Positions 1 to 64,000 of a stretch of DNA of 64,000 nt are shown here, piece by piece. The notes below the pieces were generated by a model. That model was given only the letters and a program-made list of their open reading frames with translations, was not told the DNA's origin and did not search any database. Location: the NCBI GenBank assembly GCA_020773975.1, contig GCA_020773975.1_3638.1. One strand, 5' to 3'. The translations under genes were made by a program, and so were the position numbers. This DNA is from a phage. Positions within the stretch are counted from its first letter, which is position 1; every line of letters begins with the position of its first letter.

Positions 1-224
1 TGACAATCGGAGCATGGCCTGATCCACAGCAACCTTTCTCCGCTATGATTTATCTGACGCAGGATGCCACAGGTGGGCACAGTGTGACTCTGGATCCTAA
101 TTATGTTGTCCTTAACAGTGAAACTGTTAATACAACAGCAAATTCAGTCACCATCCTTCAATTAACCTTTAATGGTGTTGAAGGTGGGGTTATCGACACT
201 GTTATTGTCCGTAGACCACAATAA
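1..224 (+). CDS. 3' end of an upstream CDS (C-terminal fragment, function unknown, possibly structural)
   Basis: Frame 3 is open from the window edge to TAA at 222-224 (...NTTANSVTILQLTFNGVEGGVIDTVIVRRPQ*); a hairpin follows. Confidence 0.3.
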   Translation, partial: TIGAWPDPQQPFSAMIYLTQDATGGHSVTLDPNYVVLNSETVNTTANSVTILQLTFNGVEGGVIDTVIVRRPQ

Positions 225-227
225 TGT

Positions 228-255
228 AAAAGGCCACAGCAGTGGCCTTTGTTTT
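228..255 (+). terminator. putative rho-independent terminator
   Basis: GGCCAC-AGCA-GTGGCC stem-loop followed by TTTGTTTT. Confidence 0.4.
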
Positions 256-266
256 AGGAGGTTTAA

Positions 267-874
267 TGTATCCAATTCCTTGTTTCTATAATACAATTAT
301 TAACAAGATAGCGGCACAATCCATAACTTTACAACCTATAGGTATTGCATTAAAAGGTAGTTCTAAAAAGCTGGCGTATGCGGTTTCCCCCGAAGGGGCT
401 GATATATATGATATAACTTTTGAAGCTAATACGCCGGATTCGGTCTCTGTTAATAAAGATGGGGAAATATCCTTTATTTCAGAAGGTTACTTCAGTATAT
501 TAATGACAGCAAAGACAGTTGGAGATATAACTTTATCCGATGTTATAATTGGAAATGTAGAAGAGTTGAGATTGGACGTTGACCCTATAGGAAATAGACC
601 AATCGGGGACAGGTTCTGGTTTGTCTATAGAGGCGATCCTTCTTTTGATCCTGGCAACCCATCCCCTAATATGGTTGGTTTTGATGTATTCCCGCCAAAG
701 ATCATGGAAGAAGATGACTTCTTTGTCTATGGGTTTGCAGAAACACCTAACATCATAAGCATGGCTCCTAGCGGGATATTTACATGCATATCCTCTGGTG
801 AGGCACAATGTGGATTAAAAGGTACATACAAAGATGTTTCTGCCACCCACAAAGAAACAGTAACGGTGGTTTAA
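267..874 (+). CDS. Ig-like (Big_2-type) domain protein, function unknown
   Basis: ATG at 267 preceded by TAGGAGG; the ORF-track start at 242 is a GTG inside the upstream hairpin; beta-rich pattern reminiscent of bacterial Ig-like domains. Confidence 0.5.
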
Positions 875-1020
875 TAAAGCTCTTTTATAATTTTGTAGGA
901 CATCACTTATTTTTACAAGTAAATATTTATTACAAATAATCCACACTTTATAGGAGTATGTAATTATCATAAGATCGCCACTGTTGTATAAATCCCTAAT
1001 AAACACCTAGACTTTAATCA

Positions 1021-1052
1021 AAAAATGGAGGGGAGATCCCCTCCATTTTTAT
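1021..1052. terminator. bidirectional rho-independent terminator between convergent genes
   Basis: AAAAA-TGGAGGGGA-GA-TCCCCTCCA-TTTTT: perfect GC-rich stem flanked by an A-run and a T-run. Confidence 0.65.
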
Positions 1053-1059
1053 GAGGTAT

Positions 1060-2277
1060 TTACAGGATGTATACCCGATGTTTACCGTACTGTAGACCTA
1101 CAGGACTGAAAGGGATATCTTCATCATAGTCAAATTCAGGTGCTGGCGATTCCATATTCGGAATATCGCTATTGGAACTGTTCAAAGGTTCCTCAGCATG
1201 CTGTTTGTTCTTTTGTTGTGTCTTCCCATCACCTTTAGATAAGAACTCGTAAAACGGCTCTGATAGTGTTAGGTAAACATCTTTGGCGGCATTCAGAATA
1301 CTATCTTCTGTTATTTTATCGGTTTGATGATACAAAGCACAAGCCACTAAGATAGCATTACCCGCACTAGCGCCCACCGCATTAGATTCCACATCTTTTC
1401 CTGTTTTCTCTGCCACAAAAGCCTTCATAGCTACTGTAGCGTTGTGAACCATCTTCGCGGCAGAGAGACGATCCTCGATCTTAAAACCAGCTTTAATGAG
1501 TTCCTTCACACCGTTGATGCCGTGCCCACAAGCAACACCTAAAGCATCATAGCCGCCAGATGACTTCTTAGTCTGCCCAGCAGGACCATAGGCTTTAAAT
1601 CCACTTAAGACCGTACCATCACTTAGGTTAACAATCGCAGTGACACGACCACCTACTACAACTTGCGCCAATTGCTCATCTGTGAGGACAAGGTTTCCTT
1701 GACCATTCTTCTCATCATTAACTGTCACCACATTGCCAACGATTGCAGCAATCTCACCATAAATTTTAGTGCCTTTAACTTGGGCATTTGCAGGTGATTG
1801 GGTCGAAGATTGCTGGCGAGGAGCACTTTGACCAACTTTACTTTCATCGAGAATGCTGAAGGTCTTTCCGTTTAAAGTGCCGTTTGTATACGTTTTATCC
1901 CCACTCTTAGTAATTTTGAGAGGGAAAGAAACAACCATCCCCGCCACAATATCTTTGTATCCAGAATCAAATTTCACCTGAATTTTGTCTGCATGGCTTG
2001 GGTGAAGTTTTTTCTCACCCATAGAAATCCACTCACCTTGGCTCTGTGGGTCAATAACGTTGTTATTATCGTCAACCTCTTGCATCAGGAAACTGATTGA
2101 GTGCGTAGCCTCAATAACTTTAGCTGGTTGCCCGTTGCGAGCAGGGATATGGGTACGCCGGATACCATCTGCGTCAGCGTTTTTCACTGGACGAATATTA
2201 ACATACTTGATAAAACCTTTCGCAAAATAATCAACTTTTCCGTTGATTGGATTCTTAAATTCATTGATTACGCTCAT
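1060..2277 (-). CDS. hypothetical protein, possible ssDNA-binding protein (weak)
   Basis: 405 aa; C-proximal acidic motif FDYDEDIPF resembles the SSB C-terminal DDDIPF tail but is followed by 15 more residues. Confidence 0.4.
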   Translation of the reverse strand: MSVINEFKNPINGKVDYFAKGFIKYVNIRPVKNADADGIRRTHIPARNGQPAKVIEATHSISFLMQEVDDNNNVIDPQSQGEWISMGEKKLHPSHADKIQVKFDSGYKDIVAGMVVSFPLKITKSGDKTYTNGTLNGKTFSILDESKVGQSAPRQQSSTQSPANAQVKGTKIYGEIAAIVGNVVTVNDEKNGQGNLVLTDEQLAQVVVGGRVTAIVNLSDGTVLSGFKAYGPAGQTKKSSGGYDALGVACGHGINGVKELIKAGFKIEDRLSAAKMVHNATVAMKAFVAEKTGKDVESNAVGASAGNAILVACALYHQTDKITEDSILNAAKDVYLTLSEPFYEFLSKGDGKTQQKNKQHAEEPLNSSNSDIPNMESPAPEFDYDEDIPFSPVGLQYGKHRVYIL

Positions 2278-2291
2278 TCTCTCTCCTTTTA

Positions 2292-2633
2292 TTACTTAAC
2301 GCCTTCAGCAGTTTCGTTTCCAACGCTCAACATTTTATCTACCACTAAATCTTCAACTTGATTTAGCAGGTTCAATGCAAAAGTGGAAGCAGTATTTAAT
2401 TTCAACAAATTGTTGCGGTGTCCTCGGATCCATGAAATTGCATCCTCTACCGTTTTATAGTTACCACTTTGGATGAGCTTTAGCATCTCTTCTCGAATTT
2501 CTTTCGACCCGATTACTGTTCCCATCTGGTGACTGGCGCTGGACAAGTATACGATTGTTCCAAACTGCCCTTCATCAAGATCAAGAAAACGGATATCCTC
2601 TTTATTTTCAGGTGTTTGTTTTTCTTTAGGCAT
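2292..2633 (-). CDS. hypothetical protein
   Basis: ORF-track ORF in a tightly packed co-directional array; no recognisable motif. Confidence 0.5.
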   Translation of the reverse strand: MPKEKQTPENKEDIRFLDLDEGQFGTIVYLSSASHQMGTVIGSKEIREEMLKLIQSGNYKTVEDAISWIRGHRNNLLKLNTASTFALNLLNQVEDLVVDKMLSVGNETAEGVK

Positions 2634-2693
2634 GTCTATTCCTTACAAGGTTGTTGAGTATCACATCTTACACTATGCATGCATGCATGTATG

Positions 2694-2885
2694 TCAAGAT
2701 GATTTTTTGTCTTTTTCTTGGAGAAAAGACAGGACAAATGCTGTAACCGCTATAATCAAAGGGGGCATGACAACAATTGCCCATGGTAGGTATAGAGGGG
2801 CAAGAACTAACCACCAAGACCAGTCTATAATCTCACACAACTTCAACGCTATGAAGAGAATGCTTAACGCAGATAAAAATCTCAT
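2694..2885 (-). CDS. small membrane protein
   Basis: 63 aa with two hydrophobic segments (ILFIALKL..., WWLVLAPLYLPWAIVVMPPLIIAVTAFVL). Confidence 0.4.
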   Translation of the reverse strand: MRFLSALSILFIALKLCEIIDWSWWLVLAPLYLPWAIVVMPPLIIAVTAFVLSFLQEKDKKSS

Positions 2886-2892
2886 AAAAACC

Positions 2893-3174
2893 TCAAGAGA
2901 AAAACTCTTCTATAACTTCCCAAACCCTTTCCGAACCCCCTCCTGAAAGGATACTCCAAATAACCATATCTTGATAGCCTTTCTTACACACATCCACTTG
3001 TCGAAATGCTTTGTGGAAACCCTCTGGACAACCATATTCCACAGGGAGCATATCCACATTATCTTCGAAATATTTAAGTAGCAATTCCTCTTCCAAAGAG
3101 GGGTTGTTGCGAAGTTTCTCTTTGAGATTCTCAACAAGTTGTGCACCTGTTAACTTTTTGTTTGTCATGTCCAA
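2893..3174 (-). CDS. hypothetical protein
   Basis: ORF-track ORF in co-directional array. Confidence 0.5.
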   Translation of the reverse strand: MDMTNKKLTGAQLVENLKEKLRNNPSLEEELLLKYFEDNVDMLPVEYGCPEGFHKAFRQVDVCKKGYQDMVIWSILSGGGSERVWEVIEEFFS

Positions 3175-3521
3175 TCTCCATTTTTAATTTCCAGTATATC
3201 TACGCTCTCTGTTGGTACAAAGCCAACAACAGGCTTCATACATTTCTCTTTTACATTATCGAAGACATACATTTCATCCAATGCTTTTTGTGTTGTGCAC
3301 GATTCCCAGTTTTTTGTGTACTCTTTGTAGCCATCCTCGTAAAGGAGGAAGTAGTTAATAGTTGTTGCCCCAAGAATAACGAACATAACAAAAGAGACAA
3401 CAACGTGTTTCCATGTTCCTTTATACGATAAAATGAAAGCCCAAATAGAACACAACACATAAAACGATAAAGCAGGGAACCAGTTATTATGCACCTGTAC
3501 CCACTCTAAAAAAGACATCAT
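3165..3521 (-). CDS. membrane-anchored hypothetical protein
   Basis: N-terminal hydrophobic helices (FPALSFYVLCSIWAFILSY..., VVVSFVMFVILGATT). Confidence 0.5.
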   Translation of the reverse strand: MMSFLEWVQVHNNWFPALSFYVLCSIWAFILSYKGTWKHVVVSFVMFVILGATTINYFLLYEDGYKEYTKNWESCTTQKALDEMYVFDNVKEKCMKPVVGFVPTESVDILEIKNGDWT

Positions 3522-3525
3522 GTTT

Positions 3526-3819
3526 CTATCCTTTATTTATATATCTCTTCCAGTCAGAAACAATGTTAGATGCAAGCTGGTAAGTTCCGTTGGCATGTCC
3601 ATCAGTTTTTGCTGCCGCTTTTACATATGGTAGGGATTGTTCGAGAGCATCCACAATCAAGGGACACATTGCAATAGCCAAAGCTAGATTCCCGTTTTCA
3701 GCGGTACAGATTGGGGAGTAGCTCTCCATTCCGTTTCCGTATTTCTCAAGACTACCTTTAACAATAACTTGGTCTTCACCAAACAAATCCTCATGATGTT
3801 CCCACATTTCTTCGATCAT
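3526..3819 (-). CDS. hypothetical protein
   Basis: ORF-track ORF in co-directional array. Confidence 0.5.
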   Translation of the reverse strand: MIEEMWEHHEDLFGEDQVIVKGSLEKYGNGMESYSPICTAENGNLALAIAMCPLIVDALEQSLPYVKAAAKTDGHANGTYQLASNIVSDWKRYINKG

Positions 3820-4041
3820 CTAGTTGTTCCTCAATTTTGCCATTGCATTATTAAATATTTTTTCGAGTTTCCTGTATTTAATCTTTTGTTTTATGCTTAA
3901 CTTTTTTCTCTCTCCGGCAACCATTGCGCCATAATACTTAAATAAAACAACACGTCTATTGCTTACTTTTAATACTTGGGATTCCCTTTTCCTTGGCAGG
4001 AGAAGGATTTTAGCTTTGCGATTTTTCAACTTTACCTCCAA
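3820..4041 (-). CDS. small basic hypothetical protein
   Basis: 73 aa, Lys/Arg-rich. Confidence 0.4.
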   Translation of the reverse strand: MEVKLKNRKAKILLLPRKRESQVLKVSNRRVVLFKYYGAMVAGERKKLSIKQKIKYRKLEKIFNNAMAKLRNN

Positions 4042-4453
4042 TCATCTTATCCAGTTTTCGCCACATATCCCACACACCACCATTACCTATTGTGTTTTTC
4101 GATGGAGTCACACAGGCGATAAATTCCAGATCAGTGCCCTTATTCATAAGATATTCAGATACCAACCCTGAAGCGATCAGTTTTATATTTTCAAGGTCTT
4201 CTTCAAGCTCCTTAATACGAGCCTGTGCTTTTTCAATTTCTTCCTTATGTCTTTTGTATTCTTGAAAAGCGTGCCAAGATTGTCCTTTATGAACACTTTC
4301 ACAAATGGCCTCTACTTGCTCTTTTGAGAGCACAGTGAGTGGTTGAGATGGGAAAATCATTATTTGTCCACTATCCCAATCGAATCCTGCATGTATAGAT
4401 TGAACATCAACCGAAGGTGTTGCTCCAACAGTACCTGGGGAATGAATAACCAT
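4010..4453 (-). CDS. hypothetical protein (coiled-coil segment)
   Basis: 147 aa; heptad-like charged stretch EEIEKAQARIKELEEDLENIK. Confidence 0.5.
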   Translation of the reverse strand: MVIHSPGTVGATPSVDVQSIHAGFDWDSGQIMIFPSQPLTVLSKEQVEAICESVHKGQSWHAFQEYKRHKEEIEKAQARIKELEEDLENIKLIASGLVSEYLMNKGTDLEFIACVTPSKNTIGNGGVWDMWRKLDKMIGGKVEKSQS

Positions 4454-4634
4454 CGTTAATTTTAATCAAAGGGAAGTCAGTAATCAAGACATGATTTAAA
4501 CCAACGGCAGTAACAAGGTATTTCTGCTCTGGATCCCAAGACAATTTAGACTTGTACAAACAACCTTGTCTAATTTTAAAATCTTCCACACACCCACCCT
4601 TCACAGTTGTGATCACGACATCCTTCAAAATCAT
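4407..4634 (-). CDS. hypothetical protein
   Basis: 75-aa ORF; its 5' end overlaps the next gene so the start is uncertain. Confidence 0.35.
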   Translation of the reverse strand: MILKDVVITTVKGGCVEDFKIRQGCLYKSKLSWDPEQKYLVTAVGLNHVLITDFPLIKINDGYSFPRYCWSNTFG

Positions 4635-5262
4635 ATGGGCTGTACTGCCAGGTTATTTTTCCGCAGTGCGGACAATTCCAGCGCACTTTCCCGCTTCGTG
4701 ACCTCTTCCTTCTGTTCTGCTTTTTCAACCAATCAGGCATGACCAAACCTGCGCCCTGAACCATTGTTCTGCGGTTAAAGTTATTGATATTGAACGTCCG
4801 GCGCTTTGCTGCATCAGCAATGGAAAATGGCAACCAAACTATTCCTGGTTCGTTTTTGTTGGCGACGCTAAAGATGGTCGCTTTACTGAAGTCATCTGTT
4901 GGCAATCCACCGTGTTGAAGCCAGTAAACATCGTTGCCGTTCCAGCTACCTTTTTTGTAGGCCACATACGCAGTGCAATCTGACTCAATCAGGCTTTCTG
5001 TAGGGATGTACTGGCAATCAACGTGCCACACAGCCATTGCATCCACACTATCAGCGCAAACAGGTTGATCGATATCTCGACCACAATTCCAGGCTTTTTG
5101 GGCTTCTTCCAGCGTGTAAACATGAGCGCGATCGATATCATAACTGTAACCATTGCCGTTATGGCAATGGAATGAGGCGTTATTACCCACAGTTTCACGC
5201 AAGCACATCATGTAAAAACGGTTGCTCACTGGTTGCCTCCGTTGCGAAGCTGTTCCGCACAA
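4576..5262 (-). CDS. Cys/His-rich hypothetical protein
   Basis: 228 aa with CPHCG and HNCEGWVCG motifs near the C-terminus (possible Zn ribbon). Confidence 0.45.
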   Translation of the reverse strand: MCGTASQRRQPVSNRFYMMCLRETVGNNASFHCHNGNGYSYDIDRAHVYTLEEAQKAWNCGRDIDQPVCADSVDAMAVWHVDCQYIPTESLIESDCTAYVAYKKGSWNGNDVYWLQHGGLPTDDFSKATIFSVANKNEPGIVWLPFSIADAAKRRTFNINNFNRRTMVQGAGLVMPDWLKKQNRRKRSRSGKVRWNCPHCGKITWQYSPYDFEGCRDHNCEGWVCGRF

Positions 5263-5675
5263 TGCCGCAGGGCATCCGTAGCATCTTTAAGCGTAACCAT
5301 CTCGTCATCATCCAGTCCTGCTCCCCTCGCATCCATGACAAACGCTGCGCAAAGGTCGTTAAACACTTCAGCCCGTATTTCAGCCAGAAAAGCATCGGTG
5401 GCTGGGGTTTTGATATCATAAATTTCAGGAAGAATCTCTTCCCATGTGACGATATCACCATTCAAATGCCAATCGGCAATCCCACTGGAGTTATCAGCAA
5501 CATCGTGGACAGCTTTAATCGCTCTGTGCAGGGCTATATTCTCAGCAACCAATTCTGCACAACGAGTCTCCAGTTCTGAGATTTTCTTTTTATTATGGTA
5601 TCCCTTTTCTAAAAGAGTTGCGCATTTACTACCTAGGCGTTTGATTTCATTGGTGTACACTGATTTCTCAGTCAT
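5226..5675 (-). CDS. hypothetical protein
   Basis: ORF-track ORF in co-directional array. Confidence 0.5.
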   Translation of the reverse strand: MTEKSVYTNEIKRLGSKCATLLEKGYHNKKKISELETRCAELVAENIALHRAIKAVHDVADNSSGIADWHLNGDIVTWEEILPEIYDIKTPATDAFLAEIRAEVFNDLCAAFVMDARGAGLDDDEMVTLKDATDALRHCAEQLRNGGNQ

Positions 5676-5895
5676 GGTTGGCTACCCCTTTCTTCAACAA
5701 CTTGATGTTAGTTTTAAGTTCTGCAATTTGACACATAGCGTCAATATTTGTGTCTTCTAACTTCTTAATTTCATCAAGAAGTGTCAATACAACCTCCGGT
5801 GTTACCATACTACGATAATCCGTCACCTCTTGATAAGTACCGCCATCTCTTGCTATCTCTGCTAACTTACGTAATTCTTGGTAGTCAATTTTCAT
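5668..5895 (-). CDS. hypothetical protein
   Basis: ORF-track ORF in co-directional array. Confidence 0.5.
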   Translation of the reverse strand: MKIDYQELRKLAEIARDGGTYQEVTDYRSMVTPEVVLTLLDEIKKLEDTNIDAMCQIAELKTNIKLLKKGVANHD

Positions 5896-6289
5896 AACTT
5901 GATAAGTCCTGCGTTGTTTTATTTACTACATCATATGCCTCTTTGAGCACCCAGTCAACAGCATCTTTCCATGCTCCGGTTTCGACTGGTGGATTCTCAC
6001 GCTTAACCTGTTCATAGAAGCGCACTGCTTTAATCAATCCTTCTAAGGTTACAGGTGTGGTGTATAACGCCTGAATTTCGTAGTTTGGTCTGTCGTTACA
6101 ATCCTCTTTTGTCGGTACATATTTCCAGTCACCAACCCACGGCTCCCCCTGAGAGTCCGTAACGCCTTTTTTCACGTAGCGATATCGCCATGCAACTGGT
6201 TGTTGGGTTGCTGCTTTAAGGCTTGGTGACGAAGATGGAAGCGCAACATTAGTCATTTCCGAGATGACAGGTTGATAACCATTGCTCAT
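5885..6289 (-). CDS. hypothetical protein
   Basis: ORF-track ORF in co-directional array. Confidence 0.5.
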   Translation of the reverse strand: MSNGYQPVISEMTNVALPSSSPSLKAATQQPVAWRYRYVKKGVTDSQGEPWVGDWKYVPTKEDCNDRPNYEIQALYTTPVTLEGLIKAVRFYEQVKRENPPVETGAWKDAVDWVLKEAYDVVNKTTQDLSSYEN

Positions 6290-6464
6290 TTAAATCTCCT
6301 CCTGCCTCATATGCCACTTGTAACCAATACATAAATGTTTCAATAGAAACACAACCACAATCCACATCAATCTGGTCATGTTGTTGTTCCAACCACTGCT
6401 GAAAACGTGATTTTTGAGTATCATTCTCTGGTTGTTCTTTTATCATTATCACCCCCATCGGCAA
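6249..6464 (-). CDS. hypothetical protein
   Basis: ORF-track ORF in co-directional array. Confidence 0.45.
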   Translation of the reverse strand: MPMGVIMIKEQPENDTQKSRFQQWLEQQHDQIDVDCGCVSIETFMYWLQVAYEAGGDLNEQWLSTCHLGND

Positions 6465-6528
6465 ACTGAGTACACTGCAAAGGCTACAGCCATTACAACC
6501 CCTACCGTTGTGAATGCTTCAGGCCAAG

Positions 6529-7191
6529 TCATTGATTCATCCCCTTCTTTTTGAGCATAGCGGCACGACAGGCATTCCAGCCATCAACATAATCAAACGT
6601 ATTGCTATCGTCTGGCTCGATTTCATCTGGTACTGCCAATGTCGGCTGGGCGGCAGCATTGGCAAAGGCTGCACGCAACCCTGTCTTAATCTCCTCTACC
6701 TCATCAGCACCTAGCGATGAATCTGACAGTGCATGATGGAATGCGTATGCCATGTCGTCGTTTACTGTTATCGGTTCCACTTTCTTTACTGTAAGTGTTG
6801 GCGGTACATGATACAACGGGATTACACGACGCGGGTCTGTACCTTTACCTGGTGGGTACGGCATTATCCAGCCTAAACCAATCTGATCAACATCCCGCAA
6901 CTCCTCTTCGTCCGTCCATCCCACCGGTTCTGCTCTCAACTCCACCTGCGCATTAGGGGAGGTGTAGAGTGGGATTCCTTTCCTCCCACCAGAAAATTCA
7001 TTGCGAGCGTTATACTCACGACCATCTGCGTCCTCACACATCCATGCTACAGGCTCTGTTTCCAGCACTGCCAGAGCAATTCGAGCCAGTTCTTGCGCTT
7101 CTTCTGCTGGCAGTACAACGTTGCCACCAAGTCCGTATGTTTCGCGCCATTGCTTGATTGTCAGCAGACGTTCTTTGGTAATAGTGGTCAT
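6529..7191 (-). CDS. hypothetical protein
   Basis: 220 aa, acidic, no recognisable catalytic motif. Confidence 0.55.
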   Translation of the reverse strand: MTTITKERLLTIKQWRETYGLGGNVVLPAEEAQELARIALAVLETEPVAWMCEDADGREYNARNEFSGGRKGIPLYTSPNAQVELRAEPVGWTDEEELRDVDQIGLGWIMPYPPGKGTDPRRVIPLYHVPPTLTVKKVEPITVNDDMAYAFHHALSDSSLGADEVEEIKTGLRAAFANAAAQPTLAVPDEIEPDDSNTFDYVDGWNACRAAMLKKKGMNQ

Positions 7192-7193
7192 AA

Positions 7194-7454
7194 CTATTTC
7201 ACCTTAATCTCAACATTTCTCACATCTAGCTCTACGGGGAGTTCTGACTTTCCGGTCAGTGCTAATGCAAGATTTTCTGGGGTAACAAGGACAGTTATTG
7301 TTTTTCCTCTCTCCAGACGAATAGCCATTCTTATCTTGTCATCATCACCTGTGTTAGGTCGAGTAATTGATATTTGTCCGTTCATATATTTATCCTTTGT
7401 TATTAATATGCCAATCCTTAACAAATAGTTATGTGAATGAAAGAAAGCAACCAA
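7194..7454 (-). CDS. hypothetical protein
   Basis: ORF-track ORF in co-directional array. Confidence 0.45.
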   Translation of the reverse strand: MVAFFHSHNYLLRIGILITKDKYMNGQISITRPNTGDDDKIRMAIRLERGKTITVLVTPENLALALTGKSELPVELDVRNVEIKVK

Positions 7455-7785
7455 AGAATTGACTCAATAGCTGCCCAACCAATAACTGCACAAACAACAC
7501 CAAGAAACAAGAAAAAACCAGTACTGGGCAAATTATTGAACATCCTCACTCCCTTTTTTGTTATTAACACGCTGTTGGAGGTCTTTTAGATGGTCAATAT
7601 TAGAGCGAACATGCTTAAGTAGCTGCTCTTTTGTAAAGGTTTTCATGATTCCCCCTCATTGAACAGAATATCTCGTAATACAGGGACGCTTTTATCCATA
7701 CTTGCTTTAAATTGTTTACTGTTCGCACTTGCCCATGTATACACAACCATTTTAGCAGCGTCGCTCAAAGTTTCATACTTATTTC

Positions 7786-8127
7786 TTAAAGCTCCTTGAA
7801 CAAATCTATGTTGTCTTGTACCCATTGCAAGCGTTCTTTGTTCTCATGGCAAGCCTTTTTAAACATTTCTCTACTATAGGGACTTGTCTGGTTGAAAGGC
7901 AATCTTTTGTCTAGCCCCGCCTTTTCGAAATCATCATGCAGCATGTCTAGTAGGTCATCTCTGTAGCAGGACAAATGATTCACATTGCACCAATCAAATA
8001 AATTAGCGCACAAACCACAGTCACGAGAGAAAATATCAGAGTCTGGTGCTCCTCTTTTTACCCAAGCATCGTAAGAAAGGTAAAAACTTTGTAGTAAGAC
8101 ATGTAGCTTTGTAATATCAAAATTCAT
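7786..8127 (-). CDS. hypothetical protein
   Basis: ORF-track ORF in co-directional array. Confidence 0.5.
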   Translation of the reverse strand: MNFDITKLHVLLQSFYLSYDAWVKRGAPDSDIFSRDCGLCANLFDWCNVNHLSCYRDDLLDMLHDDFEKAGLDKRLPFNQTSPYSREMFKKACHENKERLQWVQDNIDLFKEL

Positions 8128-8585
8128 TGTTCGAAATCTCCATTACGAAGTTGTTCTGCATAAAGAAGGGCTTGCTTTCCCGCATAGATGATGCTTTCTT
8201 CTTGCTCCTGCTCTCCGATACGGATTGTGAGCATACCGTACATATGAACACCTTGAGCCATCATCTCTGTAGAAAACTTCTGTGTGGCTTCCAAACCAGG
8301 CATTAAAAGTGATTGATCTGCTGGGGTATATGCATCAGAGATATCAGATTGTTCCCCATCAAAAACATAACAACTCTCACGAATGAACTTCTTTAGGAGT
8401 GCATTTTCTGATGCTACGTCAATGAACATACCCTCCAGTTTCTTGTAGTCATCGTAAGAAACCATGTCTGTACAGAAGGAACTCCCTTGTACAGGGGGTG
8501 ATAAATAGTCACTTGGTATTGCATGTATCTTTACATTTCTCATAGAAATTCTCCACAAAGTGTCAGGTAGCGAAATGATACACAA
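8124..8585 (-). CDS. hypothetical protein
   Basis: ORF-track ORF; stop/start overlap with the downstream gene. Confidence 0.5.
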   Translation of the reverse strand: MCIISLPDTLWRISMRNVKIHAIPSDYLSPPVQGSSFCTDMVSYDDYKKLEGMFIDVASENALLKKFIRESCYVFDGEQSDISDAYTPADQSLLMPGLEATQKFSTEMMAQGVHMYGMLTIRIGEQEQEESIIYAGKQALLYAEQLRNGDFEQ

Positions 8586-8609
8586 ACAGATTGCCTATAG
8601 CAAGTGTTC

Positions 8610-8981
8610 TTAATTAGCCAATTCAGCATCCAACGACATTATATACTCAGGTAGCTTTCGGATGTTCTCATACAGCACAATCTCTCCGTGTGTCAATGGC
8701 CTGATTTCTTTATCCACACCAACATTATTATGGTAATCCCAATCGGCATCAACATGGACGAAGACCAGTGTTCCTCTATTGCCAGCCTTAGCGTCCTTTC
8801 TTACGATAATCTCTCCGTCTATTGAAGGTAGGCATCTTTTGAAGAATTTGTTTAAAAGTTTTTGTTGAATTGCTTCTGCCAAGATCATTTTGTCTTGGCT
8901 ATCTACGATTCTTTTGATTTCAGAGTCGTTTACTTCAACATCAATAAGTTGTGTTGTTGTCTGGGTTCCTTTTACTTTCAT
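8610..8981 (-). CDS. hypothetical protein
   Basis: ORF-track ORF in co-directional array. Confidence 0.5.
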   Translation of the reverse strand: MKVKGTQTTTQLIDVEVNDSEIKRIVDSQDKMILAEAIQQKLLNKFFKRCLPSIDGEIIVRKDAKAGNRGTLVFVHVDADWDYHNNVGVDKEIRPLTHGEIVLYENIRKLPEYIMSLDAELAN

Positions 8982-9026
8982 GCCACCTCTTCTTTTAAAA
9001 AGGTGCTTTTCAGCACCTTACCATTT

Positions 9027-9326
9027 TTAGTGAGAATCTGCCCATGTGTATCCACAAAGATATTCTCCTGTAATTAAAACTGGAAGCCCCATTATCTTAG
9101 ATGCTTTTTCTACACATTTTGTTGCAAGCTCTCCTACTGGGCAATGCAGTATCCTGTATTTCCCATACACATCAGGTTCAACAATAACTCTACCCGCTTT
9201 CACATAATGTCCGTCGAAACGATGACCTTTTTCAAGCATCATATCTACATAGCTTTGTGCCGCCTCTAAGTTAGAATGCTCCGTTATTGATTTAAATCTT
9301 TCCGGTACTTGTACCTGTATCTCATC
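9027..9326 (-). CDS. DNA polymerase, family A (T7 gp5-like), 3' exon carrying motif C
   Basis: Begins ...DEIQVQV (motif C, HDE of Pol A; T7 gp5 has WVHDEIQV as recalled) and ends ...YTWADSH, like the T7 polymerase C-terminus; ORF-track start 9329 includes the ATG whose G is proposed to be the intron 3' terminal G. Confidence 0.65.
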   Translation of the reverse strand, partial: DEIQVQVPERFKSITEHSNLEAAQSYVDMMLEKGHRFDGHYVKAGRVIVEPDVYGKYRILHCPVGELATKCVEKASKIMGLPVLITGEYLCGYTWADSH

Positions 9327-9644
9327 CATCAGTTCAGAGAGTTCGTTACGCTCTCCCGCACCATTACGTGCATAGCCACAAGATTTCTCCTGTGGGTCGG
9401 ACTATCTCATCCTCCTGATATTAAGGAGGCCTCCCGTTTCGACCGCACTTGCTGGCCTACTCTACTCGCTTTCACATTACTAGTGTGCTTTCGATAGTCT
9501 CTGAACGTTCATCCCATAGGGATGCTTCGCTGCGGATTAGCATATTGAACTTTTGCTACTTTTACGTATAAAAGCCAGCTTAGCCTTCCCGTCAATTAGA
9601 GAGGTTTTCGACATGCATTACTGCATGAAGCCACAATGTTATTT
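9327..9644 (-). ncRNA. putative self-splicing group I intron in the DNA polymerase gene (no ORF)
   Basis: 318 nt between codon His (9645-9647) and codon Asp (9324-9326); joining gives ...VIYYH|DEIQV in frame; 5' exon ends in U, insert ends in G; GUGG 11 nt into the insert can pair with exon CCAU giving a U-G wobble at the splice site. Confidence 0.5.
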
Positions 9645-12056
9645 ATGGTAGTAGATAACCCTCCTGACACCTTGGTCGTACCATCCCCATTTCACCAATT
9701 CCCAATGGAACAGGACTCCCATGAGGTCAAACAATGAAGCACCACCGTTTTGTTGGTAAGCATTCAGCAGAGAATGTTTAGAACGAGTCCAAATTTTACG
9801 CCCGTCCATGCCTGGAATATAGCGTCTCCCATTTGCCTCCCAGAATTTTTCCAACCACTCCCTACGCATTTTCAACCCGAAGTTACTATCCCAGAATGCA
9901 TCTATTACAGCCTGTGCTCTATTAAGGGGGATACCCAGCATTGCGGCTATCTTAGGAGCTTGTGCTCCATACATAATTCCATACGTAACCCCCTTTCCTC
10001 CAGAGCGTGTTACCTCCTTTCCTGCTGCTATTGTGTATGCTCTTGCGTTTCGTTCATGGGCATCCTCTTCCATCATGATACGTAAATACTCACCACCATC
10101 AAACTCAAAAGCCCCTGCCGCTGCAATCATACCTTCTAAGTTAGATCCATCACAACCCATCAGGTAGTAGCCTTCAGGGACTGTCCAAAGACCCCGCATT
10201 TCTTTTCCCAACAAAACCTTCGGATCAGGCTTGGGCATGTTTGCGCAAACAGTATGCTTGCACCTGCCCGTGTTAGTGATTCCAGAAAAACGTGCTGGAA
10301 GTTTTCCGTCAATGTCTAAACGAGGGTGATTTAATAACCCTGTATCCGTCTTATCCTCATCCATTGGGTCTAAAACAGATCGCCTGTTACGAAGTGATAG
10401 CCACTTAACAATCTGTTTTGCCATATGCACATCAATTTTCTCCAAATTTGGACACAGATGCCCAAAATTATCTTTTAATTGAGGAGATGTCGGTAACTGG
10501 CGTGCTTTACGCCGAAATTTCTTAAATATCTCTGAATAACCCCTTTCAGATGCATGGCGATGGTCAAACTTACGCTCTGAAATGTTGAATTTCTCATCTG
10601 AATCATTAAGGTAGTCAAGAATAAGAGATTTATACTCAGACTCTGCCAACTCTTCTATGTACTTCTTAACTAGTACATCAATTTCAGAATCTTCACGAGT
10701 CTTTTTAAATTGATCCTTAGTAACATCTTTTACGCGCCACAGTGTAGGTTTCCAACCAGCATCTTTGATCAAATATTTTTTAATATCATCCTGATTAGAG
10801 ATTTTCATTGGAACCATTAAATCTGGCATTTTTCTGTTTCGAAGGTCTTCTTTAGCCTTCTCTAGAAGATCCGGCGGTAAAGGTTCGAGTGTGTTCTCTT
10901 TGGTTCGCTGGGAACGAATGAAATCACCGTATAAAGCCGGATCTTCAATGCCATTCTGGATGCAATATCTCTCCCCTGCTGCACTTACATCCCCATTGCT
11001 CTTAAAAGCTGTTTTTGGTGGAGCTTTAAACTCCAGAGCTTCCCTGTTAACAGGATAGCCAAGTTTATATTCCAACCAATTCCACCCATGATGAGATATA
11101 TTACCCGCTGTGTCAAAAGGGTTAGCTGGGAATTTTGGTTGTTGAGATTTCGTCATCTCTTTTTTTGGAAGAAGTGGTTCTACCTCTTCTTCAATTTCTC
11201 GCATCATCTTATCTATGCGATCTCTTAATTTTTCTGCCTCCTCCCGATTAAAGTATACGCCTTGTATTTCTTGCTCTATCATCAAATAGTCTGTGAGCAT
11301 TCTCCTACGTAATGCATTTTTCCAATTAATCTGGTGCATCCCGTGAGGTTTATCAGTGTACATAAACTGCTTGTCATCAGGCCATCGCGTACCATTTGAC
11401 TCATCAATAAGAGCTTTCCACACAAGTTCGTTAATGATAACGTCTTCCCACACACGGTTTACATATTCCCACAATGGCTGATTACGCCAATCATCAATCT
11501 GCACTTTCTTGTTTGCTACACGATAACCCCATGCCAATAAGCCGTGTGGCCCAACCCTGTCACGTTTTCCTGTTACAGGGTTCAATACAGAATCTGGGCA
11601 GCCATTAGGCAATGGGCGATCTGGGTAAAGAACACGACTCATTGAAAGAGTGTCGTAAAGATTTACCTGTTTATTACCTATCGTCCCCATACATTTTAGG
11701 TCTTTGAACATGTCATATTCAATCCCAGAAAGTTTTTTCCACAGACGTAAATCATAGCCGAACAGGTTATGTATTGCTATCCCTCTTGGCTCGGTCTGCA
11801 ACCAAGAGTAAAAATCATCATAAGAAAGGATACGTAAATTAACACCTTCTTTGCTGCGTGCAAAATTAACTGCACTCTGGTATTCCTTGTGAGCAGGATC
11901 GAGAAACAACACCCAGTTATTTACAGCATATTCTTTAAAAAGTGTGCAGTGATATTTAGTTGCCTCTTCTAATAATCCGTCAGCTTCGTTATCTCCGACA
12001 AAAAGCCCTTTCATACTCCTCCTATTCAAGATGGGCTTGACTGTATCGTCGCCCAT
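9645..12056 (-). CDS. DNA polymerase, family A (T7 gp5-like), 5' exon
   Basis: N-terminal 3'-5' exo motif LFVGDNEADGLLEEATKYHC (T7 MIVSDIEANALLESVTKFHC as recalled); motif A GCDGSNLEGM; motif B RSGGKGVTYGIMYGA; ORF stops 2 codons after the expected motif-C His. Confidence 0.85.
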
Positions 12057-12209
12057 CTCTTAGTTGGTTATAGATTATGTGGAAAACTACCTATTTTTGA
12101 TTTATGTTTCTTTGCCAAAGGGCTTCTCTTGGCGGGAATGTACCCCTCAAGCCCCTTGGCAACACGAATAGCTAACTCATCATATTTTACATGTATCCTC
12201 TTTTTTCTC

Positions 12210-15182
12210 TCAAAATGGAGAATCGCTATCTAAATCTTCAGGTTGCTCAATCACAACAGCAGGTTCTTGTTGAGGAACAGAAACAGCAATTTTCCCCACA
12301 GGTGTTTCAAGTTCCAGACTTTGAATCATTGATTTAGGTCTTAGCATTACCTCCCCGTTGAGTTTAAACATATTGTCTTCCCACACCCATCCTGACGCAT
12401 CAGAAAACTGACCATTATCATCCATAATCAGGGTATCCGCTATGCCTAATTTTTTGTGTGGACGGTTTTTCAAAACAACACTACGAATACGCCCACGAGA
12501 TCGGTCAGGGAGTTCTTCAGGCTCGACACCTAAGACAACCCACGATAACTGTTCGAGTGCTGCACTATTTCCTGTGACAAAAATATGTCCGTTGCGGCGT
12601 GCCACCCACATACCGGATGGTAATGTAAAGCAATACTTGCGACCATCTGGGGAAGGTACACGTTTAATAGAAGATTTATTTTTCCCTCCTTTACGTATAT
12701 GCATATACTTTGTGGCACAAACTCTTACTACATACAGAGGTTTGTGATCATATTTACCATCAAACGCACCATTGCCATTTTTTACAACAGACACAGACGT
12801 TCTATGCCCACAAGCACTGTAAGCAAATTGTAGGAAATCTGCCTCAAATTTGTTAATGGTTGATACCCTGTTTCTGTTTACAGAATCACCATCCCAATAC
12901 ATGACTTCATCACAGATAATCTCCAACTCGTGCTGTTTAAGATTAAACCATTCCTTTGTCACCCCTTTATACCCACAAGGGGCTTTAAATTGGTACTCTG
13001 TTCTGCCTTCATGCTTCCCGTGCAAATCAAAACTCTTGTAAGGAGTGTTCGTCTTCTTCAGTAGCATCTCAAGGCGTTGTTTCTTACGTTCTTTTTTGAT
13101 GCGTACAGCTACCCTTCCCGTTGATTCAGTAAGAACCGTCCCATCAGCATTTACAGCTATCTGTAAACGTAGTTGATCATCAGTTAACCCTAATGAACCA
13201 TCACATCCAGTGGTGAATGTAGTAGGTATTTTACCACGCATACCTGATCGTTTATTGGTATGGTCATGAACAACCTCCTGCATAGTTTTCATACGAAAAA
13301 TATCAGGCGTTCGATCGTTTACATACACAACACGATGTTCATCGCTCAACATCATGTCTACAACATGGCTATTAGAAAGATGCCACATTTCATTACAAGG
13401 TAGATTAATGTACGCCTCGGGATTTACGAAGGTCATTACACCATTTTTATCGTGTTGTGCAACCAAATCTCCTTCTACGTATTCATCAATACGTTTCCAG
13501 CCTTGCGGGGTTAAGAACTCTGTGCTTGCATCAACACAACCACGGAGATCCTCTTTCCGCACAGGATACCAAAACGGTAACAAATTACCTTCTTTATCTT
13601 TCGGAATTTGTATATCAACACGCTTCATATGACTGATACTGAGGATAAACACGTCATATTTTTTGCAGAAGGCAGCCAATTCCGTCATGATGTTATCTAA
13701 ATCTCTTCGCTCGTTATCGGATTTTAATCCTGATATCACCATCGATAAGTGATCTAAGATAATCCATCTACACCCATCAAGGAAAACCATCTGTTTCAAT
13801 TTTTGTAGTAATTGGTCAGTTGGTATTGAACCAAAGTGATCGAAAATTTTAACCTTATCTTCGGCAATCCATCGTTGGTGTATAGCTAAGTGCTGCTCAT
13901 CGGTAAGGAATTGTTCTGGGTCTGCAACAAATGCTTTCGGGTCAATCTTTAGCTCCTCAGCATATAAACTGTTTACAGACTCCTCCTCATCCTCCTCTAG
14001 ACGAATAATTGCAATTTTCTCGTTCTCTTTCCAACCGTCTAATCGGGGAATATCCATGTTACGGAGGTACTCGATAATTGCATACTCAATCTTTCTTGAG
14101 AAAGTTGATTTCCCAGCTCCAGATGGGCCTGTCAGTGTCCACAATTCTCCTGTTCGTGGGCCTCTTGTTAGTTCATACAAACGAGGAAAGCACGGCAACG
14201 GAACGCCATCTTTTTTCTTTTTACGGAGATTTTCAATAGATATTCTCTCCAACCCAATCAATTTGTCTGGAACATATTTATCCTGCGCTTTAGCAAACAT
14301 ATTCCAGATATCCATCCATTTACCTTTTTTGTAAATATCCCGGATATCTTTAACACCATTTGGGTCATTGCGCTCATTTGGGTATCGTGCAACATAGATG
14401 TTGTCAGACAGTAAAAAACCTGCGACATCATCTGTGGCTTCCTTACCTTTCTTAATTCTGTGTTCTTTTTCCCTTGCTGTGGCTTCATCATTGTCTAAGC
14501 CAAGGACAATCTTTTCATATTCCCTGATAAACTTTTCGTTGTGGGCGAATGTATCCACAGCATTGGCTGTACCACAGTTCAACCCGATAAAAGGTAATGT
14601 CGGGCAATTAGAAACCTCTTCCCCATCCTGAATTGCTTTGATGCCTTTTAAAGCATTGTTTGCCCACTCACGTACTGAACGTGACGTGTTAGGATTGCTA
14701 TGAAGGAATTTAATATACTCAAACCCAGCTTGCCAGCCAGCCGTTACATCACCTTCCCCCTCAACAATAAAGATCTGTTTTTTACCAGATCCCATAGAGG
14801 CCTCATGTTGACCAAAAAATTGAGAGGAAGCCTTTACTGTGCCAACAACAGAGAAATGCCCCTTTTTCTCTTTCGGAACAGTCCAGTCTCGTTTTTTGTA
14901 CCCTGTCAATTTCCCATATTTGTCATAATATGGAAGATATGTTGCCACCACTGTAGTACCGTCTTTCAAATCTGTTGCAGATCTGATCTTGAAGTACTTA
15001 GCTGCATCTAAACTAATATCCATTTGGGGGACAGCCAAGATCCTTGTACTATCTAGGACAGACTCTACAGTTTCTTCTTCTTTTTTCTGATAATTCACTT
15101 TACCACCACTTTTTGTAGGTCGGAATGCTTTTGGGTTCTCACCTTCAAAGTATGCACCAGCCCCCCATTTTGTCATCTTCAT
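12210..15182 (-). CDS. bifunctional primase-helicase (T7 gp4-like) containing an intein
   Basis: Toprim motifs IFIVEGEGD and GLDNDEA; Walker A GPSGAGKST; helicase motif H4 split as DLRG|intein|SAALEQLSWVVLG (T7 gp4 LRGSGALRQLSDTIIAL as recalled); acidic C-terminal tail ending in F. Confidence 0.85.
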   Translation of the reverse strand: MKMTKWGAGAYFEGENPKAFRPTKSGGKVNYQKKEEETVESVLDSTRILAVPQMDISLDAAKYFKIRSATDLKDGTTVVATYLPYYDKYGKLTGYKKRDWTVPKEKKGHFSVVGTVKASSQFFGQHEASMGSGKKQIFIVEGEGDVTAGWQAGFEYIKFLHSNPNTSRSVREWANNALKGIKAIQDGEEVSNCPTLPFIGLNCGTANAVDTFAHNEKFIREYEKIVLGLDNDEATAREKEHRIKKGKEATDDVAGFLLSDNIYVARYPNERNDPNGVKDIRDIYKKGKWMDIWNMFAKAQDKYVPDKLIGLERISIENLRKKKKDGVPLPCFPRLYELTRGPRTGELWTLTGPSGAGKSTFSRKIEYAIIEYLRNMDIPRLDGWKENEKIAIIRLEEDEEESVNSLYAEELKIDPKAFVADPEQFLTDEQHLAIHQRWIAEDKVKIFDHFGSIPTDQLLQKLKQMVFLDGCRWIILDHLSMVISGLKSDNERRDLDNIMTELAAFCKKYDVFILSISHMKRVDIQIPKDKEGNLLPFWYPVRKEDLRGCVDASTEFLTPQGWKRIDEYVEGDLVAQHDKNGVMTFVNPEAYINLPCNEMWHLSNSHVVDMMLSDEHRVVYVNDRTPDIFRMKTMQEVVHDHTNKRSGMRGKIPTTFTTGCDGSLGLTDDQLRLQIAVNADGTVLTESTGRVAVRIKKERKKQRLEMLLKKTNTPYKSFDLHGKHEGRTEYQFKAPCGYKGVTKEWFNLKQHELEIICDEVMYWDGDSVNRNRVSTINKFEADFLQFAYSACGHRTSVSVVKNGNGAFDGKYDHKPLYVVRVCATKYMHIRKGGKNKSSIKRVPSPDGRKYCFTLPSGMWVARRNGHIFVTGNSAALEQLSWVVLGVEPEELPDRSRGRIRSVVLKNRPHKKLGIADTLIMDDNGQFSDASGWVWEDNMFKLNGEVMLRPKSMIQSLELETPVGKIAVSVPQQEPAVVIEQPEDLDSDSPF
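12567..13538 (-). mobile_element. intein (324 aa) inserted in helicase motif H4, probably with a LAGLIDADG-like endonuclease domain
   Basis: Starts CVDASTEF (block A), ends ...NGHIFVTGN with +1 Ser; flanking extein sequence reconstitutes DLRGSAALEQ; internal IAVNADGTV and MYWDGDSV resemble LAGLIDADG motifs. Confidence 0.6.
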
Positions 15183-15333
15183 CTCTTCTCCTTAGAAGGG
15201 TTTGCTAACTACAGCCATATACCAGCCATTACACACAGATATACCACCTGAAATACAGTAACCTTTTCTAAACCAAGTGTTTAGCTTTAATTCTAATTCT
15301 GAAATACTAGTTCCTGTGAGAATCTTGACATTT

Positions 15334-16056
15334 TTATCCACCAGCCCTCCTAAAATCATTATATAGGAATACAGCTTTGGCAAATCCTCTTGGGGTTAAC
15401 GATCTTATAACCTTTGTCTTTTTTGATTTACCACCCAATTTTAGGTGCTGCTCAGAATACCCGCTTACCACGGGAACAGGTAATTTCTCAGGCATCCTAA
15501 AACCATTGCCTGTCCACAAACAAGTCCTCTTAGGGTAGGCATCTCTGGGTTTTATGTATTCTGGAAAAAACGGATGAACATCATTCTCTGATAGATACCC
15601 GCCGTACTCATAAGGATGAAATGAATGATCTGGTTTACGCCACAGAGAAGATAGAACACTAACAGGATTTTCTATCATGTAAGGGCAGTCGTATTCATCT
15701 GCCAACCTTGCTGCCACCTTTGCTGTATTTACAGCCTTTATCTGGAATAAAGGGTCTTTTGCAGCTTTTCTTGCGAAATGCGCTGCACCACTAACAGCCA
15801 TGTCAGTACATGGTGGAGATGCGAATATAATACTTGGCTTACAGATCCCTATCTCTGTTGGGTTAAACTGGTCATCTATCCAAACATTAATGTATTCTAT
15901 ATTTTTATGTTTTACTCGGATACTTTCATAACCGCCGTGATCAGCGCCATCATAGTTAAGGCATATTACTTTGTACCCATTCTTTGCCCACTCATAACCC
16001 ATGATGCCTGATCCGTCAAACATGTACAAAACCGTATCACTCAATACACCTCCCAT
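15334..16056 (-). CDS. DNA (cytosine-5)-methyltransferase-like protein
   Basis: Motif I MFDGSGIMG (FxGxG), motif IV ASPPCTD (PC), motif VI MIENPV (ENV); compact 240 aa; 3' end overlaps a 63-aa ORF (15192-15383) so a C-terminal frameshift is possible. Confidence 0.5.
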   Translation of the reverse strand: MGGVLSDTVLYMFDGSGIMGYEWAKNGYKVICLNYDGADHGGYESIRVKHKNIEYINVWIDDQFNPTEIGICKPSIIFASPPCTDMAVSGAAHFARKAAKDPLFQIKAVNTAKVAARLADEYDCPYMIENPVSVLSSLWRKPDHSFHPYEYGGYLSENDVHPFFPEYIKPRDAYPKRTCLWTGNGFRMPEKLPVPVVSGYSEQHLKLGGKSKKTKVIRSLTPRGFAKAVFLYNDFRRAGG

Positions 16057-16102
16057 ACCAGAAAACAGGCCCGTAATGTGGGCCTTTTGAGTACACTAGA
16101 AA

Positions 16103-16324
16103 TCAATGCAATGCTGTATGGACAGGAGTTCCATCTGCACCGTATGGAATGTCTTGCACTTGGGAATGCTTTCTCACTAAAGTATACACCAGCCAACCTT
16201 CAGCTTCATGCTGTCCTGCAATGTCATAGCCATCATCAAGAAGTTCAGCCAGTTTGCTCTCTACTTCTTCTCTTTTTGTTTTGCTAATTTTGAACTCAAT
16301 GAGTTTAACAGTGTTTTTAACCAT
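16103..16324 (-). CDS. hypothetical protein
   Basis: ORF-track ORF in co-directional array. Confidence 0.4.
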   Translation of the reverse strand: MVKNTVKLIEFKISKTKREEVESKLAELLDDGYDIAGQHEAEGWLVYTLVRKHSQVQDIPYGADGTPVHTALH

Positions 16325-16328
16325 AATT

Positions 16329-16613
16329 CTAGAAACCTTCTTCTCTATTGTAACACCCGTTTATCTCTAGATCTCTTAGGTATTCTCTTAAATGATGGTA
16401 TAGCACATCATCTGGAATGTCAAGATAGATTTGCTTACCGTTTTTGAATACAGCGCAATATTCCAGTTCCTGAAAACCGTTGTAATCCCAGTCGCTTTCT
16501 TTACTGAAGAAGTCAGGTTTTTGAACAGAAAATAGAGCTTCGACAACCACCAATCCGCAATCCTCATGGTCGTATTCGAACTCAATGTCTACCATAGGGG
16601 ATTTGCTATTCAT
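16329..16613 (-). CDS. hypothetical protein
   Basis: ORF-track ORF in co-directional array. Confidence 0.45.
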   Translation of the reverse strand: MNSKSPMVDIEFEYDHEDCGLVVVEALFSVQKPDFFSKESDWDYNGFQELEYCAVFKNGKQIYLDIPDDVLYHHLREYLRDLEINGCYNREEGF

Positions 16614-17080
16614 ACTCCCCCCAACTCTTGTTTTAACTCAATATTTTCTTTTAACAGGGCATCCACAAAAGCTAATATGTGAACAAGAGAACTATGACAA
16701 CCATTAGCATATAGTTCGGCTTCTACACGCTTTTTCAATTCTGCGCCATAGCCGCCTAAGTTGTCGAGATGCTCTTTAATTTTATCATAAGCATCTCGTT
16801 TTCCTCTTAGCTCATTAATAATGTACAGAACATTATCTGGGCTTGCGGTGGCAATGTAACTGGCATCGTAGTCATTTTGCCAGTGAGATAAATTCCCGGT
16901 TCCCTCATGTCTCTTTGCCGGACCCATTTTAGGATCTGTGATGAAAACAGTTTCTATTTTATTATCATTTTGGAATGATACCATTGCATGTCCATGGCTA
17001 TCTATCCACCAGTGCCCTCTGGTGGCTTTCTTTGCCAGTTTCTCAATATCTCCGATTAAGATATCAGCTTTTGTCTGCAT
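16610..17080 (-). CDS. hypothetical protein
   Basis: 156 aa; overlapping stop/start with neighbours. Confidence 0.5.
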   Translation of the reverse strand: MQTKADILIGDIEKLAKKATRGHWWIDSHGHAMVSFQNDNKIETVFITDPKMGPAKRHEGTGNLSHWQNDYDASYIATASPDNVLYIINELRGKRDAYDKIKEHLDNLGGYGAELKKRVEAELYANGCHSSLVHILAFVDALLKENIELKQELGGV

Positions 17081-17390
17081 TGATATCCTCCTTCTTCAAG
17101 ACTAAACTTGCTCTTGAGATCTCAGAAGAAACATACTCTATGTGACTAATCACATATGTCGTTACTTCGCTTCCATCGCCAAAAATATTATCAAGATCTA
17201 CGATAACAAGATCACCATTCTCCGGTTTTTCTACATCCTCGGATAAGATGATAACAGCTTCTGCAACCTCACCAGATTGGTTGAGACGCAGTGTAATATC
17301 GTGACCATTACCCCTATACTTAGTAAAATCAAAAACTTTTTCTGCTTTTTGGTGTGGTGGGAAAAACCACTTAAAGAGCTTCTTCAACAT
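17064..17390 (-). CDS. hypothetical protein
   Basis: ORF-track ORF in co-directional array. Confidence 0.45.
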   Translation of the reverse strand: MLKKLFKWFFPPHQKAEKVFDFTKYRGNGHDITLRLNQSGEVAEAVIILSEDVEKPENGDLVIVDLDNIFGDGSEVTTYVISHIEYVSSEISRASLVLKKEDINADKS

Positions 17391-17545
17391 TCATTCGCTC
17401 CTTAATTTCATTTAGGATGTCTTCGTATCGCTGCCACGACTCTTCGGCAGACAACTTTGCTTCAAGAAAGTTGTCTCGTGCAACATCTCGTAATTTCAAC
17501 AATTTCTCAGTTGAAACTTGACTCAAATCTGTAAAGTCTTCGACT

Positions 17546-17917
17546 TTAAACATCTTTATTTTCCTTAAAGTAGTTAAACAGATCAGTGATCTTCTCTTCC
17601 ACACCTTTATAGAAGAGATACTTTGTGTCTGCCATACGAGAATTATATGCGTCTTGGCCTTTTTCTTGTAACCAAAAGAACGCCTGTGCAAACTCACCCT
17701 CTCTAAGGGTAGGGTCATATTCAAACCCTATTCGTTTACATGCTTGCAAACACTGAAAGATAAGAACATCCAATGAGTTTATTACATGTGCAGCTATCTC
17801 AACATCCCTTGCCATACGATGCTCTCCTTTTGCAGAGAGTTCTTTAGAAATCTCTATGAGTCTGCTGTAATTCTCTTCTGCCGCTGTCTTTGCTCTTTTG
17901 CTTGTAGATGTGCTCAT
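17546..17917 (-). CDS. hypothetical protein
   Basis: 123 aa; the overlapping ORF 17371-17724 most likely starts at an internal Met (MFKVEDF...) just downstream. Confidence 0.45.
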   Translation of the reverse strand: MSTSTSKRAKTAAEENYSRLIEISKELSAKGEHRMARDVEIAAHVINSLDVLIFQCLQACKRIGFEYDPTLREGEFAQAFFWLQEKGQDAYNSRMADTKYLFYKGVEEKITDLFNYFKENKDV

Positions 17918-17919
17918 AA

Positions 17920-18345
17920 TCAGTCCTCGAACTTAATCCAACGCTTCTGGGATTTGATCTGCCCTCGTTCACCTTTACCTTTCAAACGCTGGACAGCCAC
18001 CTGTTGTACAATTTTACTCCGTAAAGCAAAGCTGATAGCGTCAGGAGCTAAAACACGAGCTTTACAAACACAATTATTATGAAGTGACACAGCATCTTCA
18101 AAAGACAGGTTTAAAGGGTGTTTTTCAGAACCCCAAACACGATAATATCCAAAACGACCATCCTTAACATCTGGGTAGTTAGGTAGTAAACGAGGTGCAT
18201 ATCCTAATGCAGCCATCATTTCATCAACCGATGCCATCTGGATATGTGTGGTGTCTTTACCATGATGAGATTCTTTATTATCCCACCAACCCTTTAATTC
18301 AGCTTTAAATTTCTTCAAAAGTTCACTTTTTGAATATGAGGTCAT
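17920..18345 (-). CDS. hypothetical protein
   Basis: ORF-track ORF in co-directional array. Confidence 0.5.
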   Translation of the reverse strand: MTSYSKSELLKKFKAELKGWWDNKESHHGKDTTHIQMASVDEMMAALGYAPRLLPNYPDVKDGRFGYYRVWGSEKHPLNLSFEDAVSLHNNCVCKARVLAPDAISFALRSKIVQQVAVQRLKGKGERGQIKSQKRWIKFED

Positions 18346-18355
18346 CAGCTATCTC

Positions 18356-19660
18356 CTACTTACCAGGGAAAGTCTCTTCATAAAACTTAACAAGACGTTG
18401 ATCAACGATAATATCTTTATCCCTGATCCTACGTAATAACCTTAATCCTTTTGCACTTGTTGCTCTGCTAAAAGCCACGTATGCCATGCCTGGTGCAAAA
18501 GTCCCATTGCCAAAGTCAACATTAACTTCCGGTAATGTTAATCCTTGTGCTTTGTGTATTGTAACAGCCCACCCAAGACGAATCGGCAAAGCCCTGTACT
18601 CACCAATGATAATCTTCTCAATTTCTTCAGTTATTGTACCATCTGGGTTTTTCACCTTTATGGGGTTATACTCAACATTTTCCCACACATAAGGTTCTAC
18701 GTCAACAATATCACCATTCTCAAGGCGGACTTTAACACTGTATTTACGTAGTTCAACAATCTCCCCACGGGAACCATTCACATAACTTGGTTCATCCAGA
18801 CCTCTGGGGTCATTGACAGTAATCATCACCTGCGCCCCCTCTTTCAGATATAACTCTTCAGGTACAGGTGTCTGGTTAAATTGCCCTGTCTTTTTTGCCT
18901 TGTAAACTGTTGGGATTCCAGGTATTGCATCAAAACGTTTTTTGTTTATTTTGTCTGCTGCCGCGTTTGTTGAGGTTATTGTTATAGCATCCAAGGGTTT
19001 TCCCATGTTGTAGCAATAAGTATTCATAAACTCAACAATCTCTGGAATACGCTCTCCCTTGCGAAGGCAATTAAGAAGTGTTGAAAAATGAACACTACTT
19101 TGCCTGTATATTTTATCAAGAAATACAGGATATGGGTTCAATTCTTTCCATGTTTTAGAAAAGCAACAAAGTTCTGTGTCGTGGAACTGGTAGTAGATCT
19201 CTTTTTCTTCACCTTTCAAAACAGGTGGATTCTGTAAGAAATCCCCGAACATGCACACCTGCAAACCACCGAAAGGCTCTTTAGGTTTTTTACGTGCCAG
19301 ACGACATTTCATGTCCATTTCCCAAAGTTTGTCTGCCCTGAACATACTTATCTCTTCAATAATAAGAATCTTCAGTGCTTTACTTTTAAGCAACTTCTTA
19401 GCCTTTGCCTTTATCTCTTCTGCATCTTTTTTAGTGGACACGCCTAATGAAAGTCCGAAAGCTCTGTGTGCCGTCATACCATCCACATTAATGGCAGCAG
19501 CCCCTGTAGGGGCCACTGTCAAGACTGAACCTGCGTATAAGGATTGGATAGTTTTTATGGTATGGCTCTTTCCAGCACCTGCATAACCACTGATAAACAC
19601 ATTTTCACCGGACATTATAGCGCCAAGAGCTTCTTCAACGCCAACCCCGTATTGAGACAT
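18356..19660 (-). CDS. SF1B DNA helicase (Dda/RecD/Pif1-like)
   Basis: Walker A GYAGAGKSHT; C-terminal motif AVTIHKAQGLTLPEV and YVAFSRA typical of Dda/RecD-type helicases. Confidence 0.8.
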   Translation of the reverse strand: MSQYGVGVEEALGAIMSGENVFISGYAGAGKSHTIKTIQSLYAGSVLTVAPTGAAAINVDGMTAHRAFGLSLGVSTKKDAEEIKAKAKKLLKSKALKILIIEEISMFRADKLWEMDMKCRLARKKPKEPFGGLQVCMFGDFLQNPPVLKGEEKEIYYQFHDTELCCFSKTWKELNPYPVFLDKIYRQSSVHFSTLLNCLRKGERIPEIVEFMNTYCYNMGKPLDAITITSTNAAADKINKKRFDAIPGIPTVYKAKKTGQFNQTPVPEELYLKEGAQVMITVNDPRGLDEPSYVNGSRGEIVELRKYSVKVRLENGDIVDVEPYVWENVEYNPIKVKNPDGTITEEIEKIIIGEYRALPIRLGWAVTIHKAQGLTLPEVNVDFGNGTFAPGMAYVAFSRATSAKGLRLLRRIRDKDIIVDQRLVKFYEETFPGK

Positions 19661-20634
19661 CAGTCCTCCTTAGATTCTTGTAGATAAATCTCTTCAAGAA
19701 TTTTACCCTGTACACCAATGACAATAATATCTGGTGCACCTGCTGGTTTTGGTGTTCCTGTCAGAACTTCATAACGACAGCAACGGCATTTTTTCTGGTT
19801 ATAGTCATAAGGGACACTGACAATATCTGCCGGATCCACAGATACTTCTACAAGTGCCCTTGAAGTCTTCTCAAAGGTAGCGGCATAGTCAATAGATGCA
19901 ACATGCAAACCTTGGCTACATGTTCTATTGGGATTATCCTCAACCATATTACGTGGCATGGAAATCACTTGCCCTTTATAATTAGGAACTTTACCTGTAT
20001 GACAATCTCGTGGGCCATCTACAGTTATCTTAATTTTCTTGTATGCCTTAATATTTCCGTTTTCAAGGATCTCAAGATCATTATGTTTTACAAAATCATA
20101 AAGCATTTTAACAGAAGCATACGACGGGTTGTGTAGCAACTTCTGCATGAATTTGACATATCGTTCGTCAAAGCAATCATTCTCAATATCTTTAATGATT
20201 CGTTTAGCAATACTGCTTTCCTGTTTTTGACCGTGCCAATATAAAACGTTATCTATCAATACTAAATTATCACCAAAATCAATGGTCTTTTTCTTTTCTG
20301 CTTCTTTCTCTTCCAAAATACGTTGTACAGCAGCATCTATTCCTCCTGTCCAAAGGATAACACCAACTTCTTTGAAGATGGGGCTGCTACTATTTAGAGT
20401 ATATTGTTCACCATTTAACAAAGTGATATGGATATTGTCTTGGGTAACAAGGACAATTGGTTGTGCAAGAGTATGCACTGGCTTCATAATACCTACAGGA
20501 TCTTCCTTAGCCTTTTTGGTTGTCGGCATTCCTTTTTTGGGTGCAACTGTCCAGCGTTTAAGAACATTTAGACCACGATCAACAACCACCATATTATTTT
20601 TCTTAGCGTATTCACGAGCTTCACGACGTGACAT
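19660..20634 (-). CDS. rIIB: rIIB-like protein
   Basis: C-terminal region PRNMVEDNPNRTCSQGLHVAS...VSVPYDYNQKKCRCCRYEV matches the T4 rIIB C-terminus as recalled; lies directly downstream of the rIIA-like gene; first in-frame ATG at 20634 (ORF-track start 20673 is TTG). Confidence 0.7.
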   Translation of the reverse strand: MSRREAREYAKKNNMVVVDRGLNVLKRWTVAPKKGMPTTKKAKEDPVGIMKPVHTLAQPIVLVTQDNIHITLLNGEQYTLNSSSPIFKEVGVILWTGGIDAAVQRILEEKEAEKKKTIDFGDNLVLIDNVLYWHGQKQESSIAKRIIKDIENDCFDERYVKFMQKLLHNPSYASVKMLYDFVKHNDLEILENGNIKAYKKIKITVDGPRDCHTGKVPNYKGQVISMPRNMVEDNPNRTCSQGLHVASIDYAATFEKTSRALVEVSVDPADIVSVPYDYNQKKCRCCRYEVLTGTPKPAGAPDIIVIGVQGKILEEIYLQESKED

Positions 20635-20644
20635 GAATAAAGGA

Positions 20645-22657
20645 TTACTCACCTTTTTCTCCTTTGCTGTCAATAAATTTACGATACTCTAGCATCTCTG
20701 GAGTATTGAAATGCCTAATATTAATGTATTTTAACAATGGGTAACGATCTTTCTTAATCTGTAGTAGCTTTTTCCCAATTCTCTTCTTGGCCTCTATCAT
20801 CCTTAATGCTTTCTCACGACTATCTTCGTAGCCAGGAACTGACCAATAACTGGGTATGTTTACCTTCATCTCCCATTTTGGGAAACTAGCTACCATCACA
20901 CCAAAATAGCTAAGCTCTTTAACAATGTTATGATACTCATGATCTTTCCCCACTTCTTGATATAAATGATATTCAAGAAGGTTAGTTTTTGCAAGAGCAT
21001 GAATATCCTCCTCAGTTATAACCCGTGCCTCATCTGGCAGCCAACTTGATCTGTTTAAAGGCACAATATATAACTTACCAGCTACACCAAGATTCTTAAG
21101 AAATGTTGGTGGTTGCTTTCTCCAAGATGTTCTAAGATTTGTTCTAAGATTGGAAACGTATCCTAACGGGCATAATCCTTTCACCTGCCCACCCCAGTAG
21201 ACCATAGCCGCCTCAATATCTTCAAACTGAGCACGGGAAATGCGGGTTACATCTACGGAGCCATCTTGGTTGATTATCCAAACTTTATGACCCGGTTCGT
21301 AATAACCATAGCCACCATACTTTTTATCTGCTTTTTGCACTGGTCGTTTTTCAAGTTCAGATAACTTGAAAATCATCCCTTCAAAGAATTTATCACTGTA
21401 TAAGGACAGAGCGTAATCAGCATCGGTTATAAATGATCTCTTACCAAACTTCTCTGCGAGCCAGTTACATTTAGAGCGCACATACTTGTGATCATCATTG
21501 TAAACCAGTGGATGACCATTCATCAACTCTGCGTATGAATATCTCTCATCCTTACCACGGCGTGATCCTTCGCCACCATATGTTTCACAGTAATCTATGT
21601 AAGAACCATCAGTATAATTCTTGAACTTATTTGCAATAAAAGCAGCACCGTACTTTGTAGCGAAGTACCCGCCAATAAACTTCATATGATCAAGAACTGC
21701 TTTTAACGTTGGCAGATCGCTTAATTCTTTTGTGATTTCTTCTCCGCGAAGTCGGATAGCTTTCGTCACAAAACTTTCAAGTTTATCACGAAATCCCCCG
21801 TCATTCTTTCCTTCTACTGTCCACTCCCTGCCAGGATCTACATTACAATCCCCAATAGGGATAGATACCGTCATCATAGGCAGTTCTTTGCGAGTAGAGA
21901 GATAATCAGAGAGATATGGTTGTTGCCCCATGATGACAACACTATCAGCGTTTCTTGAAATGCTACTATACATCTCAAGAACCCAGCCAGTCTCCTCATC
22001 CTCATACCGATACTGAACAGGATAAGTGCGATCTTCAATCTGAGTTTTAACAAAAGGATCGTTAATAATATATGGGAATTTGGCATAACGAAGGCATTTT
22101 ACAATAGCCTGTCGATAAGCTCCTGTTTCCCAAGTGTTTACGTTAAATTTAACCTCTACACCATTCTCCTCTGTTGTTTCACAACAGAATAAAGGTACAA
22201 CCTCTGGTATTCCGCTGTTTTTGTGAACAGAGTATGTTGTTTTCACTCCATCTTTAACAGAAACAACTGTGAACATATCTGTTACTGCAAGAGGCGCTTT
22301 TGACCCAATACCTTTCGCGCCAATCAGATCATTACTGTTTCTTTTTGTGGACTTACCAATCATCATGAATGTACGTGTTACCATCTCATGATCCATACCT
22401 AACCCTGTATCCTTAACAGAATACCAAGGTTCCAAGTCTGTTGGTGAGTGGATGATGATGGGTTTATCAGAACACCCTGCCTCTGTATGAGCATCTACAG
22501 CGTTGAAGAGAGGCTCTCGTACTGCTGCCAAAGGTTTATCTTTATAAATTCCATCGATAAGAATACTGAAAGTCTCAGGATTCATTGCAATTGATGCTTG
22601 GTATCTTTCTACGTTCCCAGTTACCTGAACTTTGTTGTCAGATCTTTGAATAATCAT
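20645..22657 (-). CDS. rIIA: rIIA-like protein with N-terminal GHKL ATPase fold
   Basis: Bergerat-fold motifs FNAVDAH, VKDTGLGMD, IGAKGIGSKA in the N-terminal 130 aa; 670 aa; followed by rIIB-like gene. Confidence 0.7.
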   Translation of the reverse strand: MIIQRSDNKVQVTGNVERYQASIAMNPETFSILIDGIYKDKPLAAVREPLFNAVDAHTEAGCSDKPIIIHSPTDLEPWYSVKDTGLGMDHEMVTRTFMMIGKSTKRNSNDLIGAKGIGSKAPLAVTDMFTVVSVKDGVKTTYSVHKNSGIPEVVPLFCCETTEENGVEVKFNVNTWETGAYRQAIVKCLRYAKFPYIINDPFVKTQIEDRTYPVQYRYEDEETGWVLEMYSSISRNADSVVIMGQQPYLSDYLSTRKELPMMTVSIPIGDCNVDPGREWTVEGKNDGGFRDKLESFVTKAIRLRGEEITKELSDLPTLKAVLDHMKFIGGYFATKYGAAFIANKFKNYTDGSYIDYCETYGGEGSRRGKDERYSYAELMNGHPLVYNDDHKYVRSKCNWLAEKFGKRSFITDADYALSLYSDKFFEGMIFKLSELEKRPVQKADKKYGGYGYYEPGHKVWIINQDGSVDVTRISRAQFEDIEAAMVYWGGQVKGLCPLGYVSNLRTNLRTSWRKQPPTFLKNLGVAGKLYIVPLNRSSWLPDEARVITEEDIHALAKTNLLEYHLYQEVGKDHEYHNIVKELSYFGVMVASFPKWEMKVNIPSYWSVPGYEDSREKALRMIEAKKRIGKKLLQIKKDRYPLLKYINIRHFNTPEMLEYRKFIDSKGEKGE

Positions 22658-22677
22658 TCAATACCTCTATGAACTAA

Positions 22678-23223
22678 TTATGCGTCAGGATGCTTGTAAA
22701 AAATATGATTCCCAACCTTCACTGTTTTCACCATGACTTTTGCCCAAGATGGCCTAACAGTAGTTGCATGATAGTACGTTGCTGATTTTGTGTAGTCAAG
22801 AGCCTTGTATAAACTTTTGTGGTCTTTATGCAATCTCATCAAGATTTTAGCATAAAATTTAGCTCTTAACCACCTATCCTTTTCATAGACTTTAAAGGAT
22901 TGCCCACCGAATGTCCAAGAGAATTGCCCCGGCTGGTAAACTACTTTCTTGATAGTATGCGGGAAATTCTTGTCATCTTTTCTATTCAATGTGACAAAAG
23001 CGACACCCATCATTCCATAATCACCTTCTCCTCTTCCCTCTTTATACAAGTTACAGGCAAGAATATTAAGCTCTGTATCATTCTTCTTGCAAATGTGAAG
23101 AACTTGGGGCTTCTTTGCACTTTCTTTGGCTAGAACAGGGGTAATAGACAGAGAAAGTGCACAGCAAACTGCAAATAATAAAGATCTTATTTTCAAAACT
23201 AACTCCAGACAAATAAGCCCCAT
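22678..23223 (-). CDS. secreted cell-wall hydrolase (SleB/CwlJ-like)
   Basis: Signal peptide-like N-terminus (SLLFAVCCALSLSITPVLA) from the first ATG at 23223; motif NLYKEGRGEGDYGMMGVAFVTLNRK as in SleB-family hydrolases. Confidence 0.6.
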   Translation of the reverse strand: MGLICLELVLKIRSLLFAVCCALSLSITPVLAKESAKKPQVLHICKKNDTELNILACNLYKEGRGEGDYGMMGVAFVTLNRKDDKNFPHTIKKVVYQPGQFSWTFGGQSFKVYEKDRWLRAKFYAKILMRLHKDHKSLYKALDYTKSATYYHATTVRPSWAKVMVKTVKVGNHIFYKHPDA

Positions 23224-23237
23224 AAAGGGGCTTTCTG

Positions 23238-23579
23238 TTAACGATGGGTAATATCTCCAGATACTGTGTTTACACTTCCATGGATTGTATTTGCGCAAAC
23301 ATCGCCAGACACCGAAGACACATTGCCTAAGATATCTTTTTCAACATTAATATCCCCAGATGTTGAGATCACACCATTAGAGACATTTCCATAGACATTG
23401 ATACCACCTGATGTTGTACGTACCTCTTTAGCATCACCTTTGATAATAACTGTGATGTTTTTATCGTTTGTGGTATGAACTAAATCACCATTGATATAGA
23501 CATTATCACCCTTAGTGGTGATAGAGATACTACCATTGGTATAGTTTCCAGAAATTGTATTACCATTAATCGTAATCAT
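23238..23579 (-). CDS. beta-helical repeat protein, bactofilin-like (tentative)
   Basis: From ATG 23579: repeated G-N/D-V/I units (ITINGNTISGN...INGDLV...GINVYGNVSNGVISTSGDINV...GNVSSVSGDV...GSVNTVSGDI). Confidence 0.35.
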   Translation of the reverse strand: MITINGNTISGNYTNGSISITTKGDNVYINGDLVHTTNDKNITVIIKGDAKEVRTTSGGINVYGNVSNGVISTSGDINVEKDILGNVSSVSGDVCANTIHGSVNTVSGDITHR

Positions 23580-23754
23580 TGTTTTGTTTCTCTTTAACAA
23601 TAGGTGCTTTCTGAACAGAGTATACAAATGTTTTATTGTCTTCAATAAACTTTCTGCCCTGTTCTTCATCTTCAAAAATAATTGTGTCACACTTTGCCTT
23701 TAACATACCACGTTCTACAGTTGTGTGTGTCGTAGAAACAATTAAAGCCATCAA
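23566..23754 (-). CDS. hypothetical protein
   Basis: 62 aa, translationally coupled to neighbours. Confidence 0.35.
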   Translation of the reverse strand: MMALIVSTTHTTVERGMLKAKCDTIIFEDEEQGRKFIEDNKTFVYSVQKAPIVKEKQNNDYD

Positions 23755-24785
23755 GACACCTCGTTAAGTTGTTCCATGTACCAACTACGGGCTTTATTTG
23801 TTGTAAATTTTGCCACGTCTTTCATAGAAAGAGAATTGGCTTCTAACACATCTGCTTCTTCTTTGTTGATATCGCGGTTAACCCATGCGATAAATGCCCC
23901 CAGAGATGCGATGTCCAATCCAATTTCTTGCAACCCTTGTCGTAAACGGTTCTCAGTAACTGCATACTCCACAAAATCTTTGATAGATTGCAGTTTCACA
24001 GGATCAACAGCAGCCAGGGTTTTCACTTTAGAAACAGAATGTTTTTGCCCTTTCACTTTAAACCAAAGTGCAGAAACATGTGCCAAGTGGCGATCTTTAG
24101 GTGTCCATACCACACCCTCACCAACACCAGATACGCCAAAATATTTACCTACTGGACACTCTTTTTCCACACCTTCGGTAATCTGTGCAATTTCTGATTG
24201 CACTGTCTCTGGCATGTTAAAAGGAATATCCAGTTCCCACTTACCAAAAGTTAAAATATTATAAATACGTTGTTCTGGTAATCCAATGCCAAGAATATCG
24301 TTTAAAGCTAACCATTTCCGATGGTCATTCTCTTTTCCTACTGCCACACGGAAAATAGTAAAGAAAGGCATGATTTCAGATACCGCAACACCTTTCTGGA
24401 TACCTTTCCCTGCAAATTCCCCAGCGATTTCTACTGGGAACTTAAATTCAATACCACGATCTTCGCAGATCTGTTTGACTTGCTCCAACAGGCCTTTAGG
24501 GTCTTTTTCAACCATAAAGGCCATAAACCCATAATTATCTTCTTCCAGAGACAAAACGCGTTCTTTGGACTGGTATACAACCTCATTTTCAGAATTAAAG
24601 ACTACACGGCAATTAGTCCCGTGAATTTTAACTGTTCCTACATAAGGAATGAGATATTGGTCTGGAGAGGCAACCTTACGCTTTATATTGCCATTCTCAT
24701 CACGACCATCATAAGTCAGACGGTCATTAACCGCTCGGATAACATTGCGAAATTGACTAGTGCTTGGGTACTTAGTTGCTTGCAT
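23751..24785 (-). CDS. RNA ligase 2 family (T4 Rnl2-like)
   Basis: Nucleotidyltransferase lysine motif VKIHGTN (KxHGxN) near the N-terminus; 344 aa, same size class as T4 Rnl2. Confidence 0.7.
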   Translation of the reverse strand: MQATKYPSTSQFRNVIRAVNDRLTYDGRDENGNIKRKVASPDQYLIPYVGTVKIHGTNCRVVFNSENEVVYQSKERVLSLEEDNYGFMAFMVEKDPKGLLEQVKQICEDRGIEFKFPVEIAGEFAGKGIQKGVAVSEIMPFFTIFRVAVGKENDHRKWLALNDILGIGLPEQRIYNILTFGKWELDIPFNMPETVQSEIAQITEGVEKECPVGKYFGVSGVGEGVVWTPKDRHLAHVSALWFKVKGQKHSVSKVKTLAAVDPVKLQSIKDFVEYAVTENRLRQGLQEIGLDIASLGAFIAWVNRDINKEEADVLEANSLSMKDVAKFTTNKARSWYMEQLNEVS

Positions 24786-25158
24786 TACTATCTTCCTTAT
24801 TAATAAAAGTCACACCAAGAGTTGCCTGGGCAAGAAGTTTCGTGATCTCCTGGCTCCATACAGGACTGGAGATAAAATGTTGTAATTGGAGGCTACCTAA
24901 GCGATAGGCGCTGTTCATCGTAATAGCATAGATCTCCCCATCGTGCATAATCAGACTTTCGACAACAGAAGTCCTGATATTAGAACCACTAAATCCACGC
25001 TTTTTGAGGTCATCTGCTAAGTATCCGCAGATACAACGCACATCTTTTGTATCACCAAAACCGAAATAGGGTTCAGCACCAAACAGGATACCAGCGTATC
25101 TCTTCCCACAGACATAAGTATCTTTAGATACGCCTGTTACAGATTTACTTTCCATCAT
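24772..25158 (-). CDS. hypothetical protein
   Basis: ORF-track ORF in co-directional array. Confidence 0.5.
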   Translation of the reverse strand: MMESKSVTGVSKDTYVCGKRYAGILFGAEPYFGFGDTKDVRCICGYLADDLKKRGFSGSNIRTSVVESLIMHDGEIYAITMNSAYRLGSLQLQHFISSPVWSQEITKLLAQATLGVTFINKEDSNASN

Positions 25159-25340
25159 TGTCCCTCCACATCGTCAATATCTTCCATACCATCTTGCCAC
25201 AGAACTTCATAGCAAGCGTCATAAATTGCGCTCATAGCATCTTTACGATCTAACACATCTACAATTTTTGGATCAATACTTTTAATTGCTTCCGCAATTT
25301 TATCGTAAGCAATATCAGGATGCATGTTCTCTTTTGCCAT
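25155..25340 (-). CDS. hypothetical protein
   Basis: 61 aa acidic ORF. Confidence 0.4.
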   Translation of the reverse strand: MAKENMHPDIAYDKIAEAIKSIDPKIVDVLDRKDAMSAIYDACYEVLWQDGMEDIDDVEGQ

Positions 25341-25836
25341 CTGGGATCTCCTCTTCGTTTAAGACATAAATTGTCACATCACAATCATGGAGAACAGATT
25401 CTATCATAGTTTCTATGATTTTCCAATCCCCACCTGCTAGTCCAGCACCTATTTTTGGCAGCCCGATCTTATAATCAGACATAAAGCCATCTGTGTGCCT
25501 TTGCAAACAATCTCGCATTGCTGCTAAAGAATCGTAAAGGGCGTTATAATTCAGATCCCTCACACCCATTCTACGCCCATTATATCCGTATTGTGTGTAC
25601 AGATTAAAACCCGCCAGCTTACCTTCGTTCATGACAGCCCAAGTATAACTGCCCAGTTTTGTTCGATCACCTTTCTCTGTCTTTAAATCTTCAGCATACA
25701 TTTTTGGGAATGTATTCTTTATTTCTTTAGCAATTCCAGACCCCATGGTGCAAAATGTATTACAACCATGAGCTATCACATTAACATCCCTTTTAAGTGC
25801 TGCCTCTATTAAGCAACCAACTTTATACTTAAGCAT
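25315..25836 (-). CDS. macro-domain protein (ADP-ribose binding / ADP-ribosyl hydrolase-like)
   Basis: DVNVIAHGCNTFCTMGSGIA (cf. IVNAAN...GGGV) and GLPKIGAGLAGGDW (cf. P.IGTG.GG); start taken at the ATG at 25836 so that it abuts the upstream stop. Confidence 0.65.
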   Translation of the reverse strand: MLKYKVGCLIEAALKRDVNVIAHGCNTFCTMGSGIAKEIKNTFPKMYAEDLKTEKGDRTKLGSYTWAVMNEGKLAGFNLYTQYGYNGRRMGVRDLNYNALYDSLAAMRDCLQRHTDGFMSDYKIGLPKIGAGLAGGDWKIIETMIESVLHDCDVTIYVLNEEEIPDGKREHAS

Positions 25837-26011
25837 TGTCTGATACCTCTTCGCATTCGTATGGATAGATATCCAGTCTTTTCCCATTCCATTCGCAAGA
25901 GTAACACTCAAGAAAACTACCATTAAATATTTCTTCTCTTACTTCAAGAATATCTCCTGTTTTTGGATATCCATCAACATCCGAAAAATCAGAAATCATT
26001 TTAACCTTCAT
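25829..26011 (-). CDS. hypothetical protein
   Basis: 60 aa; part of a chain of translationally coupled small ORFs. Confidence 0.4.
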   Translation of the reverse strand: MKVKMISDFSDVDGYPKTGDILEVREEIFNGSFLECYSCEWNGKRLDIYPYECEEVSDNA

Positions 26012-26183
26012 TCACAACTCCTTTCAAGGAAGGCATTCATACTTTCCAATGCCTCGCTTTTATTTTTAGCACAAACAACAAACACACGCTTATTTTTATA
26101 GGTGTATCCTGCCATGACCATATCGGATCTTTCAACCCACCATTTCTCATGTAGCTGGTCTTTCTTAAATTTATGTTTTGCCA

Positions 26184-26600
26184 TCAACGATTATACCATA
26201 CCACATGTGTGGCCCAGTCTGGCTTTTTATCCCATACTGAAACGTCAGATTCATAGCTATCGTTAGGACACCAGTATCCATTCCCATCTTCAGGGCTAAA
26301 AATCGCCGCTTGGACACCGAAATTCCAATCATCAAGATCCATCACCTTAGCTCCAGCGGTCTTAAAATTAGCATCTGTTTTAAAATGCTCTTTCAGAAGA
26401 TTACTGACAGATGGTATAGGCATATAAGCAATGACAGGTTCACAATCAAAGTAGAAAGACCCATTGATGACATGAGCAATACAGTTATTGCCTTGATAGG
26501 ATTCACAAATGCCAATCTCACCATCTGCCAAGACTACAAGCCATCTACCAACATCAAGATCTTTAACACCATTTGGTGTTTTTATCCACATATCATTCAT
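26184..26600 (-). CDS. hypothetical protein
   Basis: ORF-track ORF in co-directional array. Confidence 0.5.
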   Translation of the reverse strand: MNDMWIKTPNGVKDLDVGRWLVVLADGEIGICESYQGNNCIAHVINGSFYFDCEPVIAYMPIPSVSNLLKEHFKTDANFKTAGAKVMDLDDWNFGVQAAIFSPEDGNGYWCPNDSYESDVSVWDKKPDWATHVVWYNR

Positions 26601-26640
26601 TCAGGTATTCCTGGGAAAAGCAGCCATTAGGCTGCTGTTA

Positions 26641-27849
26641 TTAATTTAAAATTGCATCTACATCTTTTGCAAAGTTCTTGTGATATTCAGTAATAATCTG
26701 CATGACAACAGGATACTTCTTAAGTAACTTCGCTGGCAGTCTGTCACGAAGGCCATCTAACAAAATACCCTTCCCTGTAGAACTGTCATTAATAAACATC
26801 ATGAAGACAGATGATACAAAATCACGGTTGGAATGAGCATCATCTTTACCAAAGTTATCATACAGATATTGCAAGAAATTGGCTGAGAAGTCAATAATCT
26901 GATCATCTGTGTAGTTGGTATTCTTCATAGCCTTACGTAGCCAGATGCAACCTTGTGATCCTAGCGTCCACAATACATCAGAGCTATCAGAGCCAGTGTG
27001 TTCCTTAATTGAACCATCCATTACTTTCTCAATGGGGACCATATCAGCAACGCGAGTATGGTAATACCATAACTCTTTCATTAACGGCCCACCAATACAC
27101 CCTTGCAAAGCAGCCATTGCAAGACGGGAAGTAAGATCACCATCCTCATACGCATACAGAATATCACTTGCAGTAACCCAAGTTCGTGGTGTGGCATATG
27201 CAGGACTGTTAATCTCATACATGGCCTCGAAGTTTTCCAGTTTATCGGGATTGGCCTGGATAAAACCAATTACTGATGGATGCACATTTTTACGCAACGC
27301 ATAATCCTGCATCCACACAGAGGCATCGTAATCAAGTTCCACAACAATAAAACGGTTAGCCAAAGGAGCTTCCATCATGGTCACTGCCGTACCATCACCA
27401 GGACGGTTCCCTGCCGCTGCAAAAACTGCACCTTTTGGAAAGGTGTACTTACCAATTTTATGATCCAAAACAATCTGGAAAGCTACTTTCTGTAAGTAGT
27501 TATCAGCATGTAAAAGTTCGTCAAGGAAAATAATACCTTCCCAATCTGGGTCTTCTGGCCAGAAATCTGGTAGCGCATAGACTGTACGTGTTTTTCCATT
27601 ATCGTCTGTTACAGGAATCTGTACACCTACTACGTCTGTCGGATCTTTATCCGCAAGACGAAAATCAACGAGATTATCATCTCGTTCACCAAACATCTCA
27701 TTGGCAACTTGCTTCATGACTTGACTCTTACCAAGCCCAGCACCACCAAACATCATAAGTGCTTTGTTTGCCTTCTTACAAAATTTCATGAGGCTTGGAA
27801 TATCACGGAGTGTAACACGATGATCTTCAAAAATATTTCTACTAGACAT
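26641..27849 (-). CDS. AAA+ ATPase, MoxR/CbbQ/CobS-like
   Basis: Walker A MMFGGAGLGKSQV, Walker B IIFLDELLHAD; 402 aa. Confidence 0.75.
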   Translation of the reverse strand: MSSRNIFEDHRVTLRDIPSLMKFCKKANKALMMFGGAGLGKSQVMKQVANEMFGERDDNLVDFRLADKDPTDVVGVQIPVTDDNGKTRTVYALPDFWPEDPDWEGIIFLDELLHADNYLQKVAFQIVLDHKIGKYTFPKGAVFAAAGNRPGDGTAVTMMEAPLANRFIVVELDYDASVWMQDYALRKNVHPSVIGFIQANPDKLENFEAMYEINSPAYATPRTWVTASDILYAYEDGDLTSRLAMAALQGCIGGPLMKELWYYHTRVADMVPIEKVMDGSIKEHTGSDSSDVLWTLGSQGCIWLRKAMKNTNYTDDQIIDFSANFLQYLYDNFGKDDAHSNRDFVSSVFMMFINDSSTGKGILLDGLRDRLPAKLLKKYPVVMQIITEYHKNFAKDVDAILN

Positions 27850-28084
27850 TCGTCTCGTTCCTTAAATCGTTCTTCTGCTCAAGATAACTTTCAATGATAC
27901 TGTCTATATCTGCTGATTCAATATCAGCATACAGATTCATAATGCTTGATGCAAGGTCTTTGGCAGAAAAATTGTCTACTCTTTCTGCACCAAAAACTAA
28001 AAACCATTGTCGTCGTGTCATCCTCGCTCTAACAACGGTTTTTAAATACTCCGCTCTCTCTGAAAAATCAAGAGGTTTTACCAC
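27842..28084 (-). CDS. hypothetical protein
   Basis: ORF-track ORF in co-directional array. Confidence 0.45.
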   Translation of the reverse strand: MVKPLDFSERAEYLKTVVRARMTRRQWFLVFGAERVDNFSAKDLASSIMNLYADIESADIDSIIESYLEQKNDLRNETNV

Positions 28085-28434
28085 TTATCCACCCAAACTC
28101 TGTTCTCATCACACCAGTCGTAGAACTCGTTCAAAGCTAGATTGAACTGCTGTAGAGGACTCACGATAAGGTTGGGGTTATCTTCTTTGCTACAGATTTC
28201 CAAGTATTCTTCATATGTGAGAATATGCTGCATTTCTTCAAGAATATCATACAACCACCCATCGAAGTCAGCATTCTCTTCATCAGTTTGCTTTGGTAAA
28301 AGTCGTTTTACTCTTTTTACAAGCATGTCCACAAACAGGTGAATATTATCATCTGCCCAAGGCTCTACCTTACCTTCTACGGGATTACCTTTCCAGATAT
28401 CACGTAAATCAAGTCGATGTTTCCACTGTGCCAT
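28078..28434 (-). CDS. hypothetical protein
   Basis: ORF-track ORF in co-directional array. Confidence 0.5.
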   Translation of the reverse strand: MAQWKHRLDLRDIWKGNPVEGKVEPWADDNIHLFVDMLVKRVKRLLPKQTDEENADFDGWLYDILEEMQHILTYEEYLEICSKEDNPNLIVSPLQQFNLALNEFYDWCDENRVWVDKW

Positions 28435-28435
28435 T

Positions 28436-28630
28436 TTATAACTCCTTAACAGATTCTAAATCAAGATATTCATCACCACCCACTCGTTTACCGTCTTTCT
28501 TACGGTATTTTGCCTTGCTTTCAAATGCTACCCAATAAGCACCTTCATCTTTTAACTTGTCTTCCCATACCCAACCGAACTGCTTTTTCCTAATGGTTCC
28601 TTTGTGGGTATATTGTTGTTTACAATACAT
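28436..28630 (-). CDS. hypothetical protein
   Basis: ORF-track ORF in co-directional array. Confidence 0.4.
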   Translation of the reverse strand: MYCKQQYTHKGTIRKKQFGWVWEDKLKDEGAYWVAFESKAKYRKKDGKRVGGDEYLDLESVKEL

Positions 28631-28631
28631 C

Positions 28632-28847
28632 CTAATCCTCCCATTTTATCCATAAAGGGTATTCTGCAACATGCACTTTCTTACCCTTTTTGTTAATAAA
28701 AGTATACTCAACAAACTTTGCTATGTAAAACCTATTGTAATCCTCTGTACCTTTAACAGGACAGTCTGTTTTCCTTCTCTCCACCCATTCTCTGTGGATC
28801 ACCGCTTTGTTCTTTGGATCAAATGGATGTGGTTGATAAACATTCAT
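28632..28847 (-). CDS. hypothetical protein
   Basis: ORF-track ORF in co-directional array. Confidence 0.4.
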   Translation of the reverse strand: MNVYQPHPFDPKNKAVIHREWVERRKTDCPVKGTEDYNRFYIAKFVEYTFINKKGKKVHVAEYPLWIKWED

Positions 28848-29344
28848 TATTTCCCCTCGAATCTTTTTCTTGCATCAGCAAGTTTAAGATGCATTTCATG
28901 GTATTTCTTTAACCTTGCCAAATCCTTATCAGATAAGGATTTAAGACGTTTTACGTCCATATTGTCTTTTAAATCAGCGAGTTTTACACGAATCGCATCA
29001 TAATTAGTACAGATGCCCTCAATGTACTCTTCTTCAGTCAGGCTCTGTTTCTTTGTTAGCAGAAGAACTGCATCTTTTACTCTGTTAGTGAACCCTAACA
29101 TTACCAAATCGTAAGCTGTAACTTTAGTATCCTCAAGGATATCGTGAAGGACACCGATTGCCATTAGCTGTAAGTCATCATTACCAAGTTCATGCATCAC
29201 CCTTAATGGGTGAAGAATGTATGGCATTCCACCACGATCTTTCTGCTTAAGATGGTTTTCAGAGGCCAACTTTACAGCTAAAGCCAACTCCTGATGGGGT
29301 CTTAAATCTTGCATATTACTGGGGACAGACTTCGATTGTACCAT
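28847..29344 (-). CDS. HD-domain (p)ppGpp hydrolase-like protein (small alarmone hydrolase, SpoT/MESH1-type)
   Basis: GGMPYILHPLRV ... AIGVLHDILEDT, matching the RelA/SpoT hydrolase HD motif (H.L.VA ... LLHD..EDT); 165 aa. Confidence 0.65.
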   Translation of the reverse strand: MVQSKSVPSNMQDLRPHQELALAVKLASENHLKQKDRGGMPYILHPLRVMHELGNDDLQLMAIGVLHDILEDTKVTAYDLVMLGFTNRVKDAVLLLTKKQSLTEEEYIEGICTNYDAIRVKLADLKDNMDVKRLKSLSDKDLARLKKYHEMHLKLADARKRFEGK

Positions 29345-30162
29345 TTATATGTCTCTTCCATGTTAAAGGGTTTTATACCGATATTATCAAAATCTACAAG
29401 AGAATCAAGAAAAAATTCTCCTTTGTACCCAGCCATTTCTATCATTGAGCGTTCCTCTTGGGTAGGGATCTCCCCCAAGATAAGCTCTTTTAGCTCCTTT
29501 TCTACAACACGATGGTACATTACTTCTTGGGTATTACACACCAAGTAGTAGTGCGATTTCTTATTCTCTACGTTTGGCGTGTTGGCTATCTTAATTGCAG
29601 CATGACCTACATAATCATACATCTTTGTTTGGTAAAACATTCCATAACAACCCGCCAGAGAAAAGGATCCAAAACTGGAGTTAATCTCCCTGATGTGGAG
29701 AATATCTGGGTTTGTTCTGACATAGGAAGCCTTTATGGAAAACATATTACCATCCCAATGCCCCAATTGGGACAAAACAGACAGGAATTTTTGTGTTCGT
29801 GCAGACAACGATCCTGCTAAACACATTCCATAATTAAAGCCTTGGAAAGAAATTGTTATTTGCCCACAAGTAATATCATAGCTTGAAAACTCATGCGTTA
29901 AGTTTACGCTTGCCATGTAAGCACGCTCGTCAGCTTCAACATAATATTTCCAGTAACATTTCCTATCCCGAGTATCAAAACACATAAGCACAGCATGTTT
30001 TATGAGTTCTATTAAAGGGTTTGGTTCATGGTGGCGACTTTCAACTTCCCTTATAATGGCTTCACGGAATACATTAAAATCTATTTTCATAGATTTTGTG
30101 TGATACAGGTAGGCATCAAAGTAAGAAGAAATGTTTTCGTCAGGTATCTTTGTCATGGTCAA
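29302..30162 (-). CDS. hypothetical protein
   Basis: 286 aa; first gene of the minus-strand block next to the divergent region. Confidence 0.5.
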   Translation of the reverse strand: MTMTKIPDENISSYFDAYLYHTKSMKIDFNVFREAIIREVESRHHEPNPLIELIKHAVLMCFDTRDRKCYWKYYVEADERAYMASVNLTHEFSSYDITCGQITISFQGFNYGMCLAGSLSARTQKFLSVLSQLGHWDGNMFSIKASYVRTNPDILHIREINSSFGSFSLAGCYGMFYQTKMYDYVGHAAIKIANTPNVENKKSHYYLVCNTQEVMYHRVVEKELKELILGEIPTQEERSMIEMAGYKGEFFLDSLVDFDNIGIKPFNMEETYKWYNRSLSPVICKI

Positions 30163-30267
30163 ACTCCAAAAATATTTTCATTGGTTATGAGGAATGTACA
30201 GAACTAAAAAATCAAAGTCAACGCTTGACAAACTGGAAATTTGTGAGATACTACGAACACAAGTTAA
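30163..30267. promoter_or_regulatory. divergent promoter region between the minus- and plus-strand blocks
   Basis: TTGACA at 30225-30230 followed at 15-17 nt by GATACT/TACTAC; AT-rich. Confidence 0.35.
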
Positions 30268-31083
30268 GTGACAGAGATATTCTGTATGAACTGGAATGAA
30301 GAGTTTACAACCAAAGAGATAAGGTATCTCAAAACACGACTCTTTTTCAAAAAGAGGAATACCAAAGCGAGAGGTATAGAGTTTAATCTGACAGAAGATG
30401 ACTGGTTTATGATGGGCAACGGATTACTTGGGAAAGGTGTTTGTGATTACACAGGCCTACCTTTTTCTGCAACACCTAATGACCCCCTCTACCCGTCTGT
30501 TGAACGAATAGATGACAAAAAAGGGTATGTTCGTGGAAACGTTTGTGTAGTCGGTAAGAGAGCAAACCAGTTAAAAGATTTTCTTGTAGACAAAAAGAAA
30601 GCTCTAACGATTGTAGATCCACTCGACATGGATATCGTCCAAGGAATGATGTTAAATATGTCAAAGGATCACTTGGAAAAGTTAAAACTTAAATACATAC
30701 CTACGGAAACAGATATGAAAGAGACAGAGAACGTAATTATTGATGAGCAGGTTGAAGAGATGAAAGAAAAATCTCTTCCTGACGATGTTGAAATTGCACT
30801 TGCATACGCAAACTACTGTAAAACATTTGCGGAAGCAGGTATGAATGTTAGCGTTACTTATGCACAATTTAAAGCTAAATATTCAAGAAACACCTGTTCT
30901 CTAACAGGGGAGAAGTTAACAAAAACACCAAAACCTATTCTCATTATGGATTTAGATCTTGGGTTCGCAAAAGACAACTTTATTATTGTTTCTGAAAAGA
31001 TGGAAACAGCATTAACACAACTCATGATCAATACGAAAATGAGTTTACCAAAAATTACAGCTATGCTGAACAAGGTGGTTTAA
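30268..31083 (+). CDS. hypothetical protein with two repeated domains, possible HNH-like endonuclease (tentative)
   Basis: ORF-track start is GTG; first ATG at 30286; motif PSVERIDDKKGYVRGNVCVVGKRAN recalls endonuclease/DNA-binding modules. Confidence 0.35.
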   Translation: MTEIFCMNWNEEFTTKEIRYLKTRLFFKKRNTKARGIEFNLTEDDWFMMGNGLLGKGVCDYTGLPFSATPNDPLYPSVERIDDKKGYVRGNVCVVGKRANQLKDFLVDKKKALTIVDPLDMDIVQGMMLNMSKDHLEKLKLKYIPTETDMKETENVIIDEQVEEMKEKSLPDDVEIALAYANYCKTFAEAGMNVSVTYAQFKAKYSRNTCSLTGEKLTKTPKPILIMDLDLGFAKDNFIIVSEKMETALTQLMINTKMSLPKITAMLNKVV

Positions 31084-31271
31084 TGAAAGATTCTCTACCA
31101 AAACCGTGTCCGTTTTGTAAAAATGATGCACTTCTGCTTAAACAATCACGCTCTGGTCAAACAATATTTCACTACATTTACTGCCAGAAATGTGGAACAT
31201 CTGGGCCACAGGCTCTGAGTGAGCCTACTGCTGTAAGTTGGTGGAATGTCGGTAATAAAGAGGTAAAATAA
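31083..31271 (+). CDS. Lar-family restriction alleviation protein (Zn ribbon)
   Basis: 62 aa; KPCPFC ... CQKCGTSGP ... AVSWWN matches the Lar-family pattern CPFCG...C..CG..GP...A...WN. Confidence 0.55.
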   Translation: MKDSLPKPCPFCKNDALLLKQSRSGQTIFHYIYCQKCGTSGPQALSEPTAVSWWNVGNKEVK

Positions 31272-31272
31272 T

Positions 31273-31536
31273 ATGTTTGAAGAGATTCTTGGAAGGCCAG
31301 CTACCGATCAAGAAGCCCAGATGATTGAATCTGGAAAGAAACCAAATTTTAAAGTTGGTGATAGGGTTCGTTATAAAAATGCCAGAAACGTTATAACTTC
31401 TGTAGAGGCTATAGTATTATTTATGTTCCCACACCAACCAACTGGAGGACAAGTTCCGGTATGGGGAGCCAGATTAACTGGCGGTAATAATTTTATGCCG
31501 CTTGATACCATAGAATTATTTACAAGTAAAAAATAA
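31273..31536 (+). CDS. hypothetical protein
   Basis: ORF-track ORF in co-directional array. Confidence 0.45.
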   Translation: MFEEILGRPATDQEAQMIESGKKPNFKVGDRVRYKNARNVITSVEAIVLFMFPHQPTGGQVPVWGARLTGGNNFMPLDTIELFTSKK

Positions 31537-31544
31537 CAAGTATA

Positions 31545-31573
31545 ATAGGCTGTCGAAAGATAGCCTATTTTTG
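31545..31573 (+). terminator. possible rho-independent terminator
   Basis: ATAGGCT-(10 nt loop)-AGCCTAT followed by TTTTTG. Confidence 0.4.
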
Positions 31574-31587
31574 TATGGAGCATAATT

Positions 31588-33024
31588 ATGCAAAAAGACG
31601 AACATGAAATGATTGCCAAGTTAGAGAAGGATGCTGTAAAAGTTATCCAATCGGCACGAATAGCTCTTTTAAAGTACAGACCATTTTACGGGACTTTGTT
31701 AAGTTCTCTACCCTTAGTTGCTAACTGGAAATGGTTGCCAACAGCAGCGACTGATCACAAAAACCTCTACTTCAACCCTGAGTTTATTATGGGTATGCCT
31801 GAAGAAAGGAAGAAGAAGGTTTTTGAGCGTGTGGATAATCACCCCACAATGACACAACAAGAAAAAGATGACTATAAAGACTATGTGAACGTATTTTATC
31901 GTAAGAAAACACCCAAAGAGGTTGTTGTTATTCTTATGCACGAGCTACGTCATATTACTAACGATCATTTATCCCGTGGAAAAGCATTTGATTCTAAAAC
32001 CTACAACACAGCAGCAGATCATTATATTAACACGGATTTAGTGGTGTCTGATCTTGGGCCACGCTCCAGCCAGATGTGTTTCTTCCCAATGGGGAAACAG
32101 ACAACCTTTGACAAAGGTAAAGAGTTTGGGTTTATGGCTTATTGCTACTGTGATTTTAATTTCCACGGTAAGACAGCGGAGGAGATTTACAGTCTCATAA
32201 ACAAAGGCCAACCGTCTGTTGGTAAACCTATGGGCACACACATAGGTGATTATGATCAAGACAGCAATATCCTAGGATATGAAGATCCTCACCCAGTGCC
32301 AAGCCAAGCAGAAAAAGATGATAATATGTCGTGGTCATCTGGTCTTATCGAGGCCGCGATGGAAGCAGCGGGAGGAGAGGGGCCGAAAGAGGTGCGTGAC
32401 GTTATTGCAAGAATGCGTAAACCACACATAAATTATCTTCAGATAATCAAACAGCGTATGCTTTCTCGGATCAAGTCTAACCTGACATACAGGAAACCAT
32501 CTCGTAGGTCTGGATCTATGACACAGGCACTTCGGCAGTATGGAGCTATTGGAAAAAAACAGCATATTGTTTTACCAGGAAGGGAGTACGATAATACTAT
32601 AGATATAGTTATTGGCTTCGATGTGTCTGGATCAATTTCGAAGGCGAATTTAGACAAAATCTTCGGAGAAATTGTAGGATTATGCCAGCTTTACCGCGTT
32701 TTTCGCGTGACATTGTTCTGTTGGTCAACAAAAGTCGGAGAGGTTAAAGTTTATACACATGATAATATCAAGGAAATGCTTGATTATAAAGTAAATTCTA
32801 CGGGTGGGACACTTGCAGCATCGGCTTTTGAGTATATTGAAAATAACATTTTTGATGCAAAAGACGTTATTATTTTTACAGACGGATATATAGAGGATTT
32901 AAGACACAAGAAAAAAGATTGGGGACGCAAATGGGATATTCTTTGGGTTATTTGTGGTCGCGGAAATAATAAATTTGTACCACCTTTCGGAAGGGCTGTA
33001 AATTTAGATGAACACGCAAAATAA
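31588..33024 (+). CDS. vWA-domain protein with N-terminal putative metallopeptidase-like domain
   Basis: HExxH-type motif LMHELRHI; MIDAS motif IVIGFDVSGSIS and FTDGY; 478 aa; candidate partner of the MoxR-like ATPase. Confidence 0.65.
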   Translation: MQKDEHEMIAKLEKDAVKVIQSARIALLKYRPFYGTLLSSLPLVANWKWLPTAATDHKNLYFNPEFIMGMPEERKKKVFERVDNHPTMTQQEKDDYKDYVNVFYRKKTPKEVVVILMHELRHITNDHLSRGKAFDSKTYNTAADHYINTDLVVSDLGPRSSQMCFFPMGKQTTFDKGKEFGFMAYCYCDFNFHGKTAEEIYSLINKGQPSVGKPMGTHIGDYDQDSNILGYEDPHPVPSQAEKDDNMSWSSGLIEAAMEAAGGEGPKEVRDVIARMRKPHINYLQIIKQRMLSRIKSNLTYRKPSRRSGSMTQALRQYGAIGKKQHIVLPGREYDNTIDIVIGFDVSGSISKANLDKIFGEIVGLCQLYRVFRVTLFCWSTKVGEVKVYTHDNIKEMLDYKVNSTGGTLAASAFEYIENNIFDAKDVIIFTDGYIEDLRHKKKDWGRKWDILWVICGRGNNKFVPPFGRAVNLDEHAK

Positions 33025-33442
33025 ATTAAAAGTTTTCGACATGTTAGTGGATATTCACTTCCTGTCTCTAGGGTGTGCCATAGATATATCATGGAAGAGT
33101 TGGAACGGTGGTAAATTTATTTTTGGGTCGCTTAGACAAGATACCACAAAATATTTTGTAAGTTGCACAAGGAAATCTCTTGAAATACAGAAATTTTTTG
33201 GGTCTGGTTGGAAAACATTAATTGATCCCAGCATGACACTTGACCCACAAAATATATCAGAGAGTGAAAAACTCTTGGTAAATATTCTCCCAGGACTCAC
33301 AGATTTTGAGAGGGAACTCTACGAAGTGGCTGGGAATGTGGCTAAAATGTGGGCAGATGACCACACACAAGAAACGGATGCAAGGGAGTACGTGAGGAAG
33401 TTTCTCCATAGTCATCTCGATTGGGATACACCAGAAGAGTAA
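33008..33442 (+). CDS. hypothetical protein
   Basis: ORF-track ORF in co-directional array. Confidence 0.45.
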   Translation: MNTQNKLKVFDMLVDIHFLSLGCAIDISWKSWNGGKFIFGSLRQDTTKYFVSCTRKSLEIQKFFGSGWKTLIDPSMTLDPQNISESEKLLVNILPGLTDFERELYEVAGNVAKMWADDHTQETDAREYVRKFLHSHLDWDTPEE

Positions 33443-33479
33443 AATTTAACCACACAGGGAGGCTAACGCACGTAGTCTC

Positions 33480-33535
33480 CCATATGTCCCCATTTCAGGG
33501 ACATGGGTATGTCCCTGTTTTGGGGACACAATACT
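33480..33535. promoter_or_regulatory. cluster of GTCCC/GGGAC palindromes
   Basis: ATGTCCCCATTTCAGGGACATGGGTATGTCCCTGTTTTGGGGACAC: four half-sites forming two palindromes. Confidence 0.45.
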
Positions 33536-33539
33536 AACT

Positions 33540-33740
33540 GATCAAATTAAACTAACTTATAAGATCTATTAAATATAATACTACGTATTATAATACTATG
33601 ATCTATTTAATATAATATATTATACTACGTATAATATAATTTAATATGATCTAATATAATATAATATAAATTATATAATATAATTTAATATAATACTACG
33701 TATTATATATTATAATATATATATTATATAAAATTTATTT
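33540..33740. repeat. AT-rich iteron region (candidate origin of replication)
   Basis: About 200 bp of roughly 90 percent A+T with three copies of GATCTA(T)TTAATATAATA and three copies of ACTACGTAT. Confidence 0.6.
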
Positions 33741-33750
33741 AAAATACACT

Positions 33751-33895
33751 AAGTCTTGAAGAATGTCAAGACTTGATTTTAAATATTTTTGTTGATATGA
33801 TTCGATTGAGTCGAATCGTATGGTTCGATGATTTCGAATCATAGAGTTCATAGTGTTTTGCCTGAAAGTGTGAGTCGATGAGACTCTTCAGGCAA
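33751..33895. promoter_or_regulatory. series of perfect palindromes/hairpins
   Basis: AAGTCTTGA-AGAATG-TCAAGACTT (33751-33774), GATTCGA-TTGAG-TCGAATC, TTCGAATC repeats, GCCTGAA...GAGTC-GATGA-GACTC...TTCAGGC. Confidence 0.5.
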
Positions 33896-34183
33896 TACGT
33901 GAGTGTGTAAGATGCTCACTGCGCTGATAGCTTGTGACCATCTAACCCTCATGAGCCATTCTGAGATAAACCCACATCAACAAACCCTACAGGTTTGTCT
34001 CTGTGTGTTGATCTCAATCATGGATTCGGGTTGTCACAGGTCACTATGTGACTCTGTGTGTGGGGGATTTTGAATGTGTACCGGAGCATGGCGCACAGGA
34101 CTGGTTCATCTGTCTGTCTCAACTGGGGCGCGGCGGGTGTCAAGGTTTAGTTTTACGTTTGTTTGGGTGTGGAGGAGAGTTTT

Positions 34184-34501
34184 ATGGCCTACGATGAAAA
34201 TTCTATCCGTGTGCTGTCACCTGAGGATATCAAACAACGATTTGACTGGGTACGCATCGGGGATTTGGTTCACGAATATAACTTACCTGTGGATTGGGTC
34301 AGACGTGGTTTTGAAGCGTGCTGGAGGTTAGACATCGATCCTGATTATTTTATCAACAAGTACATCCTCAAGCAGGATGTTGATCCTGTACCTGATTTTG
34401 AGGCTGTTTTTAAGGAGATTGTTATGGAGTCTCGATTCAAGGATCAGGTATGCACTCGGCAGTCTCAAAAACGCACCTACGAATCAGATTTGCAAATGTA
34501 G
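34184..34501 (+). CDS. hypothetical protein
   Basis: ATG at 34184 preceded by GGAGGAGAG; the ORF-track start at 34163 is TTG. Confidence 0.5.
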   Translation: MAYDENSIRVLSPEDIKQRFDWVRIGDLVHEYNLPVDWVRRGFEACWRLDIDPDYFINKYILKQDVDPVPDFEAVFKEIVMESRFKDQVCTRQSQKRTYESDLQM

Positions 34502-34580
34502 CCTACGGATAGGTAAAAACATCAACGAAAATCGATTCTCCGCTGGATCTACAGAGTAAATTTTCAATTTTCGGAGAAAA

Positions 34581-34955
34581 ATGATGAAACGTACCATGAC
34601 AGATAAAGAGCGCGAAATTGCCCTCCAGTTAGCAAGAGAAAAAAGAGAGCAACAAAAGCGAGAATGGACTGCGCTGGCAGAAGCGGGAAAAATACGCCAA
34701 CATTTCGCTGACGCTAATCACTGGACAAGGCTTCGTAGCAAGTATAGGATTTCGTCTCCGTACAAATTAGCTCCCGCAGAAAGTGAGCATGGAATGAAAA
34801 TTCTTAGACGAACGATCAGACTGACCGGAGGATTCGAGTGGTTCAATGAGTCTTTCGGTATGGACATCAAGCAGTTTGTCAGAATGAACCATACGTGGCC
34901 TGCATACGCCATTCAGGGGATCATCCTTGAAGAGTGGGATGATTATCAGAATTGA
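34581..34955 (+). CDS. hypothetical protein
   Basis: ATG preceded by GGAGA. Confidence 0.5.
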   Translation: MMKRTMTDKEREIALQLAREKREQQKREWTALAEAGKIRQHFADANHWTRLRSKYRISSPYKLAPAESEHGMKILRRTIRLTGGFEWFNESFGMDIKQFVRMNHTWPAYAIQGIILEEWDDYQN

Positions 34956-35048
34956 TTTTTGTTGTATTTCTGGTAGCCAACTGGTATGTTTATTACAGGG
35001 AGTGATAAACACCCCTGTGTTACTTGTTTTATACAGGAGAGTTGATAT

Positions 35049-35663
35049 ATGTCTTGGCCTTTTTTGATTTATCTTATTGATGTTCTTAGTACGGATGGGA
35101 AGTATGATGGCTGGGGATTCTTGTTGTTTCTGTGTGTTATTGTATACATGCTGATGCGTATTCTTCCAAAGATCCTCGAAAAACCTAAGCTGGATATCTA
35201 TCCAGGACAAAACCTTGTTTTAGCACAAGACTGGTCACGATTTAAAGCCGGAGATGTTCTTGTTGTGAAGGATACTGCGGGTGGTGATGTTCTTCTTCGC
35301 CACGGGGAGGAATCACTTGGTTATTGGGTGGGTAAGAGCATTTTACGAAAAGTGTGCAAACTTGATGAAAAACAAGAATATATCCCACAGCAAGATGCGA
35401 TGGAAACACCGCGAAAGTTAACTGTTATTGCTATGGTTGTCTGTGTAATAGGTATTCTATATGCCAACTTCATGCCGCAGAAAGAGACTTCTTACAAGAT
35501 GCTTGCTGCGTATGTAGGTCAAAACATTGTAGAATCTCCAAGGACTCAACAACTTGCAGACAGCACAATCAAGTATCTGGATGCCCAAATCAAGAAGTAC
35601 ACCCAAGAATTGGGTGACGAGGGGAGTAAGGAGTCTAAGCCTGGTGAGAAGGTGAAAGAATGA
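35049..35663 (+). CDS. membrane protein
   Basis: N-terminal TM (WGFLLFLCVIVYMLM) and a second TM (LTVIAMVVCVIGILYA); AGGAGAG SD. Confidence 0.5.
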   Translation: MSWPFLIYLIDVLSTDGKYDGWGFLLFLCVIVYMLMRILPKILEKPKLDIYPGQNLVLAQDWSRFKAGDVLVVKDTAGGDVLLRHGEESLGYWVGKSILRKVCKLDEKQEYIPQQDAMETPRKLTVIAMVVCVIGILYANFMPQKETSYKMLAAYVGQNIVESPRTQQLADSTIKYLDAQIKKYTQELGDEGSKESKPGEKVKE

Positions 35664-36025
35664 TGGGAAAGCCATTTGAAATAAAACGAATAGCGTTGGA
35701 CTTTGATGATACTTTCACGCTAGATACTGAGAGATGGTCACAATTTGTTGCTATATTCGCAGCAAAAGATTCAGGTTGGTGTGTTAAATTTGTTACTTAT
35801 CGATTCGACTCAGATGATAACTCTGATATCCAGTTTTGGGCTGAAAAACTAGGTATCGAAATAATTTATTGCAATGGTATCCAGAAAGCACAAGTTTGTG
35901 CAGAACTTGGTTGGATCCCAGATGTGTGGATAGACGATTTTCCTGTTCTCATTCCTGTGAAACAACAACTACAGGGTATGCTTTTAGGAATAGAAAATAA
36001 CGAAGAAAAACACAATGTTAAGTAG
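35660..36025 (+). CDS. hypothetical protein
   Basis: ATGATG start overlapping the upstream stop. Confidence 0.5.
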   Translation: MMGKPFEIKRIALDFDDTFTLDTERWSQFVAIFAAKDSGWCVKFVTYRFDSDDNSDIQFWAEKLGIEIIYCNGIQKAQVCAELGWIPDVWIDDFPVLIPVKQQLQGMLLGIENNEEKHNVK

Positions 36026-36262
36026 TTTAAGGGGGAGTGTTGAGAAGCGTTGCGTATTACAAATTCAAATGTTGGGAGAAACTCTATGATTTGAGCTACC
36101 TTATTTTTGGGAATCTCCCTGTCACTGAAGACATTAAACACAAAATGTATCTTGCATACATGAAATACCGTCTCCACGAAAGAAAGAGTGGTTGATGAGA
36201 ATGTTATGATGCCCTGTAGATACTCTCTACAGGGCTTGAATGCTTAATCACAGGACTTACCA

Positions 36263-37087
36263 ATGACAAGTATTTTACACACGACAGGTATTTTACCACA
36301 CTATCAGAAGGACTATTCTTTCCCTGATTTCTCTGGGGATATGTTGCAAATATACGACAAAGTGCAAGGCGAAGTGTCGGAGCTACAGTTTAGTTCAGAC
36401 CCTGATGATGAGCAAGAGTTTGATAAACAGATTTGTCGTGTAGAAAACGAGCTTATAGAGCTACAATCATTAGCCAAATCAACAGATATCGAAGACTTAA
36501 GGCGATACGTCGAGAATCTTGAAAATTTAGTGTTCGGGCTTTCGCAAGCTATTATAAACATTGGTGAAATTGCTAAAATTGCCTCTGACAAGTTGCCAGA
36601 CAACGCAGAAGATATTGAAGAAGCGTTGCAGAATATCTGCTATGAAGGAAGTTCTGCTCTCGGTTGTGAATGTAATCTAGGAAATGCTCTTGAAGAACGT
36701 GGGTGGAGCCTAGCCCAAAAAACTTTTGTTTATCTTGTTATTGGTGGTGAGTTCCCACGACTTTTACAACTTAATGCCCTTTTTGGAAACAGTCAGAGCG
36801 ATAATATTGCATTAGGTATTGATGGTTGGTTCTGCTTAAGAGGTAAAGAATTAACATTTTGTCGTGGCGATGATGTGTTAATTCTCAATGCTTCTAAACC
36901 TGGTGTTGGAATAACAGTAAGACTTAATGGTAAGTCCACTAATTTCCACACCACAGAATTGACAGATATTTTTATGGACATATTCGATCCTACAGAAGAC
37001 GAAATTCTTATGTATGAAATGACCAGTGGAAAAAGGTATGATATTTTGTTGTGGAGAAATATTTTCGGTAAGAAGAAAAGTTTATAG
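36263..37087 (+). CDS. hypothetical protein
   Basis: 274-aa acidic ORF. Confidence 0.5.
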   Translation: MTSILHTTGILPHYQKDYSFPDFSGDMLQIYDKVQGEVSELQFSSDPDDEQEFDKQICRVENELIELQSLAKSTDIEDLRRYVENLENLVFGLSQAIINIGEIAKIASDKLPDNAEDIEEALQNICYEGSSALGCECNLGNALEERGWSLAQKTFVYLVIGGEFPRLLQLNALFGNSQSDNIALGIDGWFCLRGKELTFCRGDDVLILNASKPGVGITVRLNGKSTNFHTTELTDIFMDIFDPTEDEILMYEMTSGKRYDILLWRNIFGKKKSL

Positions 37088-37114
37088 TATGATATTTTAT
37101 CGCTGATATTTGTT

Positions 37115-37142
37115 TTCCCTGTGATATTTTTGTCACAGGGAA
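37115..37142 (+). other. perfect 10-bp hairpin
   Basis: TTCCCTGTGA-TATTTTTG-TCACAGGGAA directly after the preceding stop; no U-tract. Confidence 0.4.
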
Positions 37143-37359
37143 AGTTTCAACAACAGATATTTTCTTGATACTTTAAAACTCTACCAGAATTTAAAATTCT
37201 GTAAATTTAGAAAACTATTACTTATAAGCGTTTCGACACAATTTTGTTATGAAAGCCTTGTTTTTATATAAAAACCTGTTTTAGCATGAGTGGTAGGATC
37301 ACACTCCATACTACCTTTATTCCTACAGATGAGCACCTCCATGTCCGAAAACTCGGTTC

Positions 37360-37560
37360 TCGATCGAAAATTCATTTTCCAGATCGTATTTGCTCCTTAC
37401 GGAGAAAATTTTTTAGGGCTACAAATTTCAGTTCTCGATCAGTTTTTCGATTTCAAAATCGTATTTGTTTTTTCTTGCGAAAAATTTCGCACGCTCAGTT
37501 CTCGATCGAGTTTTCAAAATCGAAATCGTATTTGCTCTATAGCGCGAAAAAATTTTTATG
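37360..37560. repeat. three imperfect direct repeats of about 65 bp (GTTCTCGATC ... ATCGTATTTG ... GMGAAAAATTTTT)
   Basis: GTTCTCGATC begins at 37366, 37431 and 37498; each unit also contains ATCGTATTTG and an A-run/T-run; a fourth diverged copy is at 45983. Confidence 0.6.
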
Positions 37561-37909
37561 GGTATCATAATTCTATCACACACTTAAACGCAAAGCAACA
37601 TAAAAATTTTTGTTGAATGATAATCATTCTTATTTGCATAATGACAGGCAGGAGCGGTGTCTTATCCTCCCCCGTTGACCATCGTCGCCGTAGTTTGAAG
37701 TTTATAGCCGTTCTCGGCTTATATCTTTGTTAGATATAGATTAGCATAATTGATAAAGAAAGCAAGTTTTAGGCATAATCTTTACGTTTCTTTACAAATT
37801 TATTTTTGACGAGTTACCGGCGATCGACCTTCCAACCAGCGCCCTGATATGTTAGCCCCGCCTTTACGCCGTGGGGATGGCGTTTCCTCTTCTGTATGTG
37901 AAACATTAT

Positions 37910-37932
37910 AAGCCCGACCCCCGGGCTTGTCA
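37910..37932 (-). terminator. hairpin downstream of the minus-strand HTH gene
   Basis: AAGCCCG-GGGGT-CGGGCTT on the minus strand followed by a partly T-rich tract. Confidence 0.4.
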
Positions 37933-37939
37933 AACATTT

Positions 37940-38206
37940 TTATTGTTTATTTTCTTGCCAGGTTAGGACACCTAGCCAGAAATGGCAATCACCTTTCGCC
38001 CATTGTGGTATATTGCTTTCTTTCCCACCTTCCCGCGCCCAGGAATAACCGCCCGTGTAACTTTGCAATTGATAACTATCCTCGACCTTATAATCTGACA
38101 GGCTGAGAACTGTTTCTACCTTTAAGCCCGTTGCGCTCGCTACCTGGTGGATAGTTCCCCCTTGCCAGCCTAACGCGTGCATAAGGTGCAATGTGGTAGT
38201 GGTCAT
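37940..38206 (-). CDS. small HTH-containing protein, candidate transcriptional regulator
   Basis: 88 aa; GGTIHQVASATGLKVETVLSL resembles a helix-turn-helix; GAGGAA SD 9 nt upstream of ATG; the only minus-strand gene inside the plus block, divergent from the small-ORF cassette. Confidence 0.45.
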   Translation of the reverse strand: MTTTTLHLMHALGWQGGTIHQVASATGLKVETVLSLSDYKVEDSYQLQSYTGGYSWAREGGKESNIPQWAKGDCHFWLGVLTWQENKQ

Positions 38207-38235
38207 TTTTTCTATTCCTCTGTTAGTTGGCTAGT

Positions 38236-38285
38236 TGTTAAAATTATATCTATAACCAGCCAGGTTAGCAAGGCAAATAAAAGAG
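38236..38285 (-). promoter_or_regulatory. putative sigma70 promoter for the HTH gene
   Basis: Minus strand TTGCTA-17 nt-TATAAT. Confidence 0.4.
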
Positions 38286-38340
38286 AAAAATTTTTTAAAA
38301 ATAGTATTGACAGCGGGGGTAGTATAGATCTACTATGTGC
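38286..38340 (+). promoter_or_regulatory. sigma70-like promoter with AT-rich UP element (copy 1 of a duplicated 27-bp module)
   Basis: AAAAATTTTTTAAAAATAGTATTGACA (38286-38312), then TACTAT at 38331-38336 (18-nt spacer). Confidence 0.5.
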
Positions 38341-38391
38341 ACATCAAGGCGATACACCGCCACCAACCAACCTAAAAAGGGGTGAATTAAT

Positions 38392-38739
38392 ATGAAAACC
38401 ATCGTTAACGCTGAGAATGTATCTTTTGATAAGTTGAGCGACGCACAAAAAGAAAAAGCCATTGATCTTATTCGTGAGCGTGAAAGAGAAAGTAATAATG
38501 ATTTCTTTGCTGATAGTGTCATTGAAGACTATAAGAATGACATTTTGCCAGAGTACGGGATCGATGACGCGGTTATCTATTGGTCAGGATTCTGGTCGCA
38601 AGGCGACGGCGCATCAATCAGCACTGACCGCGTGGATATTGAAAAATTTTTAAGAAAAGTTAAATCTTTAACAAAATTCAGAGGGATCCGCAAACTATTT
38701 GATATTGATGAAGATGGAAAAGTTTACGCTATCGCTTAA
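38392..38739 (+). CDS. hypothetical protein
   Basis: AGGGGTGA SD; 115 aa acidic. Confidence 0.55.
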   Translation: MKTIVNAENVSFDKLSDAQKEKAIDLIRERERESNNDFFADSVIEDYKNDILPEYGIDDAVIYWSGFWSQGDGASISTDRVDIEKFLRKVKSLTKFRGIRKLFDIDEDGKVYAIA

Positions 38740-38779
38740 AAGTGCTTGCATTCAGTTTTAAAATAGGAGGTAAATAAAA

Positions 38780-39136
38780 ATGGCAATCAAGGCAATCATG
38801 TTAGAACTTACAGACTTCCGTAATACTGTAAAAAATTTAACCAAAAAACAGGTTGATAATATTATCAACGGATACCGTAGCAAGATTAAAGATCTTCCGC
38901 TTAAACGCGATCAACATGCGGCTAATATGATGCTTGACGCTATGATCAAAAAGATGATTCAGTGCGATCTTACTCTGGCTTATGAATACGCTGGCGATCT
39001 CTTTGTAACGTATAATAAGCCAGTGCCAGGCATGTGCACCACGGAAGAATTGCACGCCCTGAATCTAAAACAAGATGCATGGGATAATATGCGCCGCGTT
39101 ATGGTGTGGGCAGAAAGCGGTAAAATTTATCAATAA
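38780..39136 (+). CDS. hypothetical protein
   Basis: AGGAGGT SD. Confidence 0.55.
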   Translation: MAIKAIMLELTDFRNTVKNLTKKQVDNIINGYRSKIKDLPLKRDQHAANMMLDAMIKKMIQCDLTLAYEYAGDLFVTYNKPVPGMCTTEELHALNLKQDAWDNMRRVMVWAESGKIYQ

Positions 39137-39142
39137 AGATAG

Positions 39143-39189
39143 TTGTCTTTTAGTTATGCCGTGGTAGAATACACGGCATAGATAAGAGA
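39143..39189 (+). promoter_or_regulatory. promoter-palindrome module (type B, copy 1)
   Basis: -35 TTGTCT (39143-39148), 16-nt spacer, -10 TAGAAT (39165-39170); inverted repeat TATGCCGTG (39155-39163) / CACGGCATA (39172-39180) brackets the -10; followed by GATAAGAGA. Confidence 0.5.
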
Positions 39190-39212
39190 AACTACTTATC
39201 AGAGTTTAAAAG

Positions 39213-39431
39213 ATGAAAAATATTACGGGTAAAACCGAGCTATTAAAGGCGCTTTCTGTCGGTGAGTCAGCTTTATGGGTATGTGAAAAAGATCGCCTAC
39301 CGTCGCGTGAGATGGCCTTGTTTAAGGCTTTATCTTTGAAGCTGAAAATTAAATTATCCCAAAAATTAGCGGTTGTTGCCGCACCTGGGGAAACTGCTTT
39401 CAGTATCGTAATGGTTAAAAGGTTGGAGTAG
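39213..39431 (+). CDS. hypothetical protein
   Basis: 72-aa ORF downstream of the promoter module. Confidence 0.45.
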   Translation: MKNITGKTELLKALSVGESALWVCEKDRLPSREMALFKALSLKLKIKLSQKLAVVAAPGETAFSIVMVKRLE

Positions 39432-39449
39432 AAAAAATTAAAAATTATA

Positions 39450-39478
39450 TTGACAAGCAAAACAGCAAAAATTAAACT
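39450..39478 (+). promoter_or_regulatory. sigma70-like promoter
   Basis: TTGACA-17 nt-TAAACT with an A-rich upstream tract. Confidence 0.4.
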
Positions 39479-39516
39479 TACACACAGTTAAATAAACAAT
39501 ATTAACGAGGTAAATC

Positions 39517-39888
39517 ATGAAACAGTTAACCGCTTCCCAAAAAGCAATGATCCGTGAGTATGTTTTAAACTCTCTTTCTTTCGATATTGAATCGGGTAGC
39601 GAGCAAGAGCAGATCAAAGAATTAAAAAACCGATTTGAATCTGAATACTGGTACGATAGCAACAAGAAACGCTATCAAAATGATAAAGTACAAGGCCTCA
39701 AAAATTGGTTGCAAGGCTTGCCGAGTGGTGTTAATATCGATTTCACTTATTACGATATTGAGCAACGCCTTAAAGATCTTGGAATCATTACCGAGACGAC
39801 CAGAGAAAGCACTATTGAAAAATATATATCTGAGTGGTGGGATCTGGTAGCGCCGTTTTATGCTGGGCTAATCGTCAACTTAAAATAA
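39517..39888 (+). CDS. hypothetical protein
   Basis: GAGG SD; 123 aa. Confidence 0.55.
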   Translation: MKQLTASQKAMIREYVLNSLSFDIESGSEQEQIKELKNRFESEYWYDSNKKRYQNDKVQGLKNWLQGLPSGVNIDFTYYDIEQRLKDLGIITETTRESTIEKYISEWWDLVAPFYAGLIVNLK

Positions 39889-39923
39889 TTATTGCAAACT
39901 ATCTAAAACTGGTTTAAATTAAA

Positions 39924-39945
39924 GGGAGTGAGTTTAATCACTCCC
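39924..39945 (+). other. perfect 8-bp hairpin upstream of the next start codon
   Basis: GGGAGTGA-GTTTAA-TCACTCCC; the ORF-track GTG start at 39928 lies inside it. Confidence 0.45.
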
Positions 39946-39966
39946 AACATGAAAGAGGTTAATCAA

Positions 39967-40278
39967 ATGAATACTTATTTTTCTACTCGTTCACTTGCAC
40001 GCATTGCAGCGAAAGAAACAGGCGGTAAAGTTTTAGATAATGGCAAAGATGCGCCGATCGGTAAACGTTGGCAAGTTATCCCTGGCTATGTTATTGAAGC
40101 CGTCCAGGATACAGCAAAACAACGCGCTGAGATGGAAAATAAACCAGTAGTCACCTTGTCCATTGGTAAGCGTAGCAATGTAGCGAATCAAGCCCGTAAG
40201 GCGCTTTATTACGCCATCAATTACGCAAGAAATAATAAAACTGTTCCGCTTTATCATAAGCGTTCATTTAAGAAATAA
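39967..40278 (+). CDS. hypothetical protein
   Basis: ATG at 39967 preceded by AAGAGG. Confidence 0.5.
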   Translation: MNTYFSTRSLARIAAKETGGKVLDNGKDAPIGKRWQVIPGYVIEAVQDTAKQRAEMENKPVVTLSIGKRSNVANQARKALYYAINYARNNKTVPLYHKRSFKK

Positions 40279-40347
40279 TTTTTAATTAGATAAAAAGCGC
40301 CCTAAGAAATGGGCGCTAAACAAAAACACTTAAAGAGGTAAATTATT

Positions 40348-40698
40348 ATGGCTAGCATTGTAGAAATTTTCAAAAAAGCTGTTGAAAATAAAAACGCTGA
40401 GTTGTCTTTAACGTCTTTGAATTTTACTGATGCTTACGGTAATACTTATTTTGTTTATGAGCTTGGTTTTACTTGTCCTGAGTTAAAAACATGGGAAACG
40501 TTGCATAAATCTCGCGATCTGCAATATGGATATGGTGATCACGTTTTAACTGTTGCAATGAAAGACCTTTCAACTATTACCGGGGTAAAATCTGAGGCCG
40601 CATATATTACCCGTTGGGCGCATGACAACGGCTTAAAAATTAGTGTCAACAAGCGCACCAATTGCCGGAAAAAAGATTTAAAACAGTTTATCGCTTGA
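40348..40698 (+). CDS. hypothetical protein
   Basis: AAGAGG SD; preceded by hairpin AGCGCCC...GGGCGCT. Confidence 0.55.
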
Positions 40699-40723
40699 TC
40701 CTGTTAATCATCTTGGTGGTTGT

Positions 40724-41074
40724 ATGATCCAGTTTTATATAATCATCGCGGCGCTTGCAATTTACTTAGGATTGCACCAAAAAGTATTCAGGGTAATTCT
40801 TTGGTTTTATTACGAGTACAGGATCAGAATGGGTTATCACTATATCGAATACTCTTTCCACGGCGAGAGATACCACACAAGGAGATCCGGCCCATTAAAT
40901 GATCTTGAGGGAAACGGTTTAATCTGTGAGGTCAAAAAGCGGGGCGGGAAAATTCTTTACCACAAAGAGGGCACTTTTGATTATATTGATGAGGTGATTA
41001 ATTTTAGGCAACAAGCCGTAAAAGATCACGCCAGCAAAATAATCAACGGCAGCTATAAACGCAAAGCGGGGTAA
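40724..41074 (+). CDS. membrane-anchored hypothetical protein
   Basis: N-terminal TM (FYIIIAALAIYLGL). Confidence 0.5.
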   Translation: MIQFYIIIAALAIYLGLHQKVFRVILWFYYEYRIRMGYHYIEYSFHGERYHTRRSGPLNDLEGNGLICEVKKRGGKILYHKEGTFDYIDEVINFRQQAVKDHASKIINGSYKRKAG

Positions 41075-41075
41075 T

Positions 41076-41258
41076 ATGCGGAATTTTGAAAAAATTGTTA
41101 AAGCTAATCGCCTGGAATACGGGGAAACAGACGAAAAACGGGAACGGGTAGGCAAACGCCATAAACCTAAAAAGGTTCCTAAATTGTGGTGTCCTGATAA
41201 ATACGATCACAAATTAAAACAGCGTATCGCTGAGAAACAGCGATTAAACGCAAGATAA
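41076..41258 (+). CDS. small basic hypothetical protein
   Basis: 60 aa, Lys/Arg-rich. Confidence 0.4.
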   Translation: MRNFEKIVKANRLEYGETDEKRERVGKRHKPKKVPKLWCPDKYDHKLKQRIAEKQRLNAR

Positions 41259-41264
41259 CAGACA

Positions 41265-41290
41265 AGGCCGGAACTATCCGGCCTTTTTAA
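41265..41290 (+). terminator. rho-independent terminator
   Basis: AGGCCGGA-ACTA-TCCGGCCT followed by TTTTTAA. Confidence 0.7.
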
Positions 41291-41371
41291 TGCCTGGTGG
41301 CGTTCAGAACGATTAAAACTATTAAAGATGGTCCGATGTACCACAAAATAAAATAGCTCGTTAGAGAGTGT

Positions 41372-41394
41372 TTTAGAGGCCTTAAAATCGATCC
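41372..41394 (+). promoter_or_regulatory. conserved 23-nt motif (copy 1) downstream of a terminator
   Basis: TTTAGAGGCCTTAAAATCGATCC; second copy TTTAGGCCGCTTAAAATCGATCC at 44842-44864. Confidence 0.45.
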
Positions 41395-41415
41395 TAAAAA
41401 TATCTATAAAAATGC

Positions 41416-41444
41416 TTGCAATGCTTTCCCGCTATCGTTATAGT
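41416..41444 (+). promoter_or_regulatory. sigma70-like promoter
   Basis: TTGCAA-17 nt-TATAGT. Confidence 0.45.
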
Positions 41445-41653
41445 GTTCCCAACAAGCAAGCAAACGAGGTTAACGGCAATGATTGAGATTCTTAAAAATC
41501 CTATTTTGTGTGGTATGGTTGTTTCTGTGTCACTTCCGATCGTGCTGTTAGTCGTTAGCGAAATAGATGATTTTATCTTTAATAAAAGACTTGCCAACAA
41601 GTCAAAAACAAATTAATATAGTATCAGCATACTAACTAGCGAGGTGATTTAAT

Positions 41654-41872
41654 ATGTTTGGTTTTATTGTTCTATCTTGTTCTCTTCCTGTCACTGCTGC
41701 AAAGGTAGAATGTAACTACACTGTAAAAGAGACTTTTAATGATGAAAAGTCTTGCAATGTATACGAAAATAATTATAAACTAGGAGACGGGGAGCAGTTC
41801 GGGATCTGTGATGAATTAAAGGACGGTATGAAGAAAGGCGATAAGCGCCCGATCCTGGTCCTGAAAAAATAA
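41654..41872 (+). CDS. small secreted protein
   Basis: Signal peptide-like MFGFIVLSCSLPVTAAK; GAGGTGA SD. Confidence 0.5.
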   Translation: MFGFIVLSCSLPVTAAKVECNYTVKETFNDEKSCNVYENNYKLGDGEQFGICDELKDGMKKGDKRPILVLKK

Positions 41873-41913
41873 TTTTTCTAATCATGTTGATCAATTCTTA
41901 AGAGGTGAATAAA

Positions 41914-42201
41914 ATGTTTGAAGTTTTCGCGGGTATGTGTTTTTATACAGCTTTGGCAGTTCGCCAATGTGATGATTATATCGTTGAATCATACGATGAT
42001 CAGTTGACTTGCGAAATAGTCGCTAATGACTACGGCAAAAAAGATCGCTGGATTAATCCGGCTTGCATACCATCCCCAGAGGTAGAAGCCATGCCGGAAG
42101 GGGAAGAGGTATCAAATCCAGTTGTAGCAGTATCCTCCTTTTTCGTTGACAACCTGGACGCCCAAGAATTGATCAACATGTATGTAAAAAATCAAAAATA
42201 A
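41914..42201 (+). CDS. hypothetical protein
   Basis: ATG at 41914 preceded by AAGAGGTGA; the ORF-track start at 41905 is GTG. Confidence 0.5.
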   Translation: MFEVFAGMCFYTALAVRQCDDYIVESYDDQLTCEIVANDYGKKDRWINPACIPSPEVEAMPEGEEVSNPVVAVSSFFVDNLDAQELINMYVKNQK

Positions 42202-42204
42202 CGC

Positions 42205-42240
42205 TTGACGTTGATTTGTGCCACCTTATAATAGGTGGCA
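42205..42240 (+). promoter_or_regulatory. promoter-palindrome module (type C)
   Basis: -35 TTGACG (42205-42210), -10 TATAAT (42227-42232) sitting exactly between the arms TGCCACCT (42219-42226) and AGGTGGCA (42233-42240). Confidence 0.5.
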
Positions 42241-42291
42241 TAGGTAAGCGAAAGCGGATCTAAGTCTTAAACAAGGTAAGAGAGGTAAATC

Positions 42292-42612
42292 ATGGAACAA
42301 GCTAATAAATTTTTCTTCCTGGCTGGGATCGTGGATAATGTGAAATGTGATTTCAAGCGTGAAAATGATAAGACGTTACTCACTTTCTGCGATATGCTTG
42401 ATCATGAGAATGCCGACAAGTTACGAATCGAGATCCGCACGATAACCAATATCGACAATTCAAGCCGTTTAATTTATAAATCTCATTCGATAGCTTACAG
42501 CTTGGAAACATCAACAAGCTGCATACAACAAGGTGAGAGCTTGCCCATTCTAAATAGTGCCGATGTATTTGGCGCGGTTGTTGCAATTGTAAATGATGTT
42601 TTTTCTCGTTGA
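42292..42612 (+). CDS. hypothetical protein
   Basis: AGAGAGG SD. Confidence 0.5.
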   Translation: MEQANKFFFLAGIVDNVKCDFKRENDKTLLTFCDMLDHENADKLRIEIRTITNIDNSSRLIYKSHSIAYSLETSTSCIQQGESLPILNSADVFGAVVAIVNDVFSR

Positions 42613-42729
42613 TTGGTGTTAATATTATGTTAGAGAATATCGTGTTTTGGTGTGGTGTCGTTATCGCTGTTATGGTTGGCATCCTGGCGACGATGGCGAA
42701 CATTGTGATCTCAAACAACCTGGCAGGGT

Positions 42730-42778
42730 AAAAATTTTTTAAAAATAGTATTGACATACTGGCGGCATATGGTATCAT
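42730..42778 (+). promoter_or_regulatory. sigma70-like promoter with AT-rich UP element (copy 2 of the duplicated 27-bp module)
   Basis: AAAAATTTTTTAAAAATAGTATTGACA (42730-42756), identical to 38286-38312, then TATCAT. Confidence 0.5.
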
Positions 42779-42910
42779 TTACCACATGAAGGGGCGAGAT
42801 TGACTTGCCTCACTAACGAAAGGTAAATAATGATGAACATTTCTAAAACTACTTTTAACTTTGCTAAAAAGCGTGGAATTTAGCTTGAGCTAGTCGAAGC
42901 AGATGATCGC

Positions 42911-43099
42911 TTGCTCCTGGCTTTTTATGAAGCTAAAAACGAATGTGAGTGGATGTTCTCTTATAATGTTAATCATGATTGCCTAACCTGGCGCGGAAAT
43001 ATCTATCTTTCAAACGAAGTGAAAGAGGAATTACCCGCCACGATCACGACTGAGAAAAAACTACGTGAGGTTATTGACTTCATCTCTAAAAGTATCTAA
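42911..43099 (+). CDS. hypothetical protein
   Basis: 62-aa ORF. Confidence 0.4.
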   Translation: MLLAFYEAKNECEWMFSYNVNHDCLTWRGNIYLSNEVKEELPATITTEKKLREVIDFISKSI

Positions 43100-43145
43100 G
43101 ATTACAGGGAAAGGGGCAAAAGCCCCCTACCGCAGAAGGTATAAA

Positions 43146-43370
43146 ATGGATAAATTAACAAAGATTGAACATGAAGTTATGGATCTTGCAAGGGCTAATA
43201 GGCCATTTGACAAGATTTTCTCTAAGGAGAATAAAGAGATCTTGAAAGATCTAACGCAAGGTCAAAAAGACGGCTTGCGCCGCTTATATCGTGAGGCGTA
43301 TGACTATTTTCGCTGGTGGGAAATAGAAGAGGCTAACGCGAAAATAGAAGGCCTAGAAAATTTAGTATAA
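43146..43370 (+). CDS. hypothetical protein
   Basis: ATG at 43146 preceded by GAAGGT; the ORF-track ORF 43065-43370 starts further upstream. Confidence 0.45.
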   Translation: MDKLTKIEHEVMDLARANRPFDKIFSKENKEILKDLTQGQKDGLRRLYREAYDYFRWWEIEEANAKIEGLENLV

Positions 43371-43376
43371 AAGTAG

Positions 43377-43423
43377 TTGACTTTTACTTATGCCGTGATA
43401 GAATGCACGGCATAGATAAGAGA
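43377..43423 (+). promoter_or_regulatory. promoter-palindrome module (type B, copy 2)
   Basis: -35 TTGACT (43377-43382), 16-nt spacer, -10 TAGAAT (43399-43404); arms TATGCCGTG (43389-43397) / CACGGCATA (43406-43414); followed by GATAAGAGA as in copy 1. Confidence 0.5.
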
Positions 43424-43465
43424 GACGGCACAAGCCATTGATTAAACTTAAAGAGGTAAATTATC

Positions 43466-43867
43466 ATGAATACTTACAAAACTGTTTTTAATTTCGACAA
43501 CTTCAAAGCTATCTGTGACGATCAGATCGGTAAGTGCCGTAAAGAAAAAGGATTCTATAAATCTTATAAATTGATTGCGGTTGTTGATGAAGAGATCACC
43601 GAAGTGGCAACGCTCAACCTGTACCACACCAACGCTACTAATTACGCTTGCCTGTGGATGCACTGGACCAATATTAAAGGTTGGGATCATGGCTATGTTG
43701 GCGGGAAAGCAAGCGGATACGGTTACGACAGGGAGGAGGCCGCGATCCATGTCGTAGCTAATAAGCTCGGTATTACTGGCAACTGGTTTAAAGGTGAGCA
43801 ATTGCTAGATGCGATGGCACGCCATTTTGATATGAAAGGCGCAAAGGTTATAACTTGCAACGCGTGA
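43466..43867 (+). CDS. hypothetical protein
   Basis: AAGAGG SD; 133 aa. Confidence 0.55.
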   Translation: MNTYKTVFNFDNFKAICDDQIGKCRKEKGFYKSYKLIAVVDEEITEVATLNLYHTNATNYACLWMHWTNIKGWDHGYVGGKASGYGYDREEAAIHVVANKLGITGNWFKGEQLLDAMARHFDMKGAKVITCNA

Positions 43868-43914
43868 TCATTCAATAGCGGGGAATATTCCCCGCTTATA
43901 GATAGGGCATAATC

Positions 43915-44166
43915 ATGATTTACGATCTTAAATATTACGACGAATTGAGCATTACAGCACAATTAACCGCCCGTGTCAATATTATAGCAGACCTTGAGAA
44001 TCACCACAGAAAGCGCATAGTCCAGACTATCGCAAGTTTTAAAAATAATCCTCATAAAGTGATTAATGACACGAAGCACATTCAACGCCTCAGAAACGGC
44101 GCAAAGGCGCTTTATAGTGTACAAGTTTTAACGAGATCGCCCCGCGTTTTGACTGGTCGAGCTTAA
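43915..44166 (+). CDS. hypothetical protein
   Basis: 83-aa ORF. Confidence 0.45.
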   Translation: MIYDLKYYDELSITAQLTARVNIIADLENHHRKRIVQTIASFKNNPHKVINDTKHIQRLRNGAKALYSVQVLTRSPRVLTGRA

Positions 44167-44241
44167 AAACAATAGTTTAAAATTAATTTAGTTATTGATA
44201 AAATCTTATATAAAACTTTAATCTAAAAGGGGTGAATTAAT

Positions 44242-44442
44242 ATGAAACGTTTTACCTATGGTGTTGTTGGTGGTTATGTTTCAAACCGGTTTTACAATAC
44301 CGAGCGTGGTGCTAAAAATGCGGCTACCCGTGGATATGGCAATAGTGCAAATTTACAAGTTGGCTACATTAGCAAAATTAGCGGTATGTTTATTCCGGTT
44401 GCTCAACGCGGCATGTATTGCATAAACTGGATGCCAATGTAA
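44242..44442 (+). CDS. hypothetical protein
   Basis: AAGGGGTGA SD. Confidence 0.45.
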   Translation: MKRFTYGVVGGYVSNRFYNTERGAKNAATRGYGNSANLQVGYISKISGMFIPVAQRGMYCINWMPM

Positions 44443-44457
44443 AAAGGAGTAATAAAA

Positions 44458-44649
44458 ATGGATGTATCACAAGTTAGAAAGGTATTAGCAGCGTTACGCT
44501 ATCACAATTATAGCAAGGTGAAGAATGATCCTGATTATGTTGATTCCAGCTTGGAGGAAGACACCTTGCAAGCTATAAGCCATATGCAGGAATTGCTTAA
44601 GCGTATGACAGAGAAGAACAGATCTGATTATATAGGTGAAGAGATTTAA
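44458..44649 (+). CDS. hypothetical protein
   Basis: AAGGAG SD; last ORF of the cassette. Confidence 0.45.
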   Translation: MDVSQVRKVLAALRYHNYSKVKNDPDYVDSSLEEDTLQAISHMQELLKRMTEKNRSDYIGEEI

Positions 44650-44682
44650 TCTCTTACAACCGCACAAAGTAAAATTGTACAA

Positions 44683-44709
44683 GGGGCGCATTAAGCGCCC
44701 TTTATTTTT
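44683..44709 (+). terminator. rho-independent terminator closing the small-ORF cassette
   Basis: GGGCGC-ATTAA-GCGCCC followed by TTTATTTTT. Confidence 0.7.
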
Positions 44710-44911
44710 GCCCTAACAAGCATGATAAGTTTTATCTATCAAAACACCACACAGAAAAAAGTGAATAAAACGCGGTATCGAGCTAAACGAGGGTAGGCAG
44801 TACAACGGCAAGGGTAAACAATTAAGGCCGTTATAACGCGATTTAGGCCGCTTAAAATCGATCCCCATCACGAACAACCCCCATAATCTGACCAAAACGA
44901 CACAACATGAC

Positions 44912-45000
44912 TTAAATGATAACCATTCTCAACAACATAAGAATTTTTATGCAATTTTAGTGAATATCTATTTAAATGATAATGACTCTCAACAACAAAA
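44912..45000. repeat. two direct repeats of about 29 bp
   Basis: TTAAATGATAACCATTCTCAACAACATAA (44912-44940) and TTTAAATGATAATGACTCTCAACAACAAAA (44971-45000). Confidence 0.55.
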
Positions 45001-45092
45001 TAACACGACCGAAGCGATTTAATCGCCTATCACAAAACAAATCAATTGTAAAGAACAATTTAAAAGCTGCGTAAGTGGCGCGACCGTAGGGA

Positions 45093-45320
45093 GCGACACA
45101 ATAACGCAGTAGTAACCCCTCCCCCTCACTCCTTACAGTCGCCCGGTATCGGGATAGCGTTATTATGTCGCTACGCGCCAACGCGTTAACAATTTTGCAA
45201 AGAAGCCTGCTTTGCAGGTTAAGCGCATTGCGCTTAATCGCGTAGCGACTATGTGAAATTATAACAGTTAAATTATTAATAAAATCTTGCAAAATTGTTA
45301 ACCTACTGCGTTATTGTGTC
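45093..45320. repeat. nested inverted-repeat element (18-bp perfect terminal inverted repeats around about 190 bp)
   Basis: GACACAATAACGCAGTAG (45095-45112) is the exact reverse complement of CTACTGCGTTATTGTGTC (45303-45320); inside, GTCGCTACGCG / CGCGTAGCGAC plus the palindromes ACGCGT, GTTAAC, CCTGC...GCAGG, AAGCGCATTGCGCTT. Confidence 0.6.
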
Positions 45321-45433
45321 CTGTATATAATTCGTTAAATTAACCAAATTAATCCCCGATTATTACGCAGTAAATCACCTGCTTTTAACCCTGTTAATGT
45401 GCCACGTAGTGATCTGCTATCTTGCCCAGGGAT

Positions 45434-45452
45434 AACCGCATGGCATGCGGTT
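45434..45452. repeat. perfect 9-bp-arm palindrome
   Basis: AACCGCATG-G-CATGCGGTT. Confidence 0.55.
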
Positions 45453-45530
45453 AAATGCTGTTAAGTGCTTGAAATGCCAGATCAATTTGGTCACTGCGTG
45501 ATTATGATTGCGACAATAATTTGCTATTTA

Positions 45531-45560
45531 TTTGTTATAATTTGTTATAATTTGTTAAAC
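45531..45560. repeat. tandem 10-mer repeat (3 copies)
   Basis: TTTGTTATAA TTTGTTATAA TTTGTTAAAC. Confidence 0.6.
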
Positions 45561-45659
45561 ACTCTTTTATCTTTTCTCTTACATTTTCGTTATATTTGAT
45601 TTGTTATCGTTTTCCCTCATTTCGCTTCGTTATTGAAAACAAGAATTATTATCATTGAT

Positions 45660-45960
45660 ACGCCTTAACAGGCTGGCGGGTCTGTTAGTGGTCTGGCTCT
45701 CTGTGTGGTCATGTTGTTATTGGTTGTGATAGCTTGGTTTTATTGTCTGGCCTGTTATTGTTAGCTTGCTTATTGTTGTGTGGTGTATGTATTAGTTAGC
45801 TAGTACATTAGCTGGTGCGCATAACGTGTATTATGTTAAATCAGGTGGCCCACAAGTAAGGTGGCTTGTCAATAACAATAAGTGCTATGTGCGGTAGTCT
45901 GGCCCATCAGTGTGCCCCTTTGTTGTGTGGTGCTCTCAGTGTGTGACCTGTCTGCTGTGT
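45660..45960 (+). other. strand-biased G+T-rich non-coding tract
   Basis: Top strand almost devoid of A and C runs; recurring TGTGTGG/CTCTGTGTGG; ends with a diverged fourth copy of the GTTCTCGATC repeat at 45983. Confidence 0.5.
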
Positions 45961-46190
45961 GCGCTGCGCCAAATCTCGAGCGGTTCTCGATCACAATAGC
46001 TGTAGGATATTTTCAAAACATCCGAATTTCCATCGACACCCCCAGCTCATCTGCCTGTCACCTCTGAGATAAAGCTGTAGATATTTTCACTCCTCACATC
46101 ATGCACAAGTTAATACATGCAAGTCTTTACAGACAGGGGTGGGTGGTGTAAAATACCTGTGCCAACAGTACAAAACACAGAGGAGGTTTA

Positions 46191-47651
46191 GTGGCAAAAC
46201 AGTTCTTTGACAAACATTACATGGAAACGCATTTTGTAGAGAAACCTCTGCATCGCCTGAACTTTACAGATTTAGAAGGAATGAGGTTTGGCAAGATAAC
46301 GGTGCACAAACTTAACAGAAGAGAGGATAAGTCTTTTGTGTGGTGGTGTACGTGTGATTGTAACCCATCCAGATATTTTATGGTTGTGCCTTACTCACTT
46401 AAAACAGGGGTGACAACATCTTGTGGTTGCAATTATAAAACTAATGGAGGGAATATACATGAAACACTCCAAGAGTTTCAAAAGAAAGTTGGTGGTGATT
46501 GGGAGATTATCTCATACCAAGGTAGAAAGCACGATTGTGTTGCCAAATGTACTATGTGTGGGAGTATTGTCACCAAACAAGGTGGCTCATTTATCTGCGG
46601 TGTGACGTGCCATTGCACTGATAAAAGAATAAAGAGGCGTGATGATATTTTGCATCTTGCGGGGTACAGTCTGATCAAAGAAGAGAAAGTTCAACAGCAG
46701 AATGGTGAATATATAATGCACTTGCGCTGTAAATCTTGTGGTGTTAAGAAACTGACGCGAAACACGGAGTTAAGGGATTTAAAGCCATGCCTGTGTAGAG
46801 GCGACCACACCAACAATGGGAAACCTTGCGCCATTTACCTGCTTTCACATAAAGATGGTAAGTATTGTAAGATTGGTAGGTCTTATAGCCCCTCCTCAAG
46901 ATTACGTATGATTAATGGTTCTGGTGGCGACTTTATATTGGAGCATGTTTGGTGGACACCTAACTATCACTACGCATCTGTGCTGGAGACAACACTCCAC
47001 AGGGAATTTTCTGAGCATCGCTTTGACGCTGGTGGTTTCGATGGGAGCACAGAGTGTTTCTACATAAAGCCTGACAAATTGGCAAAAGGAATATCTGAGA
47101 TAGTCGCCAAGTTGGTTGGGGATTACAAACCTGAAGATGGGGTGTTGACAAAAGATGTGAAGATAAGGAATAACTACAAGAACAGCGGTATGATTGTGAA
47201 GTCTAGGAGTTATCACTTCAAAGAGTCAGATGTGTGTTTGTGGATACCTTATAAAGGGTATCTCAGAAAGAAGAGATCCCCATTCTCCTCTTGGGAGATG
47301 GCAGAAGAGTGTCACTATTTAGCTGCAAATGTGCAGCCTTCCAAAAACTTAGATAGGTTTAAAATTTATGATGTGGATGGGGTTACTGACTCCATAGCAG
47401 GTTGGTCAAGGAGAACTGGAATCCCTGCTCAGACACTTACGTGGAGAATGCAACGCACAGGCATGACAATGAAAGAGGCGATTAATTATTGCAGACCAGA
47501 CACTGTTATTTGGTGTGGCGGGAAAATGGTTAAGAAGAGAGATCTTAAAAGCATTATCGGTGTTTCTTGGGAGTCGGTTTATACAGCATCCAGAAAAAGC
47601 AAGAAGTCCCCAGAACATATTATAGAAGAAATACTGAAAAGGGCCACTTAA
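46191..47651 (+). CDS. T5orf172 (GIY-YIG superfamily)-like protein with N-terminal Cys-rich Zn-finger repeats and C-terminal HTH-like module
   Basis: GTG start 4 nt after AGGAGG; core AIYLLSHKDGKYCKIGRSYSPSSRLRMING ... EHVWW ... ETTLHREF ... GSTECFYI; several CxxC/CxC clusters upstream; C-terminal GVTDSIAGWSRRTGIPAQTLTWRMQRTGMTMKEAI. Confidence 0.55.
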   Translation: MAKQFFDKHYMETHFVEKPLHRLNFTDLEGMRFGKITVHKLNRREDKSFVWWCTCDCNPSRYFMVVPYSLKTGVTTSCGCNYKTNGGNIHETLQEFQKKVGGDWEIISYQGRKHDCVAKCTMCGSIVTKQGGSFICGVTCHCTDKRIKRRDDILHLAGYSLIKEEKVQQQNGEYIMHLRCKSCGVKKLTRNTELRDLKPCLCRGDHTNNGKPCAIYLLSHKDGKYCKIGRSYSPSSRLRMINGSGGDFILEHVWWTPNYHYASVLETTLHREFSEHRFDAGGFDGSTECFYIKPDKLAKGISEIVAKLVGDYKPEDGVLTKDVKIRNNYKNSGMIVKSRSYHFKESDVCLWIPYKGYLRKKRSPFSSWEMAEECHYLAANVQPSKNLDRFKIYDVDGVTDSIAGWSRRTGIPAQTLTWRMQRTGMTMKEAINYCRPDTVIWCGGKMVKKRDLKSIIGVSWESVYTASRKSKKSPEHIIEEILKRAT

Positions 47652-48336
47652 GGCCCGTTGTGTTGTTGGTATGGGACACCCGACTTACCATTGACCAGGT
47701 AAACCAATATCAAGGCCAAATTCGTGACACTCATCCCAGTCAAGACTTTGATTCCAGTTTGTAACTGTCCTCTCTGTGTGGTGGGTGTATGATGCTCTCC
47801 GTGACTGCTTTGGCATCTTTTTTGTCTGAGATTTCCCGAAAAGAGGTGTGTTGTCATTGAGTCTTCCGGCAGCCTTTTCACCCTTTTTGACTTGTCTCCC
47901 ACGGGCATTCCACTGCTCCAGTGTCCTGTAACACATAAAATCATTCTCCTGTAATATCTGGTGTGGGGATAATGACAGATTGTACCAGAGGTGTCAAGTC
48001 TGTTGACCAGAGTGTGTGGGAGGGGTGTCGCTATAAAAAATTTTTGGAGAGCTTTCTATGGTTTATTCTGTAGCTTCAGACAGGCCATAAACCCAGATGT
48101 GACGGGGCTTTCAGCTATGTTGTGTGTTGATCGCAAATAAGGATAAAATAATCAATATAAATGCAGATAAATGTTGTTTTATTGTGTTTGTGTAACTGGG
48201 GTGTCATGTCTTGATAGGTTATGACCTGTACATATTTTGTACAGAAGTGTGGTGTGCAGAGTGGAGGTGGCAATTCCCCAGACGGGGGTGGGGGTAGGTC
48301 ATGGTGGAGAGCAGGGGCATGGTTAGCCCCATATGA

Positions 48337-48660
48337 TCAGGGTTGTGCGTCTGTTTGTTTGAACTGGTCTTTTGAACGTATTACATAACCACAACCATAT
48401 TTTCTCAGCCAGACCAGTTCCCATGGACTATCACTCAGGTTATTCCTGTTTATCTCTTTTAGCTGGGCAACCGCATCGTCCCATGATGTGACTTCGAGAT
48501 AACCGATAAGACTGTCCTCTCCAAAATCTCCATAATCAAATGTACATTTGACCTTGGCGATGAACTCTGTCTGTGGGTTTGTTGGTTTTACAAAAACCCA
48601 GTGGAAGATTTGTTCTGTGCAGTGCTCATTCACCCATCTGATTTGTGTGGTCATAATCAC
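48337..48660 (-). CDS. hypothetical protein
   Basis: 107-aa ORF. Confidence 0.5.
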   Translation of the reverse strand: MIMTTQIRWVNEHCTEQIFHWVFVKPTNPQTEFIAKVKCTFDYGDFGEDSLIGYLEVTSWDDAVAQLKEINRNNLSDSPWELVWLRKYGCGYVIRSKDQFKQTDAQP

Positions 48661-48663
48661 CTC

Positions 48664-49287
48664 TCATCGTATAATCTCGCCTCGAAAAACTGGCGCTTTC
48701 TCCTGGGGTTGCTTTGCCATGTAGTCTTTAATCCGATCATCAACCCATTTAATACGTTCTGGGTTGGTGTGACATTTATCATTGAGGCTTTCCAACCAGT
48801 AAGCCGCTTGGTCAGCGGTGAATGGAAAATTCAATGGGCGACCCGCAGCTACGAATTGTGCTTGCATCTCCCGAAGTAAGTTATCCCTTTCTCGCCATGA
48901 CCAGCGCCATTCTGCATAAGCCTTCAGATTGTTTTTCAGACCTGTCTGTTTTGAAAACTTATATCCTAGATATTCGTCAGGGTCATTAAGCCATTTCTGG
49001 TAAGCCGTGTAAAACTCATATAGTTTTTCACTTGAAACTTTTATCTTTGTTGTCTGCATTGGTGGCAGAGGCAGATATGCCCAGTGTGTTGGTTCACACA
49101 CAATACGTGTATCATCGTGGTAAGCATACTGGAATACACCTTGCCCAATATGAGCACCAACAAACATTTCTTTAGTGTCTGAACAAAACACCAACACATC
49201 TACAAAATCTGGTGGTAACTTATCGGAGCACATTACCCATGTATCTGTGTGATGGGTTTTTAATTCCGCAAAAAATTTATTGTTCAT
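48664..49287 (-). CDS. hypothetical protein (possibly DUF551-like N-terminal domain)
   Basis: ATG at 49287 preceded by AAGGGTG; motif PTHWAYLPLPP. Confidence 0.5.
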   Translation of the reverse strand: MNNKFFAELKTHHTDTWVMCSDKLPPDFVDVLVFCSDTKEMFVGAHIGQGVFQYAYHDDTRIVCEPTHWAYLPLPPMQTTKIKVSSEKLYEFYTAYQKWLNDPDEYLGYKFSKQTGLKNNLKAYAEWRWSWRERDNLLREMQAQFVAAGRPLNFPFTADQAAYWLESLNDKCHTNPERIKWVDDRIKDYMAKQPQEKAPVFRGEIIR

Positions 49288-49480
49288 ACTTACACCCTTA
49301 AAAATAAGGAAAACAGACAGGCGACCCCAGCAAATACACTGACACAACTTAGAAGAATACTCCACAATCTTTTCCAGCCTTTAACAGCAGCACTTTCCGA
49401 GAATCCGCAGAGTGCCAATATGAAATTGGAAATTCCAAGAAAGGCCAGTAGTAAATTTAATAGTATATCTATCATCGGCA

Positions 49481-49837
49481 TCACCCAAACCACATTACTA
49501 TCCCTAATACTACGAAAAGAAACCCAAGTAGGCAAAAGGAGGTTATTCTCTCTTTCTTTTTAAACTCTTTTGTTGGGTTGTAATTTTCCTGTTTTAATAC
49601 AAGGTTCTCATCATACCAAGTAATCCGTTGCCCGTTCAGGTTATGATACCGCTTATGAAGCTGCACAGCTTTTTTGGCAATATCTCCTGTTGGGTATGGG
49701 TTTGAGTACATGGCCTCGCCATCATCTGAAACTACTGTTTGGTTTATCGCATTACCATCGTAGTACACTTCCCAGCAGGATTTAGTTATAACCCCATCAA
49801 CCATGTCTTCTATGTGGTATATATTGTACTTGCTCAT
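49481..49837 (-). CDS. C-terminally membrane-anchored hypothetical protein
   Basis: C-terminal TM SFCLLGFLFVVLGIVMWFG. Confidence 0.45.
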   Translation of the reverse strand: MSKYNIYHIEDMVDGVITKSCWEVYYDGNAINQTVVSDDGEAMYSNPYPTGDIAKKAVQLHKRYHNLNGQRITWYDENLVLKQENYNPTKEFKKKERITSFCLLGFLFVVLGIVMWFG

Positions 49838-50205
49838 GCGTACTCTTTTATCTCCTGGATTGCATCTTTCGATAGCCAGCTATCAACAGGAATACTACTG
49901 AAATCTTTGTGCCACCGATGGGGCTTGTGCCCCTCCCTATGGTCAAGGGGGCATATATCCTCTGGCACTTTAAAATGAATGCCTTCGATATCGTAATAGT
50001 TTCCGTCTATAAGGGTATAGACGTGCCCTTGTATCCTGCTATAGCATATCTGTGCTTGTGGGAAAATGTGTTTAAGTACTAATGCCACTTGGTAGCACTT
50101 CCCATTCTGACCAATCCACACACTATCTACTTGTGGTGGGAAAATATCCCTGATTTTTCTTATCAGGGATGTTATATGGTTTTCTACACAACCTGCCATA
50201 CTCAT
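49834..50205 (-). CDS. hypothetical protein
   Basis: 123-aa ORF, overlapping stop/start. Confidence 0.5.
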   Translation of the reverse strand: MSMAGCVENHITSLIRKIRDIFPPQVDSVWIGQNGKCYQVALVLKHIFPQAQICYSRIQGHVYTLIDGNYYDIEGIHFKVPEDICPLDHREGHKPHRWHKDFSSIPVDSWLSKDAIQEIKEYA

Positions 50206-50477
50206 CGCCTTGCTTTTAGCAGTGCCTTGAAAAATTTTCTCGCTGCTTTTTCTGCCTGTCCTTTACGAGAAAACTCGTTCTCTCTGAATCTCCATTTTCC
50301 CGTATCTTCATCCTTCCAGACTTCTGCGTTAAGGAAATCAAGAATATTATCTGGAATCAATTCAATATCCTCATCTGTAAACCAATATTTTATAGCCCCG
50401 CTATAGACTTCCCGGAGGTACTCTCTACAGTCATTACCAGAAATCATACTTTTCCCTGATAGCTGCTCCCAGTCCAA
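50202..50477 (-). CDS. hypothetical protein
   Basis: 91-aa ORF. Confidence 0.45.
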   Translation of the reverse strand: MDWEQLSGKSMISGNDCREYLREVYSGAIKYWFTDEDIELIPDNILDFLNAEVWKDEDTGKWRFRENEFSRKGQAEKAARKFFKALLKARR

Positions 50478-50619
50478 TACCGATAACTAATAATATTGCC
50501 ACAGTGATCAACCAAAAGAGATAGGCATTGCCAAAAAAGGTTATTGGAAACACAACAATAAACAAAGCAAGCAGTACGACAGGAACCCCGATACACAAAT
50601 TCTTTAACACTTCCTTCAT
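50434..50619 (-). CDS. small membrane protein
   Basis: 61 aa, two TM helices. Confidence 0.35.
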   Translation of the reverse strand: MKEVLKNLCIGVPVVLLALFIVVFPITFFGNAYLFWLITVAILLVIGIGLGAAIREKYDFW

Positions 50620-50621
50620 AA

Positions 50622-50807
50622 TTACAAACTACCTTTTTTCTTTGGTAATGGCTTGAAACATGGGGGTAATTCACCACCTAACGACCAACGCAGCAGATTG
50701 TTATATCCAGGAAGTCTTTTTCTACCACCTTCTCCTTTATACACCCACGGAACATGCGTAGTTTCAAACTTTCTCTCACCTGTCTTTGATTCGTACAATA
50801 GCCACAT
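50622..50807 (-). CDS. hypothetical protein
   Basis: 61-aa ORF. Confidence 0.3.
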   Translation of the reverse strand: MWLLYESKTGERKFETTHVPWVYKGEGGRKRLPGYNNLLRWSLGGELPPCFKPLPKKKGSL

Positions 50808-51069
50808 ACCTAATGTGAGGGTTTCTGTGTCTGTCCAGTTTATCTGCTACTCAGATGTGCCTATTAATTCGAAATTGTCTTTTTCTTTCTTTTTCTTAAA
50901 CCATCCGAACATTATTCAATCCTCACTGATACATATCGCCATGTTCTTTTGTAGTATTCTACGGTTTCCACCAATTTGTCAAGAGGTACTCTTGTTTTCA
51001 ATATCCACCAGCTACCAAGATACTCTGTAGAACATGCACTCATCCTGCCACATATGGTATACGTTGCCA

Positions 51070-51270
51070 CTACATCCTCCACGTTAGTTTCTGAGCGATC
51101 TCTAACAAAGCATCTATCTTGTGTATATACTCTTTCCTTTTCTCACTGCCAGGAGGGAATTGGTCTCTCGTTTGCATCAAGGTTTTTATCTCTTCAGACA
51201 GATGATTAAGGATTTCAACGCGCTCACGTTTTCGACCTAGTTGTTCAATTTCTTTATCACTACAATTCAT
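51070..51270 (-). CDS. hypothetical protein
   Basis: 66-aa ORF. Confidence 0.4.
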   Translation of the reverse strand: MNCSDKEIEQLGRKRERVEILNHLSEEIKTLMQTRDQFPPGSEKRKEYIHKIDALLEIAQKLTWRM

Positions 51271-51283
51271 AACACACCCTACA

Positions 51284-51631
51284 GTGTTGTCAAACTATGA
51301 GAGTATGATAATATATGGTGCAACAACTTACAATAGCAGGAGACAATTTATGACTGTGAAAATACCTAAAGGCGGCAGACCAGATAGAAATGCATGTGAC
51401 ATGCGTGTAAGGGTAGGGAGAATGTGTCTAATTTATGGAATAACTTATCCACCAATGGTGCGACTTAATGGTAAAATATGTAAGGTCATCGACATACCAA
51501 AAGATAGAACAACACGCTTCTTGTGCAAGGTCAAAGGTGAAGAGAAGGTTTTTAACATCTCACACAAAAACCTAACAGTTTTGGATCTTAATGACAACAT
51601 TGTTATCTCCAAATACCGTTGTATAAACTAA
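51284..51631 (+). CDS. hypothetical protein (lone plus-strand ORF)
   Basis: Ends immediately before the bidirectional terminator; likely starts at the internal ATG (MTVKIPKGGRP...). Confidence 0.35.
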   Translation: MLSNYESMIIYGATTYNSRRQFMTVKIPKGGRPDRNACDMRVRVGRMCLIYGITYPPMVRLNGKICKVIDIPKDRTTRFLCKVKGEEKVFNISHKNLTVLDLNDNIVISKYRCIN

Positions 51632-51632
51632 A

Positions 51633-51665
51633 ATAAAAGCCCCGCATGGGGCTTTTATTTTTATT
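51633..51665. terminator. bidirectional rho-independent terminator
   Basis: AAATAAAAGCCCCGCATGGGGCTTTTATTTTTATT: GC stem flanked by an A-run and a T-run, between convergent ORFs. Confidence 0.7.
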
Positions 51666-52401
51666 CAAAATCATCAACACCGCTATCGGTAAGGTTTTCT
51701 CTGCTCGAAGGTTTTGTCGAAAGAACTTGCTCAAGCAGAGAGGAAAATTTCTGCAAATTACTTACAGAAGAAGTCCCTGCTGCCATGGCAAGCATATCCA
51801 CTTCTTTTTCGGTAGGTTGCGTCCAGTCTAGAAACATCTCTTTCATGTACAACGTTGATATCCCTATTGGTGTGGCGTGGTCAACCCTATCAGTACGGAC
51901 CCAGAAAAGAACTTCTTTCTCTATACATACACACAAAGCAGCACCCAACGAGTATCCTGTAACGATGGATGGATAACTTGCAACGAGGATCTCGACATTC
52001 AGGTCATCCCAGTGAAATACAACACCCAAACACTTCATATCCACAATGTCTTCCACTGCGGGTCTTAGCTCCTCATGGGAAGAAAGGGAGTCATAGTTAA
52101 TATTCTTTATGAATTTAAGAACGTCTTGGCGGTTGTAGGCACAATCGTTATTACCTTGCTTCCAGTAGCCCCAAAATGAAGTCGATAAATTCAACCAAAA
52201 ACTTGCAGTTGTCCCTAATGTCTCAGCCAGTTTTTCAGCCACATCTTCTGATACTTCTTCCATGTTATATAGGATAGTTCTTAACTTATTTACAGGTATA
52301 CCAGATCTGTCGGCAAGATCATCCACACACCAACCTAATGGATCCAGATATTCGTGGATAATAACCTCCCCTGGTGACACTGGTGCTCTTTCTTTCTGCA
52401 T
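51661..52401 (-). CDS. HigA/XRE-family HTH protein fused to a C-terminal domain of unknown function
   Basis: From ATG 52401 (AAGGAG SD): PGEVIIHEYLDPLGWCVDDLADRSGIPVNKLRTILYNMEEVSEDVAEKLAETLGTTASFWLNL matches the HigA antitoxin HTH pattern; about 170 further residues with no recognisable motif. Confidence 0.6.
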   Translation of the reverse strand: MQKERAPVSPGEVIIHEYLDPLGWCVDDLADRSGIPVNKLRTILYNMEEVSEDVAEKLAETLGTTASFWLNLSTSFWGYWKQGNNDCAYNRQDVLKFIKNINYDSLSSHEELRPAVEDIVDMKCLGVVFHWDDLNVEILVASYPSIVTGYSLGAALCVCIEKEVLFWVRTDRVDHATPIGISTLYMKEMFLDWTQPTEKEVDMLAMAAGTSSVSNLQKFSSLLEQVLSTKPSSRENLTDSGVDDFE

Positions 52402-52421
52402 TCTCTCTCCTTTCTCTCTAC

Positions 52422-52448
52422 CAGAAAACCCTGCAAAGCAGGGTTTTG
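52422..52448 (-). promoter_or_regulatory. hairpin just upstream of the HigA-like gene (terminator/attenuator-like)
   Basis: Minus strand AACCCTGC-TTTG-CAGGGTT followed by TTCTGG; sits between the upstream stop and the SD. Confidence 0.4.
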
Positions 52449-52454
52449 TTACTA

Positions 52455-52658
52455 TCAGCATTTAGGCGAGCATTTATCGCACGGGCATGAAATTCCGTGG
52501 AAACACAAACCTGTTCCGTCTTTCTTGACCCCTGTTCCACCACATTGGGGACAACTATCGTGTAAGCATTTTGTTTTTGTTGTCTCCTCTTTATCTTTAT
52601 TAAAGAGGTTTTTCATAATCATTTTCTGTTGCTCAATCGTAAACATTTTCGTCCCCAA
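52455..52658 (-). CDS. small Cys-rich (Zn-ribbon-like) protein
   Basis: CLHDSCPQCGG ... CFHGISCPCDKCSPKC. Confidence 0.45.
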   Translation of the reverse strand: MGTKMFTIEQQKMIMKNLFNKDKEETTKTKCLHDSCPQCGGTGVKKDGTGLCFHGISCPCDKCSPKC

Positions 52659-52827
52659 AATCTTTCAAGTGCTTCTACCTCTCCCATGTTTGGGAAGATA
52701 CCACAGAGACTTTTATAGCCTCTTTAATACTTTTATCCCACTGATGCGCCATTTACAGGCTTTTAAGTACCCACTACTATTGTAAAAGCCTACTCTCCGA
52801 AAGATACTGGTGAGGAACTTTTTATTT

Positions 52828-53133
52828 TTACGAATAATCTTCTTTTTCACTCAAAAACCTCGTTTCTTCAAACTGCTCTGGTGTCAATAAACTTGTTCCT
52901 ACACGACTGCCATTACCACACATAATGGGCACGGCAATCATGTGGCTATCCTTTTCTGCATTAGCTGTATCAAGGTACTGCCCATAACGTTTGATAAGTC
53001 GGATACTCATTTTTGAATTAGCTAAAGCCCTTGTATTATAGAGATAATCCTCAATGTACAAACGCAATGCGTTTGCGGATTTTAAGGATTTCGATAAGAA
53101 TAATTTATTACGCCGTACCAGTTTTTTCTTCAT
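52828..53133 (-). CDS. hypothetical protein
   Basis: 101-aa ORF. Confidence 0.45.
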   Translation of the reverse strand: MKKKLVRRNKLFLSKSLKSANALRLYIEDYLYNTRALANSKMSIRLIKRYGQYLDTANAEKDSHMIAVPIMCGNGSRVGTSLLTPEQFEETRFLSEKEDYS

Positions 53134-53326
53134 GCAACCCTCGCTTGTGCCTGTACATTGCTAGGGGCCATACAGAACTCACTATAAAGCATTTCCATGC
53201 CCAACCCCATGCAGTTTTTGGTGCATATACCTGCTCAAGTATTTTACTATTCTCCATCTCTGCGGTATGTACAAACCATACAGCAATATACAATGTAACT
53301 ATAATGTAGATAAAGCCATTAATCAT
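53108..53326 (-). CDS. small membrane protein
   Basis: 72 aa, two hydrophobic segments. Confidence 0.35.
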   Translation of the reverse strand: MINGFIYIIVTLYIAVWFVHTAEMENSKILEQVYAPKTAWGWAWKCFIVSSVWPLAMYRHKRGLHEEKTGTA

Positions 53327-54380
53327 TCATCTTATCCCAACACATTTGTTGTGCTGTCATCAAAACATCGGCAGCAAAGTTAAGATCTGTTGTTTTCGGT
53401 AAATGCGTGTTCTTGTACAGAGTGTTACGAATATAATCATCCTTCTCTTCTGCCCAAGCCAAGAGCTTCTCCAAAGACCATGCGCCATTCCTGATTGCAA
53501 GAAGCTCCTGAGCATCAGGTCTTTTTACTAAGACTTTCCCTTCCGTCAGGATTTCTTCCGCTTGACGCATCAGCCTAACCAAGTGCATACCATGCTTTGA
53601 ATCGAAGCCATACTTTTCTTCTAACTCATGACGTGCTGGGTTTCTGTTTTCAACCCATGTCCAGTAGTTCTTATGCTTTTCCTTTGCTTGTTTATGCTCA
53701 TCTGCCAGATATTTAACGATTAAAATTGGCTTACGTTTCTTATCTTCGTCAGAGAACTGCTCGTATGGAACTTTACGAATAGAACCATCAGAGTTAAACA
53801 AACCAGCATTGTCGCGTGTTCCGATTACACCATAGATATTATCACCCATGGGTAAAAAGACACACAACTTGTTAAGATCATCCAACATTTTCTGGAAGTC
53901 TTTGTGTTTTGTAAGATTATCATCCATCCACGAGTGTGTCAAGCGCATGAACTCTTTTTGTGTTGGTTGCTCTTTAGGCTGCGGGTTATTAATCCATTTA
54001 TTATGGCCTTTGATACGCTTCAGTTGCGCCATCGCATACCCAGAAAAAGTAAAAGCAACTTTACTGGATAGGAGTTTTGGCGCTTGCTCGCGTAGGTACT
54101 CGTAAACATCTGAAGTTTGCAGAATGTCACTTCTATCAACAAACATAAGCTCGATGATGTTTGGGTTCATATCAACGAACAACTTCATGTAGTTTGTTAG
54201 CTCATACAGCTTACCATCCTCTTCATCAATAAGAGTCATTTCTCTGTCAACGAAAAACGGGGTAAGAATGCTTTTAGGCTCTGCACAATAAATTCCGCGA
54301 ATATCCACATCGGATGTTGGTAAGTTAGTTCCATAGGCAATGCTACCACTGTAGCAGCGCATTAGTTCTAGTTTCTTCAT
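53319..54380 (-). CDS. nucleotidyltransferase-fold protein (Pol-beta-like NTase superfamily)
   Basis: GSIAYGTNLPTSDVDIRGIY = GS...G...SDxD signature of the minimal nucleotidyltransferase fold; 353 aa. Confidence 0.55.
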   Translation of the reverse strand: MKKLELMRCYSGSIAYGTNLPTSDVDIRGIYCAEPKSILTPFFVDREMTLIDEEDGKLYELTNYMKLFVDMNPNIIELMFVDRSDILQTSDVYEYLREQAPKLLSSKVAFTFSGYAMAQLKRIKGHNKWINNPQPKEQPTQKEFMRLTHSWMDDNLTKHKDFQKMLDDLNKLCVFLPMGDNIYGVIGTRDNAGLFNSDGSIRKVPYEQFSDEDKKRKPILIVKYLADEHKQAKEKHKNYWTWVENRNPARHELEEKYGFDSKHGMHLVRLMRQAEEILTEGKVLVKRPDAQELLAIRNGAWSLEKLLAWAEEKDDYIRNTLYKNTHLPKTTDLNFAADVLMTAQQMCWDKMND

Positions 54381-54757
54381 TCTTGTACCTTTGTGCTTTT
54401 TCTTACATTATCCCAAAAATCAAGGATATTTTGGTAACGGATTTTGTCTTCCATATATTCAGCTTCATCCCGAAGATCGCACACATGTTCTATTAAGGCA
54501 CACACTTCATTGTGGTATGTTGTATCACTTGTGATGTGCTTAATCATACAAGATCCTGCTTTCCACTTTGAAAGTGAGTATCTCAGATTATCATCTTTCT
54601 CTGTTGGAAAAGCATCAACTAGCACCTTTGCCCTATTCCCTTGTATCGTTTGTATTGTTCCTTGGCGCAACTCGTTTCCACCCCAATAGATAAACACAGT
54701 ATCACCAACAAATAATCTAGTTCCACTTGCGTCTCTCATTTTATGCCTCCAACCCAA
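54377..54757 (-). CDS. hypothetical protein
   Basis: 126-aa ORF, ATGA overlap with the downstream gene. Confidence 0.45.
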   Translation of the reverse strand: MGWRHKMRDASGTRLFVGDTVFIYWGGNELRQGTIQTIQGNRAKVLVDAFPTEKDDNLRYSLSKWKAGSCMIKHITSDTTYHNEVCALIEHVCDLRDEAEYMEDKIRYQNILDFWDNVRKSTKVQE

Positions 54758-55085
54758 AGAAATAATAAATTGTTACCGCTGCAAAGTAAAGTGTTTTGGA
54801 AATCAGCCGTAACCAACAATCTCTGTTTGTATACACTTTTCCTGCTAAGATATTACTACCTGTTACGATATGTCCCCACACCCACACACCAAACAGGAAT
54901 CCTCCTAGCAAACCCCCTGTTGGTGGTGTTAATGTGGTAATCATTGCAATACCTTCTAGGATGGTGAATATGAAGAAATATGAGAATGCCTCTCTTACAC
55001 ATTTTATTCCTTTGCCAGTAACGCAGGTATTGACTAAACCTATAAGACAAAAGATCGTCCAAAGTACATACAATGTATAAACCAT
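54741..55085 (-). CDS. integral membrane protein
   Basis: Four predicted TM helices. Confidence 0.45.
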   Translation of the reverse strand: MVYTLYVLWTIFCLIGLVNTCVTGKGIKCVREAFSYFFIFTILEGIAMITTLTPPTGGLLGGFLFGVWVWGHIVTGSNILAGKVYTNRDCWLRLISKTLYFAAVTIYYFFGLEA

Positions 55086-55150
55086 AAACCACTTAACCCC
55101 GAGAATGTTAACCTCTCCAACCCTATCAGAGAGGTTTCAGAAATGATCTG

Positions 55151-55561
55151 TTACTCACCTTTCAGCTTAAAACTTTTCAATGTTTTGATAAAGTTTTTCT
55201 CTGCTGGTGTGTAAGTGTGAACGAAACCTGTTTCTTCACAGGTGTAGGTATCATTAACCTCCATTGCGTGTGGAGGGATAAATGCACCATCAGGAACAGA
55301 CTTATATTCCGGGTTGTAGATAAATTCCGGCAGTACAACAGCTACAGCAGTCATTGCTCCGTTCAAGGCTTTCTTTTCTTCACGCCACCACGCTACTGGG
55401 TAAGTCTCTAAAGACATTGCCTGGGTAAGAAAATCTTCAAGCACGGACTGATAACCGCCATTCAAAACAATAATGGTCTTATCTTCTTCTTTCCAGCATT
55501 TCAGCCAATGGTGTGCAGTGATCTGCTCTGGTGTATATGCTTCACCACTATGCAAAACCAT
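55151..55561 (-). CDS. hypothetical protein, possibly PTH2 (peptidyl-tRNA hydrolase 2)-like; 5' end uncertain
   Basis: The 27 in-frame codons upstream of the ATG encode ...YISGIHAGIQSAHAIAEL (cf. the PTH2 motif GK.AAQC.HAA) with no ATG/GTG/TTG; downstream WLKCWKEEDKTIIVLN also recalls PTH2; weak. Confidence 0.4.
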   Translation of the reverse strand: MVLHSGEAYTPEQITAHHWLKCWKEEDKTIIVLNGGYQSVLEDFLTQAMSLETYPVAWWREEKKALNGAMTAVAVVLPEFIYNPEYKSVPDGAFIPPHAMEVNDTYTCEETGFVHTYTPAEKNFIKTLKSFKLKGE

Positions 55562-55639
55562 AAGCTCTGCAATGGCGTGTGCTGATTGGATACCCGCATG
55601 GATACCGGAGATATATTGATTAACAATACATTCTTGTTT

Positions 55640-55858
55640 TCATTTTTGTTTTTTCCTCAGAATTATTCTATCTTCACTAAAAATTTCCTGTAACCCAGCA
55701 GCAATCAGAGCAAATATTGCTACCCACCATACAACTAACAGGAGTGCCCCAACAAGCAAATCTCTACCTGTGATCTGTTGCTCAATCCTGTAGGTAAAAA
55801 TAAAGAAAGCTACGGATACTAAAGCACCAACAAAGAAGTAGATAAACACTTCAGTCAT
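55640..55858 (-). CDS. small membrane protein
   Basis: 72 aa, two TM helices; in frame with 55151-55561 across a single TGA. Confidence 0.4.
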   Translation of the reverse strand: MTEVFIYFFVGALVSVAFFIFTYRIEQQITGRDLLVGALLLVVWWVAIFALIAAGLQEIFSEDRIILRKKQK

Positions 55859-56186
55859 TATCTCTTTTCTCCAAATCCCGTTTCTCCAAGTATCCTTTTA
55901 CCATAAGTGCTACAGCGTAAATCCCCACAAGACAAATACAAAATGTGAAAATAATAGGTAAAACCATTACCGCAAACATCATAAATAGCGGTCCTGCAAC
56001 AGTAATGAATGCTTCTCCAAGCAACAGCAAAAATACTACATATTTATTTGCCGTCTCATCCACCTTCTTAAGATACACACCTAAACACACAGAAGACAAC
56101 AGGAATGACAGAATGGACAGCAATAGATACCAATTATCAATAAAGATGATAATTGGACCAGCAACATTTTCTAACCACCACATCAT
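55851..56186 (-). CDS. integral membrane protein
   Basis: 111 aa, three TM helices. Confidence 0.45.
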   Translation of the reverse strand: MMWWLENVAGPIIIFIDNWYLLLSILSFLLSSVCLGVYLKKVDETANKYVVFLLLLGEAFITVAGPLFMMFAVMVLPIIFTFCICLVGIYAVALMVKGYLEKRDLEKRDND

Positions 56187-56200
56187 ATATACTTACCTCT

Positions 56201-57445
56201 TTAGAATAACATATCTCTGCTGATTGCTTTACGAATAGCATCAATACGGGCTACTCGCACAGCTTCACCAATCTCTTTACCCTTCTTACCCTTTTCCAGA
56301 AGGGGTTTTGTTATAGCTTTAGAATCAACTTTTGTCATAGCGTCGTAGGCTTCCAACAAAAAATGACCTTGAAGATAAGGTTTATGTCTAAAATCACCAC
56401 CTCTTCCTTTAGCATCACAATAACACGCATCTGCAAGTGTGTAAACCTTCATTTTCTGGTCAGCTTGTCCAGCAGCTTCAAATATTTTCATGATGCTTTT
56501 TGGTTTCAAACCGTTGTTACCATCTCTGGGAGAGATGGTGTGCACTTTTGTGTGATTTTCTGCAACATATTTTGCCGTGTCACGATAGATATTATAAATC
56601 TTCAACCTTTCACACAAGGATTGGATAACATCTACCCCAGCTTTCTCATGACCATGAAGATTACCATTGTCCTTGTAAGTTATAGCTTTGCCAAAATCAT
56701 GGCACAGCACAGCAAACTTGGTCAGTGGATCAGCTTCTAATTCATCAGCAACCCGTAACGCTAGAATTGTATGGGTGTAAGCATCCCCCTCTGGGTGATG
56801 TTCTTTAGGTTGTTGCACACGACGTAGGGCTTCCAGTTCAGGAAGTTCGCCAATACGTCCCATATTGACAGCAAAAGACCTGAAATAACCACTCTTTAAG
56901 GCTTTCAACATTTCCTTCCATTTACGATAGGCGCTTATTTCTGCCAAAGAGTGTCGGTTGTCATAAGCCAGTTTAAAAGTTTCTGGATGGATATGCCATT
57001 CTTCCCCAAGCTGGGCTTTAAATCTAAACAGGCGTAGAATACGTAATGGATCTTCAATAAACGCCTCCGATGTATGACGTAATGTTTTAAGTCCTAAGTC
57101 AACCTGACCACCAAAAGGATCAATAATCTCACCACTGTCAACATCCATCGCCATGGAGTTGATGGTAAGATCTCTACGTGCCAAATCCTCTTCCAGAGTT
57201 ACATCTGGACTAAAGCATACCTCAAATCCTTTATGGCCTTCGCCTGTTTTTCTTTCTGTGCGTGCAAGAGCGTACTCTTCTTTTGTTTCTGGGTGAAGAT
57301 AAACTGGAAAAGATGCGCCAACTTGTGTGAACCCTCTTTTCAGCATCTCTTCATGCGTAGCACCAACAACCACATAATCACGGTCTGATATTTCACGACC
57401 TAACAATTTATCTCTTACTGCGCCACCTACCAAGTATACCTTCAT
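56201..57445 (-). CDS. cca: tRNA nucleotidyltransferase (CCA-adding enzyme) with HD domain
   Basis: From ATG 57445: MKVYLVGGAVRDKLLG...DRDYVVVG (class II CCA motif, cf. E. coli Cca MKIYLVGGAVRD as recalled), RRDLTINSMA, HD motif VLCHDFGK; about 415 aa. Confidence 0.8.
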   Translation of the reverse strand: MKVYLVGGAVRDKLLGREISDRDYVVVGATHEEMLKRGFTQVGASFPVYLHPETKEEYALARTERKTGEGHKGFEVCFSPDVTLEEDLARRDLTINSMAMDVDSGEIIDPFGGQVDLGLKTLRHTSEAFIEDPLRILRLFRFKAQLGEEWHIHPETFKLAYDNRHSLAEISAYRKWKEMLKALKSGYFRSFAVNMGRIGELPELEALRRVQQPKEHHPEGDAYTHTILALRVADELEADPLTKFAVLCHDFGKAITYKDNGNLHGHEKAGVDVIQSLCERLKIYNIYRDTAKYVAENHTKVHTISPRDGNNGLKPKSIMKIFEAAGQADQKMKVYTLADACYCDAKGRGGDFRHKPYLQGHFLLEAYDAMTKVDSKAITKPLLEKGKKGKEIGEAVRVARIDAIRKAISRDMLF

Positions 57446-57768
57446 TTCTTCGCCCACGTATTCATATAATTAACAATATCTTTTACGGTTCTCTTTCCGT
57501 CCAGTGGATAAACCATGTCATCGCTCATCCCACCGTGTTTTAGCATTGCTACCAGTCTAGTATATACCTCTTTTGGTCTTTTGCAAGTTCTTTTCTTCCA
57601 TTTATGACCGTCTGGGAAGTACTCCTTATCTTCAAGAGAGATATGAAGGATGTCCCCTATAAACTCTTTAGCCTGTGTGCTGTAAAGTGGACGGTGGAAT
57701 ATGTAGAATTTCATTGCTTGCTCCTTTGTTGTAATAACAATATCAGTGCAAGCCACCTGTGTCAACAC
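57442..57768 (-). CDS. hypothetical protein
   Basis: ATGA overlap with cca. Confidence 0.4.
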   Translation of the reverse strand: MLTQVACTDIVITTKEQAMKFYIFHRPLYSTQAKEFIGDILHISLEDKEYFPDGHKWKKRTCKRPKEVYTRLVAMLKHGGMSDDMVYPLDGKRTVKDIVNYMNTWAKK

Positions 57769-57803
57769 ATAAAGAAAAACCCGCTAAAAAGCGGGTTAAT
57801 CTC

Positions 57804-58085
57804 TTACCATGTTACAAATATGTTTATAGATGTGCCTTGTTTTGTTGGTCGATAGCTAATAATATCTACCGTGAAGCCACCACCACGAAGATCGCCAACA
57901 ATATGAGGCAGGTAATCACCCATTTCCTCCGGGAACTGTAGTGACATACCCATTCCAAATAGACCTTTCTTTGCACATTGGCTGATCCCGTTTACTATCT
58001 GGTCGTACAGTTCCACCAGAGATTTTGGGGTATCCTTTTTCGACTTGTTCGCTATCTCTCTCATTTTGCTGGCGACATTTGCCAT
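57804..58085 (-). CDS. hypothetical protein
   Basis: 93-aa ORF; overlaps the 3' 170 nt of the MTase ORF in another frame. Confidence 0.35.
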   Translation of the reverse strand: MANVASKMREIANKSKKDTPKSLVELYDQIVNGISQCAKKGLFGMGMSLQFPEEMGDYLPHIVGDLRGGGFTVDIISYRPTKQGTSINIFVTW

Positions 58086-58596
58086 CTTTACCTCTTAAAA
58101 AATAGAAAGGCTTCAAATTAAGGGTGTTCTTTTTGTCCCACACATACCATGCATACCCGCTCCCATCGGTTTTACCATCCTCTGTAAAAGATGGTCTTTG
58201 AGAAAGTACAAGCAGAGATGTTGGGGGATTATCTTGCCACCACTCCCACCTTTTCATACTTTCAAGAAAACCAAGACGTAGAAGCATGATAACGACATCA
58301 GCATCACGTAGAGCTTTCTCAACAAATTCTTGAGCCAGTGAGTATGGGGGGTTAGAGATTATGATGTCTGTGTGATTATACTCTGTTGTCAGATAATCAA
58401 CACCTTGACGTATTTCTCCCCAAGCACTTCCAATAGGTAGAAAATTGTAGATCCTACCAGAAGCCCTGCAAGGCTCCATATATTTCTTTTTCATATCTAT
58501 AGGGATAACTTCCAACAGGGCTTCAACAGCCCACACTGGTGTTTCATATGTGTCGTATTCTCTTCGCTCACCCTTCTTTTTCAGCGGAGCTGCCAT
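57916..58596 (-). CDS. DNA N6-adenine methyltransferase
   Basis: Motif I-like EPCRASGRI and motif IV DIIISNPPY; first ATG at 58596; the low-complexity C-terminal tail past about 58085 may not be real. Confidence 0.6.
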   Translation of the reverse strand: MAAPLKKKGERREYDTYETPVWAVEALLEVIPIDMKKKYMEPCRASGRIYNFLPIGSAWGEIRQGVDYLTTEYNHTDIIISNPPYSLAQEFVEKALRDADVVIMLLRLGFLESMKRWEWWQDNPPTSLLVLSQRPSFTEDGKTDGSGYAWYVWDKKNTLNLKPFYFLRGKDGKCRQQNERDSEQVEKGYPKISGGTVRPDSKRDQPMCKERSIWNGYVTTVPGGNG

Positions 58597-59522
58597 CAAT
58601 TACCAACCTTTTCGACAGTTTCTTTCAGAATACCTTCGGAAACACTAAGAATTTGATTCAATAGAATATCTCTTTTGTGTGGTATTACTCTAGTTTCATT
58701 CTCCCCATATTGCAGATTGTTTAGTTGTGCAAGAATTTCTTTTAACTCGTCAACATTAAAACCATCAAAATCACGTTCGTTCAGAGTTGACATATTGAAA
58801 CTAAAATTCTCACCACCAACCGAGATGTTCATAAGCATTTCTTGCACCTCACCTTTAGGAACAGCACCTATGTTTTGTGGTGTGACATTCTTGACCACTG
58901 TTGTTTTTGTGGTTTTGGGGCCAGTTACATACCGCAACCCTTGCTGTTCTCTTCGGATATTCTCTTTATCCAGTAAAGCTGCGTCTGTGCGTACCAAAAT
59001 ATCTTCTTCTGTCAGCCACACTTCCCCACCACCTTTAATGGTTTCCATTTCTTCAGGTGTCAGTACATCTTTATAGAAATGGTCGAAGACACGATCAAAG
59101 TAGTCTTTTTGGAACACAGCCTGACGATAGATATTGGAACCATCACCACCTATCCAACCCTGATAATTATGGAACATAAAAATTGTCAGTGGTGAAACAG
59201 TTCGACGCTCACATGCCAACCATAATACTGTCCCTGCTGAACACACTTGGCCTTCTGCATGAACAATAACCATGGCCTGACTTTCTCGGATAGCACTAAC
59301 GTATGCCATTGCTATGGCAACATCACCACCCAATGTGTTTATAATAATTCTTACTGTGTCCTCTGGATTGGCTGCACGAATTGTTTGTAACCGCTCTTGG
59401 TGGTCTTCCAACCAATGCATCTCGTTAACATATATGACATGATTATTGGCATGAGCACGATATGTAAAAACATTAGCAGTCTCTACACGGTTAACATTAA
59501 AACCGTTATTCAGTTTTTGCAT
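58596..59522 (-). CDS. ClpP-family serine peptidase with C-terminal extension
   Basis: IIINTLGGDVAIAMAYVSAIRES and VHAEGQVCSAGTVLWLA (ClpP active-site Ser region), His in TIFMFHN; about 130 extra C-terminal residues. Confidence 0.6.
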   Translation of the reverse strand: MQKLNNGFNVNRVETANVFTYRAHANNHVIYVNEMHWLEDHQERLQTIRAANPEDTVRIIINTLGGDVAIAMAYVSAIRESQAMVIVHAEGQVCSAGTVLWLACERRTVSPLTIFMFHNYQGWIGGDGSNIYRQAVFQKDYFDRVFDHFYKDVLTPEEMETIKGGGEVWLTEEDILVRTDAALLDKENIRREQQGLRYVTGPKTTKTTVVKNVTPQNIGAVPKGEVQEMLMNISVGGENFSFNMSTLNERDFDGFNVDELKEILAQLNNLQYGENETRVIPHKRDILLNQILSVSEGILKETVEKVGN

Positions 59523-60003
59523 CACAACCCTCTCCGTTTTTAATGAGAATATCTCTCAAAATATGGCTATTACTCAAAAGCCAATCTATATTTATGCCAC
59601 ACTCTTCATCAACAATAACTTTATCACTATATCTAGAGCATCGAAGGACTCTCTTGGCATACTCAGCCGCTATCGTTGCTTGGTGTATGATTGTAAATTT
59701 GTCAAGATCATCTTTAGTAAGACAAATGAACTTAGATTTACCATTCATACAGATGAGATGCTCTAGCAACTCAATTCTGTTAGAGAACATCAATTCGGCA
59801 TCCTTCTTAGCAGCACTTTCAGAATAAAACATACTAGCTAAGAAGCCTTTATTAACAATTCTTAAAGAATTAGCTACTGTGGTCATATATCTAGTATAAA
59901 GCTCAGTAGCCATCTCTTCGAACACGTCAGGCTCTACAACACCGCAATTCTGTAACTTTACCAAGGTATCGTTTGTTAAGACACTGTAGACAGTACTTTT
60001 CAT
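59506..60003 (-). CDS. hypothetical protein
   Basis: 165-aa ORF. Confidence 0.45.
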   Translation of the reverse strand: MKSTVYSVLTNDTLVKLQNCGVVEPDVFEEMATELYTRYMTTVANSLRIVNKGFLASMFYSESAAKKDAELMFSNRIELLEHLICMNGKSKFICLTKDDLDKFTIIHQATIAAEYAKRVLRCSRYSDKVIVDEECGINIDWLLSNSHILRDILIKNGEGCDAKTE

Positions 60004-60009
60004 TGTCCC

Positions 60010-60318
60010 CTACCTAGCAATTAGATATCGTATCTTTCCGTCATCTTCCTGATACCCAACATCCACAACATAGTATTCTCCAACATCAGGAATCAACAAC
60101 TTATCCCCAACCTCGTACTCTTTTGGGGTATGGTATACCATTGATTCTGTAAAATATTTGTACTTATCCGTATCGTTAATGTTGCATGAAATTTCCATTT
60201 CTCCGTTGTTGTTGGGTATGAGAATATCCTCACCATTCTTTTTCCCAACCACATAACCACCTACCAATGTTTTAACTAAGCACAGTGTTTTATTGAGTTT
60301 GTCTTGGAACTTTGGCAA
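60010..60318 (-). CDS. hypothetical protein
   Basis: 102-aa ORF. Confidence 0.45.
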   Translation of the reverse strand: MPKFQDKLNKTLCLVKTLVGGYVVGKKNGEDILIPNNNGEMEISCNINDTDKYKYFTESMVYHTPKEYEVGDKLLIPDVGEYYVVDVGYQEDDGKIRYLIAR

Positions 60319-60934
60319 AAGAATCCTCCATTTTGTCCAGGAATGTTTCCAGGATTTTTATTCTTTCTGGTGTGTTAAGATTAAGAGTTTTAATCCCTTT
60401 CATTTTAGCCAGATTGACAGCAGTGGCTGTACCTCCTTTCGGGTTTCCGTTCTTATCTTCTTTTGCAAAGTAAAGCACAAAGGAAGATGGTTTTGGGTTG
60501 TTAATATCCACTCCCAACACTTGATGCACATTCCTGGAATGTAAAGCAAATGCTGCTCTGTTTCTCAGTAATGCTTGTGGGTTGGGATGCACCTTTTGCA
60601 CCAATTCATCTCGGTGCTCTATTTGTTCGGTATACAGATGGTTAATATATTGTAAGCCATAATCCCAGTTATCGTACAAATCCGCTTCTTTATCACCAAA
60701 ACCTTTCCATGGTATGTAAATTTCTGCGAGTCTGTTACCATACAACATTTTTGTTTTATCGTCAAGGCTATCGAAATATCGCTGCATCCCTCTCTGGAAC
60801 GCCGTATCAGCCCCTTCTGCCTTGCCACTCCGCAATGTAAACCCTAAACCAGCCAACCGGAAAGCAGCGTCCTCCATGACGCTGATAACCTCTGGGGGTG
60901 TTTCACGGGAACCCACCCCAGTATAATAACGCAT
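60290..60934 (-). CDS. DprA/SLOG-family Rossmann-fold protein
   Basis: YTGVGSRETPPEV ... LRSGKAEGADTAFQRG resembles the DprA/Smf motif GSR...SGxAxGxD. Confidence 0.45.
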   Translation of the reverse strand: MRYYTGVGSRETPPEVISVMEDAAFRLAGLGFTLRSGKAEGADTAFQRGMQRYFDSLDDKTKMLYGNRLAEIYIPWKGFGDKEADLYDNWDYGLQYINHLYTEQIEHRDELVQKVHPNPQALLRNRAAFALHSRNVHQVLGVDINNPKPSSFVLYFAKEDKNGNPKGGTATAVNLAKMKGIKTLNLNTPERIKILETFLDKMEDSFAKVPRQTQ

Positions 60935-60942
60935 AAACCCCC

Positions 60943-61728
60943 TTATGATGCCATTGGTGTGTAAATACCTTTATCTCTGTCTTTCAACAATCCCTTGGCG
61001 ATCTCCTTGACAACACCACCACGGACTACATCCTGTAGTTGATTAAATTGAACAATACCTACACCAGAAATATTATGTCTGTGGAGAAAATCTTCAACCC
61101 ATTCCAAACCAGAGACACCACGTATATCTTTTTGACTTTCATCTCCCATGATGACAAGAGTGCAATTATCTGAAATACGAGTTACAATACTCAGCATTTC
61201 TTCTGGAGTGCTTTGTTGTGCCTCGTCAATCAGTAGAAAGCTGTTTTCATCAAACGACCTTCCTCTAATACTCTCCAACTCTTGCACCTCGATACGTCCA
61301 TGCAGTCCATCTTTCAATGAATTATAATACGCCCCATCACCCATTCTTTTACGAATTGTATCGAGCATATTCCTTACGTAAGGATATAGTTTCTCCAGAG
61401 TAGAACCAGGTTTGAAGCCCGATGTCTTTCCCGTTTGCACATATGGCCTTGCCACAATGATTTTATCTATCTCGTTTTTCCTGAGAAGATCTGCTGCATA
61501 TGCAGAGGCGAGATATGTTTTTCCTGTTCCAAAAATCCCTTTGGCTATAATGATGTTACATGTCTTAAGTTTTTGGAGATAATCTTGTTGTTTTTTATTC
61601 ATAGCAACAAGTGCTGGGGCGCTGTTTCTATCTTCCTCAAACTTAGGGTTGTATTTCATCTTTCTTTCAGCACGTTCTTTCTTCCTTGCTGCAAGTTTTA
61701 AAGCACGCGTCTCTTTGCTTCTTCCCAT
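60943..61728 (-). CDS. phoH: PhoH-like ATPase
   Basis: Walker A GIFGTGKTYLA, ARPYVQTGKTSGFKPGS, Walker B LIDEAQQSTPEEM, VIMGDESQ; AAGGAGA SD. Confidence 0.8.
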   Translation of the reverse strand: MGRSKETRALKLAARKKERAERKMKYNPKFEEDRNSAPALVAMNKKQQDYLQKLKTCNIIIAKGIFGTGKTYLASAYAADLLRKNEIDKIIVARPYVQTGKTSGFKPGSTLEKLYPYVRNMLDTIRKRMGDGAYYNSLKDGLHGRIEVQELESIRGRSFDENSFLLIDEAQQSTPEEMLSIVTRISDNCTLVIMGDESQKDIRGVSGLEWVEDFLHRHNISGVGIVQFNQLQDVVRGGVVKEIAKGLLKDRDKGIYTPMAS

Positions 61729-61740
61729 CAGGGGTTCTCC

Positions 61741-62445
61741 TTAAGAGTTCAGGACAGATTTAGCTTTATTATAGTATGCAGTTCTTTCAGACAGGTGATT
61801 TGTCCCACCATTCACAAGTTTTGTTATTTTGACAATATCATCAGCATCACAAGCTGCATTAATATCCCGAGATTGCCAGTACCACCCAGCACTTAATACA
61901 GCGTATTCCGGCTGCTCAAGAAGCTCTGGGTGATTAATCAAATCTATACCTAGAGCTTTGCCACAATCTCTATAATTAGCATAACCTGTAATCTGGATAA
62001 GACCTCTTCCTTTATACTTTGCCCCATCACCATCTTTTTCCGGTGTGTTGCCGAGTTTTTTTGCTAGGCTACCTGTATCATACTTATCAAAGTATGCGTC
62101 ATTACCAAGTTCCCTAACATATTTAAACTCAGCGGATTCAACACCTATCTGGGATAAGAAACCAGCTATCCTGTTTGGGGTGTTAATATCTGTTTTCAAG
62201 AAAAGATTGTTTAGAGGCCCAAGAAATTTAGAATTTCTGTTTGCTTTTGCTCCGATAGGAAAGATCTTGTCCAATTGTGTTTGTGTTAGTAGTGTATTTC
62301 CCCCGTTTGTCGAGTTAGCTTTCTGTATGCATTTTTCCAATGCGGATTTAGTGGCGGGGCCATAGATGCCATCAGCCCCTGACTTTCCTACACTAAAACC
62401 ACCATTAATCAGCATACGTTGAATTTCGGCTATCGCAGAGTTCAT
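61741..62445 (-). CDS. endolysin: N-terminal peptidoglycan-binding domain plus GH19 (chitinase-like) catalytic domain
   Basis: DGIYGPATKSALEKCIQ (PG_binding_1-like); KGRGLIQITGYANYRDCGKALGIDLINHPELL ... AGWYW (GH19 signature). Confidence 0.8.
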   Translation of the reverse strand: MNSAIAEIQRMLINGGFSVGKSGADGIYGPATKSALEKCIQKANSTNGGNTLLTQTQLDKIFPIGAKANRNSKFLGPLNNLFLKTDINTPNRIAGFLSQIGVESAEFKYVRELGNDAYFDKYDTGSLAKKLGNTPEKDGDGAKYKGRGLIQITGYANYRDCGKALGIDLINHPELLEQPEYAVLSAGWYWQSRDINAACDADDIVKITKLVNGGTNHLSERTAYYNKAKSVLNS

Positions 62446-62918
62446 TTTTCCTCTTCTGTGTTAGCCCTCTCCAATGCCTCATTAAAAACTGTTGGAAAAC
62501 TGGAAGCGACCCCAGTAAGTTTAATCGTAATTCTTTCTTGATAAATTGCATACGCTAGCTCATCTGGTGAAAGAGCTTCTTTCAGATGGTCAGCCATTAC
62601 ACCCATTACTTTCTCAAGTGTATCTTCAGATAGCATCTTCTTGAGCCGTTTCTGGGCTGTATCCAACTCTTTCTCAAGAGTTGGGTTAGAGTCTTTCTTA
62701 GCTTGCGCTTTCATCCTCTTCATGGAATCAATCATTAACTGAGTGTCCTCAGTCACCTGATTAATCAGTCTTGGGAAGATCAATTCTGCGAAGATATAGG
62801 CCAACTCTTCATGAGTTTTAAGAAGTAGGCTATCAATCGCTAATTTTGGTGCGTACAAGTTTTCTTCATTAATGATATCTGTCATAATATTATCCTCTAC
62901 GGGTTGCTCGTGCTGCAT
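62442..62918 (-). CDS. hypothetical protein
   Basis: 158-aa acidic ORF. Confidence 0.45.
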   Translation of the reverse strand: MQHEQPVEDNIMTDIINEENLYAPKLAIDSLLLKTHEELAYIFAELIFPRLINQVTEDTQLMIDSMKRMKAQAKKDSNPTLEKELDTAQKRLKKMLSEDTLEKVMGVMADHLKEALSPDELAYAIYQERITIKLTGVASSFPTVFNEALERANTEEEK

Positions 62919-63036
62919 TATCTGCCATTACCTGAAACAATTCCTCTTCGGTAATTTTTCTTTTCTTGCGTTTTCCACTACGCAGTGCCAGCGCAAGCTC
63001 TTTTTCATATGCTTTTCGTAGAGTTTTCTTACTCAT

Positions 63037-63510
63037 CTAAATCCCCTCTTTCCACAAACCATCTTTTTTAACCCACATTTTTTGGTTATCAGAACCCCTG
63101 AACCTTTTGGTTGTAGGCTTAGACATATCATACTTACCATCTATAACAATGTCAACAAGATTTTTAATCCTTTCAGGTATTTCGTCAAATAAATATCCTG
63201 TCCATAGCCAAATGTCTTTATCATCTCCGTAAACTGAACGTACCTTTAAAATAATCTTTATAACACCATCAATATTTTGCGGGTCAAGTGGTTCTCCCCC
63301 TAAAATTGAGAGTCCTTTTATTTGCTTACGTGCCAAATCCTTTATAATTCTATCTAAGTGTTCATCTGTAAACATTTCTCCGTAATTATATGACCAAGCT
63401 CTTTGATTAAAGCAGCCACGGCAACCATGACTGCAACCGCTTACCCAGAGGGAGCATCGCACTCCCTCTCCGTTGATCATATCTGTTGGTTCATAACCGC
63501 AGAAATTCAT
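63037..63510 (-). CDS. nrdG: anaerobic ribonucleotide reductase activating protein (radical SAM)
   Basis: GEGVRCSLWVSGCSHGCRGCFN (CxxxCxxC radical-SAM cluster in the NrdG arrangement); 157 aa. Confidence 0.8.
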   Translation of the reverse strand: MNFCGYEPTDMINGEGVRCSLWVSGCSHGCRGCFNQRAWSYNYGEMFTDEHLDRIIKDLARKQIKGLSILGGEPLDPQNIDGVIKIILKVRSVYGDDKDIWLWTGYLFDEIPERIKNLVDIVIDGKYDMSKPTTKRFRGSDNQKMWVKKDGLWKEGI

Positions 63511-64000
63511 GTATGTTTCACTCTCTCCACAACTTCTTGCATCTTACCCTTGTTATAAGGACGGCTGTTTGGGGCAGACAAATAGCCAGACACACGTCTG
63601 ATAACACTTATTGTTTCTTCATTGTGATTTCCACAAGAAGGACACTCAAATCCCTTAGCTGTGGCCTTAAACTCACCGGAAAAACCGCACTCATAGCATC
63701 TATCACAAGCACTGTTTATACCAAAATAAGGGATGTTTTCATATCCATAATCCACTAAGGCTTCCAATGCTTGCATGTTGTTTTTTAGATTAGGAACTTC
63801 CACATAACCTATGTTACCACCATTACTTATCTCAGCAAACCCACATTCATAATCCCATTTGGAGAATGGATCAGACTTTTTCCACACTGGTTGGTGAAAC
63901 GAGTTTGTCAGGTAATCTCTTTCAATTAGCCCAGGGTATGCTTCTTTAAGTTTTGTAGCAAATTTATAACACAGAGATTCTGCCGATGTACCGCTGCTTT
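63507..64000 (-). CDS. nrdD: anaerobic ribonucleoside-triphosphate reductase, 3' part (5' end beyond the window)
   Basis: Frame stays open upstream of the ORF-track GTG to the window edge (...GTSAESLCYKFATKLKEAYPGLIERDYL...); C-terminal CDRCYECGF ... CPSCGN ... RRVSGYL glycyl-radical region; ATGA overlap with nrdG. Confidence 0.75.
   Translation of the reverse strand, partial: SSGTSAESLCYKFATKLKEAYPGLIERDYLTNSFHQPVWKKSDPFSKWDYECGFAEISNGGNIGYVEVPNLKNNMQALEALVDYGYENIPYFGINSACDRCYECGFSGEFKATAKGFECPSCGNHNEETISVIRRVSGYLSAPNSRPYNKGKMQEVVERVKHT

Follow-up and report, generated by a model that had tools for sequence, protein, structure and literature searches.

We analysed a window of 64,000 nucleotides, that is, the whole stretch of DNA examined here, from a 130-140 kb coliphage. 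The first-pass annotation had reported a cluster of tRNA-maintenance genes in this window, and the predicted genes for a CCA-adding enzyme, a PTH2-fold hydrolase, an RlaP-family nucleotidyltransferase and a distant Rnl2-like RNA ligase were confirmed to be present, each by significant profile matches and not by a motif alone. The features of the cluster, together with related genes elsewhere in the window, are shown in Table 1.

Table 1. Predicted features of the operon and related genes in the window
Feature	Position	Strand	Basis or remark
Terminator-like hairpin	57797-57778	-	Directly ahead of promoter-like site
Sigma-70-like promoter match	57765-57737	-	TTGACA-17-TATTGT, upstream TG
First gene of unit, 90 aa, PHROG 7526	57442..57714	-	Stop overlaps CCA gene start
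Class II CCA-adding/repair enzyme, E. coli type, 414 aa	56201..57445	-	Profiles and motifs
Small hydrophobic membrane protein, 111 aa	55851..56186	-	PHROG "membrane protein"
Small hydrophobic membrane protein, 72 aa	55640..55858	-	PHROG "membrane protein"
PTH2-fold hydrolase gene, frameshifted	55151..55643	-	ATG 55643, GAGGA ribosome-binding site
Small membrane protein, 114 aa	54741..55085	-	PHROG; varies among relatives
DUF7205 protein, 120 aa counted from relatives' ATG	54377..54739	-	
RlaP-family Pol-beta nucleotidyltransferase, 353 aa	53319..54380	-	PF10127, PHROG 388, GS...DVD
Divergent Rnl2-like ATP-dependent RNA ligase, 344 aa	23751..24785	-	Pfam, NCBIfam, motifs
Macro-domain protein (DarG-like)	25315..25923	-	Pfam Macro 2e-4; NCBIfam DarG 2e-9
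HD-domain small-alarmone-hydrolase-like protein	28847..29344	-	phmmer PDB 7smg "(p)ppApp hydrolase" E 1e-25; PHROG 990
PhoH-like ATPase, peripheral	60943..61728	-	3.5 kb upstream, same strand

All genes of the operon lie on the minus strand, and their stops and starts overlap or are closely spaced. They likely form one predicted transcription unit behind a single promoter-like site, and this site is likely the start of the unit. It agrees with the consensus at 10 of 12 positions and was the top-scoring site in the 12 kb scanned, as a consensus match only; the same applies to the AAGGAG ribosome-binding site that precedes the ATG at 57714. In Vequintavirinae-like loci, the PHROG 7526 gene is kept ahead of the CCA gene with 47-58% identity. 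As annotated, two small membrane-protein genes separate the CCA gene from the PTH2-like gene. The longer one is outside the conserved core and is missing from the compact cassettes of two other loci (L037 and L038), and the shorter one is mosaic, with 93% identity to phage TH18 and 42% to phage Av-05. The DUF7205 protein, which is confined to Vequintavirinae-like phages, has an SH3/Tudor/KOW-like beta-barrel followed by a C-terminal helical hairpin and is probably a binding or adaptor subunit.

CCA-adding enzyme and RlaP nucleotidyltransferase

The CCA gene product belongs by family to the E. coli-type multifunctional CCA-adding enzymes, and its C-C-A specificity is predicted. It consists of a nucleotidyltransferase head, an RNA-binding body and a C-terminal HD phosphohydrolase domain, for which the Pfam matches were PolyA_pol (PF01743; 5e-22), PolyA_pol_RNAbd (4e-5) and HD (1e-7), respectively. 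The match to NCBIfam NF008137, "multifunctional CCA addition/repair protein", covered positions 1-404 of 409 with an E value of 3e-124. Thus, the full-length enzyme with an HD domain described at this site was found as claimed. The score narrowly missed the equivalog cut-off of the model (414.7 vs 451 bits), as a diverged phage copy would be expected to. In the NCBIfam scan the top models were CCA enzymes, and PcnB models scored far lower. Motif A of the head (GGAVRD...DRD) reads GGAVRDKLLGREISDRD at residue 7, motif B (RRDLTIN) is located at residue 90, motif D (EDPLRILR) at residue 131, and the metal-binding H...HD motif is represented by HHPE...CHD at residues 216-250. That is, the phage enzyme resembles E. 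coli Cca in its collinear full-length match and in all of these motifs, but it differs in being phage-encoded, in its linkage to the PTH2-like and RlaP genes, and in its score.

The first-pass annotation had also placed a "minimal" nucleotidyltransferase at a distance of 1.5 kb. The enzyme is present, but the distance was approximate: the start of its gene is separated from the PTH2-like ORF by 0.77 kb and from the CCA gene by 1.8 kb. Nor is it minimal, because its match to Pfam RlaP (PF10127; E 2e-14, 54.2 bits) exceeds the cut-off of 23 and assigns it to the RlaP family. This match spans model positions 22-140 of 249 only, i.e. the N-terminal half, and the match to PHROG 388 is full-length (E 3e-79). 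The catalytic GS...DVD motif is GSIAYGTNLPTSDVD at residue 12. A sequence comparison with the PDB gave no match, and the protein shares 56% full-length identity with the nucleotidyltransferase encoded next after the PTH2-like gene of Vibrio phage 496E54-1.

The RlaP enzymes of Pseudomonas add one or two NMPs to an RNA 3'-OH, prefer damaged tRNA mimics and aid the recovery of aminoacylation (PMC12776372), and the RlaP of the window is predicted by family to add nucleotides at 3'-OH ends as well. The homologue in T4 is NrdC.11 (PMC12776372). Bacterial RtcB-RlaP-RtcA operons (Pseudomonas; PMC12776372) and the present operon are alike in having an RlaP-family nucleotidyltransferase inside an RNA repair operon. 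In the phage, however, the partners of RlaP are not RtcB and RtcA but the CCA enzyme, in the same operon, and a PTH2-fold hydrolase; in L037 and L038 the RlaP gene is contiguous with this pair. Furthermore, the ligase of the phage genome is Rnl2-like and needs a 5'-phosphate, which chemically fits the 3'-OH product of RlaP.

PTH2-fold hydrolase gene and distant RNA ligase

An ORF with a PTH2-like motif, GIHAGIQSAHA, in its upstream in-frame sequence had been noted two small membrane-protein genes away from the CCA gene. The motif and the family are real, but the gene is broken. The listed ORF (55151-55561) has its first ATG only after the motif because a 5-bp deletion shifts the frame of a 165-aa gene. 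In the relatives Av-05 and TH18 this gene is intact and starts at an ATGA overlap, which corresponds to position 55643 in the window. Relative to both, the window has lost one copy of a TGTAT tandem repeat at ~55630/55631; a premature TAA at 55622-55620 follows after 7 codons, and the rest of the domain continues in the +1 frame to its end at 55151. A public read set, assembled independently, shows the same deletion. The frameshift probably makes the PTH2-like gene non-functional in this phage, which evidently propagates without the hydrolase.

The PTH2-like protein has the alpha/beta fold of Pth2. Its score against Pfam PTH2 (PF01981) was 17.9-19.1 bits, under the gathering score of 23, and 18 of the 133 representatives of its family matched this model at E<=0.01 (best 1.3e-4). 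Compared with archaeal and eukaryotic Pth2/Bit1 (PF01981; PDB 1wn2, 1xty, 2zv3, 1q7s), the phage proteins form a large separate family under the Pfam threshold (2,417 clusters at 50% identity) and carry an additional C-terminal segment of ~55 residues. The catalytic residues of Pth2, identified by mutagenesis, are Lys18 and Asp86 in the numbering of S. solfataricus. In an hhalign register of low confidence, H17 stands at the position of Lys18 and E90 at that of Asp86. The catalytic Lys is absent from the phage family, where position 17 is His in this clade, Gln in the broad consensus and Met in one member; the Asp is replaced by Glu, and this E90 is invariant. Because the catalytic Lys is missing and the score is under the Pfam threshold, the substrate may differ from that of Pth2.

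The RNA ligase, which had rightly been called Rnl2-type, lies 29 kb from the operon in a separate gene block. It matched Pfam RNA_ligase (PF09414) at 2e-9, with 38 bits against a threshold of 27, and TIGR02307 (Rnl2) at E 2e-8 over positions 27-314 of 326, with 34 bits, far under the equivalog cut-off of 197. The covalent nucleotidyltransferase motifs I, III, IV and V are present, as KIHGTN, GEF, EGVV and FKVK at residues 53, 122, 223 and 242, respectively; T4 Rnl2 was the only sequence match in the PDB, and the TH18 counterpart is annotated as "RNA ligase 2". As judged from these matches, the enzyme is Rnl2-like but divergent.

A Pfam scan of the 33 window ORFs of 138-670 aa revealed no polynucleotide kinase; the scan was confined to the 64-kb window, and ORFs below this size range and the two above it (9639-12056 and 12210-15182, the longest) fell outside it. 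With a 5' polynucleotide kinase missing from the scanned ORFs, a complete pathway for the repair of anticodon breaks is not demonstrated. The product of 29302-30162, labelled "thymidylate kinase" in PHROG, was rejected as a candidate, having neither a Walker A motif nor Pfam or PDB support.

The Macro-domain gene is located three genes upstream of the ligase gene; it is peripheral, and its membership in the repair set is uncertain. The small-alarmone-hydrolase-like protein, also peripheral, matches RelA/SpoT and MESH1 hydrolase domains as well (phmmer), and may possibly be linked to toxins that pyrophosphorylate the tRNA CCA end. Of 29 related loci, 18, from two different phage groups, have a PhoH gene no more than 10 kb away from the PTH2-like gene.

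Gene linkage in other phages and known repair systems

The order CCA gene, PTH2-like gene, DUF7205 and RlaP, with other genes ahead of the CCA gene and on either side of the PTH2-like gene, and with DUF7205 and RlaP adjacent, is conserved in 10 of 11 Vequintavirinae-like loci, in which the identity of the PTH2-like protein falls to 39%; one locus (L007) gave no RlaP match, and one (L012) is without DUF7205. The module is dispensable within the subfamily, since rV5 has no CCA enzyme (PMC7344957). In Rheinheimera phage Barba19A and Vibrio phage 496E54-1, which are unrelated phages, the CCA, PTH2-like and RlaP genes are directly contiguous. A CCA-PTH2-like pair was found in a further locus (L017), and in another (L020) one gene separates the pair and an Rnl gene follows. 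The flanks of these loci are mutually unrelated, and only the cassette is common to them. Nine more loci have the gene for Thg1, a tRNA 5'-end repair enzyme, close to the PTH2-like gene, with a stop/start overlap in L029; the two genes are neighbours in another phage group. The linkage of the CCA, PTH2-like and RlaP genes is real.

In phage T4, Pnkp and Rnl1 repair tRNA-Lys cleaved by PrrC. The likeness to the present case is that healing and sealing of damaged host tRNA are phage-encoded. In contrast, neither a Pnkp nor an Rnl1 homologue is present in the window, the ligase being Rnl2-like, and the present enzymes act by family at 3' ends, through CCA addition, fill-in of one or two nucleotides, and deacylation.

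The genes had been thought to form a different, partly uncharacterised combination. This does not hold: the combination of components is already known from large phages and is not new here, and RlaP has been characterised biochemically (PMC12776372). The accessible part of a comparative study of jumbo phages (Iyer et al. 2021, PMC7824862) lists RNA ligase, RlaP, CCA enzyme, Thg1, PTH2, Macro and PhoH together as phage RNA repair, and phage RaK2 had been reported to have a CCA enzyme together with Pnk, RNA ligase and Pth2 (PMC3622015). Our set shares with the jumbo-phage sets, as that part presents them, the Rnl2-type ligase, RlaP, CCA-adding enzyme, PTH2, Macro and PhoH, with Thg1 in related loci, and the proposed purpose is also the same, namely the restoration of tRNAs damaged by host RNases. 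The differences are that the present phage is not a jumbo phage, that the window showed neither a Pnk nor a phosphatase, and that the CCA enzyme, PTH2-like hydrolase and RlaP genes are in one operon here and stand side by side as a cassette of three in other phages, whereas the accessible part of PMC7824862 reports phyletic co-occurrence and names ligases, rather than the CCA enzyme, as the partners of RlaP.

Proposed role of the operon

Taken comprehensively, we favour with moderate confidence the reading that the genes form an accessory operon of a Vequintavirinae/Avunavirus-like coliphage that would repair the tRNA acceptor end, and RNA 3' ends generally, and that this operon is an expanded form of the mobile cassette of CCA enzyme, PTH2-fold hydrolase and RlaP. 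The description as a tRNA-maintenance set is sustained by the conserved order and by the direct adjacency in unrelated phages, as well as by the tRNA genes of TH18 considered below.

From family membership, the HD domain of the CCA enzyme would remove 2',3'-cyclic or 3'-phosphates, and its head domain would rebuild missing C, C or A at tRNA 3' ends. RlaP would add one or two untemplated nucleotides to 3'-OH ends shortened beyond the reach of the CCA enzyme, either at the acceptor end or in a broken anticodon loop ahead of sealing. The PTH2-fold hydrolase may free the 3' end of a peptidyl, aminoacyl or N-blocked aminoacyl group, which would make repair or recharging possible; in this phage the deacylation step would be lost because the gene is frameshifted. 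The distant ligase could seal nicked tRNA with 3'-OH and 5'-P ends, and DUF7205 may be a small binding subunit particular to this lineage. Together, these activities would ensure that the tRNAs of host and phage can still be charged while infection proceeds.

We infer that the operon may serve counter-defence, and the opponents would most plausibly be immune effectors that attack tRNA ends. Cas12a3 cuts tRNA CCA tails in anti-phage defence (PMC12851939), and toxSAS toxins pyrophosphorylate the CCA end (PMC11559606). Against the reading as a repair operon, the host has its own Cca enzyme, and three unrelated small membrane genes are interspersed. The broken hydrolase gene, the missing catalytic Lys of its family, the remote position of the ligase and the absence of the CCA enzyme from rV5 also speak against it.

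It is also conceivable, if unlikely, that the operon has a general housekeeping function, in which tRNA-end turnover supplied by the phage sustains translation after host shut-off with no specific immune opponent. E. coli Cca routinely mends CCA ends trimmed by exonucleases (ref. 54 in PMC12851939), these phages encode other self-sufficiency functions (NAD salvage, ribonucleotide reductase and tRNA genes), and the loss of the hydrolase is compatible with propagation. However, the RlaP enzymes studied so far sit in damage-response RNA repair operons (PMC12776372), and the cassette resembles other accessory conflict genes in its mobility and patchy occurrence; neither point is decisive.

We regard as rather improbable the idea that the PTH2-fold protein is not a tRNA hydrolase, and that it acts on another ester or a nucleotide-linked adduct in a different process shared with the tRNA enzymes. 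The missing Lys would allow such a substrate, but in the Pth2 register AGIQxAH corresponds to AAQxAH and E90 to Asp86, and the recurrent neighbours are three different tRNA-end enzymes, i.e. CCA enzyme, RlaP and Thg1.

The customary explanation in phage genome papers, e.g. for RaK2 (PMC3622015), is that the CCA enzyme matures CCA-less tRNA transcripts of the phage itself, which here would leave the neighbouring genes unrelated. The close relative TH18, with 90-97% nucleotide identity to the window, does encode 16 tRNAs, but the 3' CCA is already encoded in all 16 genes, so that repair is favoured over maturation. In addition, the 64-kb window has no tRNA gene, and the CCA gene travels with the PTH2-like and RlaP genes in unrelated phages. 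We therefore think that maturation is very unlikely. That the genes are chance neighbours in a gene-dense genome without joint function, as the interspersed membrane genes and the remote ligase might suggest, is hardly credible, because the genes of the three enzymes are found directly side by side time and again in unrelated backbones that share only the cassette, and the order is kept down to 39% identity.

For the repair operon proposed here, two features deserve attention, namely the compact cassette of three genes and the hydrolase with its altered active site.

Gene content and order of the operon

The phage of the window is a coliphage of the Vequintavirinae (Avunavirus-like), and the region 53319-57457 has 90-94% nucleotide identity to Escherichia phages Av-05 and vB_EcoM_TH18 (TH18). 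Every gene between about 47.6 and 64 kb is on the minus strand, and the operon genes, which are encoded on one strand, have overlapping or closely spaced boundaries. In the 12 kb scanned, the best promoter-like site was found just upstream of p90, the 90-aa first gene of the unit, and a terminator-like hairpin was found before that site.

Features of the window discussed in this part
Feature	Coordinates	Strand	Description
RNA ligase	23751-24785		Motifs I, III, IV, V; Pfam RNA_ligase passed
Macro-domain protein	25315-25923	-	Closest to DarG antitoxin ADP-ribosyl glycohydrolase (NCBIfam E 2e-9); three genes upstream of ligase
HD protein	28847-29344	-	165 aa; strongly similar to solved (p)ppApp hydrolase PDB 7smg (E 1e-25), also to RelA/SpoT and MESH1 hydrolase domains
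Putative metallopeptidase	31588-33024	+	478 aa; DUF2201 and VWA-like domains; at divergent-transcription boundary
GIY-YIG-like gene	46191-47651	+	486 aa; T5orf172/MUG113 domains
RlaP-family nucleotidyltransferase	53319-54380	-	353 aa; Pfam PF10127, PHROG 388, GS...DVD
PTH2-fold hydrolase gene	55151-55643	-	Frameshifted
Membrane protein	55640-55858	-	72 aa
CCA enzyme	56201-57445	-	414 aa; Pfam PolyA_pol, PolyA_pol_RNAbd, HD
p90	57442-57714	-	90 aa
PhoH-like ATPase	60943-61728	-	

The first-pass annotation had described a full-length CCA-adding enzyme with an HD domain, followed by two small membrane-protein genes. Both membrane genes were present, and the identity of the enzyme was borne out by Pfam, by NCBIfam NF008137 ('multifunctional CCA addition/repair protein'), which matched over the full length with E 3e-124 and 414.7 bits (equivalog cut-off, 451), and by the presence of the H...HD motif and of motifs A, B and D. 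In PDB, it is related to class II CCA-adding enzymes and poly(A) polymerases. The nucleotidyltransferase that had been called minimal is not so: it is an RlaP-family enzyme, with an above-threshold match to PF10127 (E 2e-14) and a PHROG 388 match that spans its full length. The RlaP family was reportedly defined by Burroughs and Aravind in 2016 (NAR).

The Rnl2-type ligase was also found as annotated. It aligned over the whole of the Rnl2 model TIGR02307 with a score of 34 bits against a cut-off of 197, and we therefore regard it as Rnl2-like and divergent. Ligases of this type join 3'-OH and 5'-phosphate ends. The gene belongs to a separate block, 29 kb from the operon, near a DarG-like macro-domain protein and a small-alarmone-hydrolase-like HD protein. 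The macro-domain protein could reverse toxin ADP-ribosylation or process ADP-ribose phosphate from RNA repair. The HD protein was missed by Pfam at E<0.001, and its TH18 homologue is annotated as a ppGpp pyrophosphohydrolase. The protein might act against alarmone-synthetase toxins, which include some that pyrophosphorylate the CCA end of tRNA. Two PHROG labels were set aside: 'methyltransferase' near the ligase (24772-25158) was not corroborated, and 'thymidylate kinase' (29302-30162) was backed by neither motifs nor matches to Pfam or PDB.

No 5' polynucleotide kinase or other healing enzyme was found by Pfam in the 33 window ORFs of 138-670 aa, a size range below the two longest ORFs (9639-12056 and 12210-15182). 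There are also no tRNA genes in the window. TH18, a close relative, carries 16 of them at 69.8-75.5 kb (19815-25486 of the retrieved locus), outside the window and unannotated in its GenBank record, and all 16 encode the 3' CCA. Phage tRNAs thus do not depend on CCA being synthesized de novo, and the remaining roles are repair and maintenance, like those of E. coli Cca.

Several layout differences from TH18 were seen. Synteny breaks at window 33575-33654: window 1-33575 corresponds to TH18 32128-1 in reverse complement, and window 33654-64000 to TH18 79452-110988 in the forward direction. Either about 80 kb has been inverted or one of the records was assembled differently. Av-05 has the TH18-type arrangement on the right-hand side. 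Because of this rearrangement, a NAD salvage pair, nicotinamide phosphoribosyltransferase and ribose-phosphate pyrophosphokinase, lies outside the window (Av-05, L032 10571-13159; TH18, L034 26396-28984). About 1.6 kb of the window (46073-47684) has no TH18 counterpart, and its GIY-YIG-like gene resembles an insertion of a homing-endonuclease-type gene or another mobile gene.

The frameshifted hydrolase gene

A PTH2-like motif, GIHAGIQSAHA, had been noticed upstream of the first start codon of an ORF; translation placed it just past the stop codon of the membrane gene before it, and in frame with that codon. The hydrolase gene of Av-05 (gp065) and TH18 (peg160) is an intact ORF of 165 aa that starts at an ATGA overlap. 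Compared with both, the window lacks 5 bp, that is, one copy of a tandem TGTAT repeat (TGTAT-TGTAT in both relatives), which is a classic slippage site. The true start, which follows a GAGGA ribosome-binding site, is the ATG at 55643, and as a result of the deletion its frame runs for seven codons and then meets TAA (55620-55643, minus strand). The hydrolase gene is most probably inactive in the window phage.

An independent Logan assembly of SRR16760863 (SRR16760863_62) was 100% identical to the window across 9,245 bp, deletion included, and an artefact of one assembler is therefore unlikely. This assembly may come from the same reads as the window, whose read set may be the public SRR16760863. 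Programmed frameshifting or readthrough was ruled out as the source of the upstream motif, since the 165-aa ORF is uninterrupted in the relatives and the TGTAT deletion sets the window apart from them; the short frame ends in TGT-TAA without a slippery context.

The operon is also mosaic. The 72-aa membrane protein has 42% identity to Av-05 and 93% to TH18, while the hydrolase beside it has 97% and 82%, respectively, which suggests recombination at gene boundaries.

The PTH2-fold family and its gene neighbours

The Pfam PTH2 model matched the hydrolase with E 0.002-0.004, under the cut-off, so that the sequence support is marginal. PTH2 was the only Pfam family to recur among 133 diverse representatives of the hydrolase family, 18 of which matched it at E<=0.01. 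A sequence-profile link to solved Pth2 structures was dropped, because hmmsearch of PDB sequences with family profiles of 46 and 133 sequences found no PTH2; the tie to Pth2 therefore rests on fold comparison together with the weak Pfam matches. Some members, such as that of Klebsiella phage Muenster (HHpred 97% to 2ZV3), are already labelled 'peptidyl-tRNA hydrolase' or 'hydrolase' in GenBank. The family contains at least 2,417 clusters (50% identity, E<=0.001) and is mostly unannotated.

Residues Y12, G19, Q21, H24, E90 and T100 are invariant in the family, and the clade of the window has an additional C-terminal segment of about 55 residues. When the family was aligned by hhalign with single Pth2 sequences, the register was consistent and the probability very low, and the mapping of catalytic residues is therefore tentative. 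Against S. solfataricus Pth2, E90 falls at the catalytic Asp86 and residue 17 at Lys18 (low confidence). At residue 17, the window clade has H, most members have Q and one has M. That is, where canonical Pth2 has Lys and Asp, this family would have Q or H and Glu, and its chemistry, and possibly its substrate, may therefore differ from those of the canonical enzyme.

The gene neighbourhood was compared across related loci. In 11 Vequintavirinae-like loci, the order ClpP-like gene, methyltransferase, p90 and CCA enzyme is kept (a p90 match is missing in L012), and it continues through the PTH2-like gene to RlaP in all but one of them (L007, without an RlaP match). Hydrolase identity in these loci falls to 39%, and the small membrane genes are variably present. 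DUF7205 lies between the PTH2-like gene and RlaP in all of them except L012, and a homologue search with an alignment from related loci (an initial search had given only four near-identical matches) confined it to the lineage of the window phage. Its model shows an SH3/Tudor/KOW-like barrel with a helical hairpin, which is compatible with a binding subunit and uninformative about it; because the barrel is generic, no specific function could be assigned from structure.

In Rheinheimera phage Barba19A (85 kb) and Vibrio phage 496E54-1 (137 kb), a tRNA nucleotidyltransferase, a PTH2-like gene and a PF10127 nucleotidyltransferase are contiguous, with stops and starts that overlap or nearly abut. 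The CCA gene is followed by the PTH2-like gene in L017, and in L020 by one further gene, the PTH2-like gene and an RNA ligase gene. These loci have the cassette in common and not its flanks. Another group, of nine loci, has the PTH2-like gene no more than 2.6 kb from the gene for Thg1, a polymerase that repairs tRNA 5' ends, and in L029 the two abut directly. The PTH2-fold protein thus has three different tRNA-end nucleotidyltransferases (CCA enzyme, RlaP and Thg1) as neighbours, which is our best evidence for an action on tRNA.

Other genes recur nearby. A PhoH-like ATPase gene is found no more than 10 kb from the PTH2-like gene in Vequintavirinae-like loci and also in the Thg1-carrying group, which is unrelated to them (L016, L018, L019, L022, L024, L025, L027, L029); the order in the Thg1-carrying group is SpoVR, PhoH, PTH2-like, Thg1, ThyA. 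The association may be a recurring one, or it may just reflect how common PhoH is in phages. L018, a 363-kb viral contig with the PTH2-like gene, Thg1 and PhoH, also has a tmRNA at 16731-17115 (tag AANDAFFEETRLAA), which is another translation-rescue element near a PTH2-like gene.

A possible route of acceptor-end repair

We think that the operon is probably a unit for repair of the tRNA acceptor end and 3' end; from the observed families, folds, gene order and linkage we infer the activities and purpose. The HD domain of the CCA enzyme would clear phosphates and so heal the 3' end, judging from E. coli Cca. The PTH2-fold enzyme would strip end-blocking acyl groups from tRNA 3' ends. The published activity of RlaP is the addition of one or two NMPs to 3'-OH ends of RNA, with a preference for mimics of damaged tRNA (PMC12776372), and here RlaP may restore one or two nucleotides where the loss exceeds CCA. 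The head domain of the CCA enzyme would then complete the end, and the Rnl2-like ligase could seal nicks.

Plausible opponents of such an operon are Cas12a3, which cleaves CCA tails (PMC12851939), and toxSAS, which pyrophosphorylates CCA ends (PMC11559606). Further attacks on the acceptor end are MenT-type extension and GNAT acetylation of aminoacyl-tRNA. A general housekeeping role after host shut-off, instead of counter-defence, is a serious rival, which we nevertheless consider unlikely. The module is dispensable within the subfamily, because rV5 has no CCA enzyme (PMC7344957), and the window phage has already lost its hydrolase through the 5-bp deletion.

More tentatively, it is conceivable that the CCA enzyme, the PTH2-fold hydrolase and RlaP form a mobile, self-contained cassette for acceptor-end repair. 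The hydrolase would then be a dedicated 'end-clearing' enzyme with a remodelled active site (Q/H for Lys, Glu for Asp), RlaP would restore the discriminator or other lost nucleotides before the CCA enzyme finishes the end, and the 5' side of the acceptor stem would be served by Thg1 as an alternative partner.

All elements listed in the first-pass annotation were found, and its interpretation is supported in part. It had the components right in proposing a partly uncharacterised tRNA-repair combination, but they were already known: Iyer et al. 2021 (PMC7824862) place RNA ligases, RlaP, CCA enzyme, Thg1, PTH2, Macro and PhoH in an RNA-repair repertoire of jumbo 'and related smaller' phages, and CCA enzyme, Pnk, RNA ligase and Pth2 were noted in RaK2 in 2013 (PMC3622015). 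The interpretation is therefore essentially established and was rightly applied to a new genome. No literature description of the contiguous three-gene cassette or of the pairing of the PTH2-fold gene with Thg1 was found; the founding RlaP work was outside the scope of this search, and we therefore claim no priority.

For the window, the outcome is in the main that a phage accessory module of a known type has been annotated correctly, and the finding is ordinary in kind. Two details are noteworthy: the mobile cassette of three genes, and the remodelled active site in a PTH2-fold family that is large and mostly without annotation. The naturally inactivated gene indicates that the hydrolase step is dispensable under at least some conditions. 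With three small soluble proteins and clear substrates, the cassette is a compact, testable system and a starting point for the function of this family. In contrast to the classical kinase-phosphatase-ligase route of T4, the operon of CCA enzyme, RlaP and hydrolase suggests a dedicated acceptor-end repair route. Bacterial immunity is increasingly seen to target tRNA ends, including CCA-tail cleavage by Cas12a3, pyrophosphorylation by toxSAS and anticodon nucleases. If the reading as a self-contained cassette is true, it would be a direct phage answer to the immune effectors that hit the acceptor end.

What the first reader, a model, noticed from the sequence alone, without database searches (positions are those of the whole stretch)
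55151..55858. PTH2-like ORF lacks a canonical start and is in frame with the upstream membrane ORF across a single TGA
ORF 55640-55858 (two TM helices) ends with TGA at 55640-55642; the next 26 codons in the same frame (KQECIVNQYISGIHAGIQSAHAIAEL) contain the best-conserved-looking motif of the downstream ORF but no ATG, GTG or TTG before the annotated ATG at 55561. Possibilities: initiation at ATT or ATC, stop-codon readthrough or recoding yielding a membrane-anchored PTH2-like protein (eukaryotic PTH2 is membrane-anchored), a sequencing error, or coincidence.
Basis: inference. Interest (0 to 1): 0.45.

Follow-up and report, generated by a model that had tools for sequence, protein, structure and literature searches.

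The report
Frameshifted phage PTH2-like gene (5-bp deletion)
The "missing start codon" is caused by a 5-base deletion near the start of a conserved phage gene, which cuts its normal ATG off from the rest of the reading frame; this is an ordinary broken gene, not a recoding signal.

Summary
On the minus strand, the 72-aa two-TM ORF ends at TGA 55642-55640. The next 26 in-frame codons carry the family's best-conserved motif and contain no ATG, GTG or TTG before ATG 55561.

The cause is mundane. All relatives start this gene at the ATG of the ATGA stop/start overlap (window 55643), as MKTRMYC[I/V]VNQYI.GIHAGIQSAHA. Eight close sequences were checked at the DNA level, 90 homologues at the protein level, and two other Vequintavirinae genera by annotation. 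The close relatives read ATGTATTGTATTGTTAA; the window reads ATGTATTGTTAA. One copy of a tandem 5-mer is lost.

This leaves a 7-codon stub (MKTRMYC*). It shifts residues 7-165 by +1, which happens to be the frame of the upstream ORF. Putting the 5 bp back restores a 165-aa protein that is 96-98% identical to its closest relatives.

In relatives the two ORFs are always in different frames, and no homologue has a membrane anchor. Readthrough, frameshifting and non-AUG initiation therefore have no comparative support.

A second public assembly (Logan, SRR16760863) is 100% identical over 13 kb, deletion included. Assembly error is therefore unlikely.

The parts
55640..55858 (-). Upstream 72-aa membrane ORF with two hydrophobic helices; stop codon TGA at 55642-55640
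   Evidence: sequence and translation; hydropathy; PHROG 14512, E 5e-18. The same 72-aa ORF sits directly upstream in Av-05, TH18, L003-L008, KpS8 and PVP-SE1.
55654..55658 (-). Shine-Dalgarno-like GAGGA upstream of the native start ATG 55643
   Evidence: duplex with the anti-SD sequence is -6.1 kcal/mol, comparable to -6.4 for the upstream ORF's own start. All in-frame near-cognate candidates score -3.0 or weaker.
55640..55643 (-). ATGA stop/start overlap. ATG 55643-55641 is the native start codon of the PTH2-like gene and is used as the annotated start in relatives.
   Evidence: In Av-05 the CDSs are 1928-2146 and 2143-2640 of L001 (4-nt overlap). TH18, L003-L008 and PVP-SE1 are arranged the same way.
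55620..55643 (-). Residual 7-codon ORF MKTRMYC followed by TAA: the native N-terminus, cut short by the frameshift
   Evidence: frame 2 translation. MKTRMYC is the N-terminus of the relatives' proteins.
55623..55629 (-). Deletion junction. The window has a single GTATTGT where close relatives have GTATTGTATTGT, so one 5-bp unit of a tandem repeat is missing. The exact breakpoint within the repeat cannot be assigned.
   Evidence: Eight relatives read ATGTATTGT[A/G]TTGTTAA; the window reads ATGTATTGTTAA. Re-inserting ATTGT restores a 498-nt, 165-codon ORF.
55151..55639 (-). Body of the PTH2-like gene: 162 open codons plus the stop. From TGT 55630 it encodes native residues C7-E165. It is now in the frame of the upstream ORF and has no start codon of its own until 55561.
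   Evidence: PHROG 3668 'hydrolase' matches at E 9e-30 for the 136-aa part and 4e-49 for the intact relative.
55574..55606 (-). Conserved motif GIHAGIQSAHA. It corresponds to the GKGK.AAQ.AHA motif of Pth2 enzymes and is stranded upstream of the first canonical start.
   Evidence: G19, I20, Q21 and H24 are invariant; G15, I16, H17, A18 and A23 are conserved at 90% or more. (hhalign pairs IQSAHA with AQVAHA of S. solfataricus Pth2, E 2e-4).
55151..55561 (-). Longest ORF with a canonical start: 136 aa, 15.5 kDa, beginning at native residue M30. It lacks strand β1 and nearly all of helix α1.
   Evidence: ORF list; model elements: E3-10, H16-32; masses. The public gene call on the identical Logan contig is 134 aa, starting 6 nt further in.
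56201..57445 (-). Context: CCA-adding tRNA nucleotidyltransferase, 414 aa, two genes upstream in the same gene string
   Evidence: PF01743 PolyA_pol plus HD domain; annotated as tRNA nucleotidyltransferase in Av-05 and TH18.
53319..54380 (-). Context: RlaP-family nucleotidyltransferase, 353 aa, downstream in the same gene string
   Evidence: PF10127 RlaP.

Best explanation
The window comes from an Avunavirus-like E. coli phage of the Vequintavirinae. Its PTH2-fold 'hydrolase' gene (PHROG 3668) carries a 5-bp deletion at codons 6-8.

In the intact gene, a 72-aa membrane-protein ORF ends in TGA and overlaps the hydrolase start as ATGA. This is a typical translational-coupling junction, preceded by a GAGGA. 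The hydrolase begins MKTRMYCIVNQYISGIHAGIQSAHA. Codons 6-9 contain a perfect tandem repeat, (G)TATTG-TATTG(T).

Loss of one unit, most simply by replication slippage, makes the ATG frame run into TAA after 7 codons. It also moves residues 7-165 into the +1 frame, which happens to be the frame of the upstream ORF. The 'in-frame across a single TGA' arrangement and the 'start-less conserved motif' are therefore by-products of a frameshift mutation, not a recoding device.

Shown here: the deletion, its absence from all relatives examined, the conservation of the N-terminus, the PTH2 fold, and the reproduction of the deletion in a second assembly.

Inferred: the slippage mechanism, and the functional outcome. 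The most likely outcome is loss of function. The only canonical restart is ATG 55561, with a weak SD. It would give a 136-aa, 15.5-kDa fragment without β1, α1 or the conserved active-site-like motif.
For: - Deletion: Av-05, TH18 and six ENA/Logan/NCBI contigs all have ATGTATTGT[A/G]TTGTTAA where the window has ATGTATTGTTAA.
- Repair: re-inserting ATTGT gives a 165-aa ORF with 4-7 aa differences from the closest relatives and only two window-private substitutions, so there is no further decay.
- Ancestral state: 88 of 90 homologues carry the motif, and in 85 of them it starts 10-17 residues from their own N-terminus. The distant genera Mydovirus and Seunavirus have the same membrane-ORF/hydrolase pair, with overlapping stop and start codons in different frames.
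- The N-terminal 29 residues hold 7 of 16 invariant columns. They form β1 (residues 3-10) and α1 (16-32) of a high-confidence model with pLDDT 94.4.
- Not an assembly artefact: Logan contig SRR16760863_62 is 100% identical to window 47319-60380, including the deletion.
- Within about 5 kb, the only non-multiple-of-3 indel shared against all relatives and lying inside a conserved CDS is this one.
- A neighbouring accessory gene, 2.9 kb downstream, is also broken by a 1-bp and an 88-bp deletion, which fits real gene decay in this region.
Against: - No read-level data were available. The Logan contig may derive from the same read set as the window, so a systematic read error or a mixed population cannot be formally excluded.
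- The gene body shows no secondary decay. This fits a very recent mutation but equally fits an error.
- Loss of function is inferred, not shown. Low-level rescue is possible by UGA readthrough (26.8-kDa fusion), AUU 55627 initiation (17.8 kDa) or reinitiation at AUG 55561.
- The slippage origin is inferred only from the tandem-repeat context.
Confidence: 0.85

Rival explanations
1. Sequencing or assembly artefact: the real genome has both ATTGT copies and an intact 165-aa gene.
For: The gene body is otherwise intact and 96-98% identical to relatives. The deletion allele is absent from the viral, genome and metagenome contig collections. Short tandem repeats can be contracted by some long-read platforms (general knowledge).
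Against: An independent public assembly of run SRR16760863 has exactly the same sequence over 13,062 bp. A 5-bp loss is not a typical homopolymer-type error. The surrounding 5 kb shows no scatter of frameshifting indels in conserved genes. A nearby 88-bp deletion in another gene, also reproduced in the Logan contig, cannot be a base-calling error.
Confidence: 0.07
2. Functional rescue without a canonical start. An active, nearly full-length protein would still be made by initiation at AUU 55627 (158 aa, 17.8 kDa), or a shortened one by termination-reinitiation after the 7-codon stub.
For: Frame 0 encodes native residues C7-E165 without interruption. AUU 55627 lies 5 nt upstream of the stub's TAA, so terminating ribosomes are delivered next to it (sequence). 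The gene body shows no decay.
Against: No SD precedes any in-frame ATT or ATC: duplex energies range from -0.7 to +1.9 kcal/mol, apart from a -3.0 site before ATC 55591. AUU initiation is normally discriminated against by IF3 (general knowledge). The product would lack near-invariant R4 and invariant Y6, and would have a truncated β1. There is no comparative support, because the allele is unique.
Confidence: 0.05
3. Stop-codon readthrough or recoding at TGA 55642-55640 produces a membrane-anchored PTH2-like fusion (235 aa, 26.8 kDa).
For: The two ORFs are in frame across a single UGA followed by A. UGA is the leakiest stop codon in E. coli, and human PTH2/Bit1 has an N-terminal membrane anchor (both general knowledge). 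Some incidental fusion product is therefore plausible.
Against: The in-frame arrangement exists only in this allele. In Av-05, TH18, L003-L008, KpS8 and PVP-SE1 the hydrolase has its own ATG and lies in a different frame from the membrane ORF. None of the 90 homologues has a TM segment. The arrangement is fully explained by the 5-bp deletion.
Confidence: 0.03

Closest known systems
Vequintavirinae 'hydrolase' family PHROG 3668 (e.g. Av-05 Av05_0065 / YP_009111139.1; PVP-SE1 gp162; KpS8 gp183)
   Same: It is the same gene in the same place. After repair it is 96-98% identical to its closest relatives. The gene order is shared: CCA-adding enzyme, small membrane ORFs, hydrolase, DUF7205, RlaP nucleotidyltransferase.
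   Different: The window copy has lost 5 bp at codons 6-8. It therefore has no continuous ORF from the native ATG, whereas all other copies examined are intact at 148-166 aa.
Archaeal/eukaryotic peptidyl-tRNA hydrolase 2 (Pth2, Pfam PF01981; PDB 1wn2, 1xty, 2zv3, 3erj, human Bit1 1q7s)
   Different: The sequence match is below Pfam's cut-off (19.1 bits against 23), and a profile search of PDB sequences finds nothing. There is a roughly 55-residue C-terminal extension. By alignment register, the Lys of GKGK, reported as catalytic in S. solfataricus Pth2 (my recollection of Fromant et al. 2005, not checked here), is a near-invariant His in this family. No activity has been tested.
Slipped-strand frameshift mutations at short tandem repeats (ordinary pseudogenisation; phase-variable contingency loci as the functional extreme)
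   Same: Exactly one unit of a perfect tandem 5-mer is lost, producing a frameshift near the 5' end of a gene.
   Different: The repeat had only two units, and one remains, so reversion by slippage is no longer possible. Only one lineage carries the contracted allele. It does not behave as a switch.
Programmed stop-codon readthrough (e.g. the Qβ coat/A1 UGA readthrough)
   Same: A UGA separates two in-frame coding segments in a coliphage.
   Different: The arrangement is not conserved in any relative. The downstream segment has its own conserved start codon and SD in all relatives, and here the arrangement results from a deletion.

Membership tests
Pth2 / PF01981 | Score at or above Pfam's gathering threshold (23 bits) | tested here: not met
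   19.1 bits (E 0.0016) for the intact Av-05 protein and 13.7 bits for the window's 136-aa ORF.
Pth2 / PF01981 | Pth2 α/β fold: four-stranded sheet with four helices in a core of about 115-120 aa (PMC11202043) | tested here: met
Pth2 / PF01981 | N-terminal GKGK-AAQ-AHA motif including the Lys reported as catalytic (K18 in S. solfataricus; from memory of Fromant et al. 2005) | tested here: inconclusive
   hhalign (E 2e-4, probability 46%) pairs IQSAHA with AQVAHA. Extending the register places near-invariant H17 opposite K18. The Q and H of the motif are kept but the Lys is not.
Pth2 / PF01981 | Acidic residue equivalent to Asp86, and peptidyl-tRNA hydrolase activity | not testable with these tools
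   The profile alignment stops before this region, and there is no residue-level structural superposition or assay. Invariant E90 is a candidate only.
PHROG 3668 phage 'hydrolase' | Significant full-length profile match | tested here: met
   E 4e-49 over profile positions 1-151 for the intact relative. The window's 136-aa ORF matches only profile positions 36-151 (E 9e-30).
PHROG 3668 phage 'hydrolase' | Continuous ORF from its own ATG (MKTRMYC...) overlapping the stop of the upstream membrane ORF | tested here: not met
   The ATG 55643 frame stops after 7 codons because of the 5-bp deletion.
Programmed stop-codon readthrough | In-frame arrangement across the stop codon conserved among relatives | tested here: not met
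   In 10 relatives from three genera the two ORFs are in different frames, with a 4-nt or 1-nt overlap.
Programmed ribosomal frameshifting | Two-frame organisation and slippery site conserved among relatives | tested here: not met
   Relatives encode the protein in one continuous frame. At the stub's end (UGU UAA), tRNA-Cys has no good +1 re-pairing codon (inference from the sequence).
Non-canonical (AUU/AUC) initiation | Near-cognate codon with a suitably spaced Shine-Dalgarno sequence, conserved in relatives | tested here: not met
   no SD precedes ATT 55627, ATC 55612, ATC 55603 or ATT 55573. Relatives use the ATG.
Phase-variable contingency locus | Multi-unit repeat tract with both ON and OFF lengths seen among isolates | tested here: not met
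   The tract has only two units in relatives and one here. The contracted allele was found nowhere else.

The most novel reading that the evidence does not exclude
The frameshifted allele is not dead. Natural leakiness of the UGA-A stop, or reinitiation next to the 7-codon stub, might yield a low level of a membrane-tethered (26.8 kDa) or N-terminally trimmed (17.8 kDa) PTH2-fold enzyme that the phage tolerates or exploits. That would be a one-step evolutionary route from a soluble to a membrane-anchored PTH2, echoing the anchored eukaryotic enzyme.
Probability: 0.04. Interest if true: 0.4.

Novelty: already known. Interest (0 to 1): 0.1.

Why it matters
It matters mainly for annotation. The locus should be recorded as a frameshifted, probably inactive copy of the Vequintavirinae PTH2-fold hydrolase. 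It should not be recorded as a 136-aa protein, nor as a recoding or non-AUG initiation case.

It also illustrates a trap. A small deletion next to an ATGA overlap can place a gene body in frame with its upstream neighbour and so mimic readthrough.

A viable phage that carries this lesion suggests the PTH2-like gene is dispensable under the conditions in which the phage was propagated. That would be mildly useful to anyone studying the tRNA-related accessory module of these phages (CCA-adding enzyme, PTH2-like hydrolase, RlaP nucleotidyltransferase).

Tried and rejected
- **Single-base homopolymer error.** My first idea from the raw sequence was an extra A in ATGAAAACAAG. Alignment with relatives shows that stretch is identical and the difference is a 5-bp loss further in.
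- **Exact look-up of the 136-aa product.** Nothing was on record. This turned out to be because the public gene call on the identical contig starts 2 codons later, giving 134 aa.
- **Scans for the deletion allele.** There were no hits in viral, genome or metagenome contigs. A control scan for the intact allele in viral contigs found only Av-05, so those collections sample this clade poorly and the negative result is weak.
- **Profile search of PDB sequences.** It found no Pth2 hit, so only the fold comparison and hhalign made the link.
- **Screen for split genes in the window using TH18 ORFs.** 28 of 34 matched ORFs were intact. The six flagged cases were mostly partial matches, and two matched the window in two frames; none was followed up. 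The screen cannot detect lesions in the first 10% of a gene; it missed this one.
- **Literature.** No paper on this family in Vequintavirinae turned up. Powers et al. 2005 (PMC2253226) is not held, so the identity of the Pth2 catalytic residues rests on my memory.
- **+1 programmed frameshifting at UGU-UAA.** Rejected: there is no re-pairing potential and no conservation.
- **Phase variation.** Rejected: the repeat has only two units.

Full report
**1. The observation**

All coordinates refer to the minus strand. ORF 55858..55640 encodes a 72-aa protein and ends with TGA at 55642-55640. It has two hydrophobic segments and matches PHROG 14512 'membrane protein' at E 5e-18.

The same frame stays open for 26 more codons, KQECIVNQYISGIHAGIQSAHAIAEL, before ATG 55561. 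In that frame there is no ATG, GTG or TTG, only ATT and ATC codons.

On numbers alone it is unremarkable. With this composition, 26 sense codons lack a canonical start about 23% of the time, and a shared frame has a 1 in 3 chance.

The TGA is part of an ATGA, and its ATG (55643-55641) opens a 7-codon ORF, MKTRMYC, that ends at TAA 55622-55620.

**2. What relatives show**

Megablast against phage genomes finds Escherichia phage Av-05 (Avunavirus, Vequintavirinae; 94% identity) and four TH18-like phages (88%).

In Av-05 the 72-aa membrane gene (L001 1928-2146) overlaps a 165-aa 'hydrolase' gene (2143-2640) by the four bases ATGA. TH18 has the same layout. Their proteins begin MKTRMYC[I/V]VNQYI.GIHAGIQSAHAIAEL. 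This is the window's 7-codon stub followed by the window's 'start-less' motif.

DNA alignment gives the reason. Av-05 reads ATGTATTGTATTGTTAAC and the window reads ATGTATTGTTAAT. Six further contigs from ENA, Logan and NCBI assemblies are about 95% identical to the window and encode protein P0001. All carry ATGTATTGTATTGTTAA. The window therefore lacks one unit of a perfect tandem 5-mer, (G)TATTG-TATTG(T).

Against these relatives, this 5-bp gap is the only non-multiple-of-3 indel within about 5 kb that is shared against all of them and lies inside a conserved CDS. Re-inserting ATTGT restores a 498-nt ORF. Its 165-aa product differs from the closest relatives (Av-05 and the six P0001-encoding contigs) at only 4-7 positions, with two window-private substitutions.

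**3. Why the frames coincide**

The native ATG frame starts one base ahead of the upstream ORF's frame, which is the ATGA overlap. Removing 5 bases moves the gene body one base forward relative to the ATG frame. It therefore lands exactly in the upstream ORF's frame.

Because the lost unit belonged to a tandem repeat, the surviving copy still reads C-I-V in the new frame. Frame 0 therefore encodes native residues C7-E165 without a break. The striking 'in frame across a single TGA' is an arithmetic by-product of the deletion.

**4. The intact form is ancestral and universal**

- tblastn finds the gene in 190 phage records. In 103 of them the match covers at least 80% of the protein, and every one of the 60 records listed matches residues 1-165. 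The hosts include Escherichia, Klebsiella, Salmonella, Cronobacter and others.
- Of 90 homologues from the 5.8-billion-protein collection, 88 carry the motif G[IL][HQ].GIQ. In 85 of these it starts 10-17 residues from the protein's own N-terminus.
- Only three homologues have longer N-terminal extensions (23-39 aa), and none is hydrophobic. No homologue contains a TM-like segment.
- In Klebsiella phage KpS8 (Mydovirus) and Salmonella phage PVP-SE1 (Seunavirus), the two-TM membrane gene again sits directly upstream. Its stop overlaps the hydrolase start by 1 or 4 nt, and the two genes are in different frames.

So nothing supports conserved readthrough, frameshifting or a membrane-anchored form.

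**5. What the protein is**

- Pfam gives only a sub-threshold PTH2 hit (PF01981, 19.1 bits against a cut-off of 23).
- PHROGs places it in family 3668, 'hydrolase' (E 4e-49).
- A profile search of PDB sequences finds nothing.
- An AlphaFold2 model of the 95%-identical relative P0001, built with a 64-sequence alignment, is confident (pLDDT 94.4, pTM 0.89).
- The first eleven Foldseek hits are archaeal Pth2 enzymes and human Bit1.
- hhalign of the family against five PDB Pth2 sequences pairs IQSAHA with AQVAHA (E 2e-4).

By register, near-invariant His17 sits opposite the Lys of the GKGK motif. I recall that Lys being reported as catalytic in S. solfataricus Pth2 (Fromant et al. 2005), but I could not check this here.

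The family also has a roughly 55-residue C-terminal extension. 'PTH2-like' is therefore right at the fold level. Strict family membership and enzymatic activity remain unproven.

PTH2 genes have been noted in jumbo phages among RNA-repair functions (PMC7824862). Here the gene lies two genes downstream of a CCA-adding enzyme and upstream of an RlaP nucleotidyltransferase. The window itself contains no tRNA genes.

**6. Consequence of the lesion**

The stretch cut off from a start codon (residues 7-29) plus the stub contains 7 of the family's 16 invariant columns: Y6, N10, Y12, G19, I20, Q21 and H24. It forms strand β1 (residues 3-10) and helix α1 (16-32) of the model.

The first canonical start in frame is ATG 55561, native M30. 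It has only a weak SD-like match (-2.1 kcal/mol, against -6.1 for the native GAGGA upstream of ATG 55643). Its 136-aa, 15.5-kDa product would lack one of the four core strands and the motif. I infer that it is inactive.

No in-frame ATT or ATC has an SD. Incidental UGA readthrough would give a 26.8-kDa fusion, and AUU 55627 initiation would give a 17.8-kDa protein. Both are conceivable at trace level, but neither has support.

**7. Real mutation or error?**

The exact 72-aa, 414-aa and 353-aa neighbouring proteins are on record on a single contig, Logan assembly SRR16760863_62 (21.8 kb). That contig is 100% identical to window 47319-60380 (13,062 bp, no gaps), including the 5-bp deletion.

Two assembly pipelines therefore agree, which argues against an assembly or polishing artefact. 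The reads may be the same set, however, so this is not independent biological confirmation. The deletion allele was not found in the viral, genome or metagenome contig collections. Those collections contain little of this clade.

The same contig and the window share a second lesion 2.9 kb downstream. The homologue of a 106-aa ORF (Av05_0059; L005 5800-6120) has a 1-bp deletion and an 88-bp deletion, leaving a 45-aa ORF at 52713-52850. An 88-bp loss is not a base-calling error. This fits genuine erosion of accessory genes in this phage lineage.

**8. Verdict**

The recoding and non-canonical-start readings are not supported.

The best explanation is a recent 5-bp slippage deletion that frameshifts a conserved phage gene (confidence 0.85). 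The rivals are:

- a read-level artefact (0.07);
- residual function via non-AUG initiation or reinitiation (0.05);
- a functional readthrough fusion (0.03).

This is an ordinary broken gene of a known, already annotated phage family, so interest is low (0.1).

Noticed in passing
window 52560-52860 (minus strand); ORF 52713-52850: A second broken gene lies 2.9 kb downstream in the same gene string. It is the homologue of a 106-aa hypothetical protein (Av05_0059; L005 5800-6120). It carries a 1-bp deletion near 52747 and an 88-bp deletion at 52710/52711 relative to Av-05, L005 and L008, leaving a 45-aa ORF. It also has several non-synonymous changes. The lesion is reproduced in the Logan contig.
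   Followed up: partly
window 47319-60380: This stretch is 100% identical, with no gaps, to Logan contig SRR16760863_62 (21,760 bp). That contig is probably the same phage or sample as the window's source. No record in the INPHARED phage collection is closer than about 94% identity (Av-05).
   Followed up: partly
window 53319-54380 (minus strand) compared with L003, L004, L006 and L007 at about 4270-6370: The RlaP-family nucleotidyltransferase is 353 aa in the window, Av-05, L005 and L008. It is called as 699 aa in four otherwise closely related metagenomic contigs. This could be a fusion, an insertion or an intein-like element. The alignments of those loci to the window stop at about 53600.
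   Followed up: no
window 54741-55085 (minus strand): This 114-aa ORF has a strong PHROG 16835 'membrane protein' match (E 1e-49) and is annotated in Av-05. It is not called as a gene in the public gene calls of any related contig (L003-L008, L015), which leave a gap there.
   Followed up: no
family alignment A2; window 55574-55606: In this phage PTH2-fold family, the position that lines up by register with the Lys of the Pth2 GKGK motif is a near-invariant His, within GIHAGIQSAHA. The family also has a roughly 55-aa C-terminal extension. The chemistry or the substrate may therefore differ from canonical Pth2.
   Followed up: partly
window 1-64000: ARAGORN finds no tRNA genes anywhere in the window, even though it encodes a CCA-adding enzyme and a PTH2-like protein.
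   Followed up: no
window 30685-38703 compared with NC_025830 (L009, L010): The Av-05 record is not collinear with the window. Window 30685-33502 matches Av-05 100000-102824, while the adjoining window 33477-38703 matches Av-05 13595-18775. Window 1-30684 had no alignment of 400 bp or more to the Av-05 parts fetched. The Av-05 record also annotates its large terminase in several pieces, so the reference may be rearranged or imperfectly assembled.
   Followed up: no
window 33900-34460 and 42490-42800: TH18 ORFs match the window in two different frames at these two places. Av-05 also differs from the window by paired 1-bp indels near 34066 and 34161. These could be compensating frameshifts or non-coding stretches. 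The TH18 ORFs involved are not the annotated CDSs.
   Followed up: no
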